Shown piece after piece: positions 1-64,000 of a stretch of DNA of 64,000 nt (the stretch's first letter is position 1; every line of letters begins with the position of its first letter). The translations under genes and the position numbers were made by a program. Under the pieces are notes generated by a model. It had not been told where the DNA came from, searched no databases, and saw only the letters and a program-made list of their open reading frames with translations. Source of the DNA: Alphaproteobacteria bacterium (lineage in GTDB: Bacteria > Pseudomonadota > Alphaproteobacteria > SP197); assembly GCA_964291415.2 (NCBI GenBank), contig OZ219920.1:64001-128000 (forward strand), read 5' to 3'.

Positions 1-1705
1 AGCGTGTCTCCTTGCGGAAGAGCGTGTGCTGCATGACGCTTTCCGACGCCAGCAGCCGGTGCCGGAATTCCCATGTCCGCTGCAGCTGGTGAAGATCCTC
101 GGCGCCGATGTGGCGGGCATCGTCCTTCAGCATCTCCATCAGTTCCAGGCCGCGATTGAGCAGCGGTTCGTTGGTCATGTAGTTGACCGTGATGCCGCCG
201 CAATACTCATCCATGAGCTTCTCGAGGCGCTGCAGGGCGTGGAGAGGCAGGATGTAGCTCGGCGAAACCGTTCCAGCCACGATCTCGTTGCGCCCGATAT
301 CGTAGTTTTCGAGCGGCTGGAAGATCTCCGTCTTGAGGCGACCGATTTCCGCCTCGTCGACCAGGGGCTCCTCGCCGGCATCGATGATGTAGTTCACCGC
401 GGCCTTGGCGGCGATCCGGCCCTCCGTGAACGACCCCGACGAGAACTTGTGCGGGGTGCCGCCGCTGGCGTCGCCGGCGCCGAACAGGCCACTGGTGGTC
501 GTCATGCGGTTGTAGCCCCACCGGTACTCGCCCGGCGCATAGTCTTCCGGACCGCTTGCCCAGGCGCCTGAACAGGTGGCGTGAGAGCCCATGACATAGG
601 GTTCCGACGTGGTCAGCTCCGGGTTGGTGTGTTTGGGATCGATGTTCTGCGATGCCCAGACCACGGCCTGGCCTATGGTCATGCCCAGGAAGTTCTCCCA
701 GCCCACCGTCTCCTTGTGCGGATCCTGAAAGGCTTCCGTCGTCACCATGCGGATCGGTCCTCCACCATGGGCGAGTTCCTTCAGCAGGGCATGATTGCGC
801 AGGCACGTCGGGACCGGGTGACGGTCGACATAGTCACCGACCAGTTTCCTGGTGTCGTCGTACCATCTGGATTCATATTCTTCGCCGTAGGCGTTCTGCG
901 TGTAGGTCTTGAGATGCAGGAAGTAGGCGCCGACGGGGCCGTAGCCATCCTTGAACCGGGTCAGGACGATCCGGTTCTCCATCTGCGTCATCTTGGTACC
1001 GATCTGAATGGGCAGGCCGTAGGCCGATGCACTGCTCCAGGGCGCATACCATGTCCTGCCCATTCCTTCGCCGACGGCTCGCGGCTTGAAGATGTGCGAA
1101 GCGCCCCCCGCCGCAATGATCACGGCCTTCGCCCTGAAGACATAGAAGTCGCCCGTGCGGACATTGAAACCCACGGCGCCCGCGGCCCGGTTGGGATCCC
1201 GCTTGTCGACGAGAAGATGGGTCACCATGATCCGGTTGTAGACCTCGGTCGCGGCCTTTCGGGCGGCCTCGGCGACGATGGGCTTGTAGCTTTCGCCGTG
1301 GATCATGATCTGCCATTTGCCCTCGCGCTGATAGCGGCCGGTCTCCGGGTCCCGCATGATGGGAAGACCCCAGTCCTCGAACATGTGGACGGTTGAATCC
1401 ACGTGCCGGCCGATATCGTAGGCCAGATCCTCGCGAACCAGTCCCATCAGGTCATTGCTCGCATAGCGGACAAAGTCCTCAGGCTGATTCTCGCCCCATT
1501 GCATACCCATGTAGCAGTTGATGGCGTAAAGACCCTGTGCGACAGCGCCGCTGCGCTCGATGTTGGCCTTCTCGACGCAAACGACCTTGAGATCACGCCC
1601 CCAGTAGCGGGCTTCGTAGACAGCGCCGCATCCGGCCATGCCGCCGCCGACGACGAGAATGTCGCTAGCGACCTGGATTGTCTTTCTGCGCTTGAAGAGG
1701 CCCAT
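1..1705 (-). CDS. aprA: Adenylylsulfate (APS) reductase alpha subunit, 3'-truncated by window edge
   Basis: Not in the ORF track. Manual translation from ATG 1705 gives MGLFKRRKTIQVASDILVVGGGMAGCG...KANIERSGAVAQGLYAINCYMG...GKWQIMIHGESYKPIVAEAA...PHKFSSGSFTEGRIAAK...LFRKETR. Start overlaps the aprB stop. Confidence 0.97.
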   Translation of the reverse strand, partial: MGLFKRRKTIQVASDILVVGGGMAGCGAVYEARYWGRDLKVVCVEKANIERSGAVAQGLYAINCYMGMQWGENQPEDFVRYASNDLMGLVREDLAYDIGRHVDSTVHMFEDWGLPIMRDPETGRYQREGKWQIMIHGESYKPIVAEAARKAATEVYNRIMVTHLLVDKRDPNRAAGAVGFNVRTGDFYVFRAKAVIIAAGGASHIFKPRAVGEGMGRTWYAPWSSASAYGLPIQIGTKMTQMENRIVLTRFKDGYGPVGAYFLHLKTYTQNAYGEEYESRWYDDTRKLVGDYVDRHPVPTCLRNHALLKELAHGGGPIRMVTTEAFQDPHKETVGWENFLGMTIGQAVVWASQNIDPKHTNPELTTSEPYVMGSHATCSGAWASGPEDYAPGEYRWGYNRMTTTSGLFGAGDASGGTPHKFSSGSFTEGRIAAKAAVNYIIDAGEEPLVDEAEIGRLKTEIFQPLENYDIGRNEIVAGTVSPSYILPLHALQRLEKLMDEYCGGITVNYMTNEPLLNRGLELMEMLKDDARHIGAEDLHQLQRTWEFRHRLLASESVMQHTLFRKETR

Positions 1706-2169
1706 CAGGCCGCTCCCTGCTTGAGGCGTTCGGGATCCAGAACCGGCAGCCCGCCGTCAATATTGAGGAGGTCGGGTTCGTGGGCGAGTTCCTGGGACCT
1801 GAAACGGGAGGCCTCCGGCCTGTCGTACTCGGCGGACGACTTGATCGATCCCCATTTCGTGGTGCGAATGGGCGAGACGAAGTTCTTCTCTTCGCCGTTT
1901 CTGAACTTGACCTTCCAGGAAACGGTGCCCTTGTCTTCTTCGCGGCGTACCCGCACGCTGTGACCGAGCGGTGCAAAGTCCGCATATCCACGCACGTCGA
2001 TGGCGTTCTGCGGACACGCCTTCACGCATGAATAGCACTCCCAGCACATGTTCGGCTCGATGTTGAAGGCGCGACGATAGGTCGTGTCGATGTGCATGAT
2101 GTCGGACGGACAGATATCGACGCAATGTCCGCAACCGTCGCAATGGCTCATGTAGACAAAGGTTGGCAT
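1705..2169 (-). CDS. aprB: APS reductase beta subunit (2x[4Fe-4S])
   Basis: MPTFVYMSHCDGCGHCVDICPSDIM...CWECYSCVKACPQNAIDVRGYADF; directly upstream of aprA. Confidence 0.97.
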   Translation of the reverse strand: MPTFVYMSHCDGCGHCVDICPSDIMHIDTTYRRAFNIEPNMCWECYSCVKACPQNAIDVRGYADFAPLGHSVRVRREEDKGTVSWKVKFRNGEEKNFVSPIRTTKWGSIKSSAEYDRPEASRFRSQELAHEPDLLNIDGGLPVLDPERLKQGAA

Positions 2170-2221
2170 GGTGTCAGGTCAACTCCCAAATCGGAAACCC
2201 GTTCCGCACGGGCCGGTGAGA

Positions 2222-3004
2222 TCAGTAATGGCGTGGCAGCTCCGTGACGCGGCCGAGAACTTCGGGCTTGTCGGCCGGCGGCGGAAGATTGCTTCGCGAT
2301 CCGTCTGCTTCCGCCACGCGCTTCTGGAATGCGATGGCGGGCTTGTAGAACATGTGGGAAAACTTGGACCAGGGCACTGATCCAAAGAGCACCGTGGTGG
2401 CGATGACGTAAAGGCCGAGGAAGACATCGGCCGCCGGGCTTGCCGCCGTCTGGAGGAGTCCCCAGATGAACGCCATCGTCGTGCTGGCCAGGAGCGAAAG
2501 GATGAAGAGGTCGGCGCGTACGATTCGCCATGGGGGATGGCCCTCGGCGGCCACGTCAACCCGGATGAAGAACCAGAACCAGTACCCGCCGCCGCAGACC
2601 ATCACGATGCCGATGTACCAGAGCAGCGGCCAGATGGCGGGAGTCGGCGTCGCCGAAGTCGGGTAGCCGAAGACCATGGCGAGGGTGGCGGCAAGATACG
2701 CCACGAATCCGTACATGGTCAGCAGGTGCGCGATCCTGCGCCGCAGATTGCAGAATTCACCTGAAGCCAGCACGTCGACTGCGGAGGTCTGCACTGCGAG
2801 GGACACCATGTGGGCGCCACTGACCGGCCGGTCGCCCCGATTTCTCGCGTGACGCCAGTTGTCGAAGAAGTAACGGGCGCTCCTCTTGTGGAGCACGTCG
2901 AACAGGGTCCCTCCCACGACGAGCAGGATCATGATGACGACATAGGTTTGCGTGACCGCAGGCGTTACGGGGAGCACTGCAAAGGGATTGCTGGAAAACA
3001 TCAT
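2222..3004 (-). CDS. aprM: APS reductase membrane anchor
   Basis: Multi-TM protein with SGEFCN..RRIAHLLTMYGF and VPWSKFSHMFYKPA; aprMBA gene order. Confidence 0.9.
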   Translation of the reverse strand: MMFSSNPFAVLPVTPAVTQTYVVIMILLVVGGTLFDVLHKRSARYFFDNWRHARNRGDRPVSGAHMVSLAVQTSAVDVLASGEFCNLRRRIAHLLTMYGFVAYLAATLAMVFGYPTSATPTPAIWPLLWYIGIVMVCGGGYWFWFFIRVDVAAEGHPPWRIVRADLFILSLLASTTMAFIWGLLQTAASPAADVFLGLYVIATTVLFGSVPWSKFSHMFYKPAIAFQKRVAEADGSRSNLPPPADKPEVLGRVTELPRHY

Positions 3005-3449
3005 TCGTCCCTGGTTTGACCGAAAGCGAAGGTCGGCGGCGGCATCGGTCCTGGACGCTCGTCACGGGTCCTTCTCGCTGTCCGTGATCTCGTTGCGCGC
3101 GTGCTGCTGCCGCGGTCGCCTGAAGTCGGATCAGCCGGCATGAAGCCACCCTTCCATGCTCTTCTCGTGTTGATGAACCCTGCCGGCCGGACCGGAAGAC
3201 AACGATGGGGCCACTGTGGCCCCTTTCCTCCGTCTTATCAACATGCGGCGTGCGTCGGATCAGCCTTCCGGTGCAGTAGAACGAAGACGGTTGTGGGATT
3301 GCCATGAACACGTGAGACATGACGGTGGCGCGGAAGGTCATTGCGTCCCGGCACCGCCTCTTCCTTACTGCGGGAGCCGTCGCGGCATTGCACATAGGGC
3401 CCGGACCGGATATCTGATCCCGAAGCCACCGGTCGAGAGGCGGCCCACC

Positions 3450-4619
3450 ATGCCAAACCTGGTCTCCCCGCATGGCGGTGGCGCGCTGAAGCCCCTGCTG
3501 CTCCCCGGGGCGGAGATCGCGAACGAGATCGAACGTGCCCGTCGGCTGGTCAAGGTCCCGCTGACCAGCCGGGAGATATCGGACCTCTTCATGCTGGCCA
3601 TGGGCGCCTACACCCCGCTGGCGGGCTTCATGGGGAGAGAGGACTGGTACGGCTGTTGCGTCGACATGGTGACATCCGACGGCGTCTTCTGGCCGGTTCC
3701 CATCACCGTTTCCTGCGACGAGGATCACGCCGGGGGCATCCGCATCGGCGACGAGGTCGCACTGGTGGATGGCGGGACCGGGGAGATCCTGGCGATTCAG
3801 ATGGTCTGCGAAAAGTACACCATCGACCGGGAGCTTGAGTGCCGCGAGGTCTTTCGCACGACGAACGACGCCCACCCCGGCGTCAGGAAGGTCCTGGAGC
3901 AACCCGCGATCAACCTGGGCGGCCCGGTCACGGCGCTCTCCGAGGGTCATTTCCCCCGCACCTACGCCGGGCTCTACTTGCGGCCTGCGCAAACGAGGGC
4001 CATGTTCAAGGCCAGCGGATGGTCCAGGGTCGCGGCCTTCCAGACCCGCAATCCGATGCATCGCAGCCATGAACACCTGGCCAAGATTGCCGTCGAGATC
4101 TGTGACGGGCTTCTCATTCATCAGGTGCTCGGCGCTCTCAAGCCCGGTGACATTCCGGCAGACGTGCGGGTCAATGCGATCAATGCGCTGGTCGAGAACT
4201 ATTTCGTGCCTGGAACGGTCATCCAGGCCGGCTATCCCATCGAGATGCGCTATGGCGGCCCGCGCGAGGCGCTGCTGCACGCAGTCTTTCGCCAGAATTT
4301 CGGATGCACCCATCTCGTGGTCGGCCGCGACCATGCCGGTGTGGGAGACTTCTACGGCCCGTTCGATGCCCACAACATCTTCGATGTCCTGCCGGCCGGC
4401 AGCATGGAAATCCGGCCGCTCAAGATCGACATCACGTTCTTCTGCTACAAGTGCGGCATGGCGACCGGCAGGACCTGCCCGCACGGGGAAGAGGACCGGC
4501 TGGCAATATCCGGAACCCGGCTGCGCGCGATGTTCGCCAATCACGAACCCATTCCCGAAGAGTTCAGCCGGCGCGAGGTGATCGATGTGCTGCAGGCCTA
4601 CTACGACAGCCTTGCCTGA
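3450..4619 (+). CDS. sat: Sulfate adenylyltransferase (ATP sulfurylase)
   Basis: Likely start [10 protein letters not shown] at 3450. Motifs [35 protein letters not shown] and Zn site CYKC...CPH. Confidence 0.96.
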
Positions 4620-4680
4620 CAGGGCGCTTTCACCGCCGCGGTCTCGGCAAGGACCGGCGACGGCACAGGGTGGAACCTGA

Positions 4681-5433
4681 ATGATCATCGCCCAGATCAG
4701 CGATACCCACATCGAAGCGAAATCGTCAGCAGGGCCGGCCGGAGCAGACCGGGCGCTCAACCTGAGGCAGTGCGTTGCCGATATCAATCGGCAGAATGTC
4801 GATGCAGTCGTCCACACGGGCGACTGTGTCCATCGCGGCGATCCCGGGGCGTACGCCCACTTGCGCGAAATCCTGGACGATCTGCAAGCACCCCTGTTCA
4901 TCGTTCCCGGCAACCGCGACCGGCGGAGTGACCTGCGCAACGCTTTCGCACATCTCGCCTCGCTTTCCCCACCTGGCGAGTTCGTCCATTACGCGATCGA
5001 CGCGTTTCCCATGCGCTTGGTTGCGCTCGACTCGGTGGTGGACGGCGAACGGAAAGGGGTCTTTTGTGAACGCCGGCGACGGTGGCTGGACGAAACCCTG
5101 GGCGGTGAGCCTGCGAGACCCACGATCCTGTTCATTCATCATCCTCCCTTCGATATCTCGCCGCACTATGTCGGGGGTTACAGGCATTCGAACGAGGCAG
5201 CGGAATTCGAGGCTCTGGTCGCACGTCATCCGCAAGTCGTCAGGCTGCTGTGCGGTCATGTCCATTGCTTTCACCGGGAATCCTGGGGCGGCACCGTCGC
5301 CACAGCCATGCCGAGTGTGGCGGTCGATTTGCGAAAGGGAGTCCATTCCGCCATCGGGGCGCGGCCGCTCTACTTCCTGCATGCCACCACCGCCGACATG
5401 ACTCTCGTCACGCTGACCAGGATTGTCCTGTAA
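4681..5433 (+). CDS. Calcineurin-like metallophosphoesterase (Icc/CpdA/GpdQ-like)
   Basis: ISDTH, HTGD, PGNRD, IHHPP and CGHVH motifs. Confidence 0.85.
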   Translation: MIIAQISDTHIEAKSSAGPAGADRALNLRQCVADINRQNVDAVVHTGDCVHRGDPGAYAHLREILDDLQAPLFIVPGNRDRRSDLRNAFAHLASLSPPGEFVHYAIDAFPMRLVALDSVVDGERKGVFCERRRRWLDETLGGEPARPTILFIHHPPFDISPHYVGGYRHSNEAAEFEALVARHPQVVRLLCGHVHCFHRESWGGTVATAMPSVAVDLRKGVHSAIGARPLYFLHATTADMTLVTLTRIVL

Positions 5434-5568
5434 TGGCGGGCAGATTGAGGAATCGCCATGCGGTCGCGAGACAGGCATCGGTTGAGGTTCCTCCCGTGTC
5501 CAGCGCGACGAGATTCCGGCCTGGGCGGATGACGCCTGCGCACCGTTGCCCGACGAGCCTCATCCCTG

Positions 5569-5600
5569 TTGCGTGTGAACACATCCGGATGTGTTAGGAT
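5569..5600 (+). promoter_or_regulatory. Putative promoter with perfect 18-bp palindromic operator AACACATCCGGATGTGTT (5578-5595)
   Basis: Palindrome seen directly, between a TTGCGT (-35-like) and a TAGGAT (-10-like) hexamer, about 95 nt upstream of the SBP gene. Confidence 0.5.
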
Positions 5601-5691
5601 GCCTTCTGCCGGACCGTGCCGACAGGATCCGGAGAACGACCTCGGAGCGCCCTTCAGCAGGTTTCCGGGACCAACACAGGAGACAGACACC

Positions 5692-6660
5692 ATGAGATTC
5701 CTTCCCAAGATCGCATCAGCTGCGGCTGGTGCACTGCTTGTTGGCGTTGCCGTTTCGGCGAGCGCCCAGTCAATTCCCGAGACGGATGAGCCGATCAAGC
5801 TTGCGATGAACGAGTGGACGGGCCAGCACGTCAGCACGACGGTGGCCGGCGAGGCGCTCAAGCGCATGGGCTACAACGTCGAATACGTGACCGCGGGATA
5901 CTATCCGCAGGTTTCGGCCGTTGCGGACGGCGACATTCACGCGACCCTGGAGATCTGGAGTTCCAACATCGGCGAGGGCTGGGACGAGCACTTCGATTCC
6001 GGCGCGGTCGAGATCGTGGCGCTGTCCGGTCTGAAGCCGCAGGAGGCCTGGTTTGTTCCGGGCTACGTCGTCGACATGTGTCCGGGCCTGCCGAGCTGGG
6101 AGGCGCTCAACGACTGCGCCGACATGTTTGCGACGCCCGAGACGATGCCGTCGGGGCGCTTCCTGGACTATCCGGCGGAGTGGGGCGACAAGAATGCGCC
6201 GCGCATTGCCGCGCTGGGGCTTGACTTCGTGAACATCCCGTCGGGCGGCGAGGGTGCGATCATTGCCGAGATCAAGTCGGCCTACGAGCGCCAGGCGCCG
6301 CTGATCACCATGTTCTGGGAACCGCACTGGATGCACGCCCAGTACGACCTGCAGCGTATCTATCTGCCCGAGTACTTCGAGGGGTGCGAGACCGACGCAT
6401 CGCTGGGCATGAACCCCGACGCCACCCATGACTGCGACTGGGCGGGCGCCGAGATCTGGAAGGTTGCCAATCCGGGTCTCAAGGACAGCCATCCCGGCGC
6501 CTGGGGACTGATCGAGGCCTATTCGATCACCAACCTCGAGCAGGCGCAGATGATGTCGGAGATCGACGACAAGGGCCGCGACCTCATCGAGGTCATCAAC
6601 GAGTGGCTCGACAACAACTCGGAGACGCTCCAGGGCTGGATCGATCACGCGACGATGTAA
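5692..6660 (+). CDS. Glycine betaine/TMAO-type ABC substrate-binding protein (ProX/OpuAC family, TmoX-like), orphan
   Basis: Signal peptide, PIKLAMNEWTGQ, GYNVEYV, LEIW, CPGLPSWEALNDC and FWEPHW. AGGAG RBS before ATG 5692. Confidence 0.85.
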   Translation: MRFLPKIASAAAGALLVGVAVSASAQSIPETDEPIKLAMNEWTGQHVSTTVAGEALKRMGYNVEYVTAGYYPQVSAVADGDIHATLEIWSSNIGEGWDEHFDSGAVEIVALSGLKPQEAWFVPGYVVDMCPGLPSWEALNDCADMFATPETMPSGRFLDYPAEWGDKNAPRIAALGLDFVNIPSGGEGAIIAEIKSAYERQAPLITMFWEPHWMHAQYDLQRIYLPEYFEGCETDASLGMNPDATHDCDWAGAEIWKVANPGLKDSHPGAWGLIEAYSITNLEQAQMMSEIDDKGRDLIEVINEWLDNNSETLQGWIDHATM

Positions 6661-6684
6661 GCACCCCTCAAAGGGGAACCAACC

Positions 6685-6716
6685 GAAAGGCCGGACGGCA
6701 ACGTCCGGCCTTTTTC
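6685..6716. terminator. Rho-independent terminator, probably bidirectional
   Basis: AAAGGCCGGACG-GCAA-CGTCCGGCCTTT-TT between convergent genes. Confidence 0.85.
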
Positions 6717-6738
6717 GCATCCCGGGAACGGGTTGCAA

Positions 6739-8754
6739 TCACCCCGCCCGGGTGAGCACCAGATTGTGACATTCGTCGCTGGTGGCGGACCAGCCGTCCG
6801 GAACCGCGATGGTGGCCGTCTCGTCCTCGATCAGAGCCGGTCCGGCGAGCGCCGCACCGGGGGTCATGGCGCCCCGGTGACCGATCATGCCGTCGCGCCA
6901 TCCCCCCTGATCATGGTAGCGCCAGGGCGTGAAGGGGACCGTCTCGTCACCCGGTTCCTCCTTCAGCGCCGGCACGTCCTCGAGCGGCGCCGACACGCCA
7001 AGACGGAAGGCGACGATCTCGATGGGTCTGGAGGCATCTCCGCCATGCATGAAGACCCTGTGATGCTCATCGGCAAAGAGTGTCCTGAGTCCACCGGCCG
7101 TCAGGCCTGCCGGCGGGTCGATGGGAACCGCCACCTCGAACGCCTGGCCGACGAATCTCATGTCGGCAAAGAACGAGATGCGCGGCCGGGACCCGAGGCC
7201 CATCAGGACAAAGCGTTCGGTCGCGCGCTTCTTCATGTCGCGATAGACCTCGGCTATGGCGCCGGGCGCCGCATCGTCGAGGAGCATCTTGCGGGTGACC
7301 GTGGAGAATTGCTGGTAGTCGGAGGCGATGAGACCATAGGCCGACAGCACGCCGGCATGGGGTGGCACGACGACGGTGGTCATGCCGAGGTCCGCGGCAA
7401 CATGCGCCGCATGGAGGGGACCGGCGCCGCCGAAGGCGACAAGAGCGTGGTCCCTCGGATCCTTGCCGCGTTCGGTGGAGACAATCTGCATGGCGCGTAC
7501 GATGGAGGCGTTGGCGACCCGGATGGCGGCATCGGAAATGTCTTCGAGGCCCATGGCGAGGGAGTCTGCCAGGGGCTGGAAGGCCTCGCGCGACGCGTCC
7601 TCGTCGATGGCCATGCGCCCGCCGAGAAAGGACTCGGGTCTCAGCGTGCCGCGAATGACATGGGCATCGGTGACCGTTGGCCGTGTTCCGCCGCGGCCAT
7701 AGCAGGCCGGGCCGGGATCGGCCCCGGCACTCACCGGACCGGCGCGCAGCATGCCTCCGTCGTCGATCCATATGATCGATCCGCCGCCGGCGCCAATCGT
7801 GTTGATGTCGATGATCGGCGTGCGCACCGGAAGGCCGTCAAGAGAGAACTCGGCGGTGAGTTCGGGTTCCCCGGCGGTCACGAGACAGACGTCGGTGGAG
7901 GTCCCTCCCATGTCCAGGGTCACGAGATCCCGGTAGCCGGACCTGCCGGCCTGGCGGATGGCGCCGGTGACGCCTGCGGCCGGCCCCGAAAGCAGGGAGG
8001 TGATCGCGTTGCGTCTCATGCCCTCTGCCGGCAGGCGGCCGCCGTTCGACTGCATGACGGAAAAACGCCCGGCGAATCCGTCCTGCGAGAGGCGCCTCTC
8101 GAAGCGTTCGAGATAGCGGTTGATAACCGGCTGGACATAGGCTGACAGAGTCGTGGTCGATGCCCGCTCGTACTCCCGGAATTCCCGGGTGACGGTTGAC
8201 GAACAGGCAATCTCGATGTCCTGGCAGTTGCGGGCAATGATCGACTGCAGCTCCTCCTCGTGAATCGGATTGGCGTAGCCGTTCAGCAGGCAAATGGCGA
8301 CCGCCTCGTAGCCGCCTTCGCGCAGACGGGGGACGAGGTCGCGTTCGACGACCGCGGTGTCGAGCGGTACCAGCACGCTGCCGTCGGCGAGAATCCTCTC
8401 CGTCACCTCGAATGAGTCCCGCCGACGAACCACAGGCTGCGGCTTGCGGTAGGTGAGGTCGTAGACACGGCTGCGGTTGTGCCGCTGCATGATGAGGATG
8501 TCGCGGAAACCACTGGTCGTGATGAAGGCGATGCGGGCGCCCTTGCGCTCGAGCACCGCATTGGTGGCAATCGTCGAGCCATGCACCAGGTCATCGATCC
8601 CCGATACCGGCACCGTCGATTCGATGATCGCATTGAACGCGCCCTCGTCCGGATTCTCGGGGACGGAGGGCACCTTGGCAATGGTGATGGCGCCGTCGGC
8701 GTCAATCGCCACCAGGTCCGTAAAGGTTCCTCCGACCTCGACTCCCACACGCAT
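6739..8754 (-). CDS. Hydantoinase/oxoprolinase A subunit (ATP-binding)
   Basis: VEVGGTFTD, HGSTIATNA, EFREYERASTT, LLSGPAAGV, DMGGTSTDV, IGAGGGSI, SAGADPGPACY. Confidence 0.93.
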   Translation of the reverse strand: MRVGVEVGGTFTDLVAIDADGAITIAKVPSVPENPDEGAFNAIIESTVPVSGIDDLVHGSTIATNAVLERKGARIAFITTSGFRDILIMQRHNRSRVYDLTYRKPQPVVRRRDSFEVTERILADGSVLVPLDTAVVERDLVPRLREGGYEAVAICLLNGYANPIHEEELQSIIARNCQDIEIACSSTVTREFREYERASTTTLSAYVQPVINRYLERFERRLSQDGFAGRFSVMQSNGGRLPAEGMRRNAITSLLSGPAAGVTGAIRQAGRSGYRDLVTLDMGGTSTDVCLVTAGEPELTAEFSLDGLPVRTPIIDINTIGAGGGSIIWIDDGGMLRAGPVSAGADPGPACYGRGGTRPTVTDAHVIRGTLRPESFLGGRMAIDEDASREAFQPLADSLAMGLEDISDAAIRVANASIVRAMQIVSTERGKDPRDHALVAFGGAGPLHAAHVAADLGMTTVVVPPHAGVLSAYGLIASDYQQFSTVTRKMLLDDAAPGAIAEVYRDMKKRATERFVLMGLGSRPRISFFADMRFVGQAFEVAVPIDPPAGLTAGGLRTLFADEHHRVFMHGGDASRPIEIVAFRLGVSAPLEDVPALKEEPGDETVPFTPWRYHDQGGWRDGMIGHRGAMTPGAALAGPALIEDETATIAVPDGWSATSDECHNLVLTRAG

Positions 8755-8864
8755 GGCTCAATCCCTGGTTGCCGGACAGCGCAGTGTAGCCGATGAGTGC
8801 CGGCCGCGTCGCAACGGTTTCAAGGCTGGTGTCGCCGCCTCCTCATGGACCGGGAGGGGACCGA

Positions 8865-10880
8865 TCAGGAACAGGTACGCGGGATGTCCGGCGACCACGT
8901 GCGAACCAGGACCGTTTCGCCGTTTTCGGTGACTTCGAGGCGGCCTCGCGGCCGGAACATGGCGGGCGTGGACCTGAGTTCGGCAATCGACGTGACCGCC
9001 ACGGACCAGGTGCCGCGGTGAAAGGTGAGACGGTGCTCAACCCGGCTGTGGCCACTGTTGTCGTTCCCGGGAATGATGGAGTGCTCACACGTGGTCCTGG
9101 ATCCGAACGCGACTCCGGTGCCGTGGAAGCGCACCTGTGCCGGCGTGTTGGTCCACCCCGATGTGAGGCGGCCCGAGGCTGCGTCACGCCGCGTGTTCCT
9201 GGAGATGGAGGCAGCGGCGAGAACCGTTGCGCTCTCGCCCGACGGTTCCAGGGGCGCCGGAAACCGGACCGACGCATCCGCCTCCCGGTCGCCGGCGCGC
9301 CGAGGCAGGGTAAGGCGCGCCTCGCCGGCGCCGATGGTCACAGGCTCGGATTGCGGCGACGGCCAGATCTGCGGCCACAGCGTGGTGGAAAGCGCGAGGC
9401 GAATGCGGTGTCCGGCTCGGAAACGATAGGCCGTTCCCGGAAACACGATCCGGCAACGGCGACGCCCTTCGGATGTTCCGAGGGGGACGCCCTCGTCATC
9501 GAGCGCCAGATTACGAACGGCACAGGAGACTCGCGCAACGCCGCCGTCGGGAGGGACATCGTTGAGGCGCAGGGCAAGGGTGGCGACGGAAGCGTCACAC
9601 TCGACCTCAAGGTCGAGAACCGCTTCGCCGACGAGGTCGACGGGGGTCTCGAGTCTGTCGCTCTCGAAGACGAGAGACAGGGCATCGTCGGCGCGCTGAT
9701 CAAGGGGGAGGCCACCTGACCGCCCGAAGTATCCGGTATCGCCGCTGGCCAGGCCGACCCTGCCGTCATAAGGCACGGCAGCGGGTCGACGGTCGCCGCC
9801 CGGCGGGTCCGTCAGTCTCCCATCGGCCAGGGCGAACACCAGCGGCGTGATCCGGGAAGAAGGCCAGGAGTCTTCGGCGATCCAGTTGCCCAGGCGCCGC
9901 GTCATCCTGTCGGCGGGGAGCTGGTACTCCATCCGCCAGACGCGCAGGCGCGGCTCGCGGTCAACGCCGTTGTCAACACCCTTCAGCCAGCGGTCCCACC
10001 ACCTCACGGCCTCCTGCTGGAAACCCATCGCCGGTCCCGGTTCTCCGGCAAAGGGATAGTGATGACCCCAGGGTCCGACGATGCCCCAGCAGTCACCGCC
10101 GGTCCCGGCGACGAGCGACATGACGGCATTGCTGTAGCGGTCCGCCCAGCCGCCGACCGCCAGCACCGGACAGGAGATCGTGTGCATCGTCCCGATAACG
10201 GAACTTCGCCGCCAGTAGTCGTCGCGCCACTCGTGGCTGATCCACGTCTCCAGAGGGAAGGCCAGACGTTCCAGGCGCGCCAGCCACATCTCCCGCCATC
10301 CCTCACCCACCGTTTGCGGATCGGGTGGCGAGGCAAGAATGGCGGGCAACTGGGCGCCCCACTCGACGGTATCGGTCAGCAGGCAGCCACCCATGTGGTG
10401 AATGTCGTCGTCGAACCGGTTGTGGGTGGCGCAACAGGCAATGATCGCCTTGAGCGCCGGTGGAGCCCGGCATGCCGCCAGAAGGCTTGCCGTGCCACCC
10501 CAGGACTGTCCGAACATGCCCACATGGCCATCGCACCAGGGTTGAGCCGCGATCCACTCGATCACGCGAATGGCATCGTCGAGTTCGGCATCGGTGAACA
10601 TGTCGGCCATGTGGCCTTCGGAATCGCCCGATCCGCGCATGTCGACGCGGATCGATGCGTAACCCGCTTCGGCAAACACCGCGTGGTTGCACTCGTCGCG
10701 AAGTCGCGTCAGGTCACGCTTTCGATAGGGGATGAATTCGAGGAGTGCGGGGACCGGTGCATCGTCGGCCGACGATGGCAGCCACAGCCGTGCGGCCAGG
10801 CGCACGCCATCGGTCATGCCGATCCACAAATGTTCCGTCTCGCGGACCGCCAGACCCCGTTCTCCGCACTCCGTGAACAA
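8865..10880 (-). CDS. CocE/NonD family serine hydrolase (peptidase S15-like)
   Basis: DGVRLAARLW, PYRK, DMRGSGDSEG, nucleophile GQSWGG, VGPWGH. Confidence 0.9.
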   Translation of the reverse strand: MFTECGERGLAVRETEHLWIGMTDGVRLAARLWLPSSADDAPVPALLEFIPYRKRDLTRLRDECNHAVFAEAGYASIRVDMRGSGDSEGHMADMFTDAELDDAIRVIEWIAAQPWCDGHVGMFGQSWGGTASLLAACRAPPALKAIIACCATHNRFDDDIHHMGGCLLTDTVEWGAQLPAILASPPDPQTVGEGWREMWLARLERLAFPLETWISHEWRDDYWRRSSVIGTMHTISCPVLAVGGWADRYSNAVMSLVAGTGGDCWGIVGPWGHHYPFAGEPGPAMGFQQEAVRWWDRWLKGVDNGVDREPRLRVWRMEYQLPADRMTRRLGNWIAEDSWPSSRITPLVFALADGRLTDPPGGDRRPAAVPYDGRVGLASGDTGYFGRSGGLPLDQRADDALSLVFESDRLETPVDLVGEAVLDLEVECDASVATLALRLNDVPPDGGVARVSCAVRNLALDDEGVPLGTSEGRRRCRIVFPGTAYRFRAGHRIRLALSTTLWPQIWPSPQSEPVTIGAGEARLTLPRRAGDREADASVRFPAPLEPSGESATVLAAASISRNTRRDAASGRLTSGWTNTPAQVRFHGTGVAFGSRTTCEHSIIPGNDNSGHSRVEHRLTFHRGTWSVAVTSIAELRSTPAMFRPRGRLEVTENGETVLVRTWSPDIPRTCS

Positions 10881-10886
10881 TGCCGC

Positions 10887-12464
10887 TCAGGTCGCGAACC
10901 ACCAGCGCCGCGCCAGCCTGGCGTCATCCATGCGCCGGCTGCCGCTGACTTCGCCTCGGCCCAGGGCGTCCGAGGCGCCGATGAGAGAACTGGCAAAGGC
11001 GACGACGGTGGTGCCGCCCTCCATGTTGAGAATCTCCTGGAGTTCGAAGTACATGTCCCGGCGCAGGGCCTGGTCGGGTTCACTCCTGGCGGCGGTGAGC
11101 AGGGAATCGAAGCGTTCGCTCCTGAAATAGGTGTCGTTCCAGGACGACGTCGAGATGTAGGACGACGTCAGCATCCAGTCGACGGTCGGGCGACCGTTCC
11201 AGTAGACGCAGCACCAGGGCGCCACCAGCCAGACTTCCGACCAGTATCCGTCACCCGGCACCCGGTCGACGGTGACGTCGATTCCCGCAGGCGCCATCGA
11301 TTCGGCCATGAGCACACCCATGTCGACCGAGCCGCCGAAGGCGCCGTCACTGGCCTTCAACTCGAGGGCTATCGAATCCAGGCCGGCCTGCTTCAGGTGC
11401 CATGAGGCCTTGTCCGGATCGTATTCACGCTGCGGCAGGTCCGTGTTGAAGAACTGCTGGTTGCGGCCGATCGGATGGTCGTTGCCGACATAGCCGAACC
11501 CGCCGAACACCTTGTCGACGATTTCCTGGCGTCTGATGCCGTACTTGACCGCAAGGCGGATGTGATTGTCGGTGAAGGGATCGACATCGGTGCGCATGGC
11601 GGTGGTGTAGTGCTGCGTTCCGGGAACCTCCAGCAAACTCACGCCATCGGTGCTCCCCAGGAGGCCGGCGGTGCGTCCATCGGGCTGCGATATGACATCG
11701 GCCGACCCGCTCAGCAGTGCGCTGGCCCGGGACGAGGGATCCTCGATGTTGAGAAGTTCCACCGAATCAAAGAAGCCCTGGTCGTCCCGGTAGAAGTTCG
11801 CGTACTTGCTGCCGGCAAAGCGCACGCCGGGGACGAACTCCTCGAGAACGTATGGCCCGGAACCGACACCCTGTTCCCAGTCAGTCGTTCCTTCCGGTCC
11901 GATCAGCATGCCGAAGGCCGACAGATGAGCGGGCAGATCGAAGTTGACCTCCTTTTGCACCATGACGACGGTGTCGGGGCCGTCGGACTTCACGTCCTCC
12001 AGGGCACCGATGATCTGCTTGCCTTCCGCGTAGGTGTTGTCGTCGCTCACCTGACGATTGAGCGACCAGACGACATCGTCGGCTGTCACCGTCTTGCCGT
12101 TGTGAAACTCCGCTTCGCGCAGGCGGAAGGTCCATGTCCGGCCGTCCGTCGAGGTCTCCCAGCTCTCGGCGAGACTGCCCACCGGGGTCCCGTCGGCCTG
12201 GAGTTCCGTCAGGGTGTCGAAGCAGCACAGGGCCGCCATGGTCACATGATCGGTGCCGATCGCCTTGATCGGATCAAGGGTGTCGATGGACGCGCCGCCA
12301 TCCAGGCCGATGGTCACGTGCCCGCCATGCGAGGGCGCGGCATGGGCCGTTCGTGCCCACAGCGCCGATGCCGCGGCAATGGTCATGCCCGATGCCATGG
12401 CGGCGTTCATGAAACAGCGCCTGTCGAGCCCGCTTGTCACGGGCGGCTTGCGTTGATCACTCAT
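10887..12464 (-). CDS. Peptide/nickel-type (family 5) ABC substrate-binding protein with Tat signal
   Basis: LDRRCFM twin-arginine motif, LAESWE, FHNGKTVTADDV, GSGPY, PFTDNHIRLA. Confidence 0.9.
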   Translation of the reverse strand: MSDQRKPPVTSGLDRRCFMNAAMASGMTIAAASALWARTAHAAPSHGGHVTIGLDGGASIDTLDPIKAIGTDHVTMAALCCFDTLTELQADGTPVGSLAESWETSTDGRTWTFRLREAEFHNGKTVTADDVVWSLNRQVSDDNTYAEGKQIIGALEDVKSDGPDTVVMVQKEVNFDLPAHLSAFGMLIGPEGTTDWEQGVGSGPYVLEEFVPGVRFAGSKYANFYRDDQGFFDSVELLNIEDPSSRASALLSGSADVISQPDGRTAGLLGSTDGVSLLEVPGTQHYTTAMRTDVDPFTDNHIRLAVKYGIRRQEIVDKVFGGFGYVGNDHPIGRNQQFFNTDLPQREYDPDKASWHLKQAGLDSIALELKASDGAFGGSVDMGVLMAESMAPAGIDVTVDRVPGDGYWSEVWLVAPWCCVYWNGRPTVDWMLTSSYISTSSWNDTYFRSERFDSLLTAARSEPDQALRRDMYFELQEILNMEGGTTVVAFASSLIGASDALGRGEVSGSRRMDDARLARRWWFAT

Positions 12465-12581
12465 GTGTCTTCCTGAAGTTGGTGTTTCCAGCCTCACAGT
12501 ATGGAGTGTCCGCACGCGTTCAACCCGATCTGGTCGTCCGGGCGTTCAGCCGTGATCCCTGCGCCACGCCGGGGGCAGGGT

Positions 12582-13442
12582 CTACACGGGCCGGTCGCCT
12601 TCGACGGTGACGCGCCACATCAGGCGCCTGGTGCCAGGGTAGTCGTTGGTCGCATAGTGCTGCGTGCAGCGGTTGTCCCAGATGACCAGGGTGTTCGGCT
12701 GCCAGCGTACCCGGCAGGTGAAGTCGGGACGCACGAGGTGGCGGAACAGGAAATCGAGGATGGCACGGCTCTCGTGCGACGTCATTCCCTCGATGGCGCG
12801 GGTGAAGTACTCGTTGACGAAGAGCGCCTTCCTTCCCGATTCGGGGTGGGTGCGTACCAGGGGATGGCTCACTGTTTCGGGCGCATGGGCGAGGCTGGCG
12901 TCCCTGCCGTGCCCCTGGAAGGCCGTGTGTTCGGCCTTCAGACCGTCGAGCATGCGGCGCATGACGGGCGACAGCGCATCCCAGGCGAGAACCATGTTGG
13001 CAAACAGCGTGTCGCCGCCGAAGGGCGGCACGATGCGGGCGTGGAGAAGGGAGGCGAGGGAAGGGCGCTCGGCCCAGGTGATGTCGCTGTGCCAGCGACC
13101 GGCAAAGCGTGCGGTCTCGTTTTCCTCGGAACGCACCTCCATGACTTCCGGATGGCCCGCCACGCCGGCGACGAAGGGATTGATGTGGAGACCACCAAAC
13201 CGCCGCCCCAGCGCAACCAGACCGCCGGCGTCGAGATCCTGGTCGCGCAGGACGAGAACCATGTGATTGAGAAGCGCGCGGCGCAGGTCGGCGAACTGTT
13301 GTCGATCGATTCCGGAGCCGAGGTCGATGCCGTGGACCTCTGCGCCGAGCGCACCACTGATCGGGGTCACGGTGAGGGACGTGTAGTCGTCCGTCTCCTG
13401 GCCGTCGTGCCGCAGGGGAGGCAGGTAGTCGATGGTTCCCAT
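12582..13442 (-). CDS. TauD/TfdA family Fe(II)/2-oxoglutarate dioxygenase
   Basis: LGAEVHGIDL, WHSD facial triad, GGDTLF, HPLVRTHPESGRKALFVN, WDNRCTQH. Confidence 0.92.
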   Translation of the reverse strand: MGTIDYLPPLRHDGQETDDYTSLTVTPISGALGAEVHGIDLGSGIDRQQFADLRRALLNHMVLVLRDQDLDAGGLVALGRRFGGLHINPFVAGVAGHPEVMEVRSEENETARFAGRWHSDITWAERPSLASLLHARIVPPFGGDTLFANMVLAWDALSPVMRRMLDGLKAEHTAFQGHGRDASLAHAPETVSHPLVRTHPESGRKALFVNEYFTRAIEGMTSHESRAILDFLFRHLVRPDFTCRVRWQPNTLVIWDNRCTQHYATNDYPGTRRLMWRVTVEGDRPV

Positions 13443-13525
13443 GTCACCTTTGCGCCGGCATTGCCTCGTCCATTCCAGAGTCCCCGATCCGGGGCCTTGA
13501 GGTCCTTGGTTCGAAATCCACTTCT

Positions 13526-14617
13526 TCAGGAGAGGAGAACGACCGAACGCCTTGACCAGTTCAGCCACACCTCTCCATCGCGCAGGCCACCCTCGACGAC
13601 GTCACTGTCCAGGTTGGGCACAGACACAATGAGTGGCGCCTCGATTCCATCAACCTTCACGAAGTGATGACTGCGGTCGCCGAGGTAGGCCGTGGAGTTG
13701 ATGACGCCTCTGAGGATGTTGCCGCTGTCAGGTCTGGTCGTGTGAAGCGAGATCTTCTCCGGACGTACGGCCACGGTGCAACGCGCGCCGGACCTGGGGT
13801 GAGGATCCCGCCTGCGAGCCTCGATGATGCCGGCAGCTCCGGCATCGACTTCCAGCGTATCGCTCCTGACCTCGAGTACCCGGGCATCGAAAAAATTCAT
13901 GGTGCCGATGAACTCTGCGACCTCACGGTTGCGCGGCACCTCATAGAGCCTGGCCGGGGAGTCGATCTGCAGGTGGCGTCCATTCGACATGACGGCGACG
14001 CGATCCGACATGGTGAGCGCTTCCTCCTGGTCGTGGGTTACGAACACGAAGGTGATACCGACCGAACGCTGGAGATCCCTGAGTTCCAACTGCATGTTTT
14101 CCCGCAACTTCTTGTCGAGCGCCCCGAGCGGTTCATCGAGGAGGAGAACCTTGGGCTGGCGGATCAGCGCTCGGGCCAGGGCTACACGCTGTCTTTCGCC
14201 GCCTGACAATTCGTGCGAGGCGCGCTCCTGGTATCCGGGAAGCTTGATGAGATCCAGCATCTCCTCGACGCGTTCATTGACGCGGGCTCGGGGCAGTCGC
14301 GCCTCGAGAAGGCCGTAGGCGATGTTCTTCTTCACTGTCAGGTGAGGGAAGATGGCGTAGTTCTGGAACACGATGTTGACGGGTCGATGGTTGGGCGCAA
14401 CCGCTGCCATGGCCTGTCCGTCGATATGGACTTCTCCGGATGTCGGAAACTCGAAGCCTGCAAGGATGCGCAGCAGCGTACTCTTCCCGCACCCCGACGG
14501 ACCGAGCAGGGAAAAGAATTCGCCCCTGCGGATGTCAATGCTGACCTGGTCCACGGCCAGGACGCGACCGAAACTCTTGGAGACATTCTGTATGGATATG
14601 AAGGAGGTATCGTCCAT
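13526..14617 (-). CDS. Polyamine-type ABC transporter ATP-binding protein (PotA-like)
   Basis: GPSGCGKST, LSGGERQR, LLLDEP, VTHDQEEA and C-terminal TOBE region. Confidence 0.93.
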   Translation of the reverse strand: MDDTSFISIQNVSKSFGRVLAVDQVSIDIRRGEFFSLLGPSGCGKSTLLRILAGFEFPTSGEVHIDGQAMAAVAPNHRPVNIVFQNYAIFPHLTVKKNIAYGLLEARLPRARVNERVEEMLDLIKLPGYQERASHELSGGERQRVALARALIRQPKVLLLDEPLGALDKKLRENMQLELRDLQRSVGITFVFVTHDQEEALTMSDRVAVMSNGRHLQIDSPARLYEVPRNREVAEFIGTMNFFDARVLEVRSDTLEVDAGAAGIIEARRRDPHPRSGARCTVAVRPEKISLHTTRPDSGNILRGVINSTAYLGDRSHHFVKVDGIEAPLIVSVPNLDSDVVEGGLRDGEVWLNWSRRSVVLLS

Positions 14618-14663
14618 CAGGCAAGGCTCCCGGGGTGCTCGTCATGGTGGCAGGGTCCCGTCA

Positions 14664-16421
14664 TCATCGGTACCCGTCCGCCGGCGTCACGATGTGCCTG
14701 TCTCCCGAACGCCTGAAAATCTCGGCGGTGACGATGAGAATGATGGACACCATGAAGATGAGAGCGCCCAGGGCCAGAACGCTTGGCAGCGTTTGCGGGA
14801 AACGCACCTGCGTCCATATGAAGACGGGTAGGGTGACCTGGTTGCCTCCCAGGAAGAAGGCGAAGAGAAACTCGTCGAAAGACGCGGTGAATGTGAGCAG
14901 GAACGAGGCAACGACGGCCGGCAGGATAAGCGGGAACGTGACACGCCAGAAGGTCATGAACCCGCCTACACCCAGATCTCGTGAAGCTTCCTCGATGTTC
15001 CTGGAGAAGCCCTCGAGGCGTGCCATCACGACCAGGGTGGCAAAGGGGAGCGTGGTCACGACATGGGCGACCCCGACTGCCCACAACGACAGAGGCATGC
15101 CCACGGCAAGGGCAAGAACGAGGAGACCGACTGCCAGGATGATGCCGGGCATCACCATTGGAACGAGGATAAAGCCGATGGCCAACCCCCTGCCGGGCAT
15201 CCGGTAACGGGTCAGCGCCTTGCCGGCAAAGATCGCCAGGATGGTCGTCGTGGTGGCGACGGGCAGGGCCACCTTCAGGCTGTTGAAGAGGGCGCTCTGC
15301 AAGCCGGCATGATCGGCCAGCGCGGCATACCACTTGAGAGTGAAGTCCTTGAGCGGCAGCACCATCTGGATACTGTCATTGAAGGAAAAGACCGGCAGCA
15401 TCACGGAGGGGATGTAGAGAAACGCCAGGTAGAGGATGACGTAGATGAGCAGCCAGTCAATTCCGCGCCTGGTGCGATCGACAGGCCGGGATGCCGTCGT
15501 TGTGATTTCCATGTCCCGCGCCCTGACCGTACCCAGACGGGCGAACCAGATGAAGGTGCAGACGATGGCAGTGATCGAGATCATCATGATGATCGTCAGC
15601 GCCGCTCCCAGGGGCCAGTTGTTGGCGGCACCGAACTGGGCGGCGACAATCTGGCCGATCATGACACCCTTGGGCCCGCCCACCATGATGGGCGTGATGT
15701 AATCTCCGACCGTGGGGATGAACTCGATAACAGCCGCGGCAATCACTCCGGGCATGGAAAGCGGAAGAGTGATACGCAGGAAGCGCTTGACCGGTCCGTC
15801 ACCCAGATCGGCAGCCGCCTCAAGGAGCGACCGGTCGATCTTCTGCAGCGAGACGTAAATGGGCAGGATGGCGAATGCCGCCCACGCATGGGCCAGCGTG
15901 AGCACCACGGCAAAGCGGCTGTAGAGCAGATACTCCAGGGGCTCCTCGATGAAGCCCAGTCCCTCCAGGGTGCCGTTGATCACGCCATTGTTGCCCAGCA
16001 TGATCTTCCAGGCGAGAACGCGCAGCAGGTAGCTTGTGACAAACGGAATGTTGATCAGGATCAGCCAGGTCATCTTGTTCCGGGTCACCCTGAAGGCGAG
16101 AAAGTAGGCCACGGGATAGGCGAGCACGATCGTGATGAGCGTCACGGTGGCGGACATCCTGATCGATCGCAGGAGCAGCTTTCCGTAGATCCACTTGTCG
16201 AAGAACGTTTCGTAGTTCTTGAGCGTGAAGGTCTGGTCGATGTGCACGTAGGTCTGTGACCAGAAACTGTAGGTCACGAGCGTGAAGATCGGCAGCGCCA
16301 GAAGGCAGATCATGGTGACGATCGCCGGCGACAGAAGCGTGTAGCCGCGCAGCCACTCGAAACGCAGGAAACAGGCCCTTGTCCAGGCAATCCAGTCACT
16401 GGCGGGGACGTGTACTGTCAT
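14664..16421 (-). CDS. Fused PotB-PotC-type ABC permease (two TM domains)
   Basis: 585 aa with two EAA loops (LLEAAADLG and IEEASRDLG); a PotB-like half followed by a PotC-like half. Confidence 0.9.
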   Translation of the reverse strand: MTVHVPASDWIAWTRACFLRFEWLRGYTLLSPAIVTMICLLALPIFTLVTYSFWSQTYVHIDQTFTLKNYETFFDKWIYGKLLLRSIRMSATVTLITIVLAYPVAYFLAFRVTRNKMTWLILINIPFVTSYLLRVLAWKIMLGNNGVINGTLEGLGFIEEPLEYLLYSRFAVVLTLAHAWAAFAILPIYVSLQKIDRSLLEAAADLGDGPVKRFLRITLPLSMPGVIAAAVIEFIPTVGDYITPIMVGGPKGVMIGQIVAAQFGAANNWPLGAALTIIMMISITAIVCTFIWFARLGTVRARDMEITTTASRPVDRTRRGIDWLLIYVILYLAFLYIPSVMLPVFSFNDSIQMVLPLKDFTLKWYAALADHAGLQSALFNSLKVALPVATTTTILAIFAGKALTRYRMPGRGLAIGFILVPMVMPGIILAVGLLVLALAVGMPLSLWAVGVAHVVTTLPFATLVVMARLEGFSRNIEEASRDLGVGGFMTFWRVTFPLILPAVVASFLLTFTASFDEFLFAFFLGGNQVTLPVFIWTQVRFPQTLPSVLALGALIFMVSIILIVTAEIFRRSGDRHIVTPADGYR

Positions 16422-16440
16422 GATTTGCCGAACGTCCGTC

Positions 16441-17724
16441 CTACCACTCGTGCCGGCTTTGCCAGCGGTATGCGGCGAGACGGGCGTGGGCGCCCAGGGC
16501 GAGGAATGGCTGGGCGGGCAGCCTGGCGGGACCGCTGAGCGTCACCGCGTCATCAATCAGGGACGATTCGCCGCCGAGGGCGTGTTCGGCCACGAGCTTG
16601 CCGGAAATCGTGCCCCGCGCCAGTCCCACGCCGCAGTAGCCCAGCGAGACAAAGAGGCCGGGTTCAAGGCGTCCGAAGTGCGTCGACCAATCTCTCGTCA
16701 TGCAGAAGACACCGGCCCAGGTATGCTCGAAGTCGAGATGTCGCAGCATGGGGAAGCGATCGGCGACACCCTTGCGGTGCGATTCCAGGAGATGTTTCTG
16801 CCGCTGCCGGCCAAGCCGGAAATCTCCGGCACAGAAAGTACCGAAGCGCGCCAGGATGCGGTTGGAAGGGGTGCGCCGCATGGTTGCCGTCCCCGTAATC
16901 CCCCAGTCCCGGTGGCCGCCCAGGGCAGCGTCTTCGTCCTCGTTGAGGGGCCGTGACAGGCTGGCACAGGCGATCATCGGAAACACGTGGTTCTTCAGAA
17001 GGCCGAGCCGGGTGATGAAGGCGTTCGTTGTCAGGAGGACGCCGGGGGCGCTGACACGACCATCGTCACAGATCACCGAGCGGGGATTGCCGGCGGAGAT
17101 GTCCCGCACGCACGTGTCCTCGAAGACATCGACATTCTCCGGCAGGGACTGGCCAAGACCACGGCACATGGCCGCCGGATTGACCGTGACGGTTCGTGGT
17201 GTGAAGACGGCCGCGTGGTAATGGTGGGTGCCGATGATGTCGGCGAGAGCGTCACCCTCCAGCCACTCCCATGTCTCCCCCAGGTCTTCCAGCATGCGAA
17301 CGGTGGCATGAAGCCCACCGATTCTTGACTTGTCGACGACCGCGGTCAGGTGACCGTGAGGGGTCCACTCGCATGCGATGTCGTGCTCATCGACCCGGGC
17401 CTCGAGCTCCGCCAGTCCGGCGAGCACCAGGCGGGATATCCGCCGGTTGGTGTCGCCGTCGAACTGTTCCGTGAGGTGCGGCGTGTCGATGATGAAGCCG
17501 GCGTTGCGGCCGGATGAACCATAGCCGATACGGAACTCCTCGATCAGAACGATCCGCTTGTCGGGAAGCAGTTCGCCGAGGCGGCGGGCGGCAGCAAGTC
17601 CCGTGACGCCGGCGCCGACAACGACCCAGTCGGCAACCTGATCGCCCGTCAGCCGCCTCGCGGGCGGTGGCGGTGGCAGGATGGCATACCAGCCCGGGGC
17701 GTGGTCCCGATCAGGCGCCATCAT
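16441..17724 (-). CDS. FAD-dependent amine oxidoreductase (DAO/PuuB-like)
   Basis: VVGAGVTGL, GSSGRNAGF, TWAG, GYCGVG. Confidence 0.85.
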   Translation of the reverse strand: MMAPDRDHAPGWYAILPPPPPARRLTGDQVADWVVVGAGVTGLAAARRLGELLPDKRIVLIEEFRIGYGSSGRNAGFIIDTPHLTEQFDGDTNRRISRLVLAGLAELEARVDEHDIACEWTPHGHLTAVVDKSRIGGLHATVRMLEDLGETWEWLEGDALADIIGTHHYHAAVFTPRTVTVNPAAMCRGLGQSLPENVDVFEDTCVRDISAGNPRSVICDDGRVSAPGVLLTTNAFITRLGLLKNHVFPMIACASLSRPLNEDEDAALGGHRDWGITGTATMRRTPSNRILARFGTFCAGDFRLGRQRQKHLLESHRKGVADRFPMLRHLDFEHTWAGVFCMTRDWSTHFGRLEPGLFVSLGYCGVGLARGTISGKLVAEHALGGESSLIDDAVTLSGPARLPAQPFLALGAHARLAAYRWQSRHEW

Positions 17725-17905
17725 TCACGTCCCGGCGCGTTGTTCCCAAGCCGGCTGAAAGGGAACGTGGCGAAGGCCGGTGGACACATCACGTCGTGTC
17801 ACCGCGACATAGCGCGCCATGTTGTGCATGGAGGCTTCCATCCTGAATTCGGTCATGACGGCCTCACTCCCTGCCGGACTTTGTCGACGAACGGATGAAT
17901 CAAAG

Positions 17906-17943
17906 ATGCACCCCTTGCCGGAATCCACCGGCAAGGGGTGCAT
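17906..17943. terminator. 16-bp perfect hairpin 3' of SBP gene (terminator or mRNA stabiliser)
   Basis: ATGCACCCCTTGCCGG-AATCCA-CCGGCAAGGGGTGCAT, 12 nt after the SBP stop; weak U-tract. Confidence 0.7.
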
Positions 17944-17955
17944 GTCAGGTGATCG

Positions 17956-19053
17956 CTACATTCCGGCCTGGGCCTCGTGCCACATCTCGATGAGACGTGC
18001 GTCCTTCTCCGGAGGAACCTCGTCGAAGAAGACGCCCTTGGAGAGCAGGGCGACGGGGTCGTCGAGGCCCCTGTCGCGCAGGACGTCCGGGTCGATCAGA
18101 TCGAACGTGTTGATGTTGGCGTGACCGTAGCCGTAGGTCTCGAACAGTGAGAGGCCTCCAACCGGATCCAGCATGGCGTTGATGTAGTCGTAGGCCTGAT
18201 CTTCGGATCCCTCGCCGTCGCTGCTCAGGCACAGTCCGCACATCCAGGGCATGACCGGATCAACAATGACGACCGGGATGCCCTCTTCCTTCATACGCCG
18301 CGAGGCGCTGCCGTAGATGTAGGAAATGCCGACGTCGCCGGCGACCCAGGCCTGTTCGAGCTGGGTGCTGTCGGTCCACACGAAACGGGCGTTGTCCAGC
18401 ATCTTGCGGAAGATCTCCGGCGCCATCGCCATCTCTTCCTCGGTGGGATCGAGGGGGTTGGCCCAGCGGCCAATGACACCCGCCACCAGGATGTTGACAC
18501 CCATCTGTGATGTCAGGGATGTCTTGCCCGCGAAGCGCGGGTCGACGAACAGATCGAAGGTCGGATTGTCGACATCGATGACCTCGGGATTGTAGGCGAC
18601 GGTGGAGAAGCCCCAGTCCCATGGGCAGAAGAAGTACTCGCCGTCAATGCGCACGCCCTTGACCTCGAGAAGGTCGGGAATGATCTCGCCCCACCTCGGG
18701 ATACGGTCCGTCTCGAGGGCCTTGATGAGACCTGCGTCGCGGAACTTCTTCACCGAGGCAGTGCAGGGATGGACCAGGTCCACCCTGAAACCGGCGCGCA
18801 TCTTCTGGAAGGCGTCCTCGGTCTCGGAGAAGAACGTCACTTCCGGCTGTCCGCCGTACTTCGCATTGTACTCGGGGTGGAAGGATTCGTACTCGTAGCC
18901 ATTCCACTCCAGGAGGCTGAGGTCGACTTCGGCCCGGGCCTTGCCGGAAACCAGTGGAACGGTCACGAGACCTGCGGAAGCAAGGACTCCAGCGGCCTCA
19001 CGGCGGGTCAGGGCACCGTCGCGCAACGCCCTGGTGAACTCTTGCGGTTTCAT
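17956..19053 (-). CDS. Polyamine-type (PotD/PotF) substrate-binding protein, Tat-like signal
   Basis: LTRRE, LEWNGY, PWDWG...YNP, AYDYINAML. GGGAG RBS before ATG 19053. Confidence 0.88.
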   Translation of the reverse strand: MKPQEFTRALRDGALTRREAAGVLASAGLVTVPLVSGKARAEVDLSLLEWNGYEYESFHPEYNAKYGGQPEVTFFSETEDAFQKMRAGFRVDLVHPCTASVKKFRDAGLIKALETDRIPRWGEIIPDLLEVKGVRIDGEYFFCPWDWGFSTVAYNPEVIDVDNPTFDLFVDPRFAGKTSLTSQMGVNILVAGVIGRWANPLDPTEEEMAMAPEIFRKMLDNARFVWTDSTQLEQAWVAGDVGISYIYGSASRRMKEEGIPVVIVDPVMPWMCGLCLSSDGEGSEDQAYDYINAMLDPVGGLSLFETYGYGHANINTFDLIDPDVLRDRGLDDPVALLSKGVFFDEVPPEKDARLIEMWHEAQAGM

Positions 19054-19338
19054 GAAATTCTCCCTCATTGTCGGTTTGTTCACGGACAGAACCCGGAATG
19101 GACCGGCGCCCGATTCTCCTTCAAACGATGTTCTGACCGTCCCACGATCGGACGGTTCTCACAATGGCAATCAGGCAGTATAGGCACATCCTCGGGTGGA
19201 TGACAGGCGGCACGGGCGCGCCGAGTCGGGGTGGCGCCGGGAAGGGAAGCGGTGGTTCCATCCGTGCCGGGCTCGCCGCGGGCTTTTCAATTGGATGCGA
19301 CTGGCGATACCATGCCCGGAGCGCGAGGAGTGAAGATC

Positions 19339-20556
19339 ATGAACGTCATCGCGTTTCCGGAAGTGGGCGATGTGTGGCAATCGGTCTCGGACGAGGTGCT
19401 GGAACAGCTCGGGCGGGACACGTCGCAGGCGAGGGGACTTCCCAATGCCGCCTTCACCGACGGCGGGTTTCACGAACTCGAGAAGGCCCGCCTGTTTTCG
19501 AGAACCTGGTCCTTCGCGGCGCCGGCGAGCACGCTCGCCGATCCGGGCGACATCCTGTCGGTGGAGATCGCCGGTCATCCACTGATCCTGGTGCGCGGAC
19601 ACGATCACGAGGTGCGGGCCTTCCACAATGTCTGCCCGCACCGTGGCGCCAGGCTGGTGACGGAATCCCGATGCTCCAGGAGCGTTCTTACCTGTCCCTA
19701 CCACGCCTGGTCCTATGGTCTCGACGGCGTCCTCAGGGGGCGTCCCCACTACCATGGCCACGGCCGTCACCAGACGGCCTGCGACATGTCGGGTGAGGAT
19801 GTCCGTCTCTTCGCCATCCCGTGCCGGCAGTGGCATGACTGGGTGTTCGTCAACATCGATGGCAAGGCCCCCGAATTCGAGAGCTTCATGGCCCCGGTGG
19901 AGGAGCACTTCGCCGGCTATGACATCGCGCAGTTCCGCCGCTCGGACCAGACCATGGCCGTGGAGTTCGCCTGCAACTGGAAACTCGCGGTGGAGAACTA
20001 TTGCGACTTCTACCACGTGTTCGCCGTCCACCCGGCGCTGGACCGCATGATGAGTCCGCAAACGCGGCAGTCCATGCGCGAAAGCGGTTGCCACCTGACG
20101 AACGGCTATGCCTTCACCTCCAGCGGCCGGGGCATCGCGGTCGACGATTCGGGCCCCGGCCTGCCGTCACAGGAAGGAATCGATGCGGACCTGGAATCGA
20201 GCTCCCGCTATGCCGTGCTGTTCCCGAACTTCGCGGTCAATGTCTATCCGGGCAGTCTCCAGGCCGTTCTCTTCGAACCGCAGGCGGCAGACCGCACCAT
20301 CATGCGCATGTGGTTCTACTACGTCGGCAATGCCGCCTGCGCGGCCGAGCACGCCGAGGCGCGGGACGCTCTCTACCAGGAATGGGTGGAACTCAACGAC
20401 GAGGACAAGGACATCTGCCTGCGCCTCCAGGAGGGGCGCGCATGCACGGCCTATGACGGCGGTCGCCTGGCGCCCCACTGGGACCGTGGGACTGTCCATT
20501 TCCACCGCCAGGTTGCACACGCCATCCGCCGCGAAGGCGCTTTCGCGGAGGCGTGA
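19339..20556 (+). CDS. Rieske non-heme iron oxygenase alpha subunit (choline/betaine/carnitine monooxygenase-like)
   Basis: CPHRG...CPYHAW Rieske motif, NWK..VENYCDFYHVFAVH and NDED mononuclear Fe ligands. GAGGAG RBS. Confidence 0.92.
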   Translation: MNVIAFPEVGDVWQSVSDEVLEQLGRDTSQARGLPNAAFTDGGFHELEKARLFSRTWSFAAPASTLADPGDILSVEIAGHPLILVRGHDHEVRAFHNVCPHRGARLVTESRCSRSVLTCPYHAWSYGLDGVLRGRPHYHGHGRHQTACDMSGEDVRLFAIPCRQWHDWVFVNIDGKAPEFESFMAPVEEHFAGYDIAQFRRSDQTMAVEFACNWKLAVENYCDFYHVFAVHPALDRMMSPQTRQSMRESGCHLTNGYAFTSSGRGIAVDDSGPGLPSQEGIDADLESSSRYAVLFPNFAVNVYPGSLQAVLFEPQAADRTIMRMWFYYVGNAACAAEHAEARDALYQEWVELNDEDKDICLRLQEGRACTAYDGGRLAPHWDRGTVHFHRQVAHAIRREGAFAEA

Positions 20557-20578
20557 GTACGCGCCCCCACCGTCATTC

Positions 20579-20866
20579 GGCGAACTTGCGGGGGGATCGC
20601 GGTCACGGCTGGACGCCAGCCGCAGGATCACGTGCCTCATCCCGGGAGATTGCCGCGAACCTGTTCTCTTCCCGCCGCCCCCTTGGCGCACGATTGTTGT
20701 TGCCGTCGATGCAGACCGGCTGCTCGTCCTTGAGTTGAACGCGTATGCCGCAGCGTCAGGCGCACATGCAGCAGGTGGCGGCGACGATGTCGTCGACCGT
20801 CGCCGGCATGCGGGCGATGCGCTGCCCGATCCGGCGGCCGGTCGCCGCCACGGATCGCATCGACAT
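20579..20866 (-). pseudogene. soeA: Degraded 5' fragment of molybdopterin sulfite dehydrogenase SoeA-like gene
   Basis: Translation TCCMCA*RCGIRVQLKD..CIDGN, frameshifted CAKGAAG, then FAAISRDEA and DP.RKFA. This parallels the recalled SoeA N-terminus TCYMCACRCGI...IEGN...CAKG...ISWDEA...DPRKLA. Confidence 0.7.
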
Positions 20867-20901
20867 GGACTCGCCTTCAAGCGTGGTGCCGGACGCGCCC
20901 G

Positions 20902-22578
20902 TCATCGAGGACTGGCATGAGGATAATCCATCGCGACGCGTTCCGGGGTGATCAGTCCTTCGGCAAGGTCGTGCCTGATCGCCTCGAGAGGACGGTCGCC
21001 GGGTGTGCCGTATCCCCCGCCGCCACCGGTATGAATGGTGAGGACATCGCCCTTGCGCAAGGTCGCTCCGGCCTTGGAGTTGACCGGTATGGCCTCTCCG
21101 TCGCGCAGCACGTGGCACGAAGCGGGGACGCCGTCGCCGCCACCAAAGAGCCCTGCCGGAGCGATGCGGAAACGATCGGCATAGATGGCAAAGATGACAT
21201 CGTCGCGAGTGATCTCGTAGGCGCGGGTGAATCCCAGACCGCCCCGGCAGCGTCCGGCGCCCGCGGAGTCGGACAACAGCGAGTAGTCGATCACCCGGAA
21301 GTAGTCATACTCCATGTCGAGAGCCTCGACGGGCGTGTTGGAGCAGTTCGACAGGGGGCTGTCGATGGCGTCGCAGCCGTCGGCCTCCAGGGACGCTCCG
21401 TATCCGCCGCCGAAGATTTCCACGTACACCCTGTATCCGCTGTTCGTGAGGTGGGAGAGAGCGAAGACGGCGGTGGTGTCGAACCCGCAGGCGATCACGC
21501 GGTCGGGGGCAGCCTTGGCCAGGGCCTTCATCACCGCATTGAACACGCGATAGGCCGGTTCCATGCGCGCCCGGACGGGCGCGGGAGGCCTCGGATTGAG
21601 CAGGGATCCATAGGGCGCGGTGATGTTGAACGGCCTCTTCACCCCTTCGTTGAAGGGGACGTCGGCGCTGGTCAGCACCGACTTGACACAGGCAAGAGCG
21701 GCCGAGACCGTGGATGAAAAGGGGCAGTTGAGATTGCGCGCCACCTGGGGTGCGGTGCCGTCAAAGGAGATGTCGAGGCGATCGCCCTCGACGGTGACCT
21801 GGGCCCTTACGGGCAACGGCCGATCGTCGATTCCGTCGTCATCCACCGCATCCTCTCCCTCGTAGGTGCCGTCGGGGATCGTGGCGATCGATGTCCGGAC
21901 CCGGCGCTCCGAGTAGTCGAGCAGCTCTGCCATGGTTTCGGTGACCGCATCCGGGCCGAACTTCGTGGCCAGTTCCCTCAGGCGCAGACCACCAATGGCA
22001 TTGGCGGCAAACTGCGCGTTGAAATCGCCGATCGTGAGCTGGGGCACGCGGATGTTGGCTGCCACGAGGCGCTCGAAACGGCCGCCGTTCCAGTCGCGCT
22101 CCATGTTGTAGCACGACGGAGGAATCTGCAGGCCTTCCTGATAGATGTCCGAGGCATCGGCGTTCAGTCCCGGGGCGCCGCCGCCAAGGTCGAGATGGTG
22201 GGCCACCGAGGCGCCAAAGCCGAGGACCCGGCCCTCGAAGAAGACGGGCGAAAAAATGAAGACATCGGGAAGGTGCTGCCCCCCGTTGAAGGGATCATTG
22301 GTGATGTAGAAGTCGCCTGGTTCGAGGGAATCGACCGGGTGTGTCTCGGCGCAGGGAACGAAAGTCATCTTCATCGGACCGAGCTGCATGGGGATGAGTT
22401 CGGCCTGGGCGACGACATTCCCTTCCCGGTCGAGCAGCGCCGCCGAGGCGTCCTGCGCTTCCCTGACGATCGTCGAGTAGGCGCTGCGGATGAGCTTGGC
22501 GCCCATCTCCCTCGCCGCCGCGATGATGCCCTGGCTGATGACCGCATAGTCCACAGGATCGAGCGACATGATTCTCAT
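20902..22578 (-). CDS. Hydantoinase B/oxoprolinase subunit (copy 1)
   Basis: RSAYSTIVRE.QDAS, NDPFNGGQHLPD, HHLDLGG, YQEGL, GAGRCRGGLG, TGGGGGYG. Confidence 0.93.
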   Translation of the reverse strand: MRIMSLDPVDYAVISQGIIAAAREMGAKLIRSAYSTIVREAQDASAALLDREGNVVAQAELIPMQLGPMKMTFVPCAETHPVDSLEPGDFYITNDPFNGGQHLPDVFIFSPVFFEGRVLGFGASVAHHLDLGGGAPGLNADASDIYQEGLQIPPSCYNMERDWNGGRFERLVAANIRVPQLTIGDFNAQFAANAIGGLRLRELATKFGPDAVTETMAELLDYSERRVRTSIATIPDGTYEGEDAVDDDGIDDRPLPVRAQVTVEGDRLDISFDGTAPQVARNLNCPFSSTVSAALACVKSVLTSADVPFNEGVKRPFNITAPYGSLLNPRPPAPVRARMEPAYRVFNAVMKALAKAAPDRVIACGFDTTAVFALSHLTNSGYRVYVEIFGGGYGASLEADGCDAIDSPLSNCSNTPVEALDMEYDYFRVIDYSLLSDSAGAGRCRGGLGFTRAYEITRDDVIFAIYADRFRIAPAGLFGGGDGVPASCHVLRDGEAIPVNSKAGATLRKGDVLTIHTGGGGGYGTPGDRPLEAIRHDLAEGLITPERVAMDYPHASPR

Positions 22579-24260
22579 CTCCCTTCCGAAGCCACACCAT
22601 GCCAGGCATGGTGACGCCGCGCACTCATGGCACTGACATATCCTTCCCCGACGTCGTCGTCGACCAGCTTCGGGTCCCGTTCACCGGGCGCGCCGTATCC
22701 GCCGCCACCACCGGTGCGTATGGTCACGACATCGCCGACCTCGAGCGGCATCGTTCCCTTGCTCGCCACGTCGATGACCCTGCCATTGCGTTCGACGCGG
22801 CACGATGCCCGCGCTCCTTCGTGGCCACCGAAGAGACCGGTCGGCGCCAGGCGGAACCTGTCGGCATAGAGTGTCAGGGTACAACCCGGTTCGAGGACCT
22901 CGTACACCCGGTCGTACCCCAGCCCGCCCCGGTGACGCCCCGCCCCGCCGCTGTCGGCACGCAGGGTCCAGGCGTGCAGGCGGAAGAAGGCGTAGTCGAG
23001 ATCCAGGGCCTCGACCGGTGTGTTCGTGCAGTTGGCCAGCGGGCTGGCGAGCGCGCTTTCGCCATCGCTGTTCGCCGAAGCGCCATAGCCGCCGCCGAGA
23101 ACTTCCGTGACGACCTGGTAGTGCTGGCCGTCGAAGCGCGTCATGGTGAGCGCCGTGGTGGTGTCGTAGCCGCAGGCGATGACCCGCTCGGGAACGGCGC
23201 CGGCAAGCGCCTTCATGACGGCATTGTAGACCCTGTAGCAGGCTTCCATGCGGGCATGCACCGGCGCTGGCGGTTGCGGGTTGAGCAGACTGGGGTAGGG
23301 CACGCGGAGAGTCACGGGCTGCGTCATGCCATGGTTGAAGGGAATATCGGGGCTGGTGAGTGTCGCCTTGATCGCTGCGTAGGTGGCCGATGCGGTCGAG
23401 GAAAGGGGGCTGTTGAGATTGCGGGTCACGTTACCCGCCGTTCCGGCGAAGTCCGCCTCGATGCGGTCGCCATCGATGGTGATGGCCACGCGCACGGGTA
23501 GTGGTTCGTCATGGATGCCGTCGTCGTCGACCGCATCTTCCCCGTGCCATGTGCCGTCGGGGAGGGCTGCGATCTCCTTTCTCATCCGCCGCTCGGAATA
23601 GGCGATGAGTTCCGTCATCGCTTCACCGATTCGGTCCGCCCCGTACCTGGTGGCCAGGTTCACGAGGCGTTCGGCTCCCAGGGCGTTGGCGGCGAACTGG
23701 GCATTGAAATCTCCGATGGTGAGCCGGGGTACGCGAATGTTGGCGGCCACAAGTCGCTGCAACGGCCCGCCATGCCAGTGGCGCTCGAGATTCCAGCATG
23801 AGGGCGGCAGGCGCAGGCCCTCCTGGTAGATGTCGGTGGCATTGGCCACGATTCCCGCTGCCGCACCGCCCATTTCGAGATGATGCGCCACCGACGCGGC
23901 AAATCCGATGAGACGTCCGGAGAGGAAGACGGGCGAGAAGATGTAGACGTCGGGCAGATGCTGGCCGCCTTCGTAGGGGTCATTCGACAGGTAGAAATCG
24001 CCTTCGCGCAAATCCTCGGGTGGATGGTGCCGGGCACACGCCTTGAATGTTGCCGCCATCGAGCCGAGGTGCATGGGAATCATCTCGGCCTGGGCGACGA
24101 TCCGCCCCTCAGGGTCGAGCAGCGCGGCAGAGGCATCGGCCGCCTCGCGGACGACCGTGGAAAAGGCCGAGCGCACGAGCTTCGAGCCCATTTCGCGTGC
24201 CGCCGCGATGATGGCCTGGCTGATGACCGCCTGATCGATGACATCGAGTGTCAAGGACAA
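22575..24260 (-). CDS. Hydantoinase B/oxoprolinase subunit (copy 2)
   Basis: Same motifs (NDPYEGGQHLPD, HHLEMGG). TTG start at 24260 with GAGGGG RBS aligns with the copy 1 N-terminus; ORF-track start 24338 is an alternative. Confidence 0.92.
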   Translation of the reverse strand: MSLTLDVIDQAVISQAIIAAAREMGSKLVRSAFSTVVREAADASAALLDPEGRIVAQAEMIPMHLGSMAATFKACARHHPPEDLREGDFYLSNDPYEGGQHLPDVYIFSPVFLSGRLIGFAASVAHHLEMGGAAAGIVANATDIYQEGLRLPPSCWNLERHWHGGPLQRLVAANIRVPRLTIGDFNAQFAANALGAERLVNLATRYGADRIGEAMTELIAYSERRMRKEIAALPDGTWHGEDAVDDDGIHDEPLPVRVAITIDGDRIEADFAGTAGNVTRNLNSPLSSTASATYAAIKATLTSPDIPFNHGMTQPVTLRVPYPSLLNPQPPAPVHARMEACYRVYNAVMKALAGAVPERVIACGYDTTTALTMTRFDGQHYQVVTEVLGGGYGASANSDGESALASPLANCTNTPVEALDLDYAFFRLHAWTLRADSGGAGRHRGGLGYDRVYEVLEPGCTLTLYADRFRLAPTGLFGGHEGARASCRVERNGRVIDVASKGTMPLEVGDVVTIRTGGGGGYGAPGERDPKLVDDDVGEGYVSAMSARRHHAWHGVASEGR

Positions 24261-24460
24261 CGCCCCCTCGTCACCGCTCACCCTACCATGATCGCGCCGG
24301 GACGCCTCCACAGGAGGAACCCGACACAGTTCCGGCACATGTTTTCCGGGAACGCCGGCACCTGTTATCGTGGAAGGCGACGGAGCGGTCGTTGCATGCG
24401 CCGTCGCATCGCCAGCGGTCTCGCGTGATGGGGCGCCATCGGCGTGCCAGGGAGGGTTTC

Positions 24461-25723
24461 ATGGGTGAACGCGGTCATGTGACGGTCATCGGTGCCGGCG
24501 TTGTCGGCGTGGCGACGGCGCTCTGCCTTGTCCGCGACGGTTTTGACGTCACCGTGATCGATCGCGACGGACCCGGCGAGAACTGTTCCTTCGGCAATGC
24601 CGGCATGATCTGCGATTCCACGTCGGCCATGCCGCTGCCATCGTCGCAGGTCATCCGGGGTCTGCCCCGGATGCTGATGGATCGCAAGAGCAGCCTTCAC
24701 ATCCGCTGGAGCTACCTGCCGGCGCTGATGCCCTGGCTCCTCGTGTTCATGAAGAGCGCCGGGGCCCGGCAGCGGCATCACAATGCCCGTGCCTTCTACG
24801 CTCTTCTCGACGGTTCCGTGGCGTCCTGGGAACGGCTTGTCGAGGGAACGCAAGGAGCGGCGCTGATCCGCAAACGCGGACTTGCCATCATCTACGAAAC
24901 GGAACGCGGCTTTGCCTCGGCGGCCGCGGACCGCGCCACGTTGCGTGAACTCGGCGCGGAACTCACTGAACTCAACGGCGCCGAAGTGCGCCAGAGCGAG
25001 CCACAGCTCTCCGAAGCCGTCACAGCCGCAACCTTCCTCCCCAGGGTCAATCACACGGTCAATCCCTATCGGCTCACGCGGGCGGTCGCCGACTGCGTCG
25101 TTGCTGCCGGAGGTCTGGTCGAGACGGCGACCGTGACGGGGATCGAGGTGAGCGATGGCCGCGTGCGGACATTGCGGACCACGGCTGGCGACAGGAAGGT
25201 GGACCGCCTGGTGGTGTCCGCAGGGGCCTGGTCGGGGCGTCTTGCCAAGATGCTTGGCATCCGCGTCCTGCTCGATACCGAGCGGGGATACCATACGGTT
25301 TATCACGGCGCCGACAGCGGGCTGCGCCTGCCGCTCATTCATGGAGAGCAGGGCTTCGGCATGAATCAGATGGATGAGGGGCTTCGCATTGCCGGCAGTG
25401 TCGAGATGGCCGGCATCGATGCCCCCGCCGACTACAGGCGCGCCGACATCCAGGCCGAGAGGGGACGCGGTATCCTGCGCGACTTCAAGCCTGAGCATTC
25501 AACGAAGATCACCCGATGGATGGGTCGCCGGCCGACCCTGCCCGACTACCTCCCGGCGCTCGGCAAGGTCGCCGGCCTGGACAACACATGGTTCAATTTC
25601 GGGCACCAGCACCTCGGCCTGACCCTCGCGGCACGCAGCGGCGAGGTGATGGCGAATCTCGTGGCGGGCCGTGATCCCGGTCTTGACCTTGGCGCGTTCA
25701 GGCCGGATCGTTTCAACCGGTGA
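24461..25723 (+). CDS. D-amino acid dehydrogenase family FAD oxidoreductase (DadA-like)
   Basis: VIGAGVVG, CSFGNAG, ERGYH, WMGRRPTLPD, FGHQHLGLT. Confidence 0.9.
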   Translation: MGERGHVTVIGAGVVGVATALCLVRDGFDVTVIDRDGPGENCSFGNAGMICDSTSAMPLPSSQVIRGLPRMLMDRKSSLHIRWSYLPALMPWLLVFMKSAGARQRHHNARAFYALLDGSVASWERLVEGTQGAALIRKRGLAIIYETERGFASAAADRATLRELGAELTELNGAEVRQSEPQLSEAVTAATFLPRVNHTVNPYRLTRAVADCVVAAGGLVETATVTGIEVSDGRVRTLRTTAGDRKVDRLVVSAGAWSGRLAKMLGIRVLLDTERGYHTVYHGADSGLRLPLIHGEQGFGMNQMDEGLRIAGSVEMAGIDAPADYRRADIQAERGRGILRDFKPEHSTKITRWMGRRPTLPDYLPALGKVAGLDNTWFNFGHQHLGLTLAARSGEVMANLVAGRDPGLDLGAFRPDRFNR

Positions 25724-25742
25724 TGTGCGGAGATCGGGTGTC

Positions 25743-26243
25743 ATGAGCCGTGCCTTTGTCAGGGAGCCGGACGCCGACAGCGTCGTCGACGTCCTGCCCG
25801 AATTGCCCCAGGAGCCGGTCCCCAACTATGTCACCCCGGAAGGCATGGCCATGCTCGAGGACTGGCTTGGCCGTCTGCGCCGGGAACGTGATGTGCTGGA
25901 GGCAGACCAGACCAGCATGATCGGGCGCAACCAGCTGGCCCATGTCAGGCGCGATCTTCGCTATGTGGAAGGACGGATCGACCATGCCGTGGTGGTGGAT
26001 CCGGCCGGACAGCCCTCCGGCGAGGTGGCGTTCGGCGCCCAGGTCGATGTGCTGGACGAAAGCGGAGAGCACCACGCATGGCGTATCGTCGGCGAGAACC
26101 AGGCCGACATCGACAAGGGCATGGTGAGCTGGGTCTCACCCCTGGCCCGGGCGCTCATCGGCGCCGAAGTGGGCGACACCGTCACCTGGCGGCGCCCGGC
26201 AGGCGACCTCGAACTCGAGATCACCGCGATCAGTTACGCATAG
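25743..26243 (+). CDS. GreA/GreB family factor (short variant)
   Basis: MSRAFVRE, NYVTPEG, VAFGA, IVGENQAD, VSWVSPLARALIG. Confidence 0.88.
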   Translation: MSRAFVREPDADSVVDVLPELPQEPVPNYVTPEGMAMLEDWLGRLRRERDVLEADQTSMIGRNQLAHVRRDLRYVEGRIDHAVVVDPAGQPSGEVAFGAQVDVLDESGEHHAWRIVGENQADIDKGMVSWVSPLARALIGAEVGDTVTWRRPAGDLELEITAISYA

Positions 26244-26297
26244 CGGGCCTGCGCCGCGCAGACACGCGCGACCCGCGTCGGAACTCCGTCGCTCCGG

Positions 26298-26870
26298 GTG
26301 TTCCACCACGCCATCCGTCAGGGGCTTTTGGATGCTGCCCGAGGCGTGGTGAGCCTGTGCCCGGGTTGGCTCACGATCGAATCCTTGTACACCGCTGTGC
26401 ACGTGTGCTCGTACACCGTATCTCGCAGGACTCTCGTCGCTCACAAACATGGGTCGCGGCAGGACCTGTTGCATCGGACGTGAGCCCGTCCTCAAGAGTC
26501 GTCCGACGACAGGACTCGCAGAGCACTGCGATGTCGTCGATCAGAACGCCCTGCAACTCGCCGAAGAATACTCGTGCAAGCGAAGGAACAGATGGAATCG
26601 AGCGCTGAGCCGCACGCGAGACCAACCGCCGCGAAGGTCGAAGAGCGCTTCGACATGACCGTCGCCAACACCTCCTTCACATGAAGCGATCGTCAGAGGA
26701 GGATCGATCGGGAGGTCCGCTTCGATGGGGGTTGCGTCATCGGCGCCAGACTGGTGTACATCGCGCCTGCCGTCGCTGTGCTGGGTTCATGGATGTTGAT
26801 CGGTGGTATCGGAGATGGTCGCCGGGAGGTAGTGTCGCAATGGGTGCGAGAGTTCGAAGCCGACGGGTGC
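26298..26870 (+). pseudogene. Possible degraded TetR-family regulator
   Basis: IRQGLLDAAR...VSRRTLVAHKHGSRQDLL resembles a TetR HTH; stops and frameshifts follow. Confidence 0.4.
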
Positions 26871-26991
26871 GGCAGATTGCCGGTCCCGCTCACGTCACCG
26901 GGATCGAGCGGGCCGCCTCGACCTCCAACCGTCGTTTCCAGGATGGACCAGCCTTCGAACCCGGCCAGCGCAACTTCGGAGGGGCAGGGCG

Positions 26992-28608
26992 ATGAGCCAG
27001 AGACGGTTGATGACGGGCGGGCGGGTCTTCACCGCGGATCCCGCCAGGCCGTGGGCGGAGGCTGTCGTCGTCGAGGGCGATCGTATCGCGTTCGTCGGCG
27101 ACGCTCGGACGGCTCGCGCCCGCGCCGGCGATGCAGCGGAGATGATCGACGTCGCCGGCGGTCTGGTTCTTCCCGGTTTCGTCGACGGCCATGTTCACGT
27201 CACCATGACCGGAGCGGCGATGCTGAAAGCGCATCTGCGCGGCTCGGGAAGTCTTGAGGAGATCCAGCGCCGCGTCAGAAAGTGGGCGGATGAACACCCT
27301 GACGAGCCCAGGGTTCTCGGCACCAACTGGGTGTATTCGGATGTGCCCGATGCAAGACCCACCAGGGAGATGCTGGATTGCATCGTCCCGGATCGGCCCG
27401 TGTATCTCGAAGCCCATGATTTCCACTCATCCTGGGTGAATTCCGCCGCCCTCGCCGAAATCGGGATCGACGACGACACGCCCAATCCGCTCGGCGGAGA
27501 GATCGTACGCGATCCCGACACCGGCGAAGCCACCGGCCATCTGCTGGAGGCCGCCAGCGCCGAGTGGGTGTGGCCGTTGCTCGCGAATGTCGAGGATCCG
27601 GTAAGGGAACGGCACATCACCACGGCGCTGGAAGCGTTCGCCCGCGCCGGCATCACCGGCGTGGTGGAGATGGCGCTGGAAGAGCCCGCGCTGCGGTCGA
27701 TGCGGAAGCTTCACGAGGCCGGAAGGCTCACCGCGCGCATTGTCGCTCACATGATCGTCTTCAGGACGGGGGATCCGGAGACGGAGCTTGCCCAGGTGAG
27801 GCGGGCCGTGGATCTCGCGAATGAGCATCGCGGCGACCGCCTGCGGGTTGGCGGCATCAAGATCATTGCGGACGGCACCATCGACGGCTGTACGGCCGCC
27901 CTGAGCGAGCCCTACACCAACGGGATCAGCGCCGATCCCATCTGGGATGCGCAGACGCTGAACCCGGTCGTCGGGGCAGCCGACGCTGCCGGCCTGCAGG
28001 TTGCGATCCACGCCATCGGCGACGAGGCCGCGCGGATTGCTGTCGACGCCCTGGAGAACGCCATGCAGGTCAATGGGACCGCCGGCAGGCGTCATCGCAT
28101 CGAGCATCTGGAGTATGCGCGGGATGAAGAGATCGCGCGCATGGGCAGACTCGGCATCACCGCCTCAATGCAGCCGGTGCATCTGGACCCGGCACTGCTC
28201 GAACGCTGGCTTGAGGTGATCGGTCCCGAGCGGGGCAATCACGGCTTTGCCTGGCCGCTTTACCTTGCCGCCGGCTCGGCTCTTGCCTTCGGCACCGATA
28301 CGCCAACCGCGCCATACGAGGCCCTGGCGAACATGTACCTGGCGTCGACGCGCAAGTCGCCCACCGACGACTCGCTTCCGGCGCTCAGGCCCGATTGGGC
28401 GCTGCCCCTGGAACAGTCCATCGTGCACGGCACGCGCGAATCCGCGTGGGCGGCATGGCTGGATCACGAGACCGGCATGGTGAAGCCGGGTCTGGCCGCC
28501 GACATCGTCGTGCTCGACCGGGACTTCTTCGCTGGCGGACCGGCGTCGTTGCTGAAGACCGGCGTGCGGCTGACGATGATGAACGGCACCGTCGTCCATT
28601 CGTGCTGA
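26992..28608 (+). CDS. Amidohydrolase 3 family (YtcJ/NfdA-like)
   Basis: PGFVDGHVH, KIIADG, HAIGD, RHRIEH, FGTD, GLAADIVVLD. Confidence 0.92.
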   Translation: MSQRRLMTGGRVFTADPARPWAEAVVVEGDRIAFVGDARTARARAGDAAEMIDVAGGLVLPGFVDGHVHVTMTGAAMLKAHLRGSGSLEEIQRRVRKWADEHPDEPRVLGTNWVYSDVPDARPTREMLDCIVPDRPVYLEAHDFHSSWVNSAALAEIGIDDDTPNPLGGEIVRDPDTGEATGHLLEAASAEWVWPLLANVEDPVRERHITTALEAFARAGITGVVEMALEEPALRSMRKLHEAGRLTARIVAHMIVFRTGDPETELAQVRRAVDLANEHRGDRLRVGGIKIIADGTIDGCTAALSEPYTNGISADPIWDAQTLNPVVGAADAAGLQVAIHAIGDEAARIAVDALENAMQVNGTAGRRHRIEHLEYARDEEIARMGRLGITASMQPVHLDPALLERWLEVIGPERGNHGFAWPLYLAAGSALAFGTDTPTAPYEALANMYLASTRKSPTDDSLPALRPDWALPLEQSIVHGTRESAWAAWLDHETGMVKPGLAADIVVLDRDFFAGGPASLLKTGVRLTMMNGTVVHSC

Positions 28609-28776
28609 GTTCGGGTTACCCGGGCCGCGGCAATTCTGCATCTCGTCGCACGGCATGAATGATTCGGCGCGAAACGCGGATGCCCACGGGTTGGGTCGAG
28701 TCGAATGTGCCGATGGCATGCATCGCGAACCATGGCGCGCGCGAACACCGTCCCCGCCCCGAGCCGGAATGTGCAG

Positions 28777-29361
28777 TCAGCGTGCGGATTTGACCGCAAT
28801 GGCCAGACCGGTACTCCAGTCCATCTCGACCACCATGCAGTCCGGCCGCTGATTCAGTGAGGTCAGCAGTCCGGCGACCCTTTCGCCATGACCTTCGGGC
28901 CAGTTTCCTTGCGGCTGCATGTCGTCAATGACATAGATGCCACCGGTCTTCAGACGGTCCCAGACGGTCGCAAACTGCTCGTACTTGCCCGGGATGGCGT
29001 CGGCGAAAATCAGGTCGAACGACAGATGTCTGTTGGCTGCCAGCCATCCGATGGCATCTGCGACGACAAACCGCACTCTCGGATCGTCGCCCAGGTAGCG
29101 CTGGGCCACGCCCACCACATCGCGTTCTGTGTCGATCGTATGGAGCAACGAGGCGCTGTCCATGCCGTCCAGCAGCCAGGCTGTGGCAAGCCCCGTGCCG
29201 GTTCCGATCTCGAGAAACCGGCCCGCCGGCTTGCCGGCGGCCAGAACGCGCAACAGAGCCCCGGTGTCGCGCTCGGAGGCCAGGTCAAAACCCAGCCTGG
29301 CGGTCGCCTCCTCGATCGCCGCGAGCTGTGCGGGCGGCCGCATGCAGGTGTTCTCGTGCAT
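28777..29361 (-). CDS. Class I SAM-dependent O-methyltransferase
   Basis: LEIGTGTG, FDLIFADA.PGK, GGIYVIDD. Confidence 0.85.
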   Translation of the reverse strand: MHENTCMRPPAQLAAIEEATARLGFDLASERDTGALLRVLAAGKPAGRFLEIGTGTGLATAWLLDGMDSASLLHTIDTERDVVGVAQRYLGDDPRVRFVVADAIGWLAANRHLSFDLIFADAIPGKYEQFATVWDRLKTGGIYVIDDMQPQGNWPEGHGERVAGLLTSLNQRPDCMVVEMDWSTGLAIAVKSAR

Positions 29362-29652
29362 TGCGAACTCCACGGTCTTCGGGAGGTTTCGCCGCTCCGG
29401 TCAGAAGCTCCCTGGAACAGGCAAGGGGCTTTCCCAAACCTGTTGCAAAACCCCGAACCGCAATAGTGCCGATGAGACCGCCCTTGGGAAGGTGTCCGCA
29501 CGCGTTCATGGTCCTTTCCCACGGTCGTCCGGATCTGCACCGATGTCGCTGGCTCGCGCAGCCCCGTGACCCGAAACGCCCGTCTCCCGTTGATCGAGTC
29601 GCCGCCGGCCGCGGGCCGCACTATAGTCAGCGCATCCACCGGGGGAATGCGA

Positions 29653-30591
29653 ATGGCCGCGCTCATCACTTTCGAGAGATCCGCCGCTCCCGCCGTTGTG
29701 GCCGAAGCGATCGCCGAGCAGGGCTACGCCATCATCCACGACATGCTTGACGCTGACAGCCTTGCCCGTCTGCGCGGCGAGCTCGAGCCGCTGATCGCCG
29801 CGACGCCGGCCGGTCACGAGGCCTTCATGGGCATGAAGACCGTCCGTTTCGGCTGCCTGCTGGCGCGCTGCGAACAGGCGCGGGTCATGGCGCTCGACCC
29901 GATGCTGCTGGATGTCGTGGAGGGCTTCCTCGGATCCTTCTGCGCTCGGATCCAGATCAACTACACGGGCGTGATGCATCTCCTTCCGGGAGAGATGGCG
30001 CAGGTCGTCCACCGGGACACCGGGCTCTATCCATTCCAGAGTCCGTCCCCGCCTCTGATCTGCGCGACCATGTGGGCCGTGACGGACTTCACACGCGACA
30101 ACGGCGCGACCTGGCTGGTGCCCGGAAGCCATCTCTGGGAAGAGGGGCGAACGCCGGTCGAGAGCGAGGTCGTGCAGGCCGAGATGCCCGCGGGCTCGTT
30201 GCTGCTCTACAGCGGGGCGGTCTTTCACGGCGGCGGCGCGAATCGCTCGAACGCGGCGCGCACCGGCTGCGCCATCCAGTTCTCGCTCGCCTGGCTGCGC
30301 CAGGAGGAGAACCAGTACATGGCCTGTCCACCCGATCTGGCCCGGACCTTCCCAAGGCGGCTCCAGGAGTTGATCGGCTACGATCTCGGCGCCGTGAACC
30401 TCGGCTTTGTCGACCACAAGCACCCCAACGAGGTGCTCAACGGCACGGCGGGCGACGGTCCCGGCGATCTGGGTCCCGAGGAGCTCCATGGGCGCGAGAA
30501 GCGCACGAACAAACTCAAAGTGGCAAGCTGGGCTCCGATGAACCGCAAGCGAGTCCGTCTCGACGCCGACATCGTGCAGGGCGGCGGCTAG
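29653..30591 (+). CDS. Phytanoyl-CoA dioxygenase (PhyH) family Fe/2OG enzyme
   Basis: QVVHRD, MWAVTDFTRDNGAT.LVPGSH, HGGGAN, WLRQEENQY. Confidence 0.9.
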   Translation: MAALITFERSAAPAVVAEAIAEQGYAIIHDMLDADSLARLRGELEPLIAATPAGHEAFMGMKTVRFGCLLARCEQARVMALDPMLLDVVEGFLGSFCARIQINYTGVMHLLPGEMAQVVHRDTGLYPFQSPSPPLICATMWAVTDFTRDNGATWLVPGSHLWEEGRTPVESEVVQAEMPAGSLLLYSGAVFHGGGANRSNAARTGCAIQFSLAWLRQEENQYMACPPDLARTFPRRLQELIGYDLGAVNLGFVDHKHPNEVLNGTAGDGPGDLGPEELHGREKRTNKLKVASWAPMNRKRVRLDADIVQGGG

Positions 30592-30759
30592 AACTGCACT
30601 CCTCGTGCGTGGCCATGTCGCAGCCTTCGCGGCATGACCCATGAAAGGGTACCGTTCGACGGAACTCCACCGGTTGTCGGACGCCAGTCCACGCGAGGCG
30701 AGGCCGGTCTGGTCTGGATCAGGCGGCGCCCTGCTGTTCCTGGAGCGGACGCCCGCCCG

Positions 30760-32019
30760 CTAGTCCCGGTGCGGCCGGGCGGCAATCTCCCGCGCGGCCC
30801 GGATGCCGGAGTAATAGGCGCCGTGACAGGTTCCCTGTCCGCCCACCATGGTGGCTTCGCCGGCGAAGAAGAGGCGGTCGCCGACGGTGCGCGCCAGGTG
30901 TTCGCGCTGGTGCGCCTGTCCGGGCCGTGCGCAAGCCCACGAGCCCCGTGTCCAGGGATCCGTGCTCCAGGCGGTGGTGATGGTCCGCACGACGTGTTCG
31001 CGTATGCCGTTGCCGAACACTTCGGCCACCCTGTCCACGGCGAAGTCCTGGCAGGCCTGCGGGCCCTGCCTCTCGAGCCAGACCGCGTGCCGGCCGCCGA
31101 CGAAGACGGCAGCAACGTTGAGACCCATGGCGCTGGCGTCGATCTTTGCCGTGGCGCCGTCGCGATTCCAGAGCGTGTAGTGGCCGCGTCCCCCGTCTCC
31201 GAACACGTCCGTGTCGAAGGCGACTCCCATCTTGTTCTCGGTGCCCATGGGCAGGCCAAGGACGGCTTCCTGCTTCCAGTCGGGCAGCGGCGGCCAAAAG
31301 CTGACCTCGCCGGAGCCCAGAATGCCGGTTGAAACCGTGCAGAGGGCGCGGCGCGCCGTCACGGTTCCCTTCGACGTTTCGACCGAAACACCGGCCCCCG
31401 ACCAGTCGATGCGCTCCGCGCGTGCATTGAGGGTGACCTCGACATCGGCACCCCACGCGGCGACCAGGCCGCCGTAGCCGCGCACGGCCGGGTAACCGAG
31501 CTCTCCGGTGGAACTGGCGAAGTCGGCGGCGGATACCTCGTCGGCATCCAGGCCCCAGGCCGTTGCGACGTTCTCCAGAAAGGGTGCCGCGTAAGTGTTC
31601 TCGATATCGATCACGTCGCTGATCGCGACATCCGGACTGCTTCGGGCGGCCGCCGCAATGGCGCTGTGACATTCGACAAAGTAGCGACGGCAGGCGGTCC
31701 ATTCATCAGGAGTGAGCTCTGTGCCGTCTCGCACGAACCGGTGGTTTTCCGGTTTGTACGCATCGGCGGCGAATCTGCCGAGTTCGATGCCCAGATCATC
31801 GCCGATGTCGGCAAACGGGTTGCCGACCCCGGTGCCGAGCCAGGCGCAGCCCAGGTCGAACCACACATCCGGCATGATCTCCTCGGAGTAGGCTCGCCCG
31901 CCGATTCGATGCGATGCCTCGATGACCGTGCAGGAGACGCCGAGCCGGGCCAGTTCCTTCGCGGCCGCAAGCCCCGCCGCGCCTGCGCCAATGACAACGA
32001 CGTCCCGTTGCGTGGTCAT
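30760..32019 (-). CDS. Flavin monoamine oxidase family protein
   Basis: IGAGAAGL, EASHRIGGR, FDLGCAW, FFAGEAT, TCHGAYYSG. Confidence 0.9.
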   Translation of the reverse strand: MTTQRDVVVIGAGAAGLAAAKELARLGVSCTVIEASHRIGGRAYSEEIMPDVWFDLGCAWLGTGVGNPFADIGDDLGIELGRFAADAYKPENHRFVRDGTELTPDEWTACRRYFVECHSAIAAAARSSPDVAISDVIDIENTYAAPFLENVATAWGLDADEVSAADFASSTGELGYPAVRGYGGLVAAWGADVEVTLNARAERIDWSGAGVSVETSKGTVTARRALCTVSTGILGSGEVSFWPPLPDWKQEAVLGLPMGTENKMGVAFDTDVFGDGGRGHYTLWNRDGATAKIDASAMGLNVAAVFVGGRHAVWLERQGPQACQDFAVDRVAEVFGNGIREHVVRTITTAWSTDPWTRGSWACARPGQAHQREHLARTVGDRLFFAGEATMVGGQGTCHGAYYSGIRAAREIAARPHRD

Positions 32020-32203
32020 CCCATGCCTCCCGAACCCTCCCGGGCTAAGGCCGTGGGAACAGGATACGCCTCCTCGTGGGAACTCAGACTAGCGTATGCG
32101 TTGCACTCGAACATGACCCGCTCTCCTCGATATGGCTCTGTACCCATGGGCTCCTCTCCTCGAGCAGAATCCACGAGCCTTGAGGCCAGGGCATGTCCAT
32201 TCA

Positions 32204-32845
32204 TCACGTCTGGAGGACTCGCCAGATCCAGCAGCGATGGCGGATGTGAGGCTCCGACGCGATGGAGGCAAAGGGCTCGCCGGTTTCTACCAGGGTCCAC
32301 GAGCCTGAGTCGGCAAGAATCCTCTGGCGCGTCGCGAAGTCGTCCGGTTCGACATCCGATCGCAATGTGTAGAGAACAAGGCCGTTCGGTCGCGTGATGC
32401 GGACCAGCTCGTCAAGCGCTGATGCCGGTGCATGGTTGGGGGTGAACACCCCGCACGCCGTCACGGCATCGAAGGTGTTGGAGGCATACGGGAGCCGCTT
32501 GCCGAGGTCCATCACCTGGCAGTCCTCGTAGATGCCCTTGCGACGAGCAACCTCCAGCATGCCCGGCGAGAGATCGTTCGCCACCATCCGGGTGAATCCG
32601 TGGGCCGCGAGGCGCTCACCCAGCATCCCGGTGCCGGCGCCGGCATCGCAGAGAAGGACGTCGGGGGAAACGTGGCGAACGACTGCCTTCGCCAGTTCGA
32701 CGTGACCGCTCCAGCCGACGTCATCATTCATGGCCTCGTCGTAGACCTCGGCGGCTTCATCGTAGCGCTCGGTCAGCTGACGTTGGTCCCTGGCCTGATA
32801 GAAGCGGTTGGGATCAGCACTCGCATGCGCGCGTCGGACGGTCAT
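32204..32845 (-). CDS. Class I SAM-dependent methyltransferase (METTL27-like)
   Basis: DAGAGTG, DLSPGMLEVA, FDAV, ELVRITRPNG. AAGGAG RBS. Confidence 0.85.
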   Translation of the reverse strand: MTVRRAHASADPNRFYQARDQRQLTERYDEAAEVYDEAMNDDVGWSGHVELAKAVVRHVSPDVLLCDAGAGTGMLGERLAAHGFTRMVANDLSPGMLEVARRKGIYEDCQVMDLGKRLPYASNTFDAVTACGVFTPNHAPASALDELVRITRPNGLVLYTLRSDVEPDDFATRQRILADSGSWTLVETGEPFASIASEPHIRHRCWIWRVLQT

Positions 32846-33022
32846 GTGTACTCCTTCGAGACCTGGTGCGAGAAGTCTGGCGTAGGACGAGAACTTTGGA
32901 AATCGCCTATGCAACGCGTTCCGGCGAAGGAGCCGGAACCGCAGTGTGAGTCGGGCGCGCCTCCCATGCCCACCACCGCCGACAGGTTCGGCGCCACCAG
33001 CCGGGCCTCGAACATGATGCGT

Positions 33023-34123
33023 TCAGGGAGCGAGGGAGCGCAGAACGTCCTCGTCGATCGTCACGCCAAGTCCCGGCGCCTGGGGCAGGCTGGCCATGCC
33101 GTCCCGGATGACATAATCGCAGGTGGCGAACTCGGAGCCGAGTTCCAGGTAGTCGTAGTAGAGTTCCGCATGAATGGAGTTCGGCATGACCGCGCAGGTA
33201 TGAAGCATGGCGACAAACGCCACGGTCGTGCTGTTCCAGCAATGGGGCGAAATGAGCACCGAATGGGCGTCTGCCATGGCACCGATCTCGAGCATCGTCA
33301 CGATGCCGCCGGCCCCGGCAATGTCGGGGTTGAGGACGTCGGCTGCCCTCCTGTCGAGGAGGTTGCGGTAGTGGCGCACCCCCGCCTGGCGCTCGCCGGT
33401 GGTGATGCGCGAAGTCGTGAGGGCGCGGAACTCGGCCAGGCCGTCAAGGTCGTCCCCGGCGAGCGGTTCCTCGATCCAGAAGGGCGCGTAGGGCTCCAAC
33501 AGACGGGCGGCGCGAAGCGCGTGGCGACGGTCCTTCTGGACGGCGAAGTCGAGCATGATGTCGACGTCCCAGCCGACTGCTTCCCGGGTCAGGCGGACGC
33601 AGGTTTCGGCATCCTCCAGAGTGGGCTGGCGCAGGGGGTAGATCTTGACGGCGCCATAGCCTTGCGAACGCATCATTGCGCAACGCCCGGCAATGGCCTG
33701 AGGCGTCTGGACCGGCCCGTCCCAGGCATTGGCGTAGACCGGCACACGGTCGATGATGGCGCCGCCAAGCATCGCATGCACGGGCATCTGCGCCGATTGT
33801 CCGGCGAGGTCCCAGAGCGCGATCTCGATCGCGCTCGTCGCCGACGCATAGTCGATCCCGGGATGCTTGTAGGACATGGGCTCCACGACGTGACGCAGGA
33901 AGGCGCGCGGACTGGCGTGCGGCATCTGTTTCAGGGCCTCGCCCAGGGCGATGATGATCTCGCACGTTGCGGGTTCCCGGTAGGTGAGGGCATAGGCTTC
34001 GCCCCAGCCGGTGAGTCCCTCGTCCGTCTCCAGTTTCACGAACACCATGGTCTGGCCCTCGGACCAGCCATCCGAACTTGGCCTGGGACCGACCAGAAAC
34101 GGTGTCACGCTGACGATCTTCAT
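33023..34123 (-). CDS. Mandelate racemase/muconate lactonizing (enolase superfamily) dehydratase
   Basis: GWGE, EIALWDLAG, MLD, WIEEP, TGE, SPH, PGLGV. Confidence 0.9.
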   Translation of the reverse strand: MKIVSVTPFLVGPRPSSDGWSEGQTMVFVKLETDEGLTGWGEAYALTYREPATCEIIIALGEALKQMPHASPRAFLRHVVEPMSYKHPGIDYASATSAIEIALWDLAGQSAQMPVHAMLGGAIIDRVPVYANAWDGPVQTPQAIAGRCAMMRSQGYGAVKIYPLRQPTLEDAETCVRLTREAVGWDVDIMLDFAVQKDRRHALRAARLLEPYAPFWIEEPLAGDDLDGLAEFRALTTSRITTGERQAGVRHYRNLLDRRAADVLNPDIAGAGGIVTMLEIGAMADAHSVLISPHCWNSTTVAFVAMLHTCAVMPNSIHAELYYDYLELGSEFATCDYVIRDGMASLPQAPGLGVTIDEDVLRSLAP

Positions 34124-34360
34124 CTGGAAACTCCCGGCTGACCTCGAACTCATCACGCGTCGGGCGCCAGCCCGATCAGGGACCTCGCCGCATCGGACGC
34201 GGATTTCCATAGTAGGAAGAAACGAATGACTGCGGAACTGCGGCAGCGTGCGCTCCTTCCAGCGGGCGAAGGGGCGCGATTGACGCGCCGGAAGGACATC
34301 GGCTAGTCTGCCAGCCATGTGCATGGAGGGGCGGGACCCCTCAGCCTAGGGGGCCGACCC

Positions 34361-34486
34361 ATGAAGATCGTCAATTCCCTGCGCTCGATGAAGAAGCGCC
34401 ACGCGAAGTGCCGCACCGTGCGCCGCAAGGGGCGCGTCTTCGTCATCAACAAGCAGAACCCCAGGTTCAAGGCACGCCAGGGTTGA
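34361..34486 (+). CDS. rpmJ: 50S ribosomal protein L36, type B (Zn-independent)
   Basis: Missed by the ORF track: [41 protein letters not shown] (41 aa). Confidence 0.97.
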
Positions 34487-34529
34487 AGAGCCACGGCCAC
34501 GCGGTTGCCGGAGTCCGCGGACATCTGAC

Positions 34530-36023
34530 ATGACGATCGCCATGCCGCAGCCCGATCAGGGGGTTCTTGCGGCCCGCGACGGATTTCTCGGCGAACTCGC
34601 AACCATTGTTCCGCCCGACAACCTGGTTACCGATGAGGCCGGTCTGAAGACCTACGAATGCGACGGTCTGTCCGCCTATCGGGAGCTTCCCCTCGCGGTT
34701 GCCCTGCCGGAGACCACCGCAGAAGTGGCGCGCATTCTCGAACTGTGCCGGCGCCACCGCGTCAAGGTGGTGCCCCGAGGTTCGGGAACGGGTCTGTCCG
34801 GTGGTGCGCTGCCGCTCAGGGACGGACTCCTCCTCGGGCTCGGAAAGTTCAATCGCATCCTCGATATCGACTACGCCAACCGCTGCGTGACCGTGCAGCC
34901 GGGTGTGACCAACCTCGCCATCTCGCAGGCAGTGGACCATCGCGGATTCTACTACGCGCCTGATCCGTCGAGTCAGCTCGCCTGTTCGATCGGCGGCAAT
35001 GTCGCCGAGAACTCGGGCGGGGTGCATTGTCTGAAATACGGTGTGACGACCAACAATCTCCTCGGCCTCGAAATCGTGCTGATGTCCGGCGACGTCGTCA
35101 GGATTGGTGGCAAGTACATGGACAGCGACGGGTATGATCTGCTCGGTATCGTCACCGGATCGGAGGGGCTGCTCGGTGTCATCACCGAGGTGACCGTGCG
35201 CATCCTCCCCAAGCCTGCCTCCGTGAGTACCCTTCTCATCGGCTTCGATGGTCTCGTTCCGGCAGGCGAATGCGTGGCGGGAATCATCGCTTCGGGCATC
35301 ATTCCGGCAGGCCTCGAGATGATGGACAGGGCCGCGGTGCACGCCACCGAGGAATTCTGCAAGGCAGGGTATCCTCTCGATGTCGAGGCCCTGCTGATCT
35401 GCGAACTCGACGGTCCCGGGCCGGAAGTCGGCGAGCTTGCCCGCAGGGTCGAGACGATCGCAGGAGATCTCGGGGCGCGCGTCATCAGGAGGGCGGCCAG
35501 CGAGGAAGAAAGGGAACGCTTCTGGCTGGGGCGCAAGTCGGCCTTTCCTGCGGTGGGCCGGATATCGCCCGATTACTATTGCATCGACGGCACCATCCCG
35601 CGGAGACGATTGGCGGAGGTCCTGACGCGCATGGAGGATCTGTCTGCGCGCCATGGCCTCGGGGTGGTCAATGTCTTTCATGCCGGCGACGGCAACCTTC
35701 ATCCCCTGATCATGTACGACATCGACAAGCCGGGCGATCTGGAAAGGGCGGAGGCTCTCGCCCGCGACATCCTGACCCTGTGTGTCGAGGTCGGTGGTGT
35801 CCTGAGCGGAGAGCACGGGATCGGCGTCGAGAAGCGCGATCTCATGGGGACCATGTTTTCGGATGCGGACCTCAAGCAGCAGCAGAGGGTGAAGTGCGCC
35901 TTTGATCCTGATGGACTGCTCAATCCGGGGAAGGTGTTCCCCGTTCTCCACCGGTGCGCCGAACTCGGACACATGCATGTCCACAGGGGTGAGGTGCCCT
36001 TTCCCGATCTTCCGCGGTTCTGA
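34530..36023 (+). CDS. glcD: Glycolate oxidase subunit GlcD
   Basis: PRGSGTGLSGGA, APDPSSQ.ACSIGGNVAENSGG, FHAGDGNLHP, SGEHGIG. Confidence 0.95.
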   Translation: MTIAMPQPDQGVLAARDGFLGELATIVPPDNLVTDEAGLKTYECDGLSAYRELPLAVALPETTAEVARILELCRRHRVKVVPRGSGTGLSGGALPLRDGLLLGLGKFNRILDIDYANRCVTVQPGVTNLAISQAVDHRGFYYAPDPSSQLACSIGGNVAENSGGVHCLKYGVTTNNLLGLEIVLMSGDVVRIGGKYMDSDGYDLLGIVTGSEGLLGVITEVTVRILPKPASVSTLLIGFDGLVPAGECVAGIIASGIIPAGLEMMDRAAVHATEEFCKAGYPLDVEALLICELDGPGPEVGELARRVETIAGDLGARVIRRAASEEERERFWLGRKSAFPAVGRISPDYYCIDGTIPRRRLAEVLTRMEDLSARHGLGVVNVFHAGDGNLHPLIMYDIDKPGDLERAEALARDILTLCVEVGGVLSGEHGIGVEKRDLMGTMFSDADLKQQQRVKCAFDPDGLLNPGKVFPVLHRCAELGHMHVHRGEVPFPDLPRF

Positions 36024-36028
36024 CCGCC

Positions 36029-37246
36029 ATGACCGGGACAACCTTTCACCCGGTGGATGAGAAGGAACTCGCCGGCCTTGTGGCCTGGGCCGCCTCCGAT
36101 GGAGTGCCTCTGGAGATCATCGGCAGCGGGAGCAAGCGGGGACTGGGTCACGCCATCGCCGCGGACCATGTGGTCGACATGTCTGAGCGCGCCGGAATCG
36201 TCGACTACGAACCAGCCGAACTGGTACTCACGGTGGAAGCGGGAACCACGCTCTCCACGATCGAGACACATCTCGGGGAGGCGAACCAGCAGATGGCCTT
36301 CGACCCCCCGGATTACGGTCCCCTGCTGGGCCATCCGGCGGCCAGGGCGACCATTGGCGGAATCATGGCCGGCAACCTCTCGGGGCCGCGGCGGGTCAGC
36401 GCCGGGGCTGCGCGCGATCATGCACTGGGCCTGGAGGCGGTGACCGGCCGGGGCGAGGTGATCCGGGCTGGCGGCCGCGTGATGAAGAACGTGACCGGCT
36501 ACGATGTCACCAGATTGCTGTGTGGATCCTGGGGTACGCTGGCGGTCATCACCCGGCTTTCGATCAAGGTCCTGCCGGCACCCGAAAAGACCCGCACCCT
36601 CCTTGTCACGGGCCTGACGCCTTCCGCGGGCTGTCGGGTCATGGATGAGGTTCTTGCCTCGCCGCATTGTGTCTCGGCAGCCGCCTGGCTGCCGGCCGAC
36701 ATGGCGTCGAAGTCAGCCGTCGGTTACGTTTCGTCACCAGGAGCCGCGGTCACGGCGGTGCGGATCGAGGGGCCCCCGGCATCGGTACTCGCCCGCCATG
36801 ACAGTCTGCGGTCCATGCTTGCCACGCATGGACCGGTGGAGGAACTTCATGGCCGCAATTCCGGAGTGCTCTGGAAGGAGGTGCGTGACGTGGCAGCCTT
36901 CGTGGAACCCGAGGCTGCTGTCATGCGCCTGTCGGTGCCGCCGGCTTCGGGCGCCGCTGCCTGCGATCGCGTCACGGCGGCAGGCGGTCAGGCCTTTCTC
37001 GACTGGGGTGGGGGACTCGTCTGGTGCGCGTTCAAACCATCGCCGGTGACAGCCGCGGCCATCAGGGACATTGCGACGGGCCTTGACGGTCACGCGACGC
37101 TCATCCGGGCTGGCGAGGAACTCAAGGCCGAAGTGCCCGTCTTCCATCCCCAGCCGGCGGAGCGGCGCGGCCTCACCCGGCGCATTCGCGAAGGGTTTGA
37201 TCCTTGCGGCATCCTCAATCCCGGCCGCATGGGCATGGTGAACTAG
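36029..37246 (+). CDS. glcE: Glycolate oxidase FAD subunit GlcE
   Basis: YEPAELV, GGRVMKNVTGYD, GSWGTL, DWGGGL, FDP.GILNPGR. Confidence 0.95.
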   Translation: MTGTTFHPVDEKELAGLVAWAASDGVPLEIIGSGSKRGLGHAIAADHVVDMSERAGIVDYEPAELVLTVEAGTTLSTIETHLGEANQQMAFDPPDYGPLLGHPAARATIGGIMAGNLSGPRRVSAGAARDHALGLEAVTGRGEVIRAGGRVMKNVTGYDVTRLLCGSWGTLAVITRLSIKVLPAPEKTRTLLVTGLTPSAGCRVMDEVLASPHCVSAAAWLPADMASKSAVGYVSSPGAAVTAVRIEGPPASVLARHDSLRSMLATHGPVEELHGRNSGVLWKEVRDVAAFVEPEAAVMRLSVPPASGAAACDRVTAAGGQAFLDWGGGLVWCAFKPSPVTAAAIRDIATGLDGHATLIRAGEELKAEVPVFHPQPAERRGLTRRIREGFDPCGILNPGRMGMVN

Positions 37247-37250
37247 AGCG

Positions 37251-38519
37251 ATGCACACGGCGATCAGTCTCGCGGCCCTGGCGGATCCGCAGGTGAAGGA
37301 AGCGGAACGCGTTCTCAAGACATGCGTGCATTGCGGAATGTGTCTGGCGACGTGTCCGACCTATCTCCTCCTCGGTGACGAACGTGACAGTCCGAGAGGC
37401 CGCATCTACCTCATCAAGGGCATGCTGGAGAACGTGGAGCCTCCGCAGGACACCACGGTCCGCCACATCGACCGCTGTTTGACCTGTCTTTCCTGCATGA
37501 CGACGTGTCCGTCGGGGGTGAACTACAGGCACCTCGTGGACCATGCCCGCAGCCACATCGAGATGACCCATCGCCGCAGGCCCCTCGACAGGTGGCTGCG
37601 GCGTCTGCTGACGTGGGTTCTTCCGTCTCCCTGGCGGTTTCGCCTGGCGCTTGCCGGCGCTCTCGTCGTGCGGCCTGTGGCATGGATGCTGCCTGCACCG
37701 CTCCGAGGCATGGTCAGAATGGCGCCCGGTTCATTGCCGTCGCCCTCGTGGAGCGATGTCCCGGCGGTCCATCGCGCCCGTGGCGAACGCCGGACGAGGG
37801 TCGCCCTCCACACCGGCTGCGCGCAACAGGTCCTGGCGCCGCACATCAACGAGGCGACAATCCGGCTGCTCACCCGCCTGGGTTGTGAGGTGGTGGTGTC
37901 GCCCGGGGGCGGCTGCTGCGGTGCGCTCGTCCATCACCTGGGCCAAGTCGAGGATGCGAAGGCCGCGGCGCGGCGCAACATCGCCGCGTGGGAAGCGTCA
38001 GGCCCCCTCGATGCCGTGGTGAGCAACGCCTCGGGTTGCGGCAGCCAGCTCAAGGACTACGGCGGTCTTCTGGCTGATGATCCGGAGTGGGCCGAACGTG
38101 CCCGAGCAGTGGCCGCCAGGGTTGTCGATGTCGCGGAAGTCATCGAGCCGCTGCTCAAGCCGTCGCAACCGCCATCGCAGGCGCCCGGGATTGCCTGTCA
38201 TGTCCCCTGCTCCCTTCAGCACGGCCAGGGCCTTGGCGACCTTCCTGCCCGATTGCTGAGACGTTGCGGTTTCGTCGTGAAGGATATCGACGAGGGGCAC
38301 ATCTGTTGCGGATCGGCCGGCACCTACAATCTGCTGCAGGACGGGCTGTCGCGCCGCCTCCTGAAACGCAAGTGCGCTCACATCGCCGCTGCGGACGCCG
38401 ATGTCGTGGCCACCGGAAACATCGGCTGCATGGTGCAGATTGCCAGGGGCACGCCCCTGCCGGTGCGCCACACGGTGGAACTTCTCGACTGGGCCACCGG
38501 CGGGCCGCCTCCACAATGA
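37251..38519 (+). CDS. glcF: Glycolate oxidase Fe-S subunit GlcF
   Basis: CVHCGMCLATCPT, CLTCLSCMTTCPSG, CCG domains, CCGSAGTYN. Confidence 0.95.
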   Translation: MHTAISLAALADPQVKEAERVLKTCVHCGMCLATCPTYLLLGDERDSPRGRIYLIKGMLENVEPPQDTTVRHIDRCLTCLSCMTTCPSGVNYRHLVDHARSHIEMTHRRRPLDRWLRRLLTWVLPSPWRFRLALAGALVVRPVAWMLPAPLRGMVRMAPGSLPSPSWSDVPAVHRARGERRTRVALHTGCAQQVLAPHINEATIRLLTRLGCEVVVSPGGGCCGALVHHLGQVEDAKAAARRNIAAWEASGPLDAVVSNASGCGSQLKDYGGLLADDPEWAERARAVAARVVDVAEVIEPLLKPSQPPSQAPGIACHVPCSLQHGQGLGDLPARLLRRCGFVVKDIDEGHICCGSAGTYNLLQDGLSRRLLKRKCAHIAAADADVVATGNIGCMVQIARGTPLPVRHTVELLDWATGGPPPQ

Positions 38520-38530
38520 TGGTGAGGAAC

Positions 38531-39085
38531 ATGATACGCCTTCTGACGGGCCTCGTCGTTGCCGGACACCTTCTCCAGGCTGCGCCTCTTGGCGCGGCAC
38601 AGGATGATCCGCGACTGGATGCGCTGTTCACGCAGCTTCACGAGACCCTGGACGAACGCCTGGCGATGCAGCTCCAGCAGGAAATCTGGACAGTATGGCT
38701 GCATTCGGACGACCCGGAGCTCGCAGACCTGATGCGGGGCGGCAGGGTGCTCATGCTGCACGGCAATCACGCCGGAGCGGTCAGGGTGTTCAGCCGGCTG
38801 ATCGAACTGGCTCCGGACTTTGCCGAGGCATGGAACAAGCGGGCAACCGTCTTCTATCTCATGGGACGCCTGGATGACTCCATCGCAGACTGCATGCGGG
38901 TTCTCGAACTCGAGCCCAGGCACTTCGGCGCCCTCTCCGGGCTCGGACTGATCCACACGGCGCTTGGCGACCCTGAAACCGCGCTTTACTGGTTCCGGGA
39001 GGCCCTGAAGCAGAATCCTCACATGCCGGCCATCAGGGAGCGGGCGGACGATCTTGCCAACGAAGTCGAGGGCGAACCCATCTGA
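38531..39085 (+). CDS. Exported TPR protein
   Basis: Signal peptide; APDFAEAWNKRAT and EPRHFGALSGLG TPR repeats. Confidence 0.85.
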   Translation: MIRLLTGLVVAGHLLQAAPLGAAQDDPRLDALFTQLHETLDERLAMQLQQEIWTVWLHSDDPELADLMRGGRVLMLHGNHAGAVRVFSRLIELAPDFAEAWNKRATVFYLMGRLDDSIADCMRVLELEPRHFGALSGLGLIHTALGDPETALYWFREALKQNPHMPAIRERADDLANEVEGEPI

Positions 39086-39102
39086 TTCCGCCCGACTCTC
39101 GC

Positions 39103-39612
39103 CTAGCTGCGCTCCAGGGAGCCCTCGTGACGCAGCAGCCACTCCTTGCGCCCGAGGCCGCCGCCGTAACCGGTCAGTGTCCCGTCCGCGCCGATCACGC
39201 GATGGCAGGGATGGACGATGGCGATCGGGTTGCGACCGTTCGCCTGTCCCACGGCCCGGCTGGCCCGGGGACTGCCGACTCTCCTCGCCAGCTCGGCGTA
39301 ACTGATGGTCGCGCCACAGGGAATCGTGCGCAGGGATTGCCAGACGGACTGCTGGAAGTTCGTCCCCGAGGGTCGCGTGGGGATGGTCTCGATGGCATCG
39401 AGTTGACCGCCAAGATATGCGGTAATCCGGTCGGCGATGCCTGACGGATCCGATGCCGCGCGTCGAACCCCCTGCGGGTACTGCCTGGCGACAAGGTCGT
39501 CGAACCGGCCTTCATCGTCCATGAAGTCGAGGATTTCCAGTGTCTCGCCGTCGATCACCATGCCGATGGGGCCAATCGGGCTCGCCAGTACAGTCATGTA
39601 GGGCTCGGACAT
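39103..39612 (-). CDS. ogt: Methylated-DNA-protein-cysteine methyltransferase
   Basis: GTNFQQSVW, RAVGQANGRNP, active site PCHRV, GYGGG. Confidence 0.95.
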   Translation of the reverse strand: MSEPYMTVLASPIGPIGMVIDGETLEILDFMDDEGRFDDLVARQYPQGVRRAASDPSGIADRITAYLGGQLDAIETIPTRPSGTNFQQSVWQSLRTIPCGATISYAELARRVGSPRASRAVGQANGRNPIAIVHPCHRVIGADGTLTGYGGGLGRKEWLLRHEGSLERS

Positions 39613-39766
39613 GGTTGCCACCTTCAGGAAGCCGGGGAAGACCTATCCTACTCACCGCGGCCTTCTCCGACGACAGGCCTGTTGTGGACGGATTCCCGGG
39701 CGCGAACACCTCTGGAATGAGGGTGCGGAATGGGGTACCTGATGATGCGTCAGATCGGGGATTACC

Positions 39767-39961
39767 ATGAGCGTCGAACCTCCTGAAGTCGTGGAAACCG
39801 ACAACCCGAAGGTCTGGTGCGATGGTGGAGGGGTTCTGGGACACCCCCGGGTCTACTACGACCTCAGCGCCCACGGCGCGGTCGATTGCGGCTACTGCGA
39901 CAGGCGGTTCGTCTGGTTGGGCTACAAGGGGACGGACGGGCGCTCCGGGTCTTCCGAATGA
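39767..39961 (+). CDS. zf-CHCC zinc-finger protein
   Basis: WCDGGGVLGHPRVY...CGYCDRRF; typically upstream of polA in alphaproteobacteria. Confidence 0.9.
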   Translation: MSVEPPEVVETDNPKVWCDGGGVLGHPRVYYDLSAHGAVDCGYCDRRFVWLGYKGTDGRSGSSE

Positions 39962-39995
39962 CGCCGTACCGCGGCAGGGATACGGGGTAAGCGCC

Positions 39996-42698
39996 ATGGC
40001 GTCGTGCCGGCACATGTTCCTGATCGATGCCTCGGGGTTCATCTTCCGTGCTTTCCACGCCCTGCCGGCCATGCACCGGTCGGACGGGACGCCGGTGAAT
40101 GCGGTCAGGGGTTTCTGCAACATGATCATGAAGGTGATCGGTGACACGGACGCCGATCACATTGCCTGCGTCTTCGACCATAGTTCGCGGAGCTTTCGCA
40201 ACGACATCTACGATCTCTACAAGGCCCATCGGCCGGAGACGCCCGAAGACCTCGTGCCCCAGTTCCCGCTGATCAGGGAGGCGGCGAGGGCGTTCAACCT
40301 TCCGGTGGTGGAGATGGAGGGCTACGAGGCCGACGACATCATCGCCACCTACGCCCGCATCGCCAGCGAAGCCGGTGCCAGGACCACCATCGTGTCGTCG
40401 GACAAGGACCTCATGCAGCTGGTGACGGACCAGGTGACCATGCAGGACGGGATGAAGGACCGGACCATCGGCGCAGAGGAGGTTGTGGAGAAGTTCGGTG
40501 TTCTTCCCGACAGGGTGGTCGACGTCCAGGCGCTGGCCGGCGATTCGGTGGACAATGTGCCGGGCGTGCCCGGTATCGGAGTCAAGACCGCGGCCACGCT
40601 CATCAAGGAATACGGTGACCTGGAGACCCTTCTCGAGCGGGCCCACGAAATCAGGCAACCCAAGCGGCGCGAGAATCTGCTGGAACACGCCGATGATGCA
40701 CGGATGTCGCTGCGACTTGTGACACTCGATCGCCACGTACCCCATTTGACACCCCTCGAGGAACTCGTCCGGCAGGAGCCGGATGCCGACACCCTCATGG
40801 CGTTCCTGCAGTCCCAGGACTTCCGGACACTCGTGACCAGGGCCGCGGCCTGGATGGGCCAGAGAGTGGACACCGTGGTACCCGAGGCGCCGCAATCCGT
40901 TGCCTACGAACTTGTCCAGGACGTGGCGGACCTCGAACGCCGGGTGGCCGAAGCGACACGCCACGGCCTTGTGGCCATCGATACGGAAACCACGGGTCTC
41001 GATGCCATGTCCGCCGACCTTGTCGGCATCTCGCTTTCCACGCGCCCCGGCACCGGCTGTTACATTCCGCTGGCTCACAGATCCTCCGAACTGATGCTCG
41101 AGACACCGCGACAGCTTGCGCCCGGGACGGTACGCGAGGTGCTGGCGCCGATGCTTGCGGACCCTGCGGTGCTCAAGGTCGGTCACAACATCAAGTACGA
41201 CTGTCACATGCTTGCCCGCGCCGGCATGCCGGTCCATCCGGTGGATGACACCATGCTGCTGTCATGGTGCCTGGACGCCGGCAAGCACCGGCATTCCATC
41301 GACATCCTCGCTTCGACGCATCTCGATCGCCAGGTGACCTCCTTCAAGGATGTGGCCGGCCGGGGCAAGTCCCAGGTGACCTTCGATCTGGTTCCCCTTG
41401 ACCGGGCCCGCGACTACGCGGCGGAGGACGCCGATGTGACGCTGGGCCTGTGGCATCGCTTGAGGCCGCGCCTCGTTCCGGAACGCATCACGAGGATTTA
41501 CGAGACCGTCGAACGGCCGTTGATTCCCGTCCTCGCCGCCATGGAGCGTGCCGGGATCAAGGTGGACCGGGAGCAACTGGAACGCCTCTCGGGCGAATTC
41601 GGCCGGCGCATCCGGGATCTGGAAGGCGAGATCCACGCCCTTGCCGGAAGGCCCTTCACCATCGGTTCGCCGAAACAGCTGGGGGAGATCCTGTTTGACG
41701 AGATGGGACTGGATGACGGCCGGAAACGTTCCACGGGCGCCGACGTTCTCGAGGGACTTGCGGCCCAGGGCCACGAGTTGCCCGCCCGGGTGCTCGAGTG
41801 GCGCCAGCTGTCGAAACTGAAGAGCACCTACACCGATACGCTCGTCGAGCAGATCAATCCGGCCACGGAGCGGGTCCACACGTCGTTTTCCATGGCGGCC
41901 GCACCCACCGGACGCCTCGCCTCCACGGATCCCAATCTCCAGAACATTCCGGTTCGAACCGAGGAAGGGCGCCGCATCCGCAGCGCCTTTGTTGCGGAAC
42001 CGGGCCATCTCCTGATGTCGGCGGACTACTCCCAGATCGAGCTGCGTCTGCTGGCCCACATTGCCGACATCGCGTCGCTCAAGCAGGCCTTCCACGACGG
42101 CATCGACATCCACGCCATGACCGCAAGCGAGGTGTTCGGTGTTCCTCTGGAGACAATGGACCCGCTCACCAGGCGCAATGCCAAGGCCATCAACTTCGGT
42201 ATCATCTACGGTATCAGCGCCTTCGGACTGGCGCGCCAGCTCTCCATCGGCCGCGATGAGGCCAGGAACTACATCGACGCCTACTTCGCGCGCTATCCCG
42301 GCATCCGAGGCTACATGGACCGCACCATCGCCGTAGCCCGCGAAGCGGGCCATGTCACGACGCTGTTTGGCAGAAAGTGCCATCTTCCCGGCATCACGAA
42401 CTCCAAGGGACCGGCCCGCGCCTACAGCGAGCGGGCGGCGATCAATGCGCCGCTCCAGGGATCGGCCGCCGACGTCATCAAGCGCGCCATGATACGCATT
42501 CCCGGCGCCCTGGAAGCAGAGGGCCTGACGGCGCGCATGCTCCTGCAGGTGCACGACGAACTGCTCTTCGAGGTGCCCGAGGCCGAGGTCGCGGCGACGG
42601 CGCAGTGCGTTCGTGGAATCATGGAAGACGCCGCTCACCTCGATGTGCCGTTGACGGTGGATGTCGGCCTGGGCGCCGACTGGAACGCTGCGCACTAG
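39996..42698 (+). CDS. polA: DNA polymerase I
   Basis: 5'-3' exonuclease (YEADD, SSDKD), 3'-5' exonuclease (DTET), polymerase motifs ADYSQIELR, KAINFG, QVHDEL. Confidence 0.98.
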   Translation: MASCRHMFLIDASGFIFRAFHALPAMHRSDGTPVNAVRGFCNMIMKVIGDTDADHIACVFDHSSRSFRNDIYDLYKAHRPETPEDLVPQFPLIREAARAFNLPVVEMEGYEADDIIATYARIASEAGARTTIVSSDKDLMQLVTDQVTMQDGMKDRTIGAEEVVEKFGVLPDRVVDVQALAGDSVDNVPGVPGIGVKTAATLIKEYGDLETLLERAHEIRQPKRRENLLEHADDARMSLRLVTLDRHVPHLTPLEELVRQEPDADTLMAFLQSQDFRTLVTRAAAWMGQRVDTVVPEAPQSVAYELVQDVADLERRVAEATRHGLVAIDTETTGLDAMSADLVGISLSTRPGTGCYIPLAHRSSELMLETPRQLAPGTVREVLAPMLADPAVLKVGHNIKYDCHMLARAGMPVHPVDDTMLLSWCLDAGKHRHSIDILASTHLDRQVTSFKDVAGRGKSQVTFDLVPLDRARDYAAEDADVTLGLWHRLRPRLVPERITRIYETVERPLIPVLAAMERAGIKVDREQLERLSGEFGRRIRDLEGEIHALAGRPFTIGSPKQLGEILFDEMGLDDGRKRSTGADVLEGLAAQGHELPARVLEWRQLSKLKSTYTDTLVEQINPATERVHTSFSMAAAPTGRLASTDPNLQNIPVRTEEGRRIRSAFVAEPGHLLMSADYSQIELRLLAHIADIASLKQAFHDGIDIHAMTASEVFGVPLETMDPLTRRNAKAINFGIIYGISAFGLARQLSIGRDEARNYIDAYFARYPGIRGYMDRTIAVAREAGHVTTLFGRKCHLPGITNSKGPARAYSERAAINAPLQGSAADVIKRAMIRIPGALEAEGLTARMLLQVHDELLFEVPEAEVAATAQCVRGIMEDAAHLDVPLTVDVGLGADWNAAH

Positions 42699-42743
42699 GA
42701 GCCGGGCCGATCCTGCGGTGAGGCACGGTGGTCGGACGGCCGG

Positions 42744-44045
42744 ATGATGCACAGCGAAACCGCTTTCCTCGTCGACACGCTGTCCTTCCTTGTCTGGGGA
42801 GGGCTGGTCATGTGGATGTGCGCGGGCTTCACGATGATCGAGGCCGGATCGGTGCGAACCCGGAACGCGTCGGTGACCTGTCTCAAGAACATCGGACTGT
42901 GTTCCATCGCCGTTCTCACCTACTACCTGGTGGGCTTCAATCTCATGTTCGTTGACGTCGAGCCCGGCGGCTGGATTGGCGCGCTGGAGTTGTTTCAGGG
43001 TTCGACCGCTGCCGAACGCCAGTTGCTGCAGGGCCAACAGGAGGTTCTGGACACGGTGGTGGCGACGGGCCATGCCTCGATGTCGAGGTGGTTGTTCGGC
43101 ATGGTCTTCGTTGCCTCGGCAGCATCGATCGTCTCGGGCACGCTCGCCGAACGCGTGAAGCTGTGGCCGTTCTTCCTTTTCATCGTGGTGCTCACAGGCA
43201 TCATCTATCCCGTCGTCGGCGCCTGGGCCTGGGGCGGCGGCTGGCTCGCAGAATTGGGATTCCACGATTACGCTGGCTCGACGGTGGTGCACGCGACCGG
43301 TGGCTGGGCGGCGCTGGCTGGGGTGCTGATCGTCGGCGCCCGAACCGGAAAGTTCCGGGACGATGGTACGGTCAAGTCGACACCGCCGGCGAACATTCCG
43401 GCCGTGACCCTCGGCGTCTTTTTCATCTGGCTGGGATTTCTGGGCTTCAACGGCGCCTCGCAGCTGGCGTTCGGCAGCGCAATCGATGCGGTCGCCGTGG
43501 CCAACGTTCTGGTGAATACCAATCTGGCGGCGGCTGCCGGCACGTTGACGGCACTGACCATCTCCCGTCCGTTGTTCGGCCACGTGGACTTCCAGGCATC
43601 CGTCAACGGCGCCATCGCCGGCCTGGTGGCGGTCGCCGCGGGTCCGGATTTCGCCGATCACACCTGGGCTCTCTTCATTGGCGCGACCGGCGCCATTGTC
43701 TGCACCTCGGGCATGAAACTCCTGCTGATCCTGAAGATCGACGATGAGGTGGGGGCAGTTTCGGCCCATATGGCAGCGGGAGTGTGGGGAACGCTCGCAG
43801 TCTGCTTCACCCATGATGGTGTCCTGCTGGCCCAACTGGCCGGCGTCGCAGCGGTCGGCGGCTTCGTGTTCGCATCCTCGTTCATTGTGTGGTGGATCAT
43901 CGACGTGCTGGTGGGCGTGAGAAACCCGCCGCATGTCGAGCAGGCAGGCCAGGACCTCGCCGAACTTGGCATCGTCGCCTACCCGGAATTCATGCTCATC
44001 GACGATGTCGACGACGCGAATGAGGATCCTTCGCCATACCCCTGA
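42744..44045 (+). CDS. amtB: Ammonium transporter (Amt family)
   Basis: AGFTMIEAG, IVSGTLAER, DYAGSTVVH, GFNG, DDEVGAVSAH, AYPEF. Confidence 0.93.
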   Translation: MMHSETAFLVDTLSFLVWGGLVMWMCAGFTMIEAGSVRTRNASVTCLKNIGLCSIAVLTYYLVGFNLMFVDVEPGGWIGALELFQGSTAAERQLLQGQQEVLDTVVATGHASMSRWLFGMVFVASAASIVSGTLAERVKLWPFFLFIVVLTGIIYPVVGAWAWGGGWLAELGFHDYAGSTVVHATGGWAALAGVLIVGARTGKFRDDGTVKSTPPANIPAVTLGVFFIWLGFLGFNGASQLAFGSAIDAVAVANVLVNTNLAAAAGTLTALTISRPLFGHVDFQASVNGAIAGLVAVAAGPDFADHTWALFIGATGAIVCTSGMKLLLILKIDDEVGAVSAHMAAGVWGTLAVCFTHDGVLLAQLAGVAAVGGFVFASSFIVWWIIDVLVGVRNPPHVEQAGQDLAELGIVAYPEFMLIDDVDDANEDPSPYP

Positions 44046-44051
44046 CGGTGA

Positions 44052-44387
44052 ACTGGCGGCAGATGCCGGGCACGGCCACGACACGGCTGGAGCGCTCGAC
44101 GGTCATGGCGAAGCCGCCCTCGAGCACGGTACGCAAGCGCACCACGACATGATCGGGGAGCATGAAGAGATTGGCGATGGTCTTCTTCCCGATCCTGGGT
44201 CCTTCACGCCAGGCCCTTGTCAGCAGCACGGCGGGTTTGTCGGCCAGGTTGGGAACGTGTTCGATGTTGAAGGTCCTGGGGCATCCACCATGGGCACAAC
44301 GTGCCAGTACTGACCCTCTCAAAGACGATGATTACAAGATTAATTCAGCGAGTTAGGCAAGTTGAGCGCCGATGACGTTCCGCCTAG
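44052..44387 (-). mobile_element. IS1634-family remnant (left end plus 5' transposase fragment)
   Basis: IEHVPNLADKPAVLLTRAWREGPRIGKKTIANL..LP..V...LRTVLEGG resembles the IS1634 transposase N-terminus. Putative end CTAGGCGGAACG at 44387; AT-richer stretch. Confidence 0.7.
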
Positions 44388-44474
44388 ACTCTTTCTGATC
44401 GCCGCAGGGCACGAACCGTCGGCACACGACGGGATGATCGAACGGCGTGCTGTTTGCGGACAGGAGGAGGACGT

Positions 44475-45065
44475 GTGACGAAACCGTTCTGCTGGATCGA
44501 GACAGTCGATCGCGAGGAGGCGGGCCCCGAGTTGGCCGACGCCTATGGCGAGGTCTGCCGTGGCGACGGCAGTGTCCACAACATGTACCAGGCGTTCGCA
44601 ACGAGGCCCGACCTTCTGATCATGGCGGACCGGTTCTACCGTGCGCTGCTGCACAGCCCGCGGCGCAGCCTGGAGGCCTGGGTGCAGGAGCTGATCGCGA
44701 CCTGGGTCGCGATCCTCTGCGGTTGTCGCTACGCGAAGGACAATCACGGCGCAAACATGACGAGCCTGCTGGGCGATCGGGAACGGGGACAGGCCATGCT
44801 GGAGGCGCTCGAGGCAGGAGAGATCCCGGCGGACACCGACGCTTACCTTGCGGCGATCCTCGCCTACACGCGCAAGCTCACCCTCGAGCCCGCCACAATG
44901 GCCAGGGGGGACGTTGCGGCGTTGCGCGAGGCGGGCCTGGGCGATGCCGAGATCTTCGAGGTCAACCAGATTGCCGCCAACTTCGCCTACTGGACGCGCA
45001 TGTTGAACGGGCTGGGCGTGACGGCCGACGGCGAGCCGGTCGGCATGTACGGAAACGGACCGTGA
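44475..45065 (+). CDS. AhpD/carboxymuconolactone-decarboxylase-like (peroxidase-related) protein
   Basis: GGAGG RBS plus GTG; ELIATWVAILCGCRYAKDNH, YTRKLT, LREAGLGDAEI, ANFAY..R..NGLG. Confidence 0.85.
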   Translation: MTKPFCWIETVDREEAGPELADAYGEVCRGDGSVHNMYQAFATRPDLLIMADRFYRALLHSPRRSLEAWVQELIATWVAILCGCRYAKDNHGANMTSLLGDRERGQAMLEALEAGEIPADTDAYLAAILAYTRKLTLEPATMARGDVAALREAGLGDAEIFEVNQIAANFAYWTRMLNGLGVTADGEPVGMYGNGP

Positions 45066-46501
45066 GCCGCCGTGGCAGGCGACGCGGCGGGCGAAACTCG
45101 GCTCTCGCGCGGGAGGCCCGGCCAGCGCAGGATCTGCGGCGTGCACAGAATCTCCGACTCCCGGTCCTGGAGCGGGCGGACGTCATGGCAATCCATGATG
45201 GCGCCCTGCGCATTCTCGATGAGGTTGGCGTCATCGTCGACGACGAGGGAACGCGCAGGGATCTTCTGGAGAACAGGGGCTGCCGACAGGACGAGGATGG
45301 CTATGTGCGCATTCCACCGGCACGGGTCGAGGCTGCGCTGCAAACGGTGCCCCGCAGCGTCGAACTCTACAACCGCGAGGGCGAGCGGGTGGTCGATACC
45401 GCCGCCGATCGCCCCGCCTATTGCGCCGGGCACAACTGCGTCAACATCCTGGATCACAGAACCGGCGAACTCAGGCCCGGCGTTCTGAATGATCTCGCCA
45501 ACACGGCCCGGGTTTGCGAAGCGCTGCCCCATCTCGACGTCGCCTGTTCGCTGGGCTACCCGACCGACGTCGAAGCCGAGGCCGAGGCGGTGACTTCTGT
45601 CACGGCGATGATGGACAACACCGTCAAGCCCATCGCGTTCACGGCGCACGACGAGATCAAGGCCGAGGCCATATGGCAAGCGATGGCTGACCGCGTCGGC
45701 GGTTGGCGGGCTCTGGGCGACAAGCCCTGCGGACTCGACCTTACGGGCCCGGTTTCGCCGCTGCGGCTGGGCGACGAACTTTGCCGCAGGCTGCAACTCG
45801 CGGCGCGAGGGCGTTTCCCGGTCGTGTGCTATCCAGCGATCTTCCCGGGCATGGCCGGTCCGATCACGCTGGCCGGGGTGCTGGCGCAGTCTGCAGCCGA
45901 ATCGCTGGCCGGCATCGTGGTCCACCAGATCGCCAACCCCGGCGCGCCGGTGATGGCAGGCTCGTCCGTCCTGCCGATGGACATGAAGACCGCGACCATT
46001 GCCTACGGCGGCCCCGAATACATGCTGGCCAATCTCGGCGGCACCGACTACTACAACGCGATCGGCGTGCCGAGCTGGATCGGCGCGGGCTGCTCGGATT
46101 CCCACGCCGTCGACGCCCAGGCGGCGTCGGAAGTCGGTGCGAACCTGGCGCTCGCGGGGCTTGCCGGCACGGCCTTCGTCCACAACCTGGGCTTCCTTTC
46201 CTCGGGCCGCACGGGCTCGCTGGAGATGCTGGTCCTGTGCGACGAACTTGCAGGCTGGGCGAGCCGCTTCGCCAACGGCATCGAGGTCAACGAGGACACG
46301 ATCGGCTTCGAGGTCGTGAAACGCGCAGCGAAGGACAACACGTTCCTCACCGACGAGCACACCACGGCGCGGTACATGACTGAAAACTGGTTCCCGCCGA
46401 TGTCCGAACGTTCCGATTCCGCCGCCTGGCAGACCGGCGGCGCGCGGACAATGCAGGACAAGATCAGGGACCGTCTGCGCGGGATTCTGGACGAAAGCTG
46501 A
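45062..46501 (+). CDS. Trimethylamine methyltransferase (MttB) superfamily, non-pyrrolysine
   Basis: IHDGALRILDEVG, VSPL, PITLAG.LAQ..AE.LAG, PGAPV, DMKT, DAQA; no in-frame TAG. GTGA overlap with the upstream gene. Confidence 0.88.
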   Translation: MSRRGRRRGGRNSALAREARPAQDLRRAQNLRLPVLERADVMAIHDGALRILDEVGVIVDDEGTRRDLLENRGCRQDEDGYVRIPPARVEAALQTVPRSVELYNREGERVVDTAADRPAYCAGHNCVNILDHRTGELRPGVLNDLANTARVCEALPHLDVACSLGYPTDVEAEAEAVTSVTAMMDNTVKPIAFTAHDEIKAEAIWQAMADRVGGWRALGDKPCGLDLTGPVSPLRLGDELCRRLQLAARGRFPVVCYPAIFPGMAGPITLAGVLAQSAAESLAGIVVHQIANPGAPVMAGSSVLPMDMKTATIAYGGPEYMLANLGGTDYYNAIGVPSWIGAGCSDSHAVDAQAASEVGANLALAGLAGTAFVHNLGFLSSGRTGSLEMLVLCDELAGWASRFANGIEVNEDTIGFEVVKRAAKDNTFLTDEHTTARYMTENWFPPMSERSDSAAWQTGGARTMQDKIRDRLRGILDES

Positions 46502-46956
46502 TCAGGGCCATTCGGAAGGCAAGTCCTGCAGACGACCGTCTGTGCTGTCGCGTGCCCCGCGGAACGGCGCGTGGCGCGGTGAGGTCGGTGGCCCGTGCCC
46601 GGACCCGGCGGTTCAGAAGCATGTCGACCCTCACCCGGATGCGGCCGGCATCAGCGTCGGTCCGCAATCGCACCGCAAACGGTGCGCGTTGCGGCAGGCC
46701 CAGGCAGCGGACGGCTCCGCGCATACGTATCGCCATGCTTCCAGCTTGCACTCGATCAAAAAGCGCCACAGGCGATGGGTTGATGCAGGGTTTCTCGCGG
46801 TACGGCGACGGCCGGCCGCTCGACGGCCGGGACCGATGCGTGCATCCTTGCCGACGGTTCGTCAGCAACCGACAGCGGTTCCGGCCGGGAACTCGCGATC
46901 ACGGGGCTGCGTCGACGCTCCGGTAACCATCCACAGAACGATTGCGGTGATGTTTC

Positions 46957-48621
46957 ATGGACGACTACTACGATCTCGGGTCGTACAGCAGGAAGGTGTC
47001 CACGCGGTCCGCCGCCGCGCAAGCCTGGTTCGACCGCGGCCTCAACTGGCTCTATGCCTTCAACCAGGAGGACGCGGAGGTTTGCTTCCGGAACGCTGTT
47101 GAGGCCGATCCCCGGTGCGCCATGGCGTGGTGGGGCCTCGCCTACTCGATTGGCCCCTACTACAACTGGCCGTGGGAGAAGTTCGACGCGGCGGCGCTGG
47201 GGCCGGCGCTTCGCGGCAGCTACGATGCTGCCCGGACCGCGCTGGGGCTTCGGGACGGTGTGAGCGGTCCGGAGCGGGCGCTCATCGACGCGATGGCGCT
47301 GCGCAGCCCGTCGCCGTCGCGTCCCACAGACTTCCAGGACTGGATCGAGGACTACGCCTGCGCGATGCGCGAGGCCTACCATGCCTGGCCGCGCGACCTC
47401 GATATTGCGACGCTCTTTGCCGATGCCGTCATGACGCGGACGCCGTGGAAACTGTGGAACCTTCGCACCGGCGAGCCGGCGGAAGGTGCCAGTACGCTGG
47501 AGGCGCGGGCCGTGCTCGAGAGCGCGCTGCGCCAGGTCGAGGAAGAAGGCCTGCCGCCGCATCCCGGCCTGCTTCACTTCTACATCCACCTGCTGGAGAT
47601 GTCGCCGTTCCCGGAACAGGCCCTGCGGGCAGGCGACCAGCTCTACGGCCTGGTGCCGGATGCAGGCCACCTCCATCACATGCCGACCCACATCGACTTC
47701 CAGTGCGGCCATTACCACAACGTCGTGGTGCGCAACGCTGCGGCGCTTGTCGCCGACCACAAGCATGTCGCGCGCGAGGGAGCGCTCAATCTCTACGCCT
47801 ACTCGCGCGTCCACAACGCGCACTTCATGCTCTACGGGGCCATGTTCCTGGGCCAGTGCCGCACCGCCATGGAAGCGGCCGACGAAATGGTGGCATCCCT
47901 GCCGGAAGCCTTGCTGCGCATCGAGAGCCCGCCGATGGCCGATATTCTCGAGGGCTACCTCGGCATGAAAGTGCACGCTCTCATCCGCTTCGGGAGGTGG
48001 CAGGAAATCATCGGGGAACCGCTGCCGTCGGACACCGAGCTCTACTGCGTGACCGAGGCCCTCGGGCTTTACGCCAAGGCGGTTGCCTACGCTGCGACAG
48101 GCGACATCCCCGCTGCCGAAGAACACCGCGAGCGCTTCGAAGCGGCGCGCCAGCGCGTGCCTCCATCGCGCCTTCTCTTCAACAACACCTGCCGGGACGT
48201 TCTTGCGATCGCCTCGGAGATGGTCTGCGGCGAGATCGACTATCGCAGGGGCGACCACGCAACCGCCTTCGTCCACCTGCGCAACGCGGTCGCCCTTGAG
48301 GACAATCTGCCCTACGACGAACCCTGGGGCTGGATGCAGCCGACACGCCATGCACTCGGCGCGCTGTTGCTCGAGCAGGGCGAGGCGGAGCAGGCGGAGG
48401 CCGTTTACCGCAGCGACCTTGGTTTCGATCCCGAGGTGATTCGCGCCCGCCGGCATCCCGACAACGTCTGGGCGCTGCACGGGCTCCACGAAGCCCTGAT
48501 CCGCCAGGGAAAGGAGCATGAGGCAGGCATGATCGCGCCGCGTCTCGACCTCGCTCTCGCCCGCGCCGATGTGACGATCGAATCGTCCTGCTACTGCCGC
48601 ATGCACACACAGGCCCGCTGA
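46957..48621 (+). CDS. Conserved His-rich TPR protein of unknown function
   Basis: AQAWFDRGL..YAFN, HPGLLHFYIHLLE, GHLHHMPTHI, YDEPWGW, HPDNVWAL.GL. Confidence 0.85.
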   Translation: MDDYYDLGSYSRKVSTRSAAAQAWFDRGLNWLYAFNQEDAEVCFRNAVEADPRCAMAWWGLAYSIGPYYNWPWEKFDAAALGPALRGSYDAARTALGLRDGVSGPERALIDAMALRSPSPSRPTDFQDWIEDYACAMREAYHAWPRDLDIATLFADAVMTRTPWKLWNLRTGEPAEGASTLEARAVLESALRQVEEEGLPPHPGLLHFYIHLLEMSPFPEQALRAGDQLYGLVPDAGHLHHMPTHIDFQCGHYHNVVVRNAAALVADHKHVAREGALNLYAYSRVHNAHFMLYGAMFLGQCRTAMEAADEMVASLPEALLRIESPPMADILEGYLGMKVHALIRFGRWQEIIGEPLPSDTELYCVTEALGLYAKAVAYAATGDIPAAEEHRERFEAARQRVPPSRLLFNNTCRDVLAIASEMVCGEIDYRRGDHATAFVHLRNAVALEDNLPYDEPWGWMQPTRHALGALLLEQGEAEQAEAVYRSDLGFDPEVIRARRHPDNVWALHGLHEALIRQGKEHEAGMIAPRLDLALARADVTIESSCYCRMHTQAR

Positions 48622-49102
48622 GCACGGGCCGCACAGGCAAACCTGCCTGCGAACGCCCACCTCGTGAGGCGATCGATCAGCACGGTGTTGTCCGCGTTCT
48701 CAGTGCATTCGGGCTCTTCGTGCGGCCTGGGTTCGGTCCCCGGATTGACATCGGCATCCTTGTTCTTCTTCCACCGGATCGGGATTCGGGCCCGGCGATC
48801 TGCGAGGTGGGGGCACAGGCAGTCGGGCGTCGGGAGATGTACGCGGAGATGCAGTTCATCTGTCGCGGCGAAGGCGGTTCGGTCATTGCGCCCTGTGTGA
48901 GTCACATCAGCGCGCACCCGACGAAGATTGCGATCCCGGACCAGGTGGCGGGCAACCGGGAGATGGTCGGTTTCACGTTCCTTGAACGCTGGTGGTTTGC
49001 CTGAGCGGTGAACGTCAAACAGGAATGTTGGGCAACATATCCGGCCTTGATTCCGCCATCGCACATGCGGCGGTACCGACGATCAGCCCGGTTCGTCCGA
49101 GT

Positions 49103-49647
49103 GTTGTCGCCATGCCCAGAACGTTCATCGCACCAATCTCGCGGCGGCTGCCGTCACGTTGACGGCACTGACTGATCGGCGAGGGCGCCATCGACGACTT
49201 CCAGGCATTCGTCGATGGCGCCCTCGCTGGCCTTGCGGCGGTTGCCGCCGGTCCGGATTTCGCTGATCCCACTTGGGCCTCTTCTTTGGAGCGACCGGCG
49301 CCATTGTCTGCACCTCGGGCAAGAAACTCCTGCTGATTCTGAAGATCAACGATGAGGCGGGGGCAATTTAGGTCCACATGGGAGCGGGAGTGCGCGCTGC
49401 TTCACCCGCGATGGTTAGCTGGCCCAGCTGGCCCGCGTTGCAAGTGTCAGAGGCTTCGTGTTCGGATCCGCGTGACTTGTGTGATGGATCATTGACGTGC
49501 TGCCGCGCGTGAGAAATTCACCGCAAGCCGGGCGGTCAGGCCAGGACCTCGCTGAACCTGGCATCGTCACGTACCTGGAATTCATGCTCATCGACGATGT
49601 CAATCACGCGAACGGTAACTGCTGCCAAGCCCTAGGCGGTGAACTGC
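49103..49647 (+). pseudogene. Decayed duplicate of the amt 3' half (homologous to ~43490-44055)
   Basis: Direct DNA matches, e.g. GCGACCGGCGCCATTGTCTGCACCTCGGGC and GGAATTCATGCTCATCGACGATGTC; multiple indels and stops. Confidence 0.92.
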
Positions 49648-49673
49648 AAACGGTCGTTCCAGGACGGCCCCCT

Positions 49674-49760
49674 GAAGCTGCCGCAGGCAGCCTGAAAATC
49701 ACAGAACGGTCAGAGGCGCGGGACGCACGGCGTCAAGGACGTCGCAAAATGACCGGATAC
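49674..49760 (+). repeat. 87-bp direct repeat copy 1, probable IS66 right end
   Basis: 83/87 identical to 51976-52062 by manual alignment; ends ...GACCGGATAC. Confidence 0.9.
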
Positions 49761-50126
49761 TTTGCCGCCCCATGGAAGATGATGGCGCCAGGCTGAACAG
49801 TCCTCCCGGGGCGATGAAACCGCCGCGTCATGCTCCCGAAAACCCGGAGCGGAGCTGCACTCGTCCGGAACACCACACCGACGCTGCCGTCGAGGCTTTC
49901 CCCGGTCCCCGGAGACCCTGGCCGCACACCAATCCATGCCTCAGGCGTTCAGGCGGCAGACTCGCATGACAACGACCACGCCCAGGACGCAAAATGCAAC
50001 CCTTCAACCCGCCTTCAGACAGAGCTATGAGAAAAGGCGGCTAGCGCGAGCATGGGCATGGTGCGGTCGGACGGGGAGGTCTGCCCTGGCATCGACGATT
50101 TCCTTTCGCCCGGCCGATTCCCGCGG

Positions 50127-50960
50127 CTACCCGCGCATGATTCCGGCGATGTCCGGCGTCGACATCGAAGTGTCGACATAGGCGAACGTGCCCTGCTCCC
50201 TCGCTTCGGTCGCGGCCGCGACCATACCTGTCATCGCCGCGCGATAGAGCGATGTCGCGAGGCTGATGCGCCGCGCCCCGGCTGCCGTAACGTCGGCCTT
50301 GGGAAACGACCTTCCGCCGACGCCGACCATGAAGTTGACCGGTTTCGACACGGCCTGGCACACCGCGCGGACCGCGGCGATGTCCGGCAGCGCCGGCGCC
50401 ATCAGGACATCGGCCCCGGCGCGTTCGTAGGCCTGGAGCCGGGCAATGACCTCGTCGAGGTCCGGGAGCCCGCGGATGAAACATTCGCTCCGCCCGGTGA
50501 GCGTGAAGCGGAAGCCCACGGACCGCGCAGCTTCGGCGGCTGCGGCGATGCGTTCGGCGGCCAGGCCGCGATCGTAGAACGGGCGGTCGGGATCGCCTGT
50601 GAAATCCTCGATAGTACAACCGACCAGCCCGGCTTCGGCCGCCAGCGTCACGGTTTTCGCCACCGCCTGGGGTTCATGGCCGAAGCCGTTCTCCAGGTCG
50701 CCCGAAACCGGCAGGTCGACCGCATCTGCGACGTCGCGCGCATGGTCCAGGGCCTCGTCGCGCGTAACCTCGCCGTCGCACCGGCCGAGCGTGCCGGCGA
50801 AACCGCCGCTCGTCGTCGCCAGCGCCTCGAAGCCCAGACCGGCCAGAATGCGGGCCGAGCCGACATCGAACGCGTTTGCGAGGATGAATGGCTCAGCGCC
50901 CTGGTGCAGGGCGTGGAAGCGCTCGGCCTTTTCGGCCTGGGTGGGGCGATCGTCGGCCAT
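50127..50960 (-). CDS. Isocitrate lyase/PEP mutase family protein
   Basis: NAFDVGSAR, ATTSGG, DLENGFG, TIED, AYERAGAD. Confidence 0.9.
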   Translation of the reverse strand: MADDRPTQAEKAERFHALHQGAEPFILANAFDVGSARILAGLGFEALATTSGGFAGTLGRCDGEVTRDEALDHARDVADAVDLPVSGDLENGFGHEPQAVAKTVTLAAEAGLVGCTIEDFTGDPDRPFYDRGLAAERIAAAAEAARSVGFRFTLTGRSECFIRGLPDLDEVIARLQAYERAGADVLMAPALPDIAAVRAVCQAVSKPVNFMVGVGGRSFPKADVTAAGARRISLATSLYRAAMTGMVAAATEAREQGTFAYVDTSMSTPDIAGIMRG

Positions 50961-51554
50961 CGGAATTTCACCTTCCGCAGCGATTCAACGATTTGATGGT
51001 GAAGGGGCCGCTGCCCGCCTGTCAACGGCCCGCCTGTCGATGGACCGCGCCGCGCGGCCCGGTTCCGACTTGCGCGCAACGGTTGGCCCGATCCGGCCGC
51101 AATGCCAGATATCGGCGGCATCCCATTCTACTGCCGGATACATACCAATGTCGCAACTGCAGGCTCTCCGGCGTCGGGATGTCCGGCACCGGCTCCGGAG
51201 ACGATCGTCATGCCAAGCTGGCCGCCCGGCTCCGCTATGCTCCGCCGACCCCCCAGCTTGGCCAGAGAACTCGCAATGCACTAACATTCGACTTGAACCA
51301 ATCGACGGGGCAGGTCAAGGCTTGAGAAGAGGCTTTTGCGTTGTAGCGATTTTCGGCGCCGCACGGCATGAGCCTTGGCTCTGCGGTCGCCGGTGAGTCA
51401 CCTTCCACGGGCCCTGGAGCCGGCGTCAGGCGACCGGTTTGACGTTGTGGCGCGGGATGTCGGGCGCTGTTGAGACCCGGCGGCGGCGTCCAGGCGTGCG
51501 CAAGCCGTCCGCGTGATGGATCTCGCGGACGCCGGGCGGTCGTGTCAGCCGGGA

Positions 51555-51810
51555 TCAGCCTGGATCGGGTGGGGCTGCTGCCCGCACGAGGCTCCGCATC
51601 AGGTGTGGTTGCCGTTCTTCGACGCTGGCATGAGCCAGGGCCATCATGACGGCAAGGGCGAGGGTGATCCGCGCCGTCATCCGGCTCAGGCCCCGGATGT
51701 GGTGATGCTCGAGACCGAAGTTCTGGTCGAGGCGGGCGTTGATGCGTTCCAGAGCCGTGCGCCCGCGATAGCGGCGTTGCCAGGTGAGGGGATCTGCGCG
51801 GCGTCGGCGT
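51555..51810 (-). mobile_element. DDE transposase C-terminal remnant (IS5/IS1182-like; family uncertain)
   Basis: WQRRYRGRTALERINARLDQNFGLEHHHIRGLSRMTARITLALAVMMALA carries the Y..R...E signature. Confidence 0.7.
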
Positions 51811-51834
51811 GAAGATGCGGCGGTCGCTGCGGCG

Positions 51835-52062
51835 GGCCAGTTACCCACAGCTACCAGCGGAGCCAGAACTCCTACACCACGTGGTGGGACACAACCCCCA
51901 ACTGACGCCACGCCTGTGGAAGGACCACTTCGCCGACAACCCGATGACATCCGACGTCACCAAGGCCGTGCCCGCGAAACTGCTGCAGGCAGCCTGACAA
52001 TCACAGAACGGTCAGAGGCGCGGGACGCACGGCGTCAAGGACGTCGCATAATGACCGGATAC
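51835..52062 (+). mobile_element. IS66 remnant: transposase C-terminus plus right end (repeat copy 2)
   Basis: QLTPRLWKDHFADNPMTSD resembles the IS66 TnpC C-terminus; ends GGATAC; 51976-52062 repeats 49674-49760. Confidence 0.75.
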
Positions 52063-52158
52063 CCTTCGGGGGCAGCCAGCGGTTTCCTGGGTCTCTATCG
52101 CGACCCGACTGTCATCGTTGGATTGATGGCCGCTTCGATCACCGGATCCTCGCGCCAA

Positions 52159-53748
52159 TCACGAAATCTGCAGGGGCCCGGCATTGCGGACGGCCGTGTC
52201 GACGGAACTGGCGAATGCGCTGAACTGGTGCGTGAAGCGGCTGCAGAGGTCCCTGACCGTGCAGTCGTGGGCATCCTTGTCTTTCCAGGTCTGCCTGGGA
52301 TCGAGCAGGTCGTCCGGTACACCCGGACAGGTGGTCGGTATCTCGAAACCGAAGTGGGGATCCTTGCGGAAGGCGGACTGCTGCAGGGAGCCGTCGAGCG
52401 CGGCATTCAGCATGGCCCGCGTGTGGACGAGGGGTATGCGCCGTCCGGTGCCGAAGCGGCCGCCCGTCCAGCCCGTGTTGATCAGCCAGCAGTTGACCCC
52501 TTGCTGGCGGATCCTGTCAGCGAGCAGACGAGCGTAGACCTCGGGGTGACGGGGCATGAAGGGAGCCCCGAAGCAGGGCGAGAAGGTCACTTCCGGATCC
52601 TTGCCGACGCCCTGTTCGGTTCCCGCGATCTTCGATGTGTAGCCGCACAGGAAGTGATAGGTGGCCTGGTCCGGTGTCAGCCTGGCCACCGGCGGCAGGA
52701 CACCGAAGGCATCGGCGGTCAGCAGGATGATGCTGGAAGGATGTCCGGCCTGTCCGGTCTTCGAAGCGCCCTCGATAAAATCCAGGGGATAGGAGGCGCG
52801 CGTGTTTTCCGTCAGTCGGGCGTCGTCGAAGTCGATCTGGCGGGTGGCGTCATCCAAGACGACGTTCTCGAGCACGGTGCCGAACCGTCTGGCGGCCGCA
52901 TGGATCTCCGGCTCCGTTTCCCGGGAAAGGCGGATCGTCTTGGCATAGCAGCCACCCTCGAAGTTGAAGAGGCCGCTGTCACTCCAGCCGTGTTCGTCGT
53001 CGCCCACGAGATGGCGTTCCGGATCCGCAGAGAGGGTCGTCTTGCCGGTCCCCGACAGACCGAAGAAAACCGCAGAGTCGCCGTTGCGGCCCACGTTGAC
53101 GGAACAGTGCATGGGGAGAACGCCATCAGGGGGAAGCAGGTAGTTGAGAACGGTGAAGACGGACTTCTTGATCTCTCCCGCATAGGCGGTGCCGGCGATG
53201 AGCACCAGTCTTGCCGCGAAGTCGATGGCGATCGCCGTTGTCGAGCGGCATCCATCGATCCGCGGGTCGGCTTGGAACCCCGGCGCCTGGAAGACGGTGA
53301 ACTGCGGCTCAAAACTGTGGAGGGCGGCCGGGGAAGGGGTGATCAGCATGTGGCGGGAAAACAGGCTGTGCCACGCGTGTTCGGTCACCACGCGGACGTT
53401 GAGCCGATAGTCCGGATCAGCGCCGGCATGAAGATCCTGCACGAACGTCTGCCGGGTGCGGAGGTAGTCAAGGATGCGCTGCTTGAGGACGCCAAACCGC
53501 TCACGTGACAACGGTGCGTTGAAGGAGCCCCAATCGATCGTGTCACGGGTCTCGTCGTCCTCGACAATGAACTTGTCCCTGGCCGAGCGCCCAGTGTGGG
53601 CTCCCGTCAGCACCACCAGGGCGCCGCCTTCGGCAACCGAGGCCTCGCCCCCGGCAATGGCCCGCTGGTAGAGCTCCGCCGTACCGGCATTGATCCGGGT
53701 CCGGGGCAACGCGTGATCGGCACAGAAGGCACCCGCCAGTCGATTCAT
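52159..53748 (-). CDS. pckA: Phosphoenolpyruvate carboxykinase (ATP)
   Basis: HTGRSARDK, YAGEIKK, MHCS, GLSGTGKTTLSADP, GDDEHGW, EGGCYAK. Confidence 0.98.
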   Translation of the reverse strand: MNRLAGAFCADHALPRTRINAGTAELYQRAIAGGEASVAEGGALVVLTGAHTGRSARDKFIVEDDETRDTIDWGSFNAPLSRERFGVLKQRILDYLRTRQTFVQDLHAGADPDYRLNVRVVTEHAWHSLFSRHMLITPSPAALHSFEPQFTVFQAPGFQADPRIDGCRSTTAIAIDFAARLVLIAGTAYAGEIKKSVFTVLNYLLPPDGVLPMHCSVNVGRNGDSAVFFGLSGTGKTTLSADPERHLVGDDEHGWSDSGLFNFEGGCYAKTIRLSRETEPEIHAAARRFGTVLENVVLDDATRQIDFDDARLTENTRASYPLDFIEGASKTGQAGHPSSIILLTADAFGVLPPVARLTPDQATYHFLCGYTSKIAGTEQGVGKDPEVTFSPCFGAPFMPRHPEVYARLLADRIRQQGVNCWLINTGWTGGRFGTGRRIPLVHTRAMLNAALDGSLQQSAFRKDPHFGFEIPTTCPGVPDDLLDPRQTWKDKDAHDCTVRDLCSRFTHQFSAFASSVDTAVRNAGPLQIS

Positions 53749-53840
53749 CCGCCGTTCGCTTGTCTCGCCCCTTCATTCAATGCCGAGGCTGCGTTCCGTG
53801 GCAAGGGGTGCCGGTGAAATACCTGTGAAAATCGCGGCCG

Positions 53841-53873
53841 CACAAATGACACGATTGTGCCACGTCATTTGTG
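53841..53873. promoter_or_regulatory. 10-bp inverted repeat in divergent pckA/chvI promoter region
   Basis: CACAAATGAC-N13-GTCATTTGTG. Confidence 0.45.
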
Positions 53874-53912
53874 GCATGATTCAGTCCGTGCAGAGATCCG
53901 GAGGGCGTGGTC

Positions 53913-54620
53913 ATGAATGGAAAGACGATCGCCATCGTGGACGACCGGAAGAGTATCCTCGCGGCCTACGGCGAGTTGTTTCGCAACGAGGGCTACAACG
54001 TCCACTGTTTCTCCAGCGGAGTGGATCTCATCAACCGGATGGAGACACTCGAGGTCGATCTCGTCCTCCTCGACATCGACCTGGGCCGTGGTCTCGCCGG
54101 CTGGCAGGTGCAGGATCTTCTTGCCCGTGAACACCCCGGATTGCGTGTCATCTTCATGACGGCCGTCGCCCTCGACGATGCCGACGAAGCGCGCGGACTG
54201 GAAGCCGGAGCCGCCGACTACATCAGGAAGGGAAGCGATCCCCGAATCCTGCTTGCACGGGTGCGCCGGGAGCTTTCGGCCCGGGGGACGGTCGTACCGG
54301 AGGCCAGTGACGGGAGGATCATCGCGGGCGACCTCGTCCTCGATGCGGCGTGTCTGTCGTGTTCCTGGAAGGGCCGGGTCGTTCACCTCACGGTTTCGGA
54401 GTTCCGCATTCTCGAGGAGATGGCCGGATCACCGGGCCGCGTGAAGTCCCGTGACACGCTTCTCGCGGCAGCAGGGAACGGCGAGGATGCGGCAACCGAG
54501 CGTGCGGCGGACAGCCACATCAAGCGCATTCGCCGCAAGCTCCGCAGTGTCGACGCCACGTTCGCCGGAATCAGGACCCACAGCGGCGCCGGCTACTCCT
54601 GGCGCTCTGCCAGCCCGTGA
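53913..54620 (+). CDS. chvI: OmpR-family response regulator, ChvI-like
   Basis: IAIVDD, LLD, LTVSEF..L, PGRVKSRD.L, DSHIKRIRRKLR; divergent from pckA. Confidence 0.8.
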   Translation: MNGKTIAIVDDRKSILAAYGELFRNEGYNVHCFSSGVDLINRMETLEVDLVLLDIDLGRGLAGWQVQDLLAREHPGLRVIFMTAVALDDADEARGLEAGAADYIRKGSDPRILLARVRRELSARGTVVPEASDGRIIAGDLVLDAACLSCSWKGRVVHLTVSEFRILEEMAGSPGRVKSRDTLLAAAGNGEDAATERAADSHIKRIRRKLRSVDATFAGIRTHSGAGYSWRSASP

Positions 54621-54648
54621 TGCCAGGGAACGAAAGGGCTCCCCCGGG

Positions 54649-56328
54649 ATGCTGGTCCGCAAGATCCTTGCCATCAATCTTGTGCCGCTCGCTCTCTTCC
54701 TGGTGGCGCTCTATCTGATTCACGACATCAGGCCCAACCTCGTCATGACGAAGGTGGAGTCTCTCACGGCACGTGGCCACCTGATTGCCCTTTCCATCGA
54801 GAACTCCGCGGTCATGGAGGACCTCGAAACCATCAATCCGGCACGGCTCGACATTCCTGACAAGGTGGGACTCTTTCCCGCACCCCAGCTGGGTTACGCC
54901 TGGCCACCGGCCAGCCTGTCGCCCCTCGAAGCGAGGAAGCGGCTGGTTCGCAGCTGGGCCGAGCATCTCGTCACCCTGACGCCCGAAACGGATCTGGACA
55001 TCAGGCTTGTCGATCCCCTGACCGAAGAGAATCTTGTCGGCGATATCCGGGAGTCCGTGGAGATCGAGACCATGGCGGATGACGGGGCATGGCGATGGCC
55101 GTCATGGCGTGCCATCGTCGATGAATGGTTCGTGTTCTCAGGCGGGCAGCCCGATGTGCCGGTGGAAGGCCCGGAGGGCGTCATTGGCGAAGCGGCACGT
55201 GGTGCCGCCTCCTGGACAGTTGTCGCAAGCGGCACCACCGGCATGAATTTCGTGGTCGCCGTTCCGGTGAGGAAGAAGCTCTATCGGACCGTCGTTGGTG
55301 TCCTCGTTCTGTCCGCGAAACCCAGCGATGATGAACTCGACCTCCTGCGCCGTCAGGAAGTGATCATGCTGATGGCGCTCGTGGCCTTTGCGCTGACGGT
55401 TGGACTGTCCATCTGGCTGGCCCGTGTCATTACCAGGCCCCTGGTGGAGCTGTCCGATGCGGCCACGGACGTTCGGCGGGGCCGCAGGGGGTCGCGGGAC
55501 ATACCCGATCATCGTACCCGAGGAGACGAGATCGGCAGGTTGGCGGAAGCGCTCATCAAGATGACGGGATCCCTCGAACGGCGGGTCGAGGACGGCAAGG
55601 AAATCGCGCGTAACTCCGCCCACGAGATACGCAACGCCGTGACCGGAATGGGTGGTGCGCTCATGATCCTGGAGAACAATGACGCGGCGCCGAGAAAGAG
55701 GATGGTCGCACTGGCGCTGGCGGAAGCCGGACGCCTCGAACGGCTGGCTGACGACTTGCAGGATCTCTCCAAGCTCGATGACCTGCTGGTGCGCACCCCG
55801 ACGACACTTGTCGATGTCGCGCGCCTGCTCATCAGGCACGCGGACCCCGACGTGTGGCTGGAGCGCCATGATGTGATCGTGAGGCATGGCCCGGGACTTG
55901 CCGGGTCGGCGCGAGACCGATGCTGTCTCGTTGACGGTCTCGAGGACCGTCTGGTTCAGGTGGTGCTCAACCTGCTCGCCAACGCCGTCTCGTTCAGCCC
56001 GCCAGGCGGTGTCATTGAAGTGGACTGCCACCGGGAAGGAGGATGGGTCACATTCTCCGTCACCGACCAGGGTCCAGGCATTCCGCCAGGGACCGAAGAG
56101 AGAATCTTCGCCTGGCTCGAACAGCGCCGGGATCCGGCGGCGAATGGCGACCATTCGGGCATCGGTCTGACGATTTCGCGTCAGATCGTCCATGCCTTCG
56201 GCGGCGAGATCCTCGCCCGCAATGTCGGTGAGGACTCAGATCGTCCCGACGGGGCCTGCTTCACCGTCCGTCTGCCCGCGGCATCACCCCGCAGGCGGCG
56301 CTTGCTCGACGCGCTGGGACTGCCCTGA
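54649..56328 (+). CDS. chvG: Sensor histidine kinase, ChvG-like
   Basis: RKILAINL TM1, HAMP (RGDEIGRL), AHEIRN H-box, NLLANAVSFSP, DQGPGIP, HSGIGL. Confidence 0.8.
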   Translation: MLVRKILAINLVPLALFLVALYLIHDIRPNLVMTKVESLTARGHLIALSIENSAVMEDLETINPARLDIPDKVGLFPAPQLGYAWPPASLSPLEARKRLVRSWAEHLVTLTPETDLDIRLVDPLTEENLVGDIRESVEIETMADDGAWRWPSWRAIVDEWFVFSGGQPDVPVEGPEGVIGEAARGAASWTVVASGTTGMNFVVAVPVRKKLYRTVVGVLVLSAKPSDDELDLLRRQEVIMLMALVAFALTVGLSIWLARVITRPLVELSDAATDVRRGRRGSRDIPDHRTRGDEIGRLAEALIKMTGSLERRVEDGKEIARNSAHEIRNAVTGMGGALMILENNDAAPRKRMVALALAEAGRLERLADDLQDLSKLDDLLVRTPTTLVDVARLLIRHADPDVWLERHDVIVRHGPGLAGSARDRCCLVDGLEDRLVQVVLNLLANAVSFSPPGGVIEVDCHREGGWVTFSVTDQGPGIPPGTEERIFAWLEQRRDPAANGDHSGIGLTISRQIVHAFGGEILARNVGEDSDRPDGACFTVRLPAASPRRRRLLDALGLP

Positions 56329-56438
56329 GAGTTGCTCTTGACGATCCCACGCGCCGACGACGGCCATCGTCGCCTTATGTGGGCTCCGTGATCGTCCGCC
56401 GGGGCGGCGGCCAGTCTGCCGGTCCTGGGTTCGCGGTC

Positions 56439-57311
56439 TCAGCCGGATCCCAGGTAGGAGTCGATCCACTGCGAACGGGCTCCATCCGCGGTCCACAGGA
56501 TCGGAAAATAGTTGTCGTCCATGACGGCGTTGCCGTCATGGCGCATGTAGCGACCGTACATCGGGCCCGTGCCATGGGCGATGTTGCGGGGAACGAAACA
56601 CGCCTCGGATGACAGGCAGTGAACGACAAGAGAGCGCCTGGCGGAGCTGCCGCGATTCGCATTGGAACCGTGCCACGTGTTGCCGTGATGAAAGGAACCG
56701 CCGCCCTTCTTCACGACGACGGGAACCACGTCCGGCTCGCCCACTCCCTGGGCTGCCGCCGCCTCCCGCATCTCCTTCGTGTAGTCTTCCGGCCCGTGGA
56801 ACTGCTCGATGGGCGTCGCGCGCGACCACCTGTGGGAACCCCTGACCAGTTCCATGGTTCCGGCCTCGGCAGAGGTATCATCAAGGGCGATCCAGCAGCT
56901 GATCATCTCGTTGGGATTGATCCAGTCGAGGTAGGCGCAGTCCTGATGCATGCCCAGCGGCCGGGTGCCGACGGGTTTCCACAGCACGTTGTCGACCTTG
57001 ATGCGGGCTCCGGGCCATCCTCCCAGAGTGGCGCAGGCCCGGCCGATATCCTCTCTCAGGACCGTTTCGGCAACTGTCCTGTCCCCCTTCCAGCCGTTGC
57101 AGATCTGGCGTGTCAGGGTCGGATCGCTGACACCGTCCTGCCAGTTGACCTCGTCGGGGCGGATGCCGGTCTCGAATTCGCCGCGGAACATCCTGTCGTA
57201 TCGCGCCTTGATTCTCTCGGCGGTTTCATCGTCGATCAGGTTGTCGACAAAGACGAAACCGTCGCGATGGAAGGTCTCGATTTCACGATTCGTCAGTTCG
57301 AATGTGCTCAT
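56439..57311 (-). CDS. PhyH family Fe/2OG dioxygenase
   Basis: F.RDGF, WKP, HQD, WIALDD...GTME..RGSH, WHGS..N, RRS. ATGA overlap with the upstream GS-like gene. Confidence 0.9.
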   Translation of the reverse strand: MSTFELTNREIETFHRDGFVFVDNLIDDETAERIKARYDRMFRGEFETGIRPDEVNWQDGVSDPTLTRQICNGWKGDRTVAETVLREDIGRACATLGGWPGARIKVDNVLWKPVGTRPLGMHQDCAYLDWINPNEMISCWIALDDTSAEAGTMELVRGSHRWSRATPIEQFHGPEDYTKEMREAAAAQGVGEPDVVPVVVKKGGGSFHHGNTWHGSNANRGSSARRSLVVHCLSSEACFVPRNIAHGTGPMYGRYMRHDGNAVMDDNYFPILWTADGARSQWIDSYLGSG

Positions 57312-58783
57312 GGCAGACAGTCCAGGTAGGTGTTCATGTCCCAATCGCTGACCTCGGCATTGAACCGGTCCCACTCGTCACGCTTGTATTCATCATAGAT
57401 CTCGTAGAGCCGTCCCGGAAGGGCGGAACGCACCACGTCATCAGCCGCGAGTGCGTCCAGTGCTTCGCCGAAGTAGCGCGGCAGGCGCTGGACGATCTTT
57501 CCGGCCTCCATGGCTTCGTAGATGTTGCGTTGCTCGGGCTTGCCCGGGTCGAGCTGGCGGGCGATGCCGTCATCCATCGCCTTCAGCAGAGCCGCAGCCA
57601 TGAGATAGGGATTGACCATCGAATCGACGGCCCGGTATTCGAACCGGCCCGGAGCCGACACCCTCAGCGCCGTTGTCCGGTTCTGATAACCCCAGTCGGC
57701 ATAGATGGGCGCCCACAGACCGAGATCGAGCATGCGCCGGTAGGAGTTGACGGTGGAGGAGCCGATGGCGGTGAGCGCGGGCAGGTGTTCCATGACACCG
57801 CCAATGGCATGGAGGCCGAGGGGGCCCGGCATCCAGTCATCCGGATCATGGATGAAGACATTGGTGCCTCCCTTGCGGTGCAGGTAGACGCCGTCGACAC
57901 CAGGCCGCGGATCGTCGGCATGGCAGACCATGGAATCGTCGCCACCTCTCCACAGGGACATGTTGTGATGGCAGCCATTCCCCGACAGGCCCATGAACGG
58001 CTTTGACATGAAGCAGGCGATGAGGCCTTCCTCGCGGGCGACCTGTGCGCAGATCTGGCGGTAGGTGGTCAGCCGGTCGCAGGTCCTCAAGGCGTCGTCA
58101 AACATGAAGTTGATCTCGAGCTGGCCCGGCGCGTCCTCGTGATCGCCCTGGATCATGTCGAGACCCATCGCCTGACCATACGAGACGACCCTGGCGTAGA
58201 CGCGCGACAGTTCCTCGAACTGGTCGATGTGGTACGCGAGCGGCTTGGTCGGTCCGCCGTCGGGCCGGCCGTCTTCACCACGCTTGAGCCAGGCCATTTC
58301 GGGTTCGCAGCCATGCCTGAGGTGGAGGCCGTCGTGGTCGGCCATGAACTGTTCATGGACGCGCCGCAGGTTGCCGCGGCTGTCTTCCTCCATGAAAGCG
58401 CCCGGATTGTCTCCCTCCTCACGGGCATGAAAGACCGTGCAGTAGACGCGCGCGGCCTCCCTGTTCCAGGGCAACTGGCAGAAGGTCTCGGGATCGGGGA
58501 TTGCCACCAGTTCATGGGCATTGGCGGGAAATCCAAGGAGGTTTCCCGACCGGTCGGGCAGGACATTGGTGAGGCCGCCGTACCACGTCTGGATGCCCCG
58601 TGCGGCCATGGATTCCCAGTGCGGTGCCGGCACGGCCTTGCCCATGATGCGCCCGGTGATCGAGATGTACTGGTAATAGATGTAGCGCACGCCCAGTTCG
58701 TCGATCTTTGCCCGTACATCCCGGATTCGCTCGTCGCGTCCGGCGGCTCCGACATGGCGTTCTATGTCCATGGTCATCCCCAT
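57308..58783 (-). CDS. Glutamine synthetase-like gamma-glutamyl-amine ligase 1
   Basis: CEPE, HEDAPGQLE, FMSKP...GNGCHH, NSYRR, QNRT..LR, RFEYR; WAP at the Glu-flap. Confidence 0.88.
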   Translation of the reverse strand: MGMTMDIERHVGAAGRDERIRDVRAKIDELGVRYIYYQYISITGRIMGKAVPAPHWESMAARGIQTWYGGLTNVLPDRSGNLLGFPANAHELVAIPDPETFCQLPWNREAARVYCTVFHAREEGDNPGAFMEEDSRGNLRRVHEQFMADHDGLHLRHGCEPEMAWLKRGEDGRPDGGPTKPLAYHIDQFEELSRVYARVVSYGQAMGLDMIQGDHEDAPGQLEINFMFDDALRTCDRLTTYRQICAQVAREEGLIACFMSKPFMGLSGNGCHHNMSLWRGGDDSMVCHADDPRPGVDGVYLHRKGGTNVFIHDPDDWMPGPLGLHAIGGVMEHLPALTAIGSSTVNSYRRMLDLGLWAPIYADWGYQNRTTALRVSAPGRFEYRAVDSMVNPYLMAAALLKAMDDGIARQLDPGKPEQRNIYEAMEAGKIVQRLPRYFGEALDALAADDVVRSALPGRLYEIYDEYKRDEWDRFNAEVSDWDMNTYLDCLP

Positions 58784-58814
58784 CGCCTCCCATCACTCCC
58801 TGCGGACGGCCGGT

Positions 58815-60143
58815 TCACACCACCTCGAGGTAGCGTTCCCGCTCACCGGCACTGACATGACGGCGCAGCCTTGCATCTTCGTGGAAACGCGTTGCCACGA
58901 AATGATCGATGAAGGTGTCGCCAAAGATGGCGCGCGCCGCCTTGCTCGCATCGAGGCGCTCCGCAGCCTCGGCAAGGCTGCGGGCAAGGCGCGGGACACC
59001 TGGTGGTGTGTCGTCTGGCCCGCCGCCCGTGATGGGCGTCGGCAGGTCCATGTTCCTCTCGATGCCGTGAAGTGCCGCGCCAAGCGTGGCTGCAATGGCA
59101 AGATAGGGGTTCGTGTCGGCGCCCGGGAGGCGGAACTCGATGCGGGCCTGGTCTTCGGGCGCTGGCACGGCCCGCACCGCCGCGGCGTAGTTCTCGACGG
59201 CCCAGGTCGCCGTCTTCGGCGCCCAGTTGCCCGGCGCCAGGCGGCGGTAGGCATTGACGGTATGGGCCACCATGGCAGTGAGGTCGCCGGTGAGTCCCAC
59301 CACGCCGGCGACAGCCTGGCGCATCGTCGTGCTCATGGCATCCGCTGCTCCGGCGTCGTGGAACAGGGTCCGGCCGGTGGCGCTGTCGGCGAGCGAGAGG
59401 TGAACATGTCCCGAGAGCCCGGGATGGGAGGCGCCGAGCTGGGCCATGAAACTCGCAGTCATGCCCTGGCGCCGCGCATGGGCCTTGGTCAGGGTCTTGA
59501 AGAGGACGGCATCGTCAGCGGCCTTCAGGGGATCGCCTGCTTCGAGAGTCGCCTCGAAACAGCCTGGGCCGAGTTCGAGACCGAGGCTGAAGAGACCGAT
59601 GCCCGCCTCGCGAACCAGCTCTTCGAGGGATGTCACATAGTCACTGTGGATGGCGGCGGACTGGCTGCCCCAGCAACGGTTGTCGGCAGCGAAGAGCTCG
59701 ATTCGGTCAGCGAAGCCGTTCACGCGCAGGGTTTCCGCCGTCTCCTTCAGCACGTGAAACTCGAACTCCATGGCGGCGCGGACGGCGTATCCCGCATCTG
59801 CCGCGCGGGCGATCTGCGCGGCGAGTACCTGACGCGGACTCAAGGCGCGCGACGGACCGTCATAGTCGGCGAAGACGATGAACGAGTCCTGCTCGAACGG
59901 CCAGTCCCGCACGCTCGTCCAGTCGAGAACGACAGGTTCACCCACAAACGGCGGTGAACCGGTCACCTGTTCGGCGGTATCCCACTTGTGGAGCACGTTG
60001 ACGAAGGTCCCGGAAGTTCCGAACGTGGTCACGATGTCATCGAGCCTGAGGCGTCGGCCCCGCAGGCTGGCGTCGAGATCGGGAATGACGACATGGCCGA
60101 CACGCTTGCCCGCCTCGCGCAGCCGGGAATGGGCGTCGTTCAT
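58815..60143 (-). CDS. Glutamine synthetase-like protein 2
   Basis: MEFEF, ELGPGCFE, SGHVHLSL, NAYRRL..GNWAP, RIEFRLPGADTNPY. Confidence 0.85.
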   Translation of the reverse strand: MNDAHSRLREAGKRVGHVVIPDLDASLRGRRLRLDDIVTTFGTSGTFVNVLHKWDTAEQVTGSPPFVGEPVVLDWTSVRDWPFEQDSFIVFADYDGPSRALSPRQVLAAQIARAADAGYAVRAAMEFEFHVLKETAETLRVNGFADRIELFAADNRCWGSQSAAIHSDYVTSLEELVREAGIGLFSLGLELGPGCFEATLEAGDPLKAADDAVLFKTLTKAHARRQGMTASFMAQLGASHPGLSGHVHLSLADSATGRTLFHDAGAADAMSTTMRQAVAGVVGLTGDLTAMVAHTVNAYRRLAPGNWAPKTATWAVENYAAAVRAVPAPEDQARIEFRLPGADTNPYLAIAATLGAALHGIERNMDLPTPITGGGPDDTPPGVPRLARSLAEAAERLDASKAARAIFGDTFIDHFVATRFHEDARLRRHVSAGERERYLEVV

Positions 60144-60156
60144 TGACGGCAACCCT

Positions 60157-60993
60157 TCAGGTCCCGAGAGCCCGGGCGTGATGCTCGAAGTGATCGGCAA
60201 GAAAGCTCTGGATGAACCAGTAGCTGTGGTCGTAGCCCTCGCGCATGTTGAGCGTCAGCGCCTGTCCGGCTTCCTTGCAGACGGCGGCCAGCGCATCGGG
60301 AAGCAGGTTGGGAAGGAATTCGTCCTCGGTTCCCTGGTCGGCGAGGATCGGCGGCGCCCGGTGACCGGAGCGGATCAGGTCGACAACGTCATAAGCACGC
60401 CAGGCCTCCCGGTCATCGCCGAGGTAGCGCTGCAGTGCGTCGACCCCCATCTGGCAGCCCATGAGGGAGTTCATCGGCGCCAGCGCCGAAACCGAACGGA
60501 ACATGCCGGGATTCTTGAGGGCAAGCGACAGTGCGCCATGGCCGCCCATGGAATGTCCGAAGATGCTCATCCTCTGCGGATCGCCGGGAAAGGCTTCGGC
60601 GATGACGCCGGGAAGCTCGCGGACGATGTAGCTTTCCATGCGGTAGTGCCGGGACCACGGTTCGACGGTCGCATCAAGGTAGAACCCCGCCCCCGTTCCG
60701 AAGGCCCAGTCGTCGTCCTCGCCTTCGATTCCGGTGTTGCGCGGGCTGGTGTCGGGGGCCACCACGAGAATCCCGGCGTCCGCTGCCAGGCGCTGGGCGC
60801 CGGCCTTGATGGTGAAGTTCTCTTCCGTGCAGGTCAGACCCGACAGCCACAGGAGGATCGGCACCCTTGCCTGCGCCGCGGCCGGAGGCGTGAACACGGA
60901 AAACCCCATGGGAAGGCCGATTTCACGTGAGGTGTGCCGGTAGAACCCCTGTGTGCCGCCGTGACACCGGCTGAGCGAGACGGTTTCCACCAT
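60157..60993 (-). CDS. fghA: S-formylglutathione hydrolase
   Basis: WLSGLTC, PDTSPR, GAGFYLDAT, GHSMGGHG, YDHSY. Confidence 0.96.
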   Translation of the reverse strand: MVETVSLSRCHGGTQGFYRHTSREIGLPMGFSVFTPPAAAQARVPILLWLSGLTCTEENFTIKAGAQRLAADAGILVVAPDTSPRNTGIEGEDDDWAFGTGAGFYLDATVEPWSRHYRMESYIVRELPGVIAEAFPGDPQRMSIFGHSMGGHGALSLALKNPGMFRSVSALAPMNSLMGCQMGVDALQRYLGDDREAWRAYDVVDLIRSGHRAPPILADQGTEDEFLPNLLPDALAAVCKEAGQALTLNMREGYDHSYWFIQSFLADHFEHHARALGT

Positions 60994-60996
60994 GGT

Positions 60997-62106
60997 TCAG
61001 TAGATCACCACGCTGCGGATCGACTTGCCCTCGTGCATCAGGTGGAAGGCGTCGTTGATACCCTCGAGCGGCATGGTGTGGGTGATCATGTCGTCGATGT
61101 TGATCTTCCCGTCCATGTACCAGTCGACAATTCTCGGCACGTCCGTGCGTCCCTTGGCTCCGCCGAAGGCCGTGCCCCGCCAGACCCGGCCGGTCACCAG
61201 CTGGAACGGACGGGTGGAGATTTCGGCACCGGCGGGCGCCACACCGATGATGATGGATTCGCCCCAGCCCTTGTGGGCGCACTCCAGCGCCTGGCGCATG
61301 GTGGTGACATTGCCGATGCACTCGAAACTGTAGTCGGCGCCACCCCTGGTCAGGTTCACGAGCCAGGGAACGAGGTCGCCCTCGACCTCCTTCGGGTTGA
61401 CGAAGTGGGTCATGCCGAACGCCTTGCCGAGCTCTTCGCGCGCCGGATTGATGTCGACACCGACGATCATGTCGGCGCCGACGAGGCGCAGGCCCTGGAT
61501 GACATTGAGGCCGATTCCGCCCAGTCCGAACACCACGCAGTTGCTGCCCGGCTCCACCCTGGCAGTGTTGATGACGGCGCCGATGCCGGTGGTCACACCG
61601 CAGCCGATGTAGCAGATCTTGTCGAAGGGGGCGTCCTCGCGGACCTTGGCGAGGGCGATCTCGGGAACCACCGTGTGGTTCGAGAACGTCGAGGTGCCCA
61701 TGTAGTGGAAGATCTTCTCCCCGCCGATCGAGAACCGGCTGGTGCCGTCCGGCATGACGCCCTGTCCCTGCGTCACCCTGATGGCCTGGCAGAGGTTCGT
61801 CTTGCCCGACGTGCAGTACTCGCATTGCCTGCATTCCGGCGTATAGAGCGGAATGACATGGTCGCCCTTCCTGAGGCCCGAGACACCCGGTCCGACATCG
61901 ACGACGACACCTGCCCCCTCGTGACCGAGAATGGCCGGAAAGATGCCTTCGGGATCGGCGCCCGACAGCGTGAAGGCGTCGGTATGGCAGATGCCGGTTG
62001 CCTTGACCTCGACAAGAACCTCGCCTTCGCGGGGGCCCTCGAGATCAACCTCCTCGATGGTGAGCGGCGCATCCGCCTTGTGGGCAACAGCAGCGCGGGT
62101 CTTCAT
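60997..62106 (-). CDS. frmA: S-(hydroxymethyl)glutathione dehydrogenase / class III ADH
   Basis: CHTD, GHEGAG, CRQCEYC, GLGGIG, TRPFQLVTGRVWRGTAFGG. Confidence 0.97.
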   Translation of the reverse strand: MKTRAAVAHKADAPLTIEEVDLEGPREGEVLVEVKATGICHTDAFTLSGADPEGIFPAILGHEGAGVVVDVGPGVSGLRKGDHVIPLYTPECRQCEYCTSGKTNLCQAIRVTQGQGVMPDGTSRFSIGGEKIFHYMGTSTFSNHTVVPEIALAKVREDAPFDKICYIGCGVTTGIGAVINTARVEPGSNCVVFGLGGIGLNVIQGLRLVGADMIVGVDINPAREELGKAFGMTHFVNPKEVEGDLVPWLVNLTRGGADYSFECIGNVTTMRQALECAHKGWGESIIIGVAPAGAEISTRPFQLVTGRVWRGTAFGGAKGRTDVPRIVDWYMDGKINIDDMITHTMPLEGINDAFHLMHEGKSIRSVVIY

Positions 62107-62199
62107 GGCATCCTCTCGATTGAATTGAACCGGGTCATGGTGGCGGCGTGTCCGGGACAATTCAAGCCGTGGATGCCCGAAAGGGCGCTCCTCAAGGTC

Positions 62200-62925
62200 C
62201 TATGTCGCGAGGACATCCGGCAGGTCCGCGACGCTGTCGATGACGATATCGAACCATGGCTCGAGCTGGTCCCGGGTGGCGGGTCCCGTCAACACGCCGA
62301 TCGCGGCGCCAAAGCCGGCGGCCCGCGCCATTCCCGCATCGGCTGCGGCATCATCGCCGATCATCGCCACTTCGCGAGGGTCCAGTCCGGTTTGCCGGCA
62401 GAATGCCTCGCCCATGCCGGGTCCGGGCTTGCCGCCGAAACCCCCGTCGGAGCCACACACGAAGGCGAGATGATCGCGAATTCCCAGCTGCTGCGCGGCC
62501 AGTTCCGCCAGTTCCGTGTCATCGTTCGTGGCAATGCCGAGGCGGTAGCCGGCCCCGGCCAGACGGTCGAAGAGGGCGGGCATGTCCGCCGTCGCGACCA
62601 GCCCGTCCAGGGAAGTCTCGCGGAAGACCCCGGAGATCAGGTCTTCCAGGTCGGGAGGCGCCGTCTCCGCGAGGATTGTGCTCCAGCACCGGACGATGTC
62701 CCGATTGGTGCCGCTGGCCAGCATGGAATCGGTTTCGAAGACGCCCAGGGACCGGTCGTATCCGGCTTCACGGAGCAGGTGATCGGCGATGTCGGGTTGC
62801 CCGGCTGCCCCGGCGACGCGCGAGGCCGCTTCGCAGAACGCCGGAATCCAGGTCTCGTTGAAGGCGACGAGGGTGCCATCCTTGTCGAAGAGCAGGCCCC
62901 TGATGGCGGTTGCCTGGCCTGTCAT
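62200..62925 (-). CDS. HAD family phosphatase
   Basis: FDKDGTL, ATND, KPGPG, MIGD...D. Confidence 0.9.
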   Translation of the reverse strand: MTGQATAIRGLLFDKDGTLVAFNETWIPAFCEAASRVAGAAGQPDIADHLLREAGYDRSLGVFETDSMLASGTNRDIVRCWSTILAETAPPDLEDLISGVFRETSLDGLVATADMPALFDRLAGAGYRLGIATNDDTELAELAAQQLGIRDHLAFVCGSDGGFGGKPGPGMGEAFCRQTGLDPREVAMIGDDAAADAGMARAAGFGAAIGVLTGPATRDQLEPWFDIVIDSVADLPDVLAT

Positions 62926-63770
62926 GATGCCGCCAGACGGTGGCGCCGCCATGCAATCTCGCGGTTCCACATTGCCTCGCCACCGCCGCGCTGGCGGCGC
63001 ACCAGGCACCAGGCAAGGGACACGGCAAGGGCGACACGGATCCAGTCCTCCAGGATCTTGGTCCCGCCCTCCATGCCGGTCGCCGCAAGAAGAACCCGGC
63101 ATTCTTCGCCTGAGAGTCCGGCCTCCGACGCGAAATAGGCCGGATCCCACAGCGGGTGGCAGAGAGCCGCATACTCCCAGTCCAGGAAGGTCACGCCGTC
63201 ACCGTCATCGATGATGTTCGGCGGCACGGGATCGACATGGGAGGCAACCGGCGCGGCGTCCTCGGGGCGGCAGACAGGCCTCAGGGCGTCCACGACGGCC
63301 CACCCGGCGCCGAAGGCGTCCGGGGCTTCGGGCGAGGCGCATCCGGCCTCGTCGAGATAGGTCTCCAGCTTCTCCCAGGGGTTCATCACGCCGGTGAACC
63401 CGGTGGCCTGCCTCAGCGTGCGGAAGGCGCGGCCCAGCCTCCGCAGGACAGGCGTTGCGAAGGGCCGTGCCATGGAATCCAGGGGCTGACCGTCCGCGAA
63501 ACGATAGAGAATCAACCCTGCACCGGGATCGGCCGCCAGGACCTGCGGCGCGACACCCAGCGATGACGCCACCCTCATGTGGCGGCACTCCCGGGAACGG
63601 TCGACGAGGTCCGCGGTCTCGCTTCCGGCCAGACGCAGGACGACATCGTCTCCCGCGATACGCAGACGCACGGCCCGGTTTGCGCTGCCGCAATAGATGT
63701 CGTTGACCAGCAGGTCGCGCGGATCGTGACCGAGATGTTCGAGGGCACGGGCGATCTCCGGATGTGTCAT
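62922..63770 (-). CDS. Choline/ethanolamine kinase-like phosphotransferase (APH family)
   Basis: GSANR, VVLR, DRSRE, Brenner motif HVDPVPPN, LDWEYA...PLWD. Confidence 0.85.
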   Translation of the reverse strand: MTHPEIARALEHLGHDPRDLLVNDIYCGSANRAVRLRIAGDDVVLRLAGSETADLVDRSRECRHMRVASSLGVAPQVLAADPGAGLILYRFADGQPLDSMARPFATPVLRRLGRAFRTLRQATGFTGVMNPWEKLETYLDEAGCASPEAPDAFGAGWAVVDALRPVCRPEDAAPVASHVDPVPPNIIDDGDGVTFLDWEYAALCHPLWDPAYFASEAGLSGEECRVLLAATGMEGGTKILEDWIRVALAVSLAWCLVRRQRGGGEAMWNREIAWRRHRLAAS

Positions 63771-63818
63771 GACAGCGCACCTTGCCGCCGGGCGCGGTGA
63801 CTGGCAAGACTGCCGGTC

Positions 63819-64000
63819 ATGGTCGAGAGCCTCGCCTCCCTGCTGGAGGAAATCCGCGCCTGCTCGGTGTGTGCCGGAGTCCTTCCCTGCGGCCCGCGGC
63901 CCGTCGTCAGGGCCGGATCAGGCGCGCGCTTGCTGATCATCGGACAGGCTCCGGGCACCCGTGTCCATGCCAGCGGCATTCCCTGGGACGATGCCAGCGG
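63819..64000 (+). CDS. Uracil-DNA glycosylase family protein, 3'-truncated
   Basis: MVESLASLLEEIRACSVC..LPCGPRPV...LIIGQAPGTRVHASGIPWDDAS. Confidence 0.88.
   Translation, partial: MVESLASLLEEIRACSVCAGVLPCGPRPVVRAGSGARLLIIGQAPGTRVHASGIPWDDAS

Follow-up and report, generated by a model that had tools for sequence, protein, structure and literature searches.

Five consecutive genes on the minus strand of a 64,000-nucleotide stretch of alphaproteobacterial DNA (the whole of which we call the window) raise the question of whether a glutathione-dependent formaldehyde-disposal pair, two glutamine synthetase (GS)-like proteins and a dioxygenase constitute a pathway for amines, as a preliminary description had proposed. 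With start codons chosen by orthologue support, our gene calls agree with the layout given there: gaps of 3, 13 and 31 nt from frmA towards PhyH, then a 4-nt overlap of GS2 and PhyH. The Pfam domains are ADH_N/ADH_zinc_N (frmA), Esterase (fghA), Gln-synt_C in both GS1 and GS2, and PhyH. In the direction of transcription, the five genes and two upstream neighbors are:

62922..63770, minus strand: APH/choline-kinase-like phosphotransferase (PF01636, E 6e-14), overlapping the start of the HAD gene
62200..62943, minus strand: HAD-family hydrolase (PF00702 and PF13419), 93 nt upstream of frmA
60997..62106, minus strand: frmA, S-(hydroxymethyl)glutathione dehydrogenase (class III ADH), 369 aa (TIGR02818)
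60157..60993, minus strand: fghA, S-formylglutathione hydrolase, 278 aa (TIGR02821)
58815..60143, minus strand: GS1, atypical GS-like protein, 442 aa, with a Trp flap and Tyr319 replacing a catalytic Arg (Gln-synt_C)
57308..58783, minus strand: GS2, predicted GmaS-like gamma-glutamyl-amine ligase, 490 aa, of a distinct and highly conserved family (Gln-synt_C)
56439..57311, minus strand: PhyH-family Fe(II)/2-oxoglutarate dioxygenase, 290 aa, its first 4 nt shared with the end of GS2 (PF05721)

The frmA and fghA products scored above their NCBIfam cut-offs (628 bits against 544 for TIGR02818, and 409.5 against 282 for TIGR02821). Each is alone in the genome: frmA is the single copy at the equivalog level, the next tblastn match having 40% identity, and fghA is the sole tblastn match at E<=1e-8. 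The pair must additionally serve the Tdm (TMAO demethylase) and sarcosine-oxidase-type enzymes of the genome. The synteny search did not bear out a five-gene unit. frmA-fghA adjoin GS1 in 4 of the 80 genome loci (L001, L002, L003 and L006), all from the closest clade of the window, and in more distant relatives the position upstream of GS1 is held by ALDH/GMC genes or by nothing. Because the linkage is restricted to one narrow clade, it may be a recent accident.

The conserved core is instead GS2 plus PhyH. In 19 of the 80 loci, one gammaproteobacterium included, they stand side by side and point the same way; 13 more, from cyanobacteria and Betaproteobacteria, carry PhyH 1-4 kb away from GS2 on the other strand. 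All 19 clade-A GS2 genes have a PhyH. The proposed connection of a ligase with PhyH is thus upheld, the two being functionally linked across phyla. Among alphaproteobacterial PhyH loci of at least 47% identity, 6 of 15 have no GS2 within 9 kb. In a near relative a 9.7-kb insert separates GS1 from GS2, and the L134/L004 insert carries two DMGDH-like genes.

GS2 matched Gln-synt_C in Pfam (E 2e-81) and reached 317 bits against the GmaS equivalog TIGR03105, under its cut-off of 470. The flap motif reads LGLWAPI in GS2 and PGNWAPK in GS1, so that the WAP noted earlier is present in both. In RhGmaS, Trp300 is the counterpart of the flap Glu of GS (PMC7948447), and in an alignment to 7cql the Trp of GS2 falls on this residue; Gln175, Asp177, Glu179, Glu186, Asn188 and Arg312 of GmaS are likewise matched. 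Every methylamine-pocket and catalytic residue of RhGmaS that is named in PMC7948447 is retained in GS2. These GmaS-type residues are kept in 19/19 clade-A and at least 54/58 clade-B GS2 sequences, and GS2 shares 61-68% identity with homologues from cyanobacteria, SAR11 and Acidobacteria. All GS equivalog scores of both proteins in NCBIfam are under cut-off, and with Trp for the flap Glu, as in GmaS, neither is a true glutamine synthetase, in agreement with the preliminary description. GS2 differs from GmaS in an insert of ~35 residues and in having His-His-Asn where GmaS has His-x-His. Given these differences and the sub-cut-off GmaS score, the sequence is such that the substrate of GS2 need not be a methylamine.

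GS1 is the less certain partner. It matched Gln-synt_C (E 1e-77) and scored under every equivalog cut-off. At the position of Tyr319, an Arg is catalytic in GS and GmaS; Tyr replaces it in 121/121 family members and in 16/16 syntenic orthologues. Among the metal ligands and the remaining Arg positions that were checked, only Arg324 varies (120/121). Counterparts of Asp177 and Arg312, two residues that GmaS needs, are missing. The nearest solved relatives of GS1 include organic-amine ligases, and one solved relative, chain 8wwu, has Lys, not Arg, at the Tyr position. In the reading favored below, GS1 would act either as a ligase for a second amine or as an accessory subunit. Of the two gamma-glutamyl-amine ligases originally envisaged, GS2 retains this assignment through its GmaS-like residues, and GS1 does not securely do so.

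The PhyH protein matched PF05721 (E 2e-26), and 23 orthologues share its His122-x-Asp124, His214 and Arg225/226. The nearest folds to its AlphaFold model (pLDDT 95) are SnoN/SnoK and MysH (TM 0.66-0.78, ~20% identity). MysH is also the second-nearest solved relative by sequence (E 8e-10; TM 0.69-0.75), and its authors propose a hydroxylation next to nitrogen, followed by hydrolysis (PMC10666671). Such alpha-hydroxylation beside N with hydrolysis amounts to an oxidative N-dealkylation, although in MysH the role is biosynthetic, in mycosporine formation, and the substrate is a large chromophore. In L148/L149, GS1-GS2 and the regulators are followed by a cytochrome P450 and PhyH is absent, as if another oxygenase had displaced it. 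The genomic context of PhyH and GS2 agrees with the N-methyl/C1 chemistry suggested before. In L116 the order is tdm / tmm-PhyH-TMAO permease ... c9-c6-c3-c2-GS2, with tmm at 859 bits (NF058570, cut-off 675) and the permease at 831 bits (NF053774, cut-off 690), and L119 and L120 are alike. SAR11 loci have Tdm beside the GS2 module, a GFA-domain gene adjoins PhyH in L049 and L078, and the DMGDH-like genes mentioned above belong to the same context.

A survey of 401 sampled Alphaproteobacteria genomes, with PhyH orthologues defined at >=44% identity, extended this association. A GS2-family gene was present in 18/18 PhyH-positive genomes (background 38/401) and Tdm in 14/18 (background 33/401), while 20 of the 38 genomes with GS2 have no PhyH. 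Within the 33 Tdm-positive genomes, PF11927 (DmmA-type) occurred in 2/24 with GS2 and 7/9 without it (Fisher p 2.6e-4, with kin non-independent); the corresponding PhyH anticorrelation (2/14 versus 7/19, p 0.24) is not significant alone. Dmm is reported as absent from SAR11 (PMC5520151). The genome of the window itself has two Tdm copies over cut-off, no Tmm over cut-off and, in a search with a positive control, no PF11927. It encodes ~12 GS-family genes, and its contig C2 carries a canonical GS2-paralogue module and an mgsABC-like set; GS2 is ~31% identical to the classical GmaS-like genes of the genome. It had been stated that mgs/mgd and puuBCD genes are not adjacent. This is correct for the locus, with no mgsABC-, mgd- or Puu-like genes adjoining it within the window, but such modules exist elsewhere in the genome. 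The locus would therefore be distinct from the N-methylglutamate pathway as an addition to it and not as its replacement. As the canonical module and the mgsABC-like set are already present, one may question whether a third route would be required.

On these grounds we tentatively favor a route in which the GS2-PhyH module glutamylates mono- or dimethylamine and N-demethylates the product by Fe/2OG chemistry to glutamine and formaldehyde, the latter for glutathione-dependent disposal; both the substrate and the order of steps are what we infer from families, residues and neighbors. GS2 would use ATP to couple monomethylamine and/or dimethylamine with glutamate at its gamma-carboxyl. PhyH, putatively coupled to GS2 in translation, would hydroxylate an N-methyl carbon of the gamma-glutamyl amide. 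Breakdown of the carbinolamide would release formaldehyde and gamma-glutamylmethylamide and, after the last methyl, glutamine, so that the amine nitrogen would enter metabolism directly as glutamine. Outside the clade of the window, 4/9 loci have a sigma-54 promoter motif 118-142 nt ahead of GS1, as against 0/5 window-clade sequences. In this clade the module would have lost its own promoter and would rely on co-expressed frmA-fghA for formaldehyde removal. Since it has no sigma-54 promoter of its own and sits 13 nt behind the sole frmA-fghA, formaldehyde disposal is probably co-expressed with production. A literature search found no description of the GS2-PhyH gene set, which is conserved and uncharacterised so far; if the proposal is true, it represents a new short route by which an uncultured alphaproteobacterium uses the nitrogen of methylated amines.

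The same enzymes could act in the reverse order, which we regard as unlikely: PhyH would demethylate a free amine (for example, dimethylamine to monomethylamine and formaldehyde) and GS2 would trap monomethylamine as gamma-glutamylmethylamide, in the manner of GmaS. The complete RhGmaS monomethylamine pocket of GS2, the placement of the L116 PhyH between tmm and the TMAO permease, and the co-occurrence of PhyH with Tdm and seldom with PF11927 are in its favor, and the formaldehyde link (frmA-fghA in the window, GFA in L049 and L078) is equally compatible with it. However, PhyH never occurs without GS2 while GS2 occurs without PhyH, the Dmm anticorrelation tracks GS2 and not PhyH, and the 4-nt overlap puts PhyH behind the ligase. 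Clade A has no mgs-like partner, which would leave gamma-glutamylmethylamide without a local fate, and we know of no Fe/2OG enzyme for such a small free amine. A larger amine (a polyamine, amino alcohol or N-methylated derivative) is similarly improbable as the substrate. It would enter through a PotF-like ABC importer and be glutamylated by GS1 and/or GS2; PhyH would hydroxylate or oxidatively deaminate the glutamylated intermediate and ALDH would oxidise the aldehyde. The scheme would resemble a Puu/Pau-type pathway in which a dioxygenase replaces the flavin oxidase, the frmA-fghA adjacency being secondary. In L012-L017, L136, L138 and L139, GS1-GS2-PhyH is flanked by ALDH (nearest to SSADH, at 595 bits under the cut-off of 646), a GMC oxidoreductase of the choline-dehydrogenase subfamily (618 against 605) and an ABC importer (PotF/YdcS-like binding protein, ATPase, permeases); relatives with GS2 at 78-84% identity have such neighbors. 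In the gammaproteobacterial locus L072, too, ALDH adjoins the three genes. With this context a larger amine is a better match than methylamine, and the organic-amine ligases among the nearest solved relatives of GS1 also speak for this reading. Yet the locus in the window has no ALDH, GMC or importer genes, the genome has no copy of the specific enhancer-binding protein (best match 38% identity), a PuuD-type hydrolase was found in none of the clusters examined, and the association of PhyH and GS2 with Tdm across genomes would be left unexplained.

Less likely still is a hydroxylation of the gamma-glutamyl amide by PhyH that leaves the C-N bond intact, comparable to that by the Ipu P450, with the product going to unlinked enzymes or being a metabolite in its own right. 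The nearest folds (SnoN, SnoK and PhyH itself) catalyze reactions other than dealkylation, and the P450 that L148/L149 have in place of PhyH after GS1-GS2 mirrors the IpuC/IpuD pairing. The sole carbon of methylated amines is on N, so a longer amine would be required, and neither the formaldehyde-related neighbors nor the Tdm co-occurrence would be explained. Finally, we consider it highly improbable that there is no pathway, with housekeeping frmA-fghA by chance beside nitrogen-assimilation isoenzymes and an unrelated dioxygenase. The confinement of the five-gene order to one narrow clade and the many GS-family genes of the genome would suit this account, but it conflicts with GS2-PhyH linkage in three phyla, perfect phyletic nesting, the GS2/PhyH overlap, and two GS-like proteins that have no flap Glu and score under the GS cut-offs.

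The tentatively favored route has precedents for its separate parts. In the isopropylamine pathway, reportedly of Pseudomonas sp. KIE171 with IpuC (GS-like) and IpuD (P450), the amine is glutamylated and the gamma-glutamyl amide is then oxygenated; a remote methyl is hydroxylated without C-N cleavage and a later hydrolase is needed. The ligase-then-oxygenase scheme is common to both, with a PhyH-type oxygenase here and a P450 there, and the distant L148/L149 even have a P450. Aniline degradation follows the same ligase-oxygenase logic with GS-like AtdA1/TdnQ and a Rieske dioxygenase. In 1-naphthylamine degradation, GS-like NpaA1 makes the gamma-glutamyl arylamide that is the true oxygenase substrate (PMC11335346). 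These last two systems differ from the locus in their aromatic substrates, Rieske dioxygenase and GS-like clade. The N-methylglutamate pathway (GmaS, MgsABC, MgdABCD) shares the ATP-dependent gamma-glutamylation of methylamine by a GS-like ligase with a Trp flap as first step (PMC7948447) and formaldehyde as end product, whereas the locus has an Fe/2OG dioxygenase in place of MgsABC/Mgd, and glutamine is its predicted product instead of N-methylglutamate. The dimethylamine monooxygenase DmmDABC may serve the same step, demethylation of dimethylamine with formaldehyde release, but its proteins and chemistry are entirely different, with a haem/flavin monooxygenase that takes the free amine. Puu/Pau (PuuA/PauA, PuuB, PuuC, PuuD) has in common a GS-like ligase and, in some relatives, ALDH and a PotF-like importer, but the cluster has no PuuB-type flavoprotein or PuuD hydrolase, and the NF045547 scores of 163 and 220 bits are far under the cut-off of 650.

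Directly upstream of frmA, the HAD hydrolase matched no specific NCBIfam family and the APH-family kinase gave only weak NCBIfam matches. The hydrolase is syntenic with frmA in L001-L003, L006 and L134, and both genes lie on the same strand and may belong to the transcription unit of frmA.

The five genes lie on the minus strand, where GS1 and GS2 denote two glutamine synthetase-like (GS-like) genes and PhyH an Fe(II)/2-oxoglutarate dioxygenase gene:

frmA, 62106..60997, minus strand, S-(hydroxymethyl)glutathione dehydrogenase, 369 aa
fghA, 60993..60157, minus strand, S-formylglutathione hydrolase
GS1, 60143..58815, minus strand, GS-like protein, 442 aa, full Gln-synt_C domain
GS2, 58783..57308, minus strand, GS-like protein, 491 aa, full Gln-synt_C domain
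PhyH, 57311..56439, minus strand, PhyH-family Fe/2OG dioxygenase

The preliminary description had given gaps of 3, 13 and 31 nt, a 4-nt overlap and a common orientation for the five genes, all of which we reproduced; the overlap joins GS2 and PhyH. FrmA scored 628 bits against TIGR02818 (equivalog cut-off 544, residues 2–368 of 369) and FghA 409.5 bits against TIGR02821 over its full length (equivalog cut-off 281.7), so that both pass. On the minus strand frmA is preceded by genes for a HAD hydrolase and an APH-like kinase, neither of which received a specific name in the NCBIfam profile search. The convergent two-component pair and PEPCK gene downstream look unrelated to the five-gene set.

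Neither GS-like protein reaches any of the equivalog cut-offs for GS, GmaS or PuuA. GS2 and GS1 scored, respectively, 247 and 158 bits against TIGR00653 (GlnA, cut-off 429), 317 and 183 bits against TIGR03105 (gamma-glutamylmethylamide synthetase, GmaS, cut-off 470), and 220 and 163 bits against NF045547 (PuuA, cut-off 650). Both have tryptophan in place of the catalytic flap glutamate, in the alignment columns where the GlnA of the same genome shows GYEAP. The GmaS structure study states that the flap glutamate of GS is replaced by Trp300 in GmaS, and assigns the methylamine pocket and catalysis to Gln175, Asp177, Glu179, Glu186, Asn188, Trp300 and Arg312 (PMC7948447). Solved GmaS structures are 7cql and 9qur, and in the alignment to 7cql GS2 retains all seven (RhGmaS numbering). 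GS2 resembles GmaS in its counterparts of the catalytic Asp177, Glu186 and Arg312 and of Trp300. It differs from GmaS in an insert of ~35 residues and in a His-His-Asn motif at the site of the His-x-His shared by GmaS and GS. The GS2 family is strongly conserved, at 61–68% identity in cyanobacteria, SAR11, Acidobacteria, Dongiaceae and others. In two of the sampled genomes the GS2 match holds one in-frame TGA each (G340:C5:69416-70882 and G375:C274:3058-4524), which may be due to pseudogene formation, to a sequencing error or to recoding.

Of Asp177, Glu186, Trp300 and Arg312 of GmaS, GS1 has only Glu186 and Trp300, with glycine for Asp177 and tyrosine for Arg312; the Asp-His of GmaS is Gly-Leu, and the metal ligands and the other arginines are all retained. 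The tyrosine (residue 319) occupies the catalytic arginine position of GS and GmaS. It is found in 16/16 syntenic orthologues and is invariant in 121/121 family members, at identities down to 51%; the solved relative 8wwu has lysine there. The invariant replacement of the catalytic arginine, together with Gly-Leu for Asp-His, makes GS1 a conserved yet atypical member of the GS family. Judged from its sequence, Tyr319 may reflect another mechanism or a non-catalytic partner.

PhyH matches PF05721 with 94 bits (gathering cut-off 22), and its model (pLDDT 95) confirmed the dioxygenase fold. Across 23 orthologues the iron triad His122, Asp124 and His214 is invariant, and Arg225/226, the arginine pair for 2-oxoglutarate, are at least 90% conserved. 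The protein falls short of the ectoine hydroxylase EctD profile (TIGR02408, 25 bits, cut-off 336.5). When solved structures were searched by sequence and by fold, SnoK/SnoN and MysH came nearest, with ~20% identity at best, and no close functional analogue was returned. Msil_3605 of Methylocella was considered as the same protein and rejected; according to its paper it is DmmD, a GcvT protein. In the distant relatives L148 (8320-13860) and L149 the order is GS1 (45% identity), GS2 (59%), a PAS protein, a sigma-54 activator and a cytochrome P450, and PhyH is absent. An oxygenase of another family appears, from this gene order, to take the place of PhyH. The logic of a ligase followed by an oxygenase is known for isopropylamine and aromatic amines, and the P450 arrangement supports it.

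We examined 80 genome loci with a GS2 relative. In 19/80 (L001–L018, and L072 from the gammaproteobacterium Plasticicumulans), GS2 and PhyH stand side by side in the same orientation. Thirteen more, in cyanobacteria and Betaproteobacteria, have a PhyH orthologue (34–54% identity) on the opposite strand, 1–4 kb away. A complete GS1 precedes GS2 in 12/80. Adjacent frmA-fghA was seen in only 4/80 (L001, L002, L003 and L006), all with GS2 identity of at least 93%. The GS2–PhyH pairing therefore recurs, whereas the linkage to frmA-fghA is confined to close relatives. Most other loci share a different partner set, each gene of which occurs in 32–38 of the 80: a DAO flavoprotein, GS2, a class-II amidotransferase, a GXGXG protein, a glutamate-synthase FMN domain and a 136-aa protein. 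An Amt transporter often comes after this set and, in SAR11, TMAO demethylase (Tdm) lies ahead of it. A tree of 82 sequences, built by a quick method, falls into two clades. Clade A (19 rows, the window included) is PhyH-linked throughout; clade B (58 rows) mostly has GltS-like partners, with one cyanobacterial subclade PhyH-linked. Twenty fixed positions set the two clades apart, with many lying in the N-terminal domain and the flap. The window's genome (G000) has one GS2-family gene from clade A and one from clade B, of which the latter belongs to a canonical module located on contig C2. The locus has no N-methylglutamate pathway gene cluster, in that none of gmaS, mgsABC and mgdABCD adjoins it in the window; mgsABC-like genes and the module with the GS2 paralogue are on contig C2:

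G000:C2:807470-813985, canonical sister module: DAO flavoprotein, GS2 paralogue (64% identity), GATase, GXGXG, GltS-FMN, 136-aa protein
G000:C2:194848-197684, mgsABC-like set, Amt gene nearby

We consider it very probable that GS2 and PhyH are functionally linked. At the cyanobacterial loci L022–L036 and L063 an SBP_bac_3-like protein, with no obvious signal peptide in one representative, stands between PhyH and GS2; MOSC, an acyl-CoA-dehydrogenase-like flavoprotein, a 133-aa protein and Amt are nearby, as is Tdm in L024.

Nor is the five-gene unit fixed. L134 (8330-15326) and L004 (1-8000), two different records that overlap at 98.3% identity over 5.2 kb, together reveal an insert of 9.7 kb exactly in the GS1–GS2 spacer of a near relative, leaving frmA-fghA-GS1 ~9.7 kb upstream of GS2. 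The insert carries a tandem pair of DMGDH/sarcosine-dehydrogenase-like genes (799 and 803 aa) on the opposite strand, a 242-aa protein and an amino-acid-type (SBP_bac_3-type) ABC importer reading into GS2. In L007:1298-7000, transposase, DruA-like and PIN genes part a GS1 fragment (215 aa, 88% identity) from an intact GS2-PhyH. G033, from the same genus as the window, keeps PhyH (65% identity) beside short GMC and ALDH gene fragments at L109, with GS1 and GS2 absent within 9 kb; its sole GS2-family match (63% identity) is on another contig, and the L109 cluster looks decayed.

Perfect sigma-54 core motifs lie 118–142 nt upstream of GS1 in L012–L015, and after PhyH the distant clade-A relatives have a sigma-54 enhancer-binding protein and a PotF/YdcS-like ABC importer. 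The core motif was not found upstream of GS1 in the window, L001, L002, L003 or L006, nor was the specific activator in the window's genome. In the window clade the module's own promoter thus seems to be lost and its expression, given the 13-nt gap, to rely on read-through from frmA-fghA. A scan for sigma-70 promoters and terminators gave 0 promoters and 3 terminator-like sites against 3.6 expected. In one RNA-library run, contigs 96–98% identical bridged the PhyH/GS2, GS2/GS1, fghA/frmA and frmA/HAD junctions, and none covered fghA/GS1. One contig spans the convergent kinase and PhyH gene ends, so DNA carry-over is possible; as such contigs cannot prove a single transcript, they were set aside as operon evidence.

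A sample of 401 Alphaproteobacteria genomes was searched for PhyH, Tdm, GS2 and PF11927, the DmmA-type (dimethylamine monooxygenase) family. PhyH matched in 25 genomes (18 at ≥44% identity), Tdm in 33, GS2 in 38 and PF11927 in 47, the last serving as positive control for that search; the matches spread over ~16 families. Among the 25 PhyH loci inspected for neighbours, GS2 was within 9 kb in 9/15 of those at ≥47% identity. PhyH-positive genomes (≥44%) had GS2 in 18/18 and Tdm in 14/18. Tdm-positive genomes had GS2 in 24/33, and PF11927 was present in 2/24 of those with GS2 vs 7/9 of those without (Fisher p 2.6e-4, which overstates the signal because related genomes are not independent). PhyH against PF11927 alone gave no significant association (p 0.24). 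In L116 the genes run tdm | tmm, PhyH, TMAO permease, and further on 136-aa protein, GltS, GXGXG, GATase and GS2; its Tdm, Tmm and permease each exceed their equivalog cut-offs, and L119 and L120 have the same layout. The window's genome has two Tdm copies over the cut-off, no Tmm over the cut-off and no PF11927 match. In G304, a genome lacking both GS2 and Tdm, a distantly related PhyH (39% identity, L128) lies 0.9 kb downstream of a frmA orthologue (84%), with an AsnC regulator between.

The best-supported reading, which we hold tentatively, is a three-step route. GS2 would glutamylate mono- and/or dimethylamine, PhyH would N-demethylate the amide to glutamine and formaldehyde, and FrmA and FghA would dispose of the formaldehyde. 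The genome's only frmA and only fghA are both at this locus, and a GFA-domain gene lies beside PhyH in 2/4 betaproteobacterial loci. For MysH the authors propose that the carbon next to nitrogen is hydroxylated and that hydrolysis follows (PMC10666671), the reaction type that PhyH would need here. PhyH might instead act first, on the free amine, which we think unlikely. About equally unlikely is a larger amine whose aldehyde is oxidised by an ALDH; upstream of GS1 the distant clade-A relatives do carry an SSADH-like ALDH, a HIT protein and a choline-dehydrogenase-like GMC oxidoreductase, and the window has frmA-fghA there. Hydroxylation by PhyH without cleavage seems improbable. That there is no pathway whatever we regard as very improbable beside the recurrent GS2–PhyH pairing.

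A wider reading, which we put forward with considerable doubt, is that GS2 and PhyH suffice by themselves as a shunt that runs on ATP, 2-oxoglutarate and oxygen and turns di- and monomethylamine directly into glutamine and formaldehyde. Together with the sister GS2/GltS-like module it would fill the dimethylamine step that is missing from the many marine, symbiotic and cyanobacterial lineages with TMAO demethylase and without dimethylamine monooxygenase. Our literature search, with subscription journals outside it, found no description of such a ligase-plus-PhyH system. The published pathway has a known gap in that the monooxygenase is missing in SAR11 and in numerous further lineages (PMC5520151). 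In the sea, methylated amines form a sizeable nitrogen pool, and they are precursors of aerosols. If true, the route would be a testable candidate for that gap and give the PhyH family a new reaction type, gamma-glutamyl amide N-demethylation. It would also account for a highly conserved GS-like family now annotated only 'glutamine synthetase', and provide new amine-cycling marker genes for sponge symbionts, cyanobacteria and soil bacteria.

The G000 assembly, with a stated contamination of 8.99%, has Tdm on C3 and C4 and a GS-like gene on C3 and C5, the copies being near equal in score; it may hold duplicated segments or two strains. Elsewhere in the window, an OpuAC-type binding protein lies at 5569-6660, and a further catabolic cluster for amines or betaines, at 13526-20556, consists of a PotD-type ABC importer, a DAO flavoprotein and a Rieske ring-hydroxylating-type oxygenase. 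A second, unrelated PhyH-family gene (29566-30591) has a flavin amine oxidase, a methyltransferase and an amidohydrolase alongside (26992-32019). At 42744-46501 a 684-aa methyltransferase of the MttB family comes after an Amt transporter; the methyltransferase is extended by ~210 residues at its N-terminus and scores 300 bits against TIGR02369, under the cut-off of 525.
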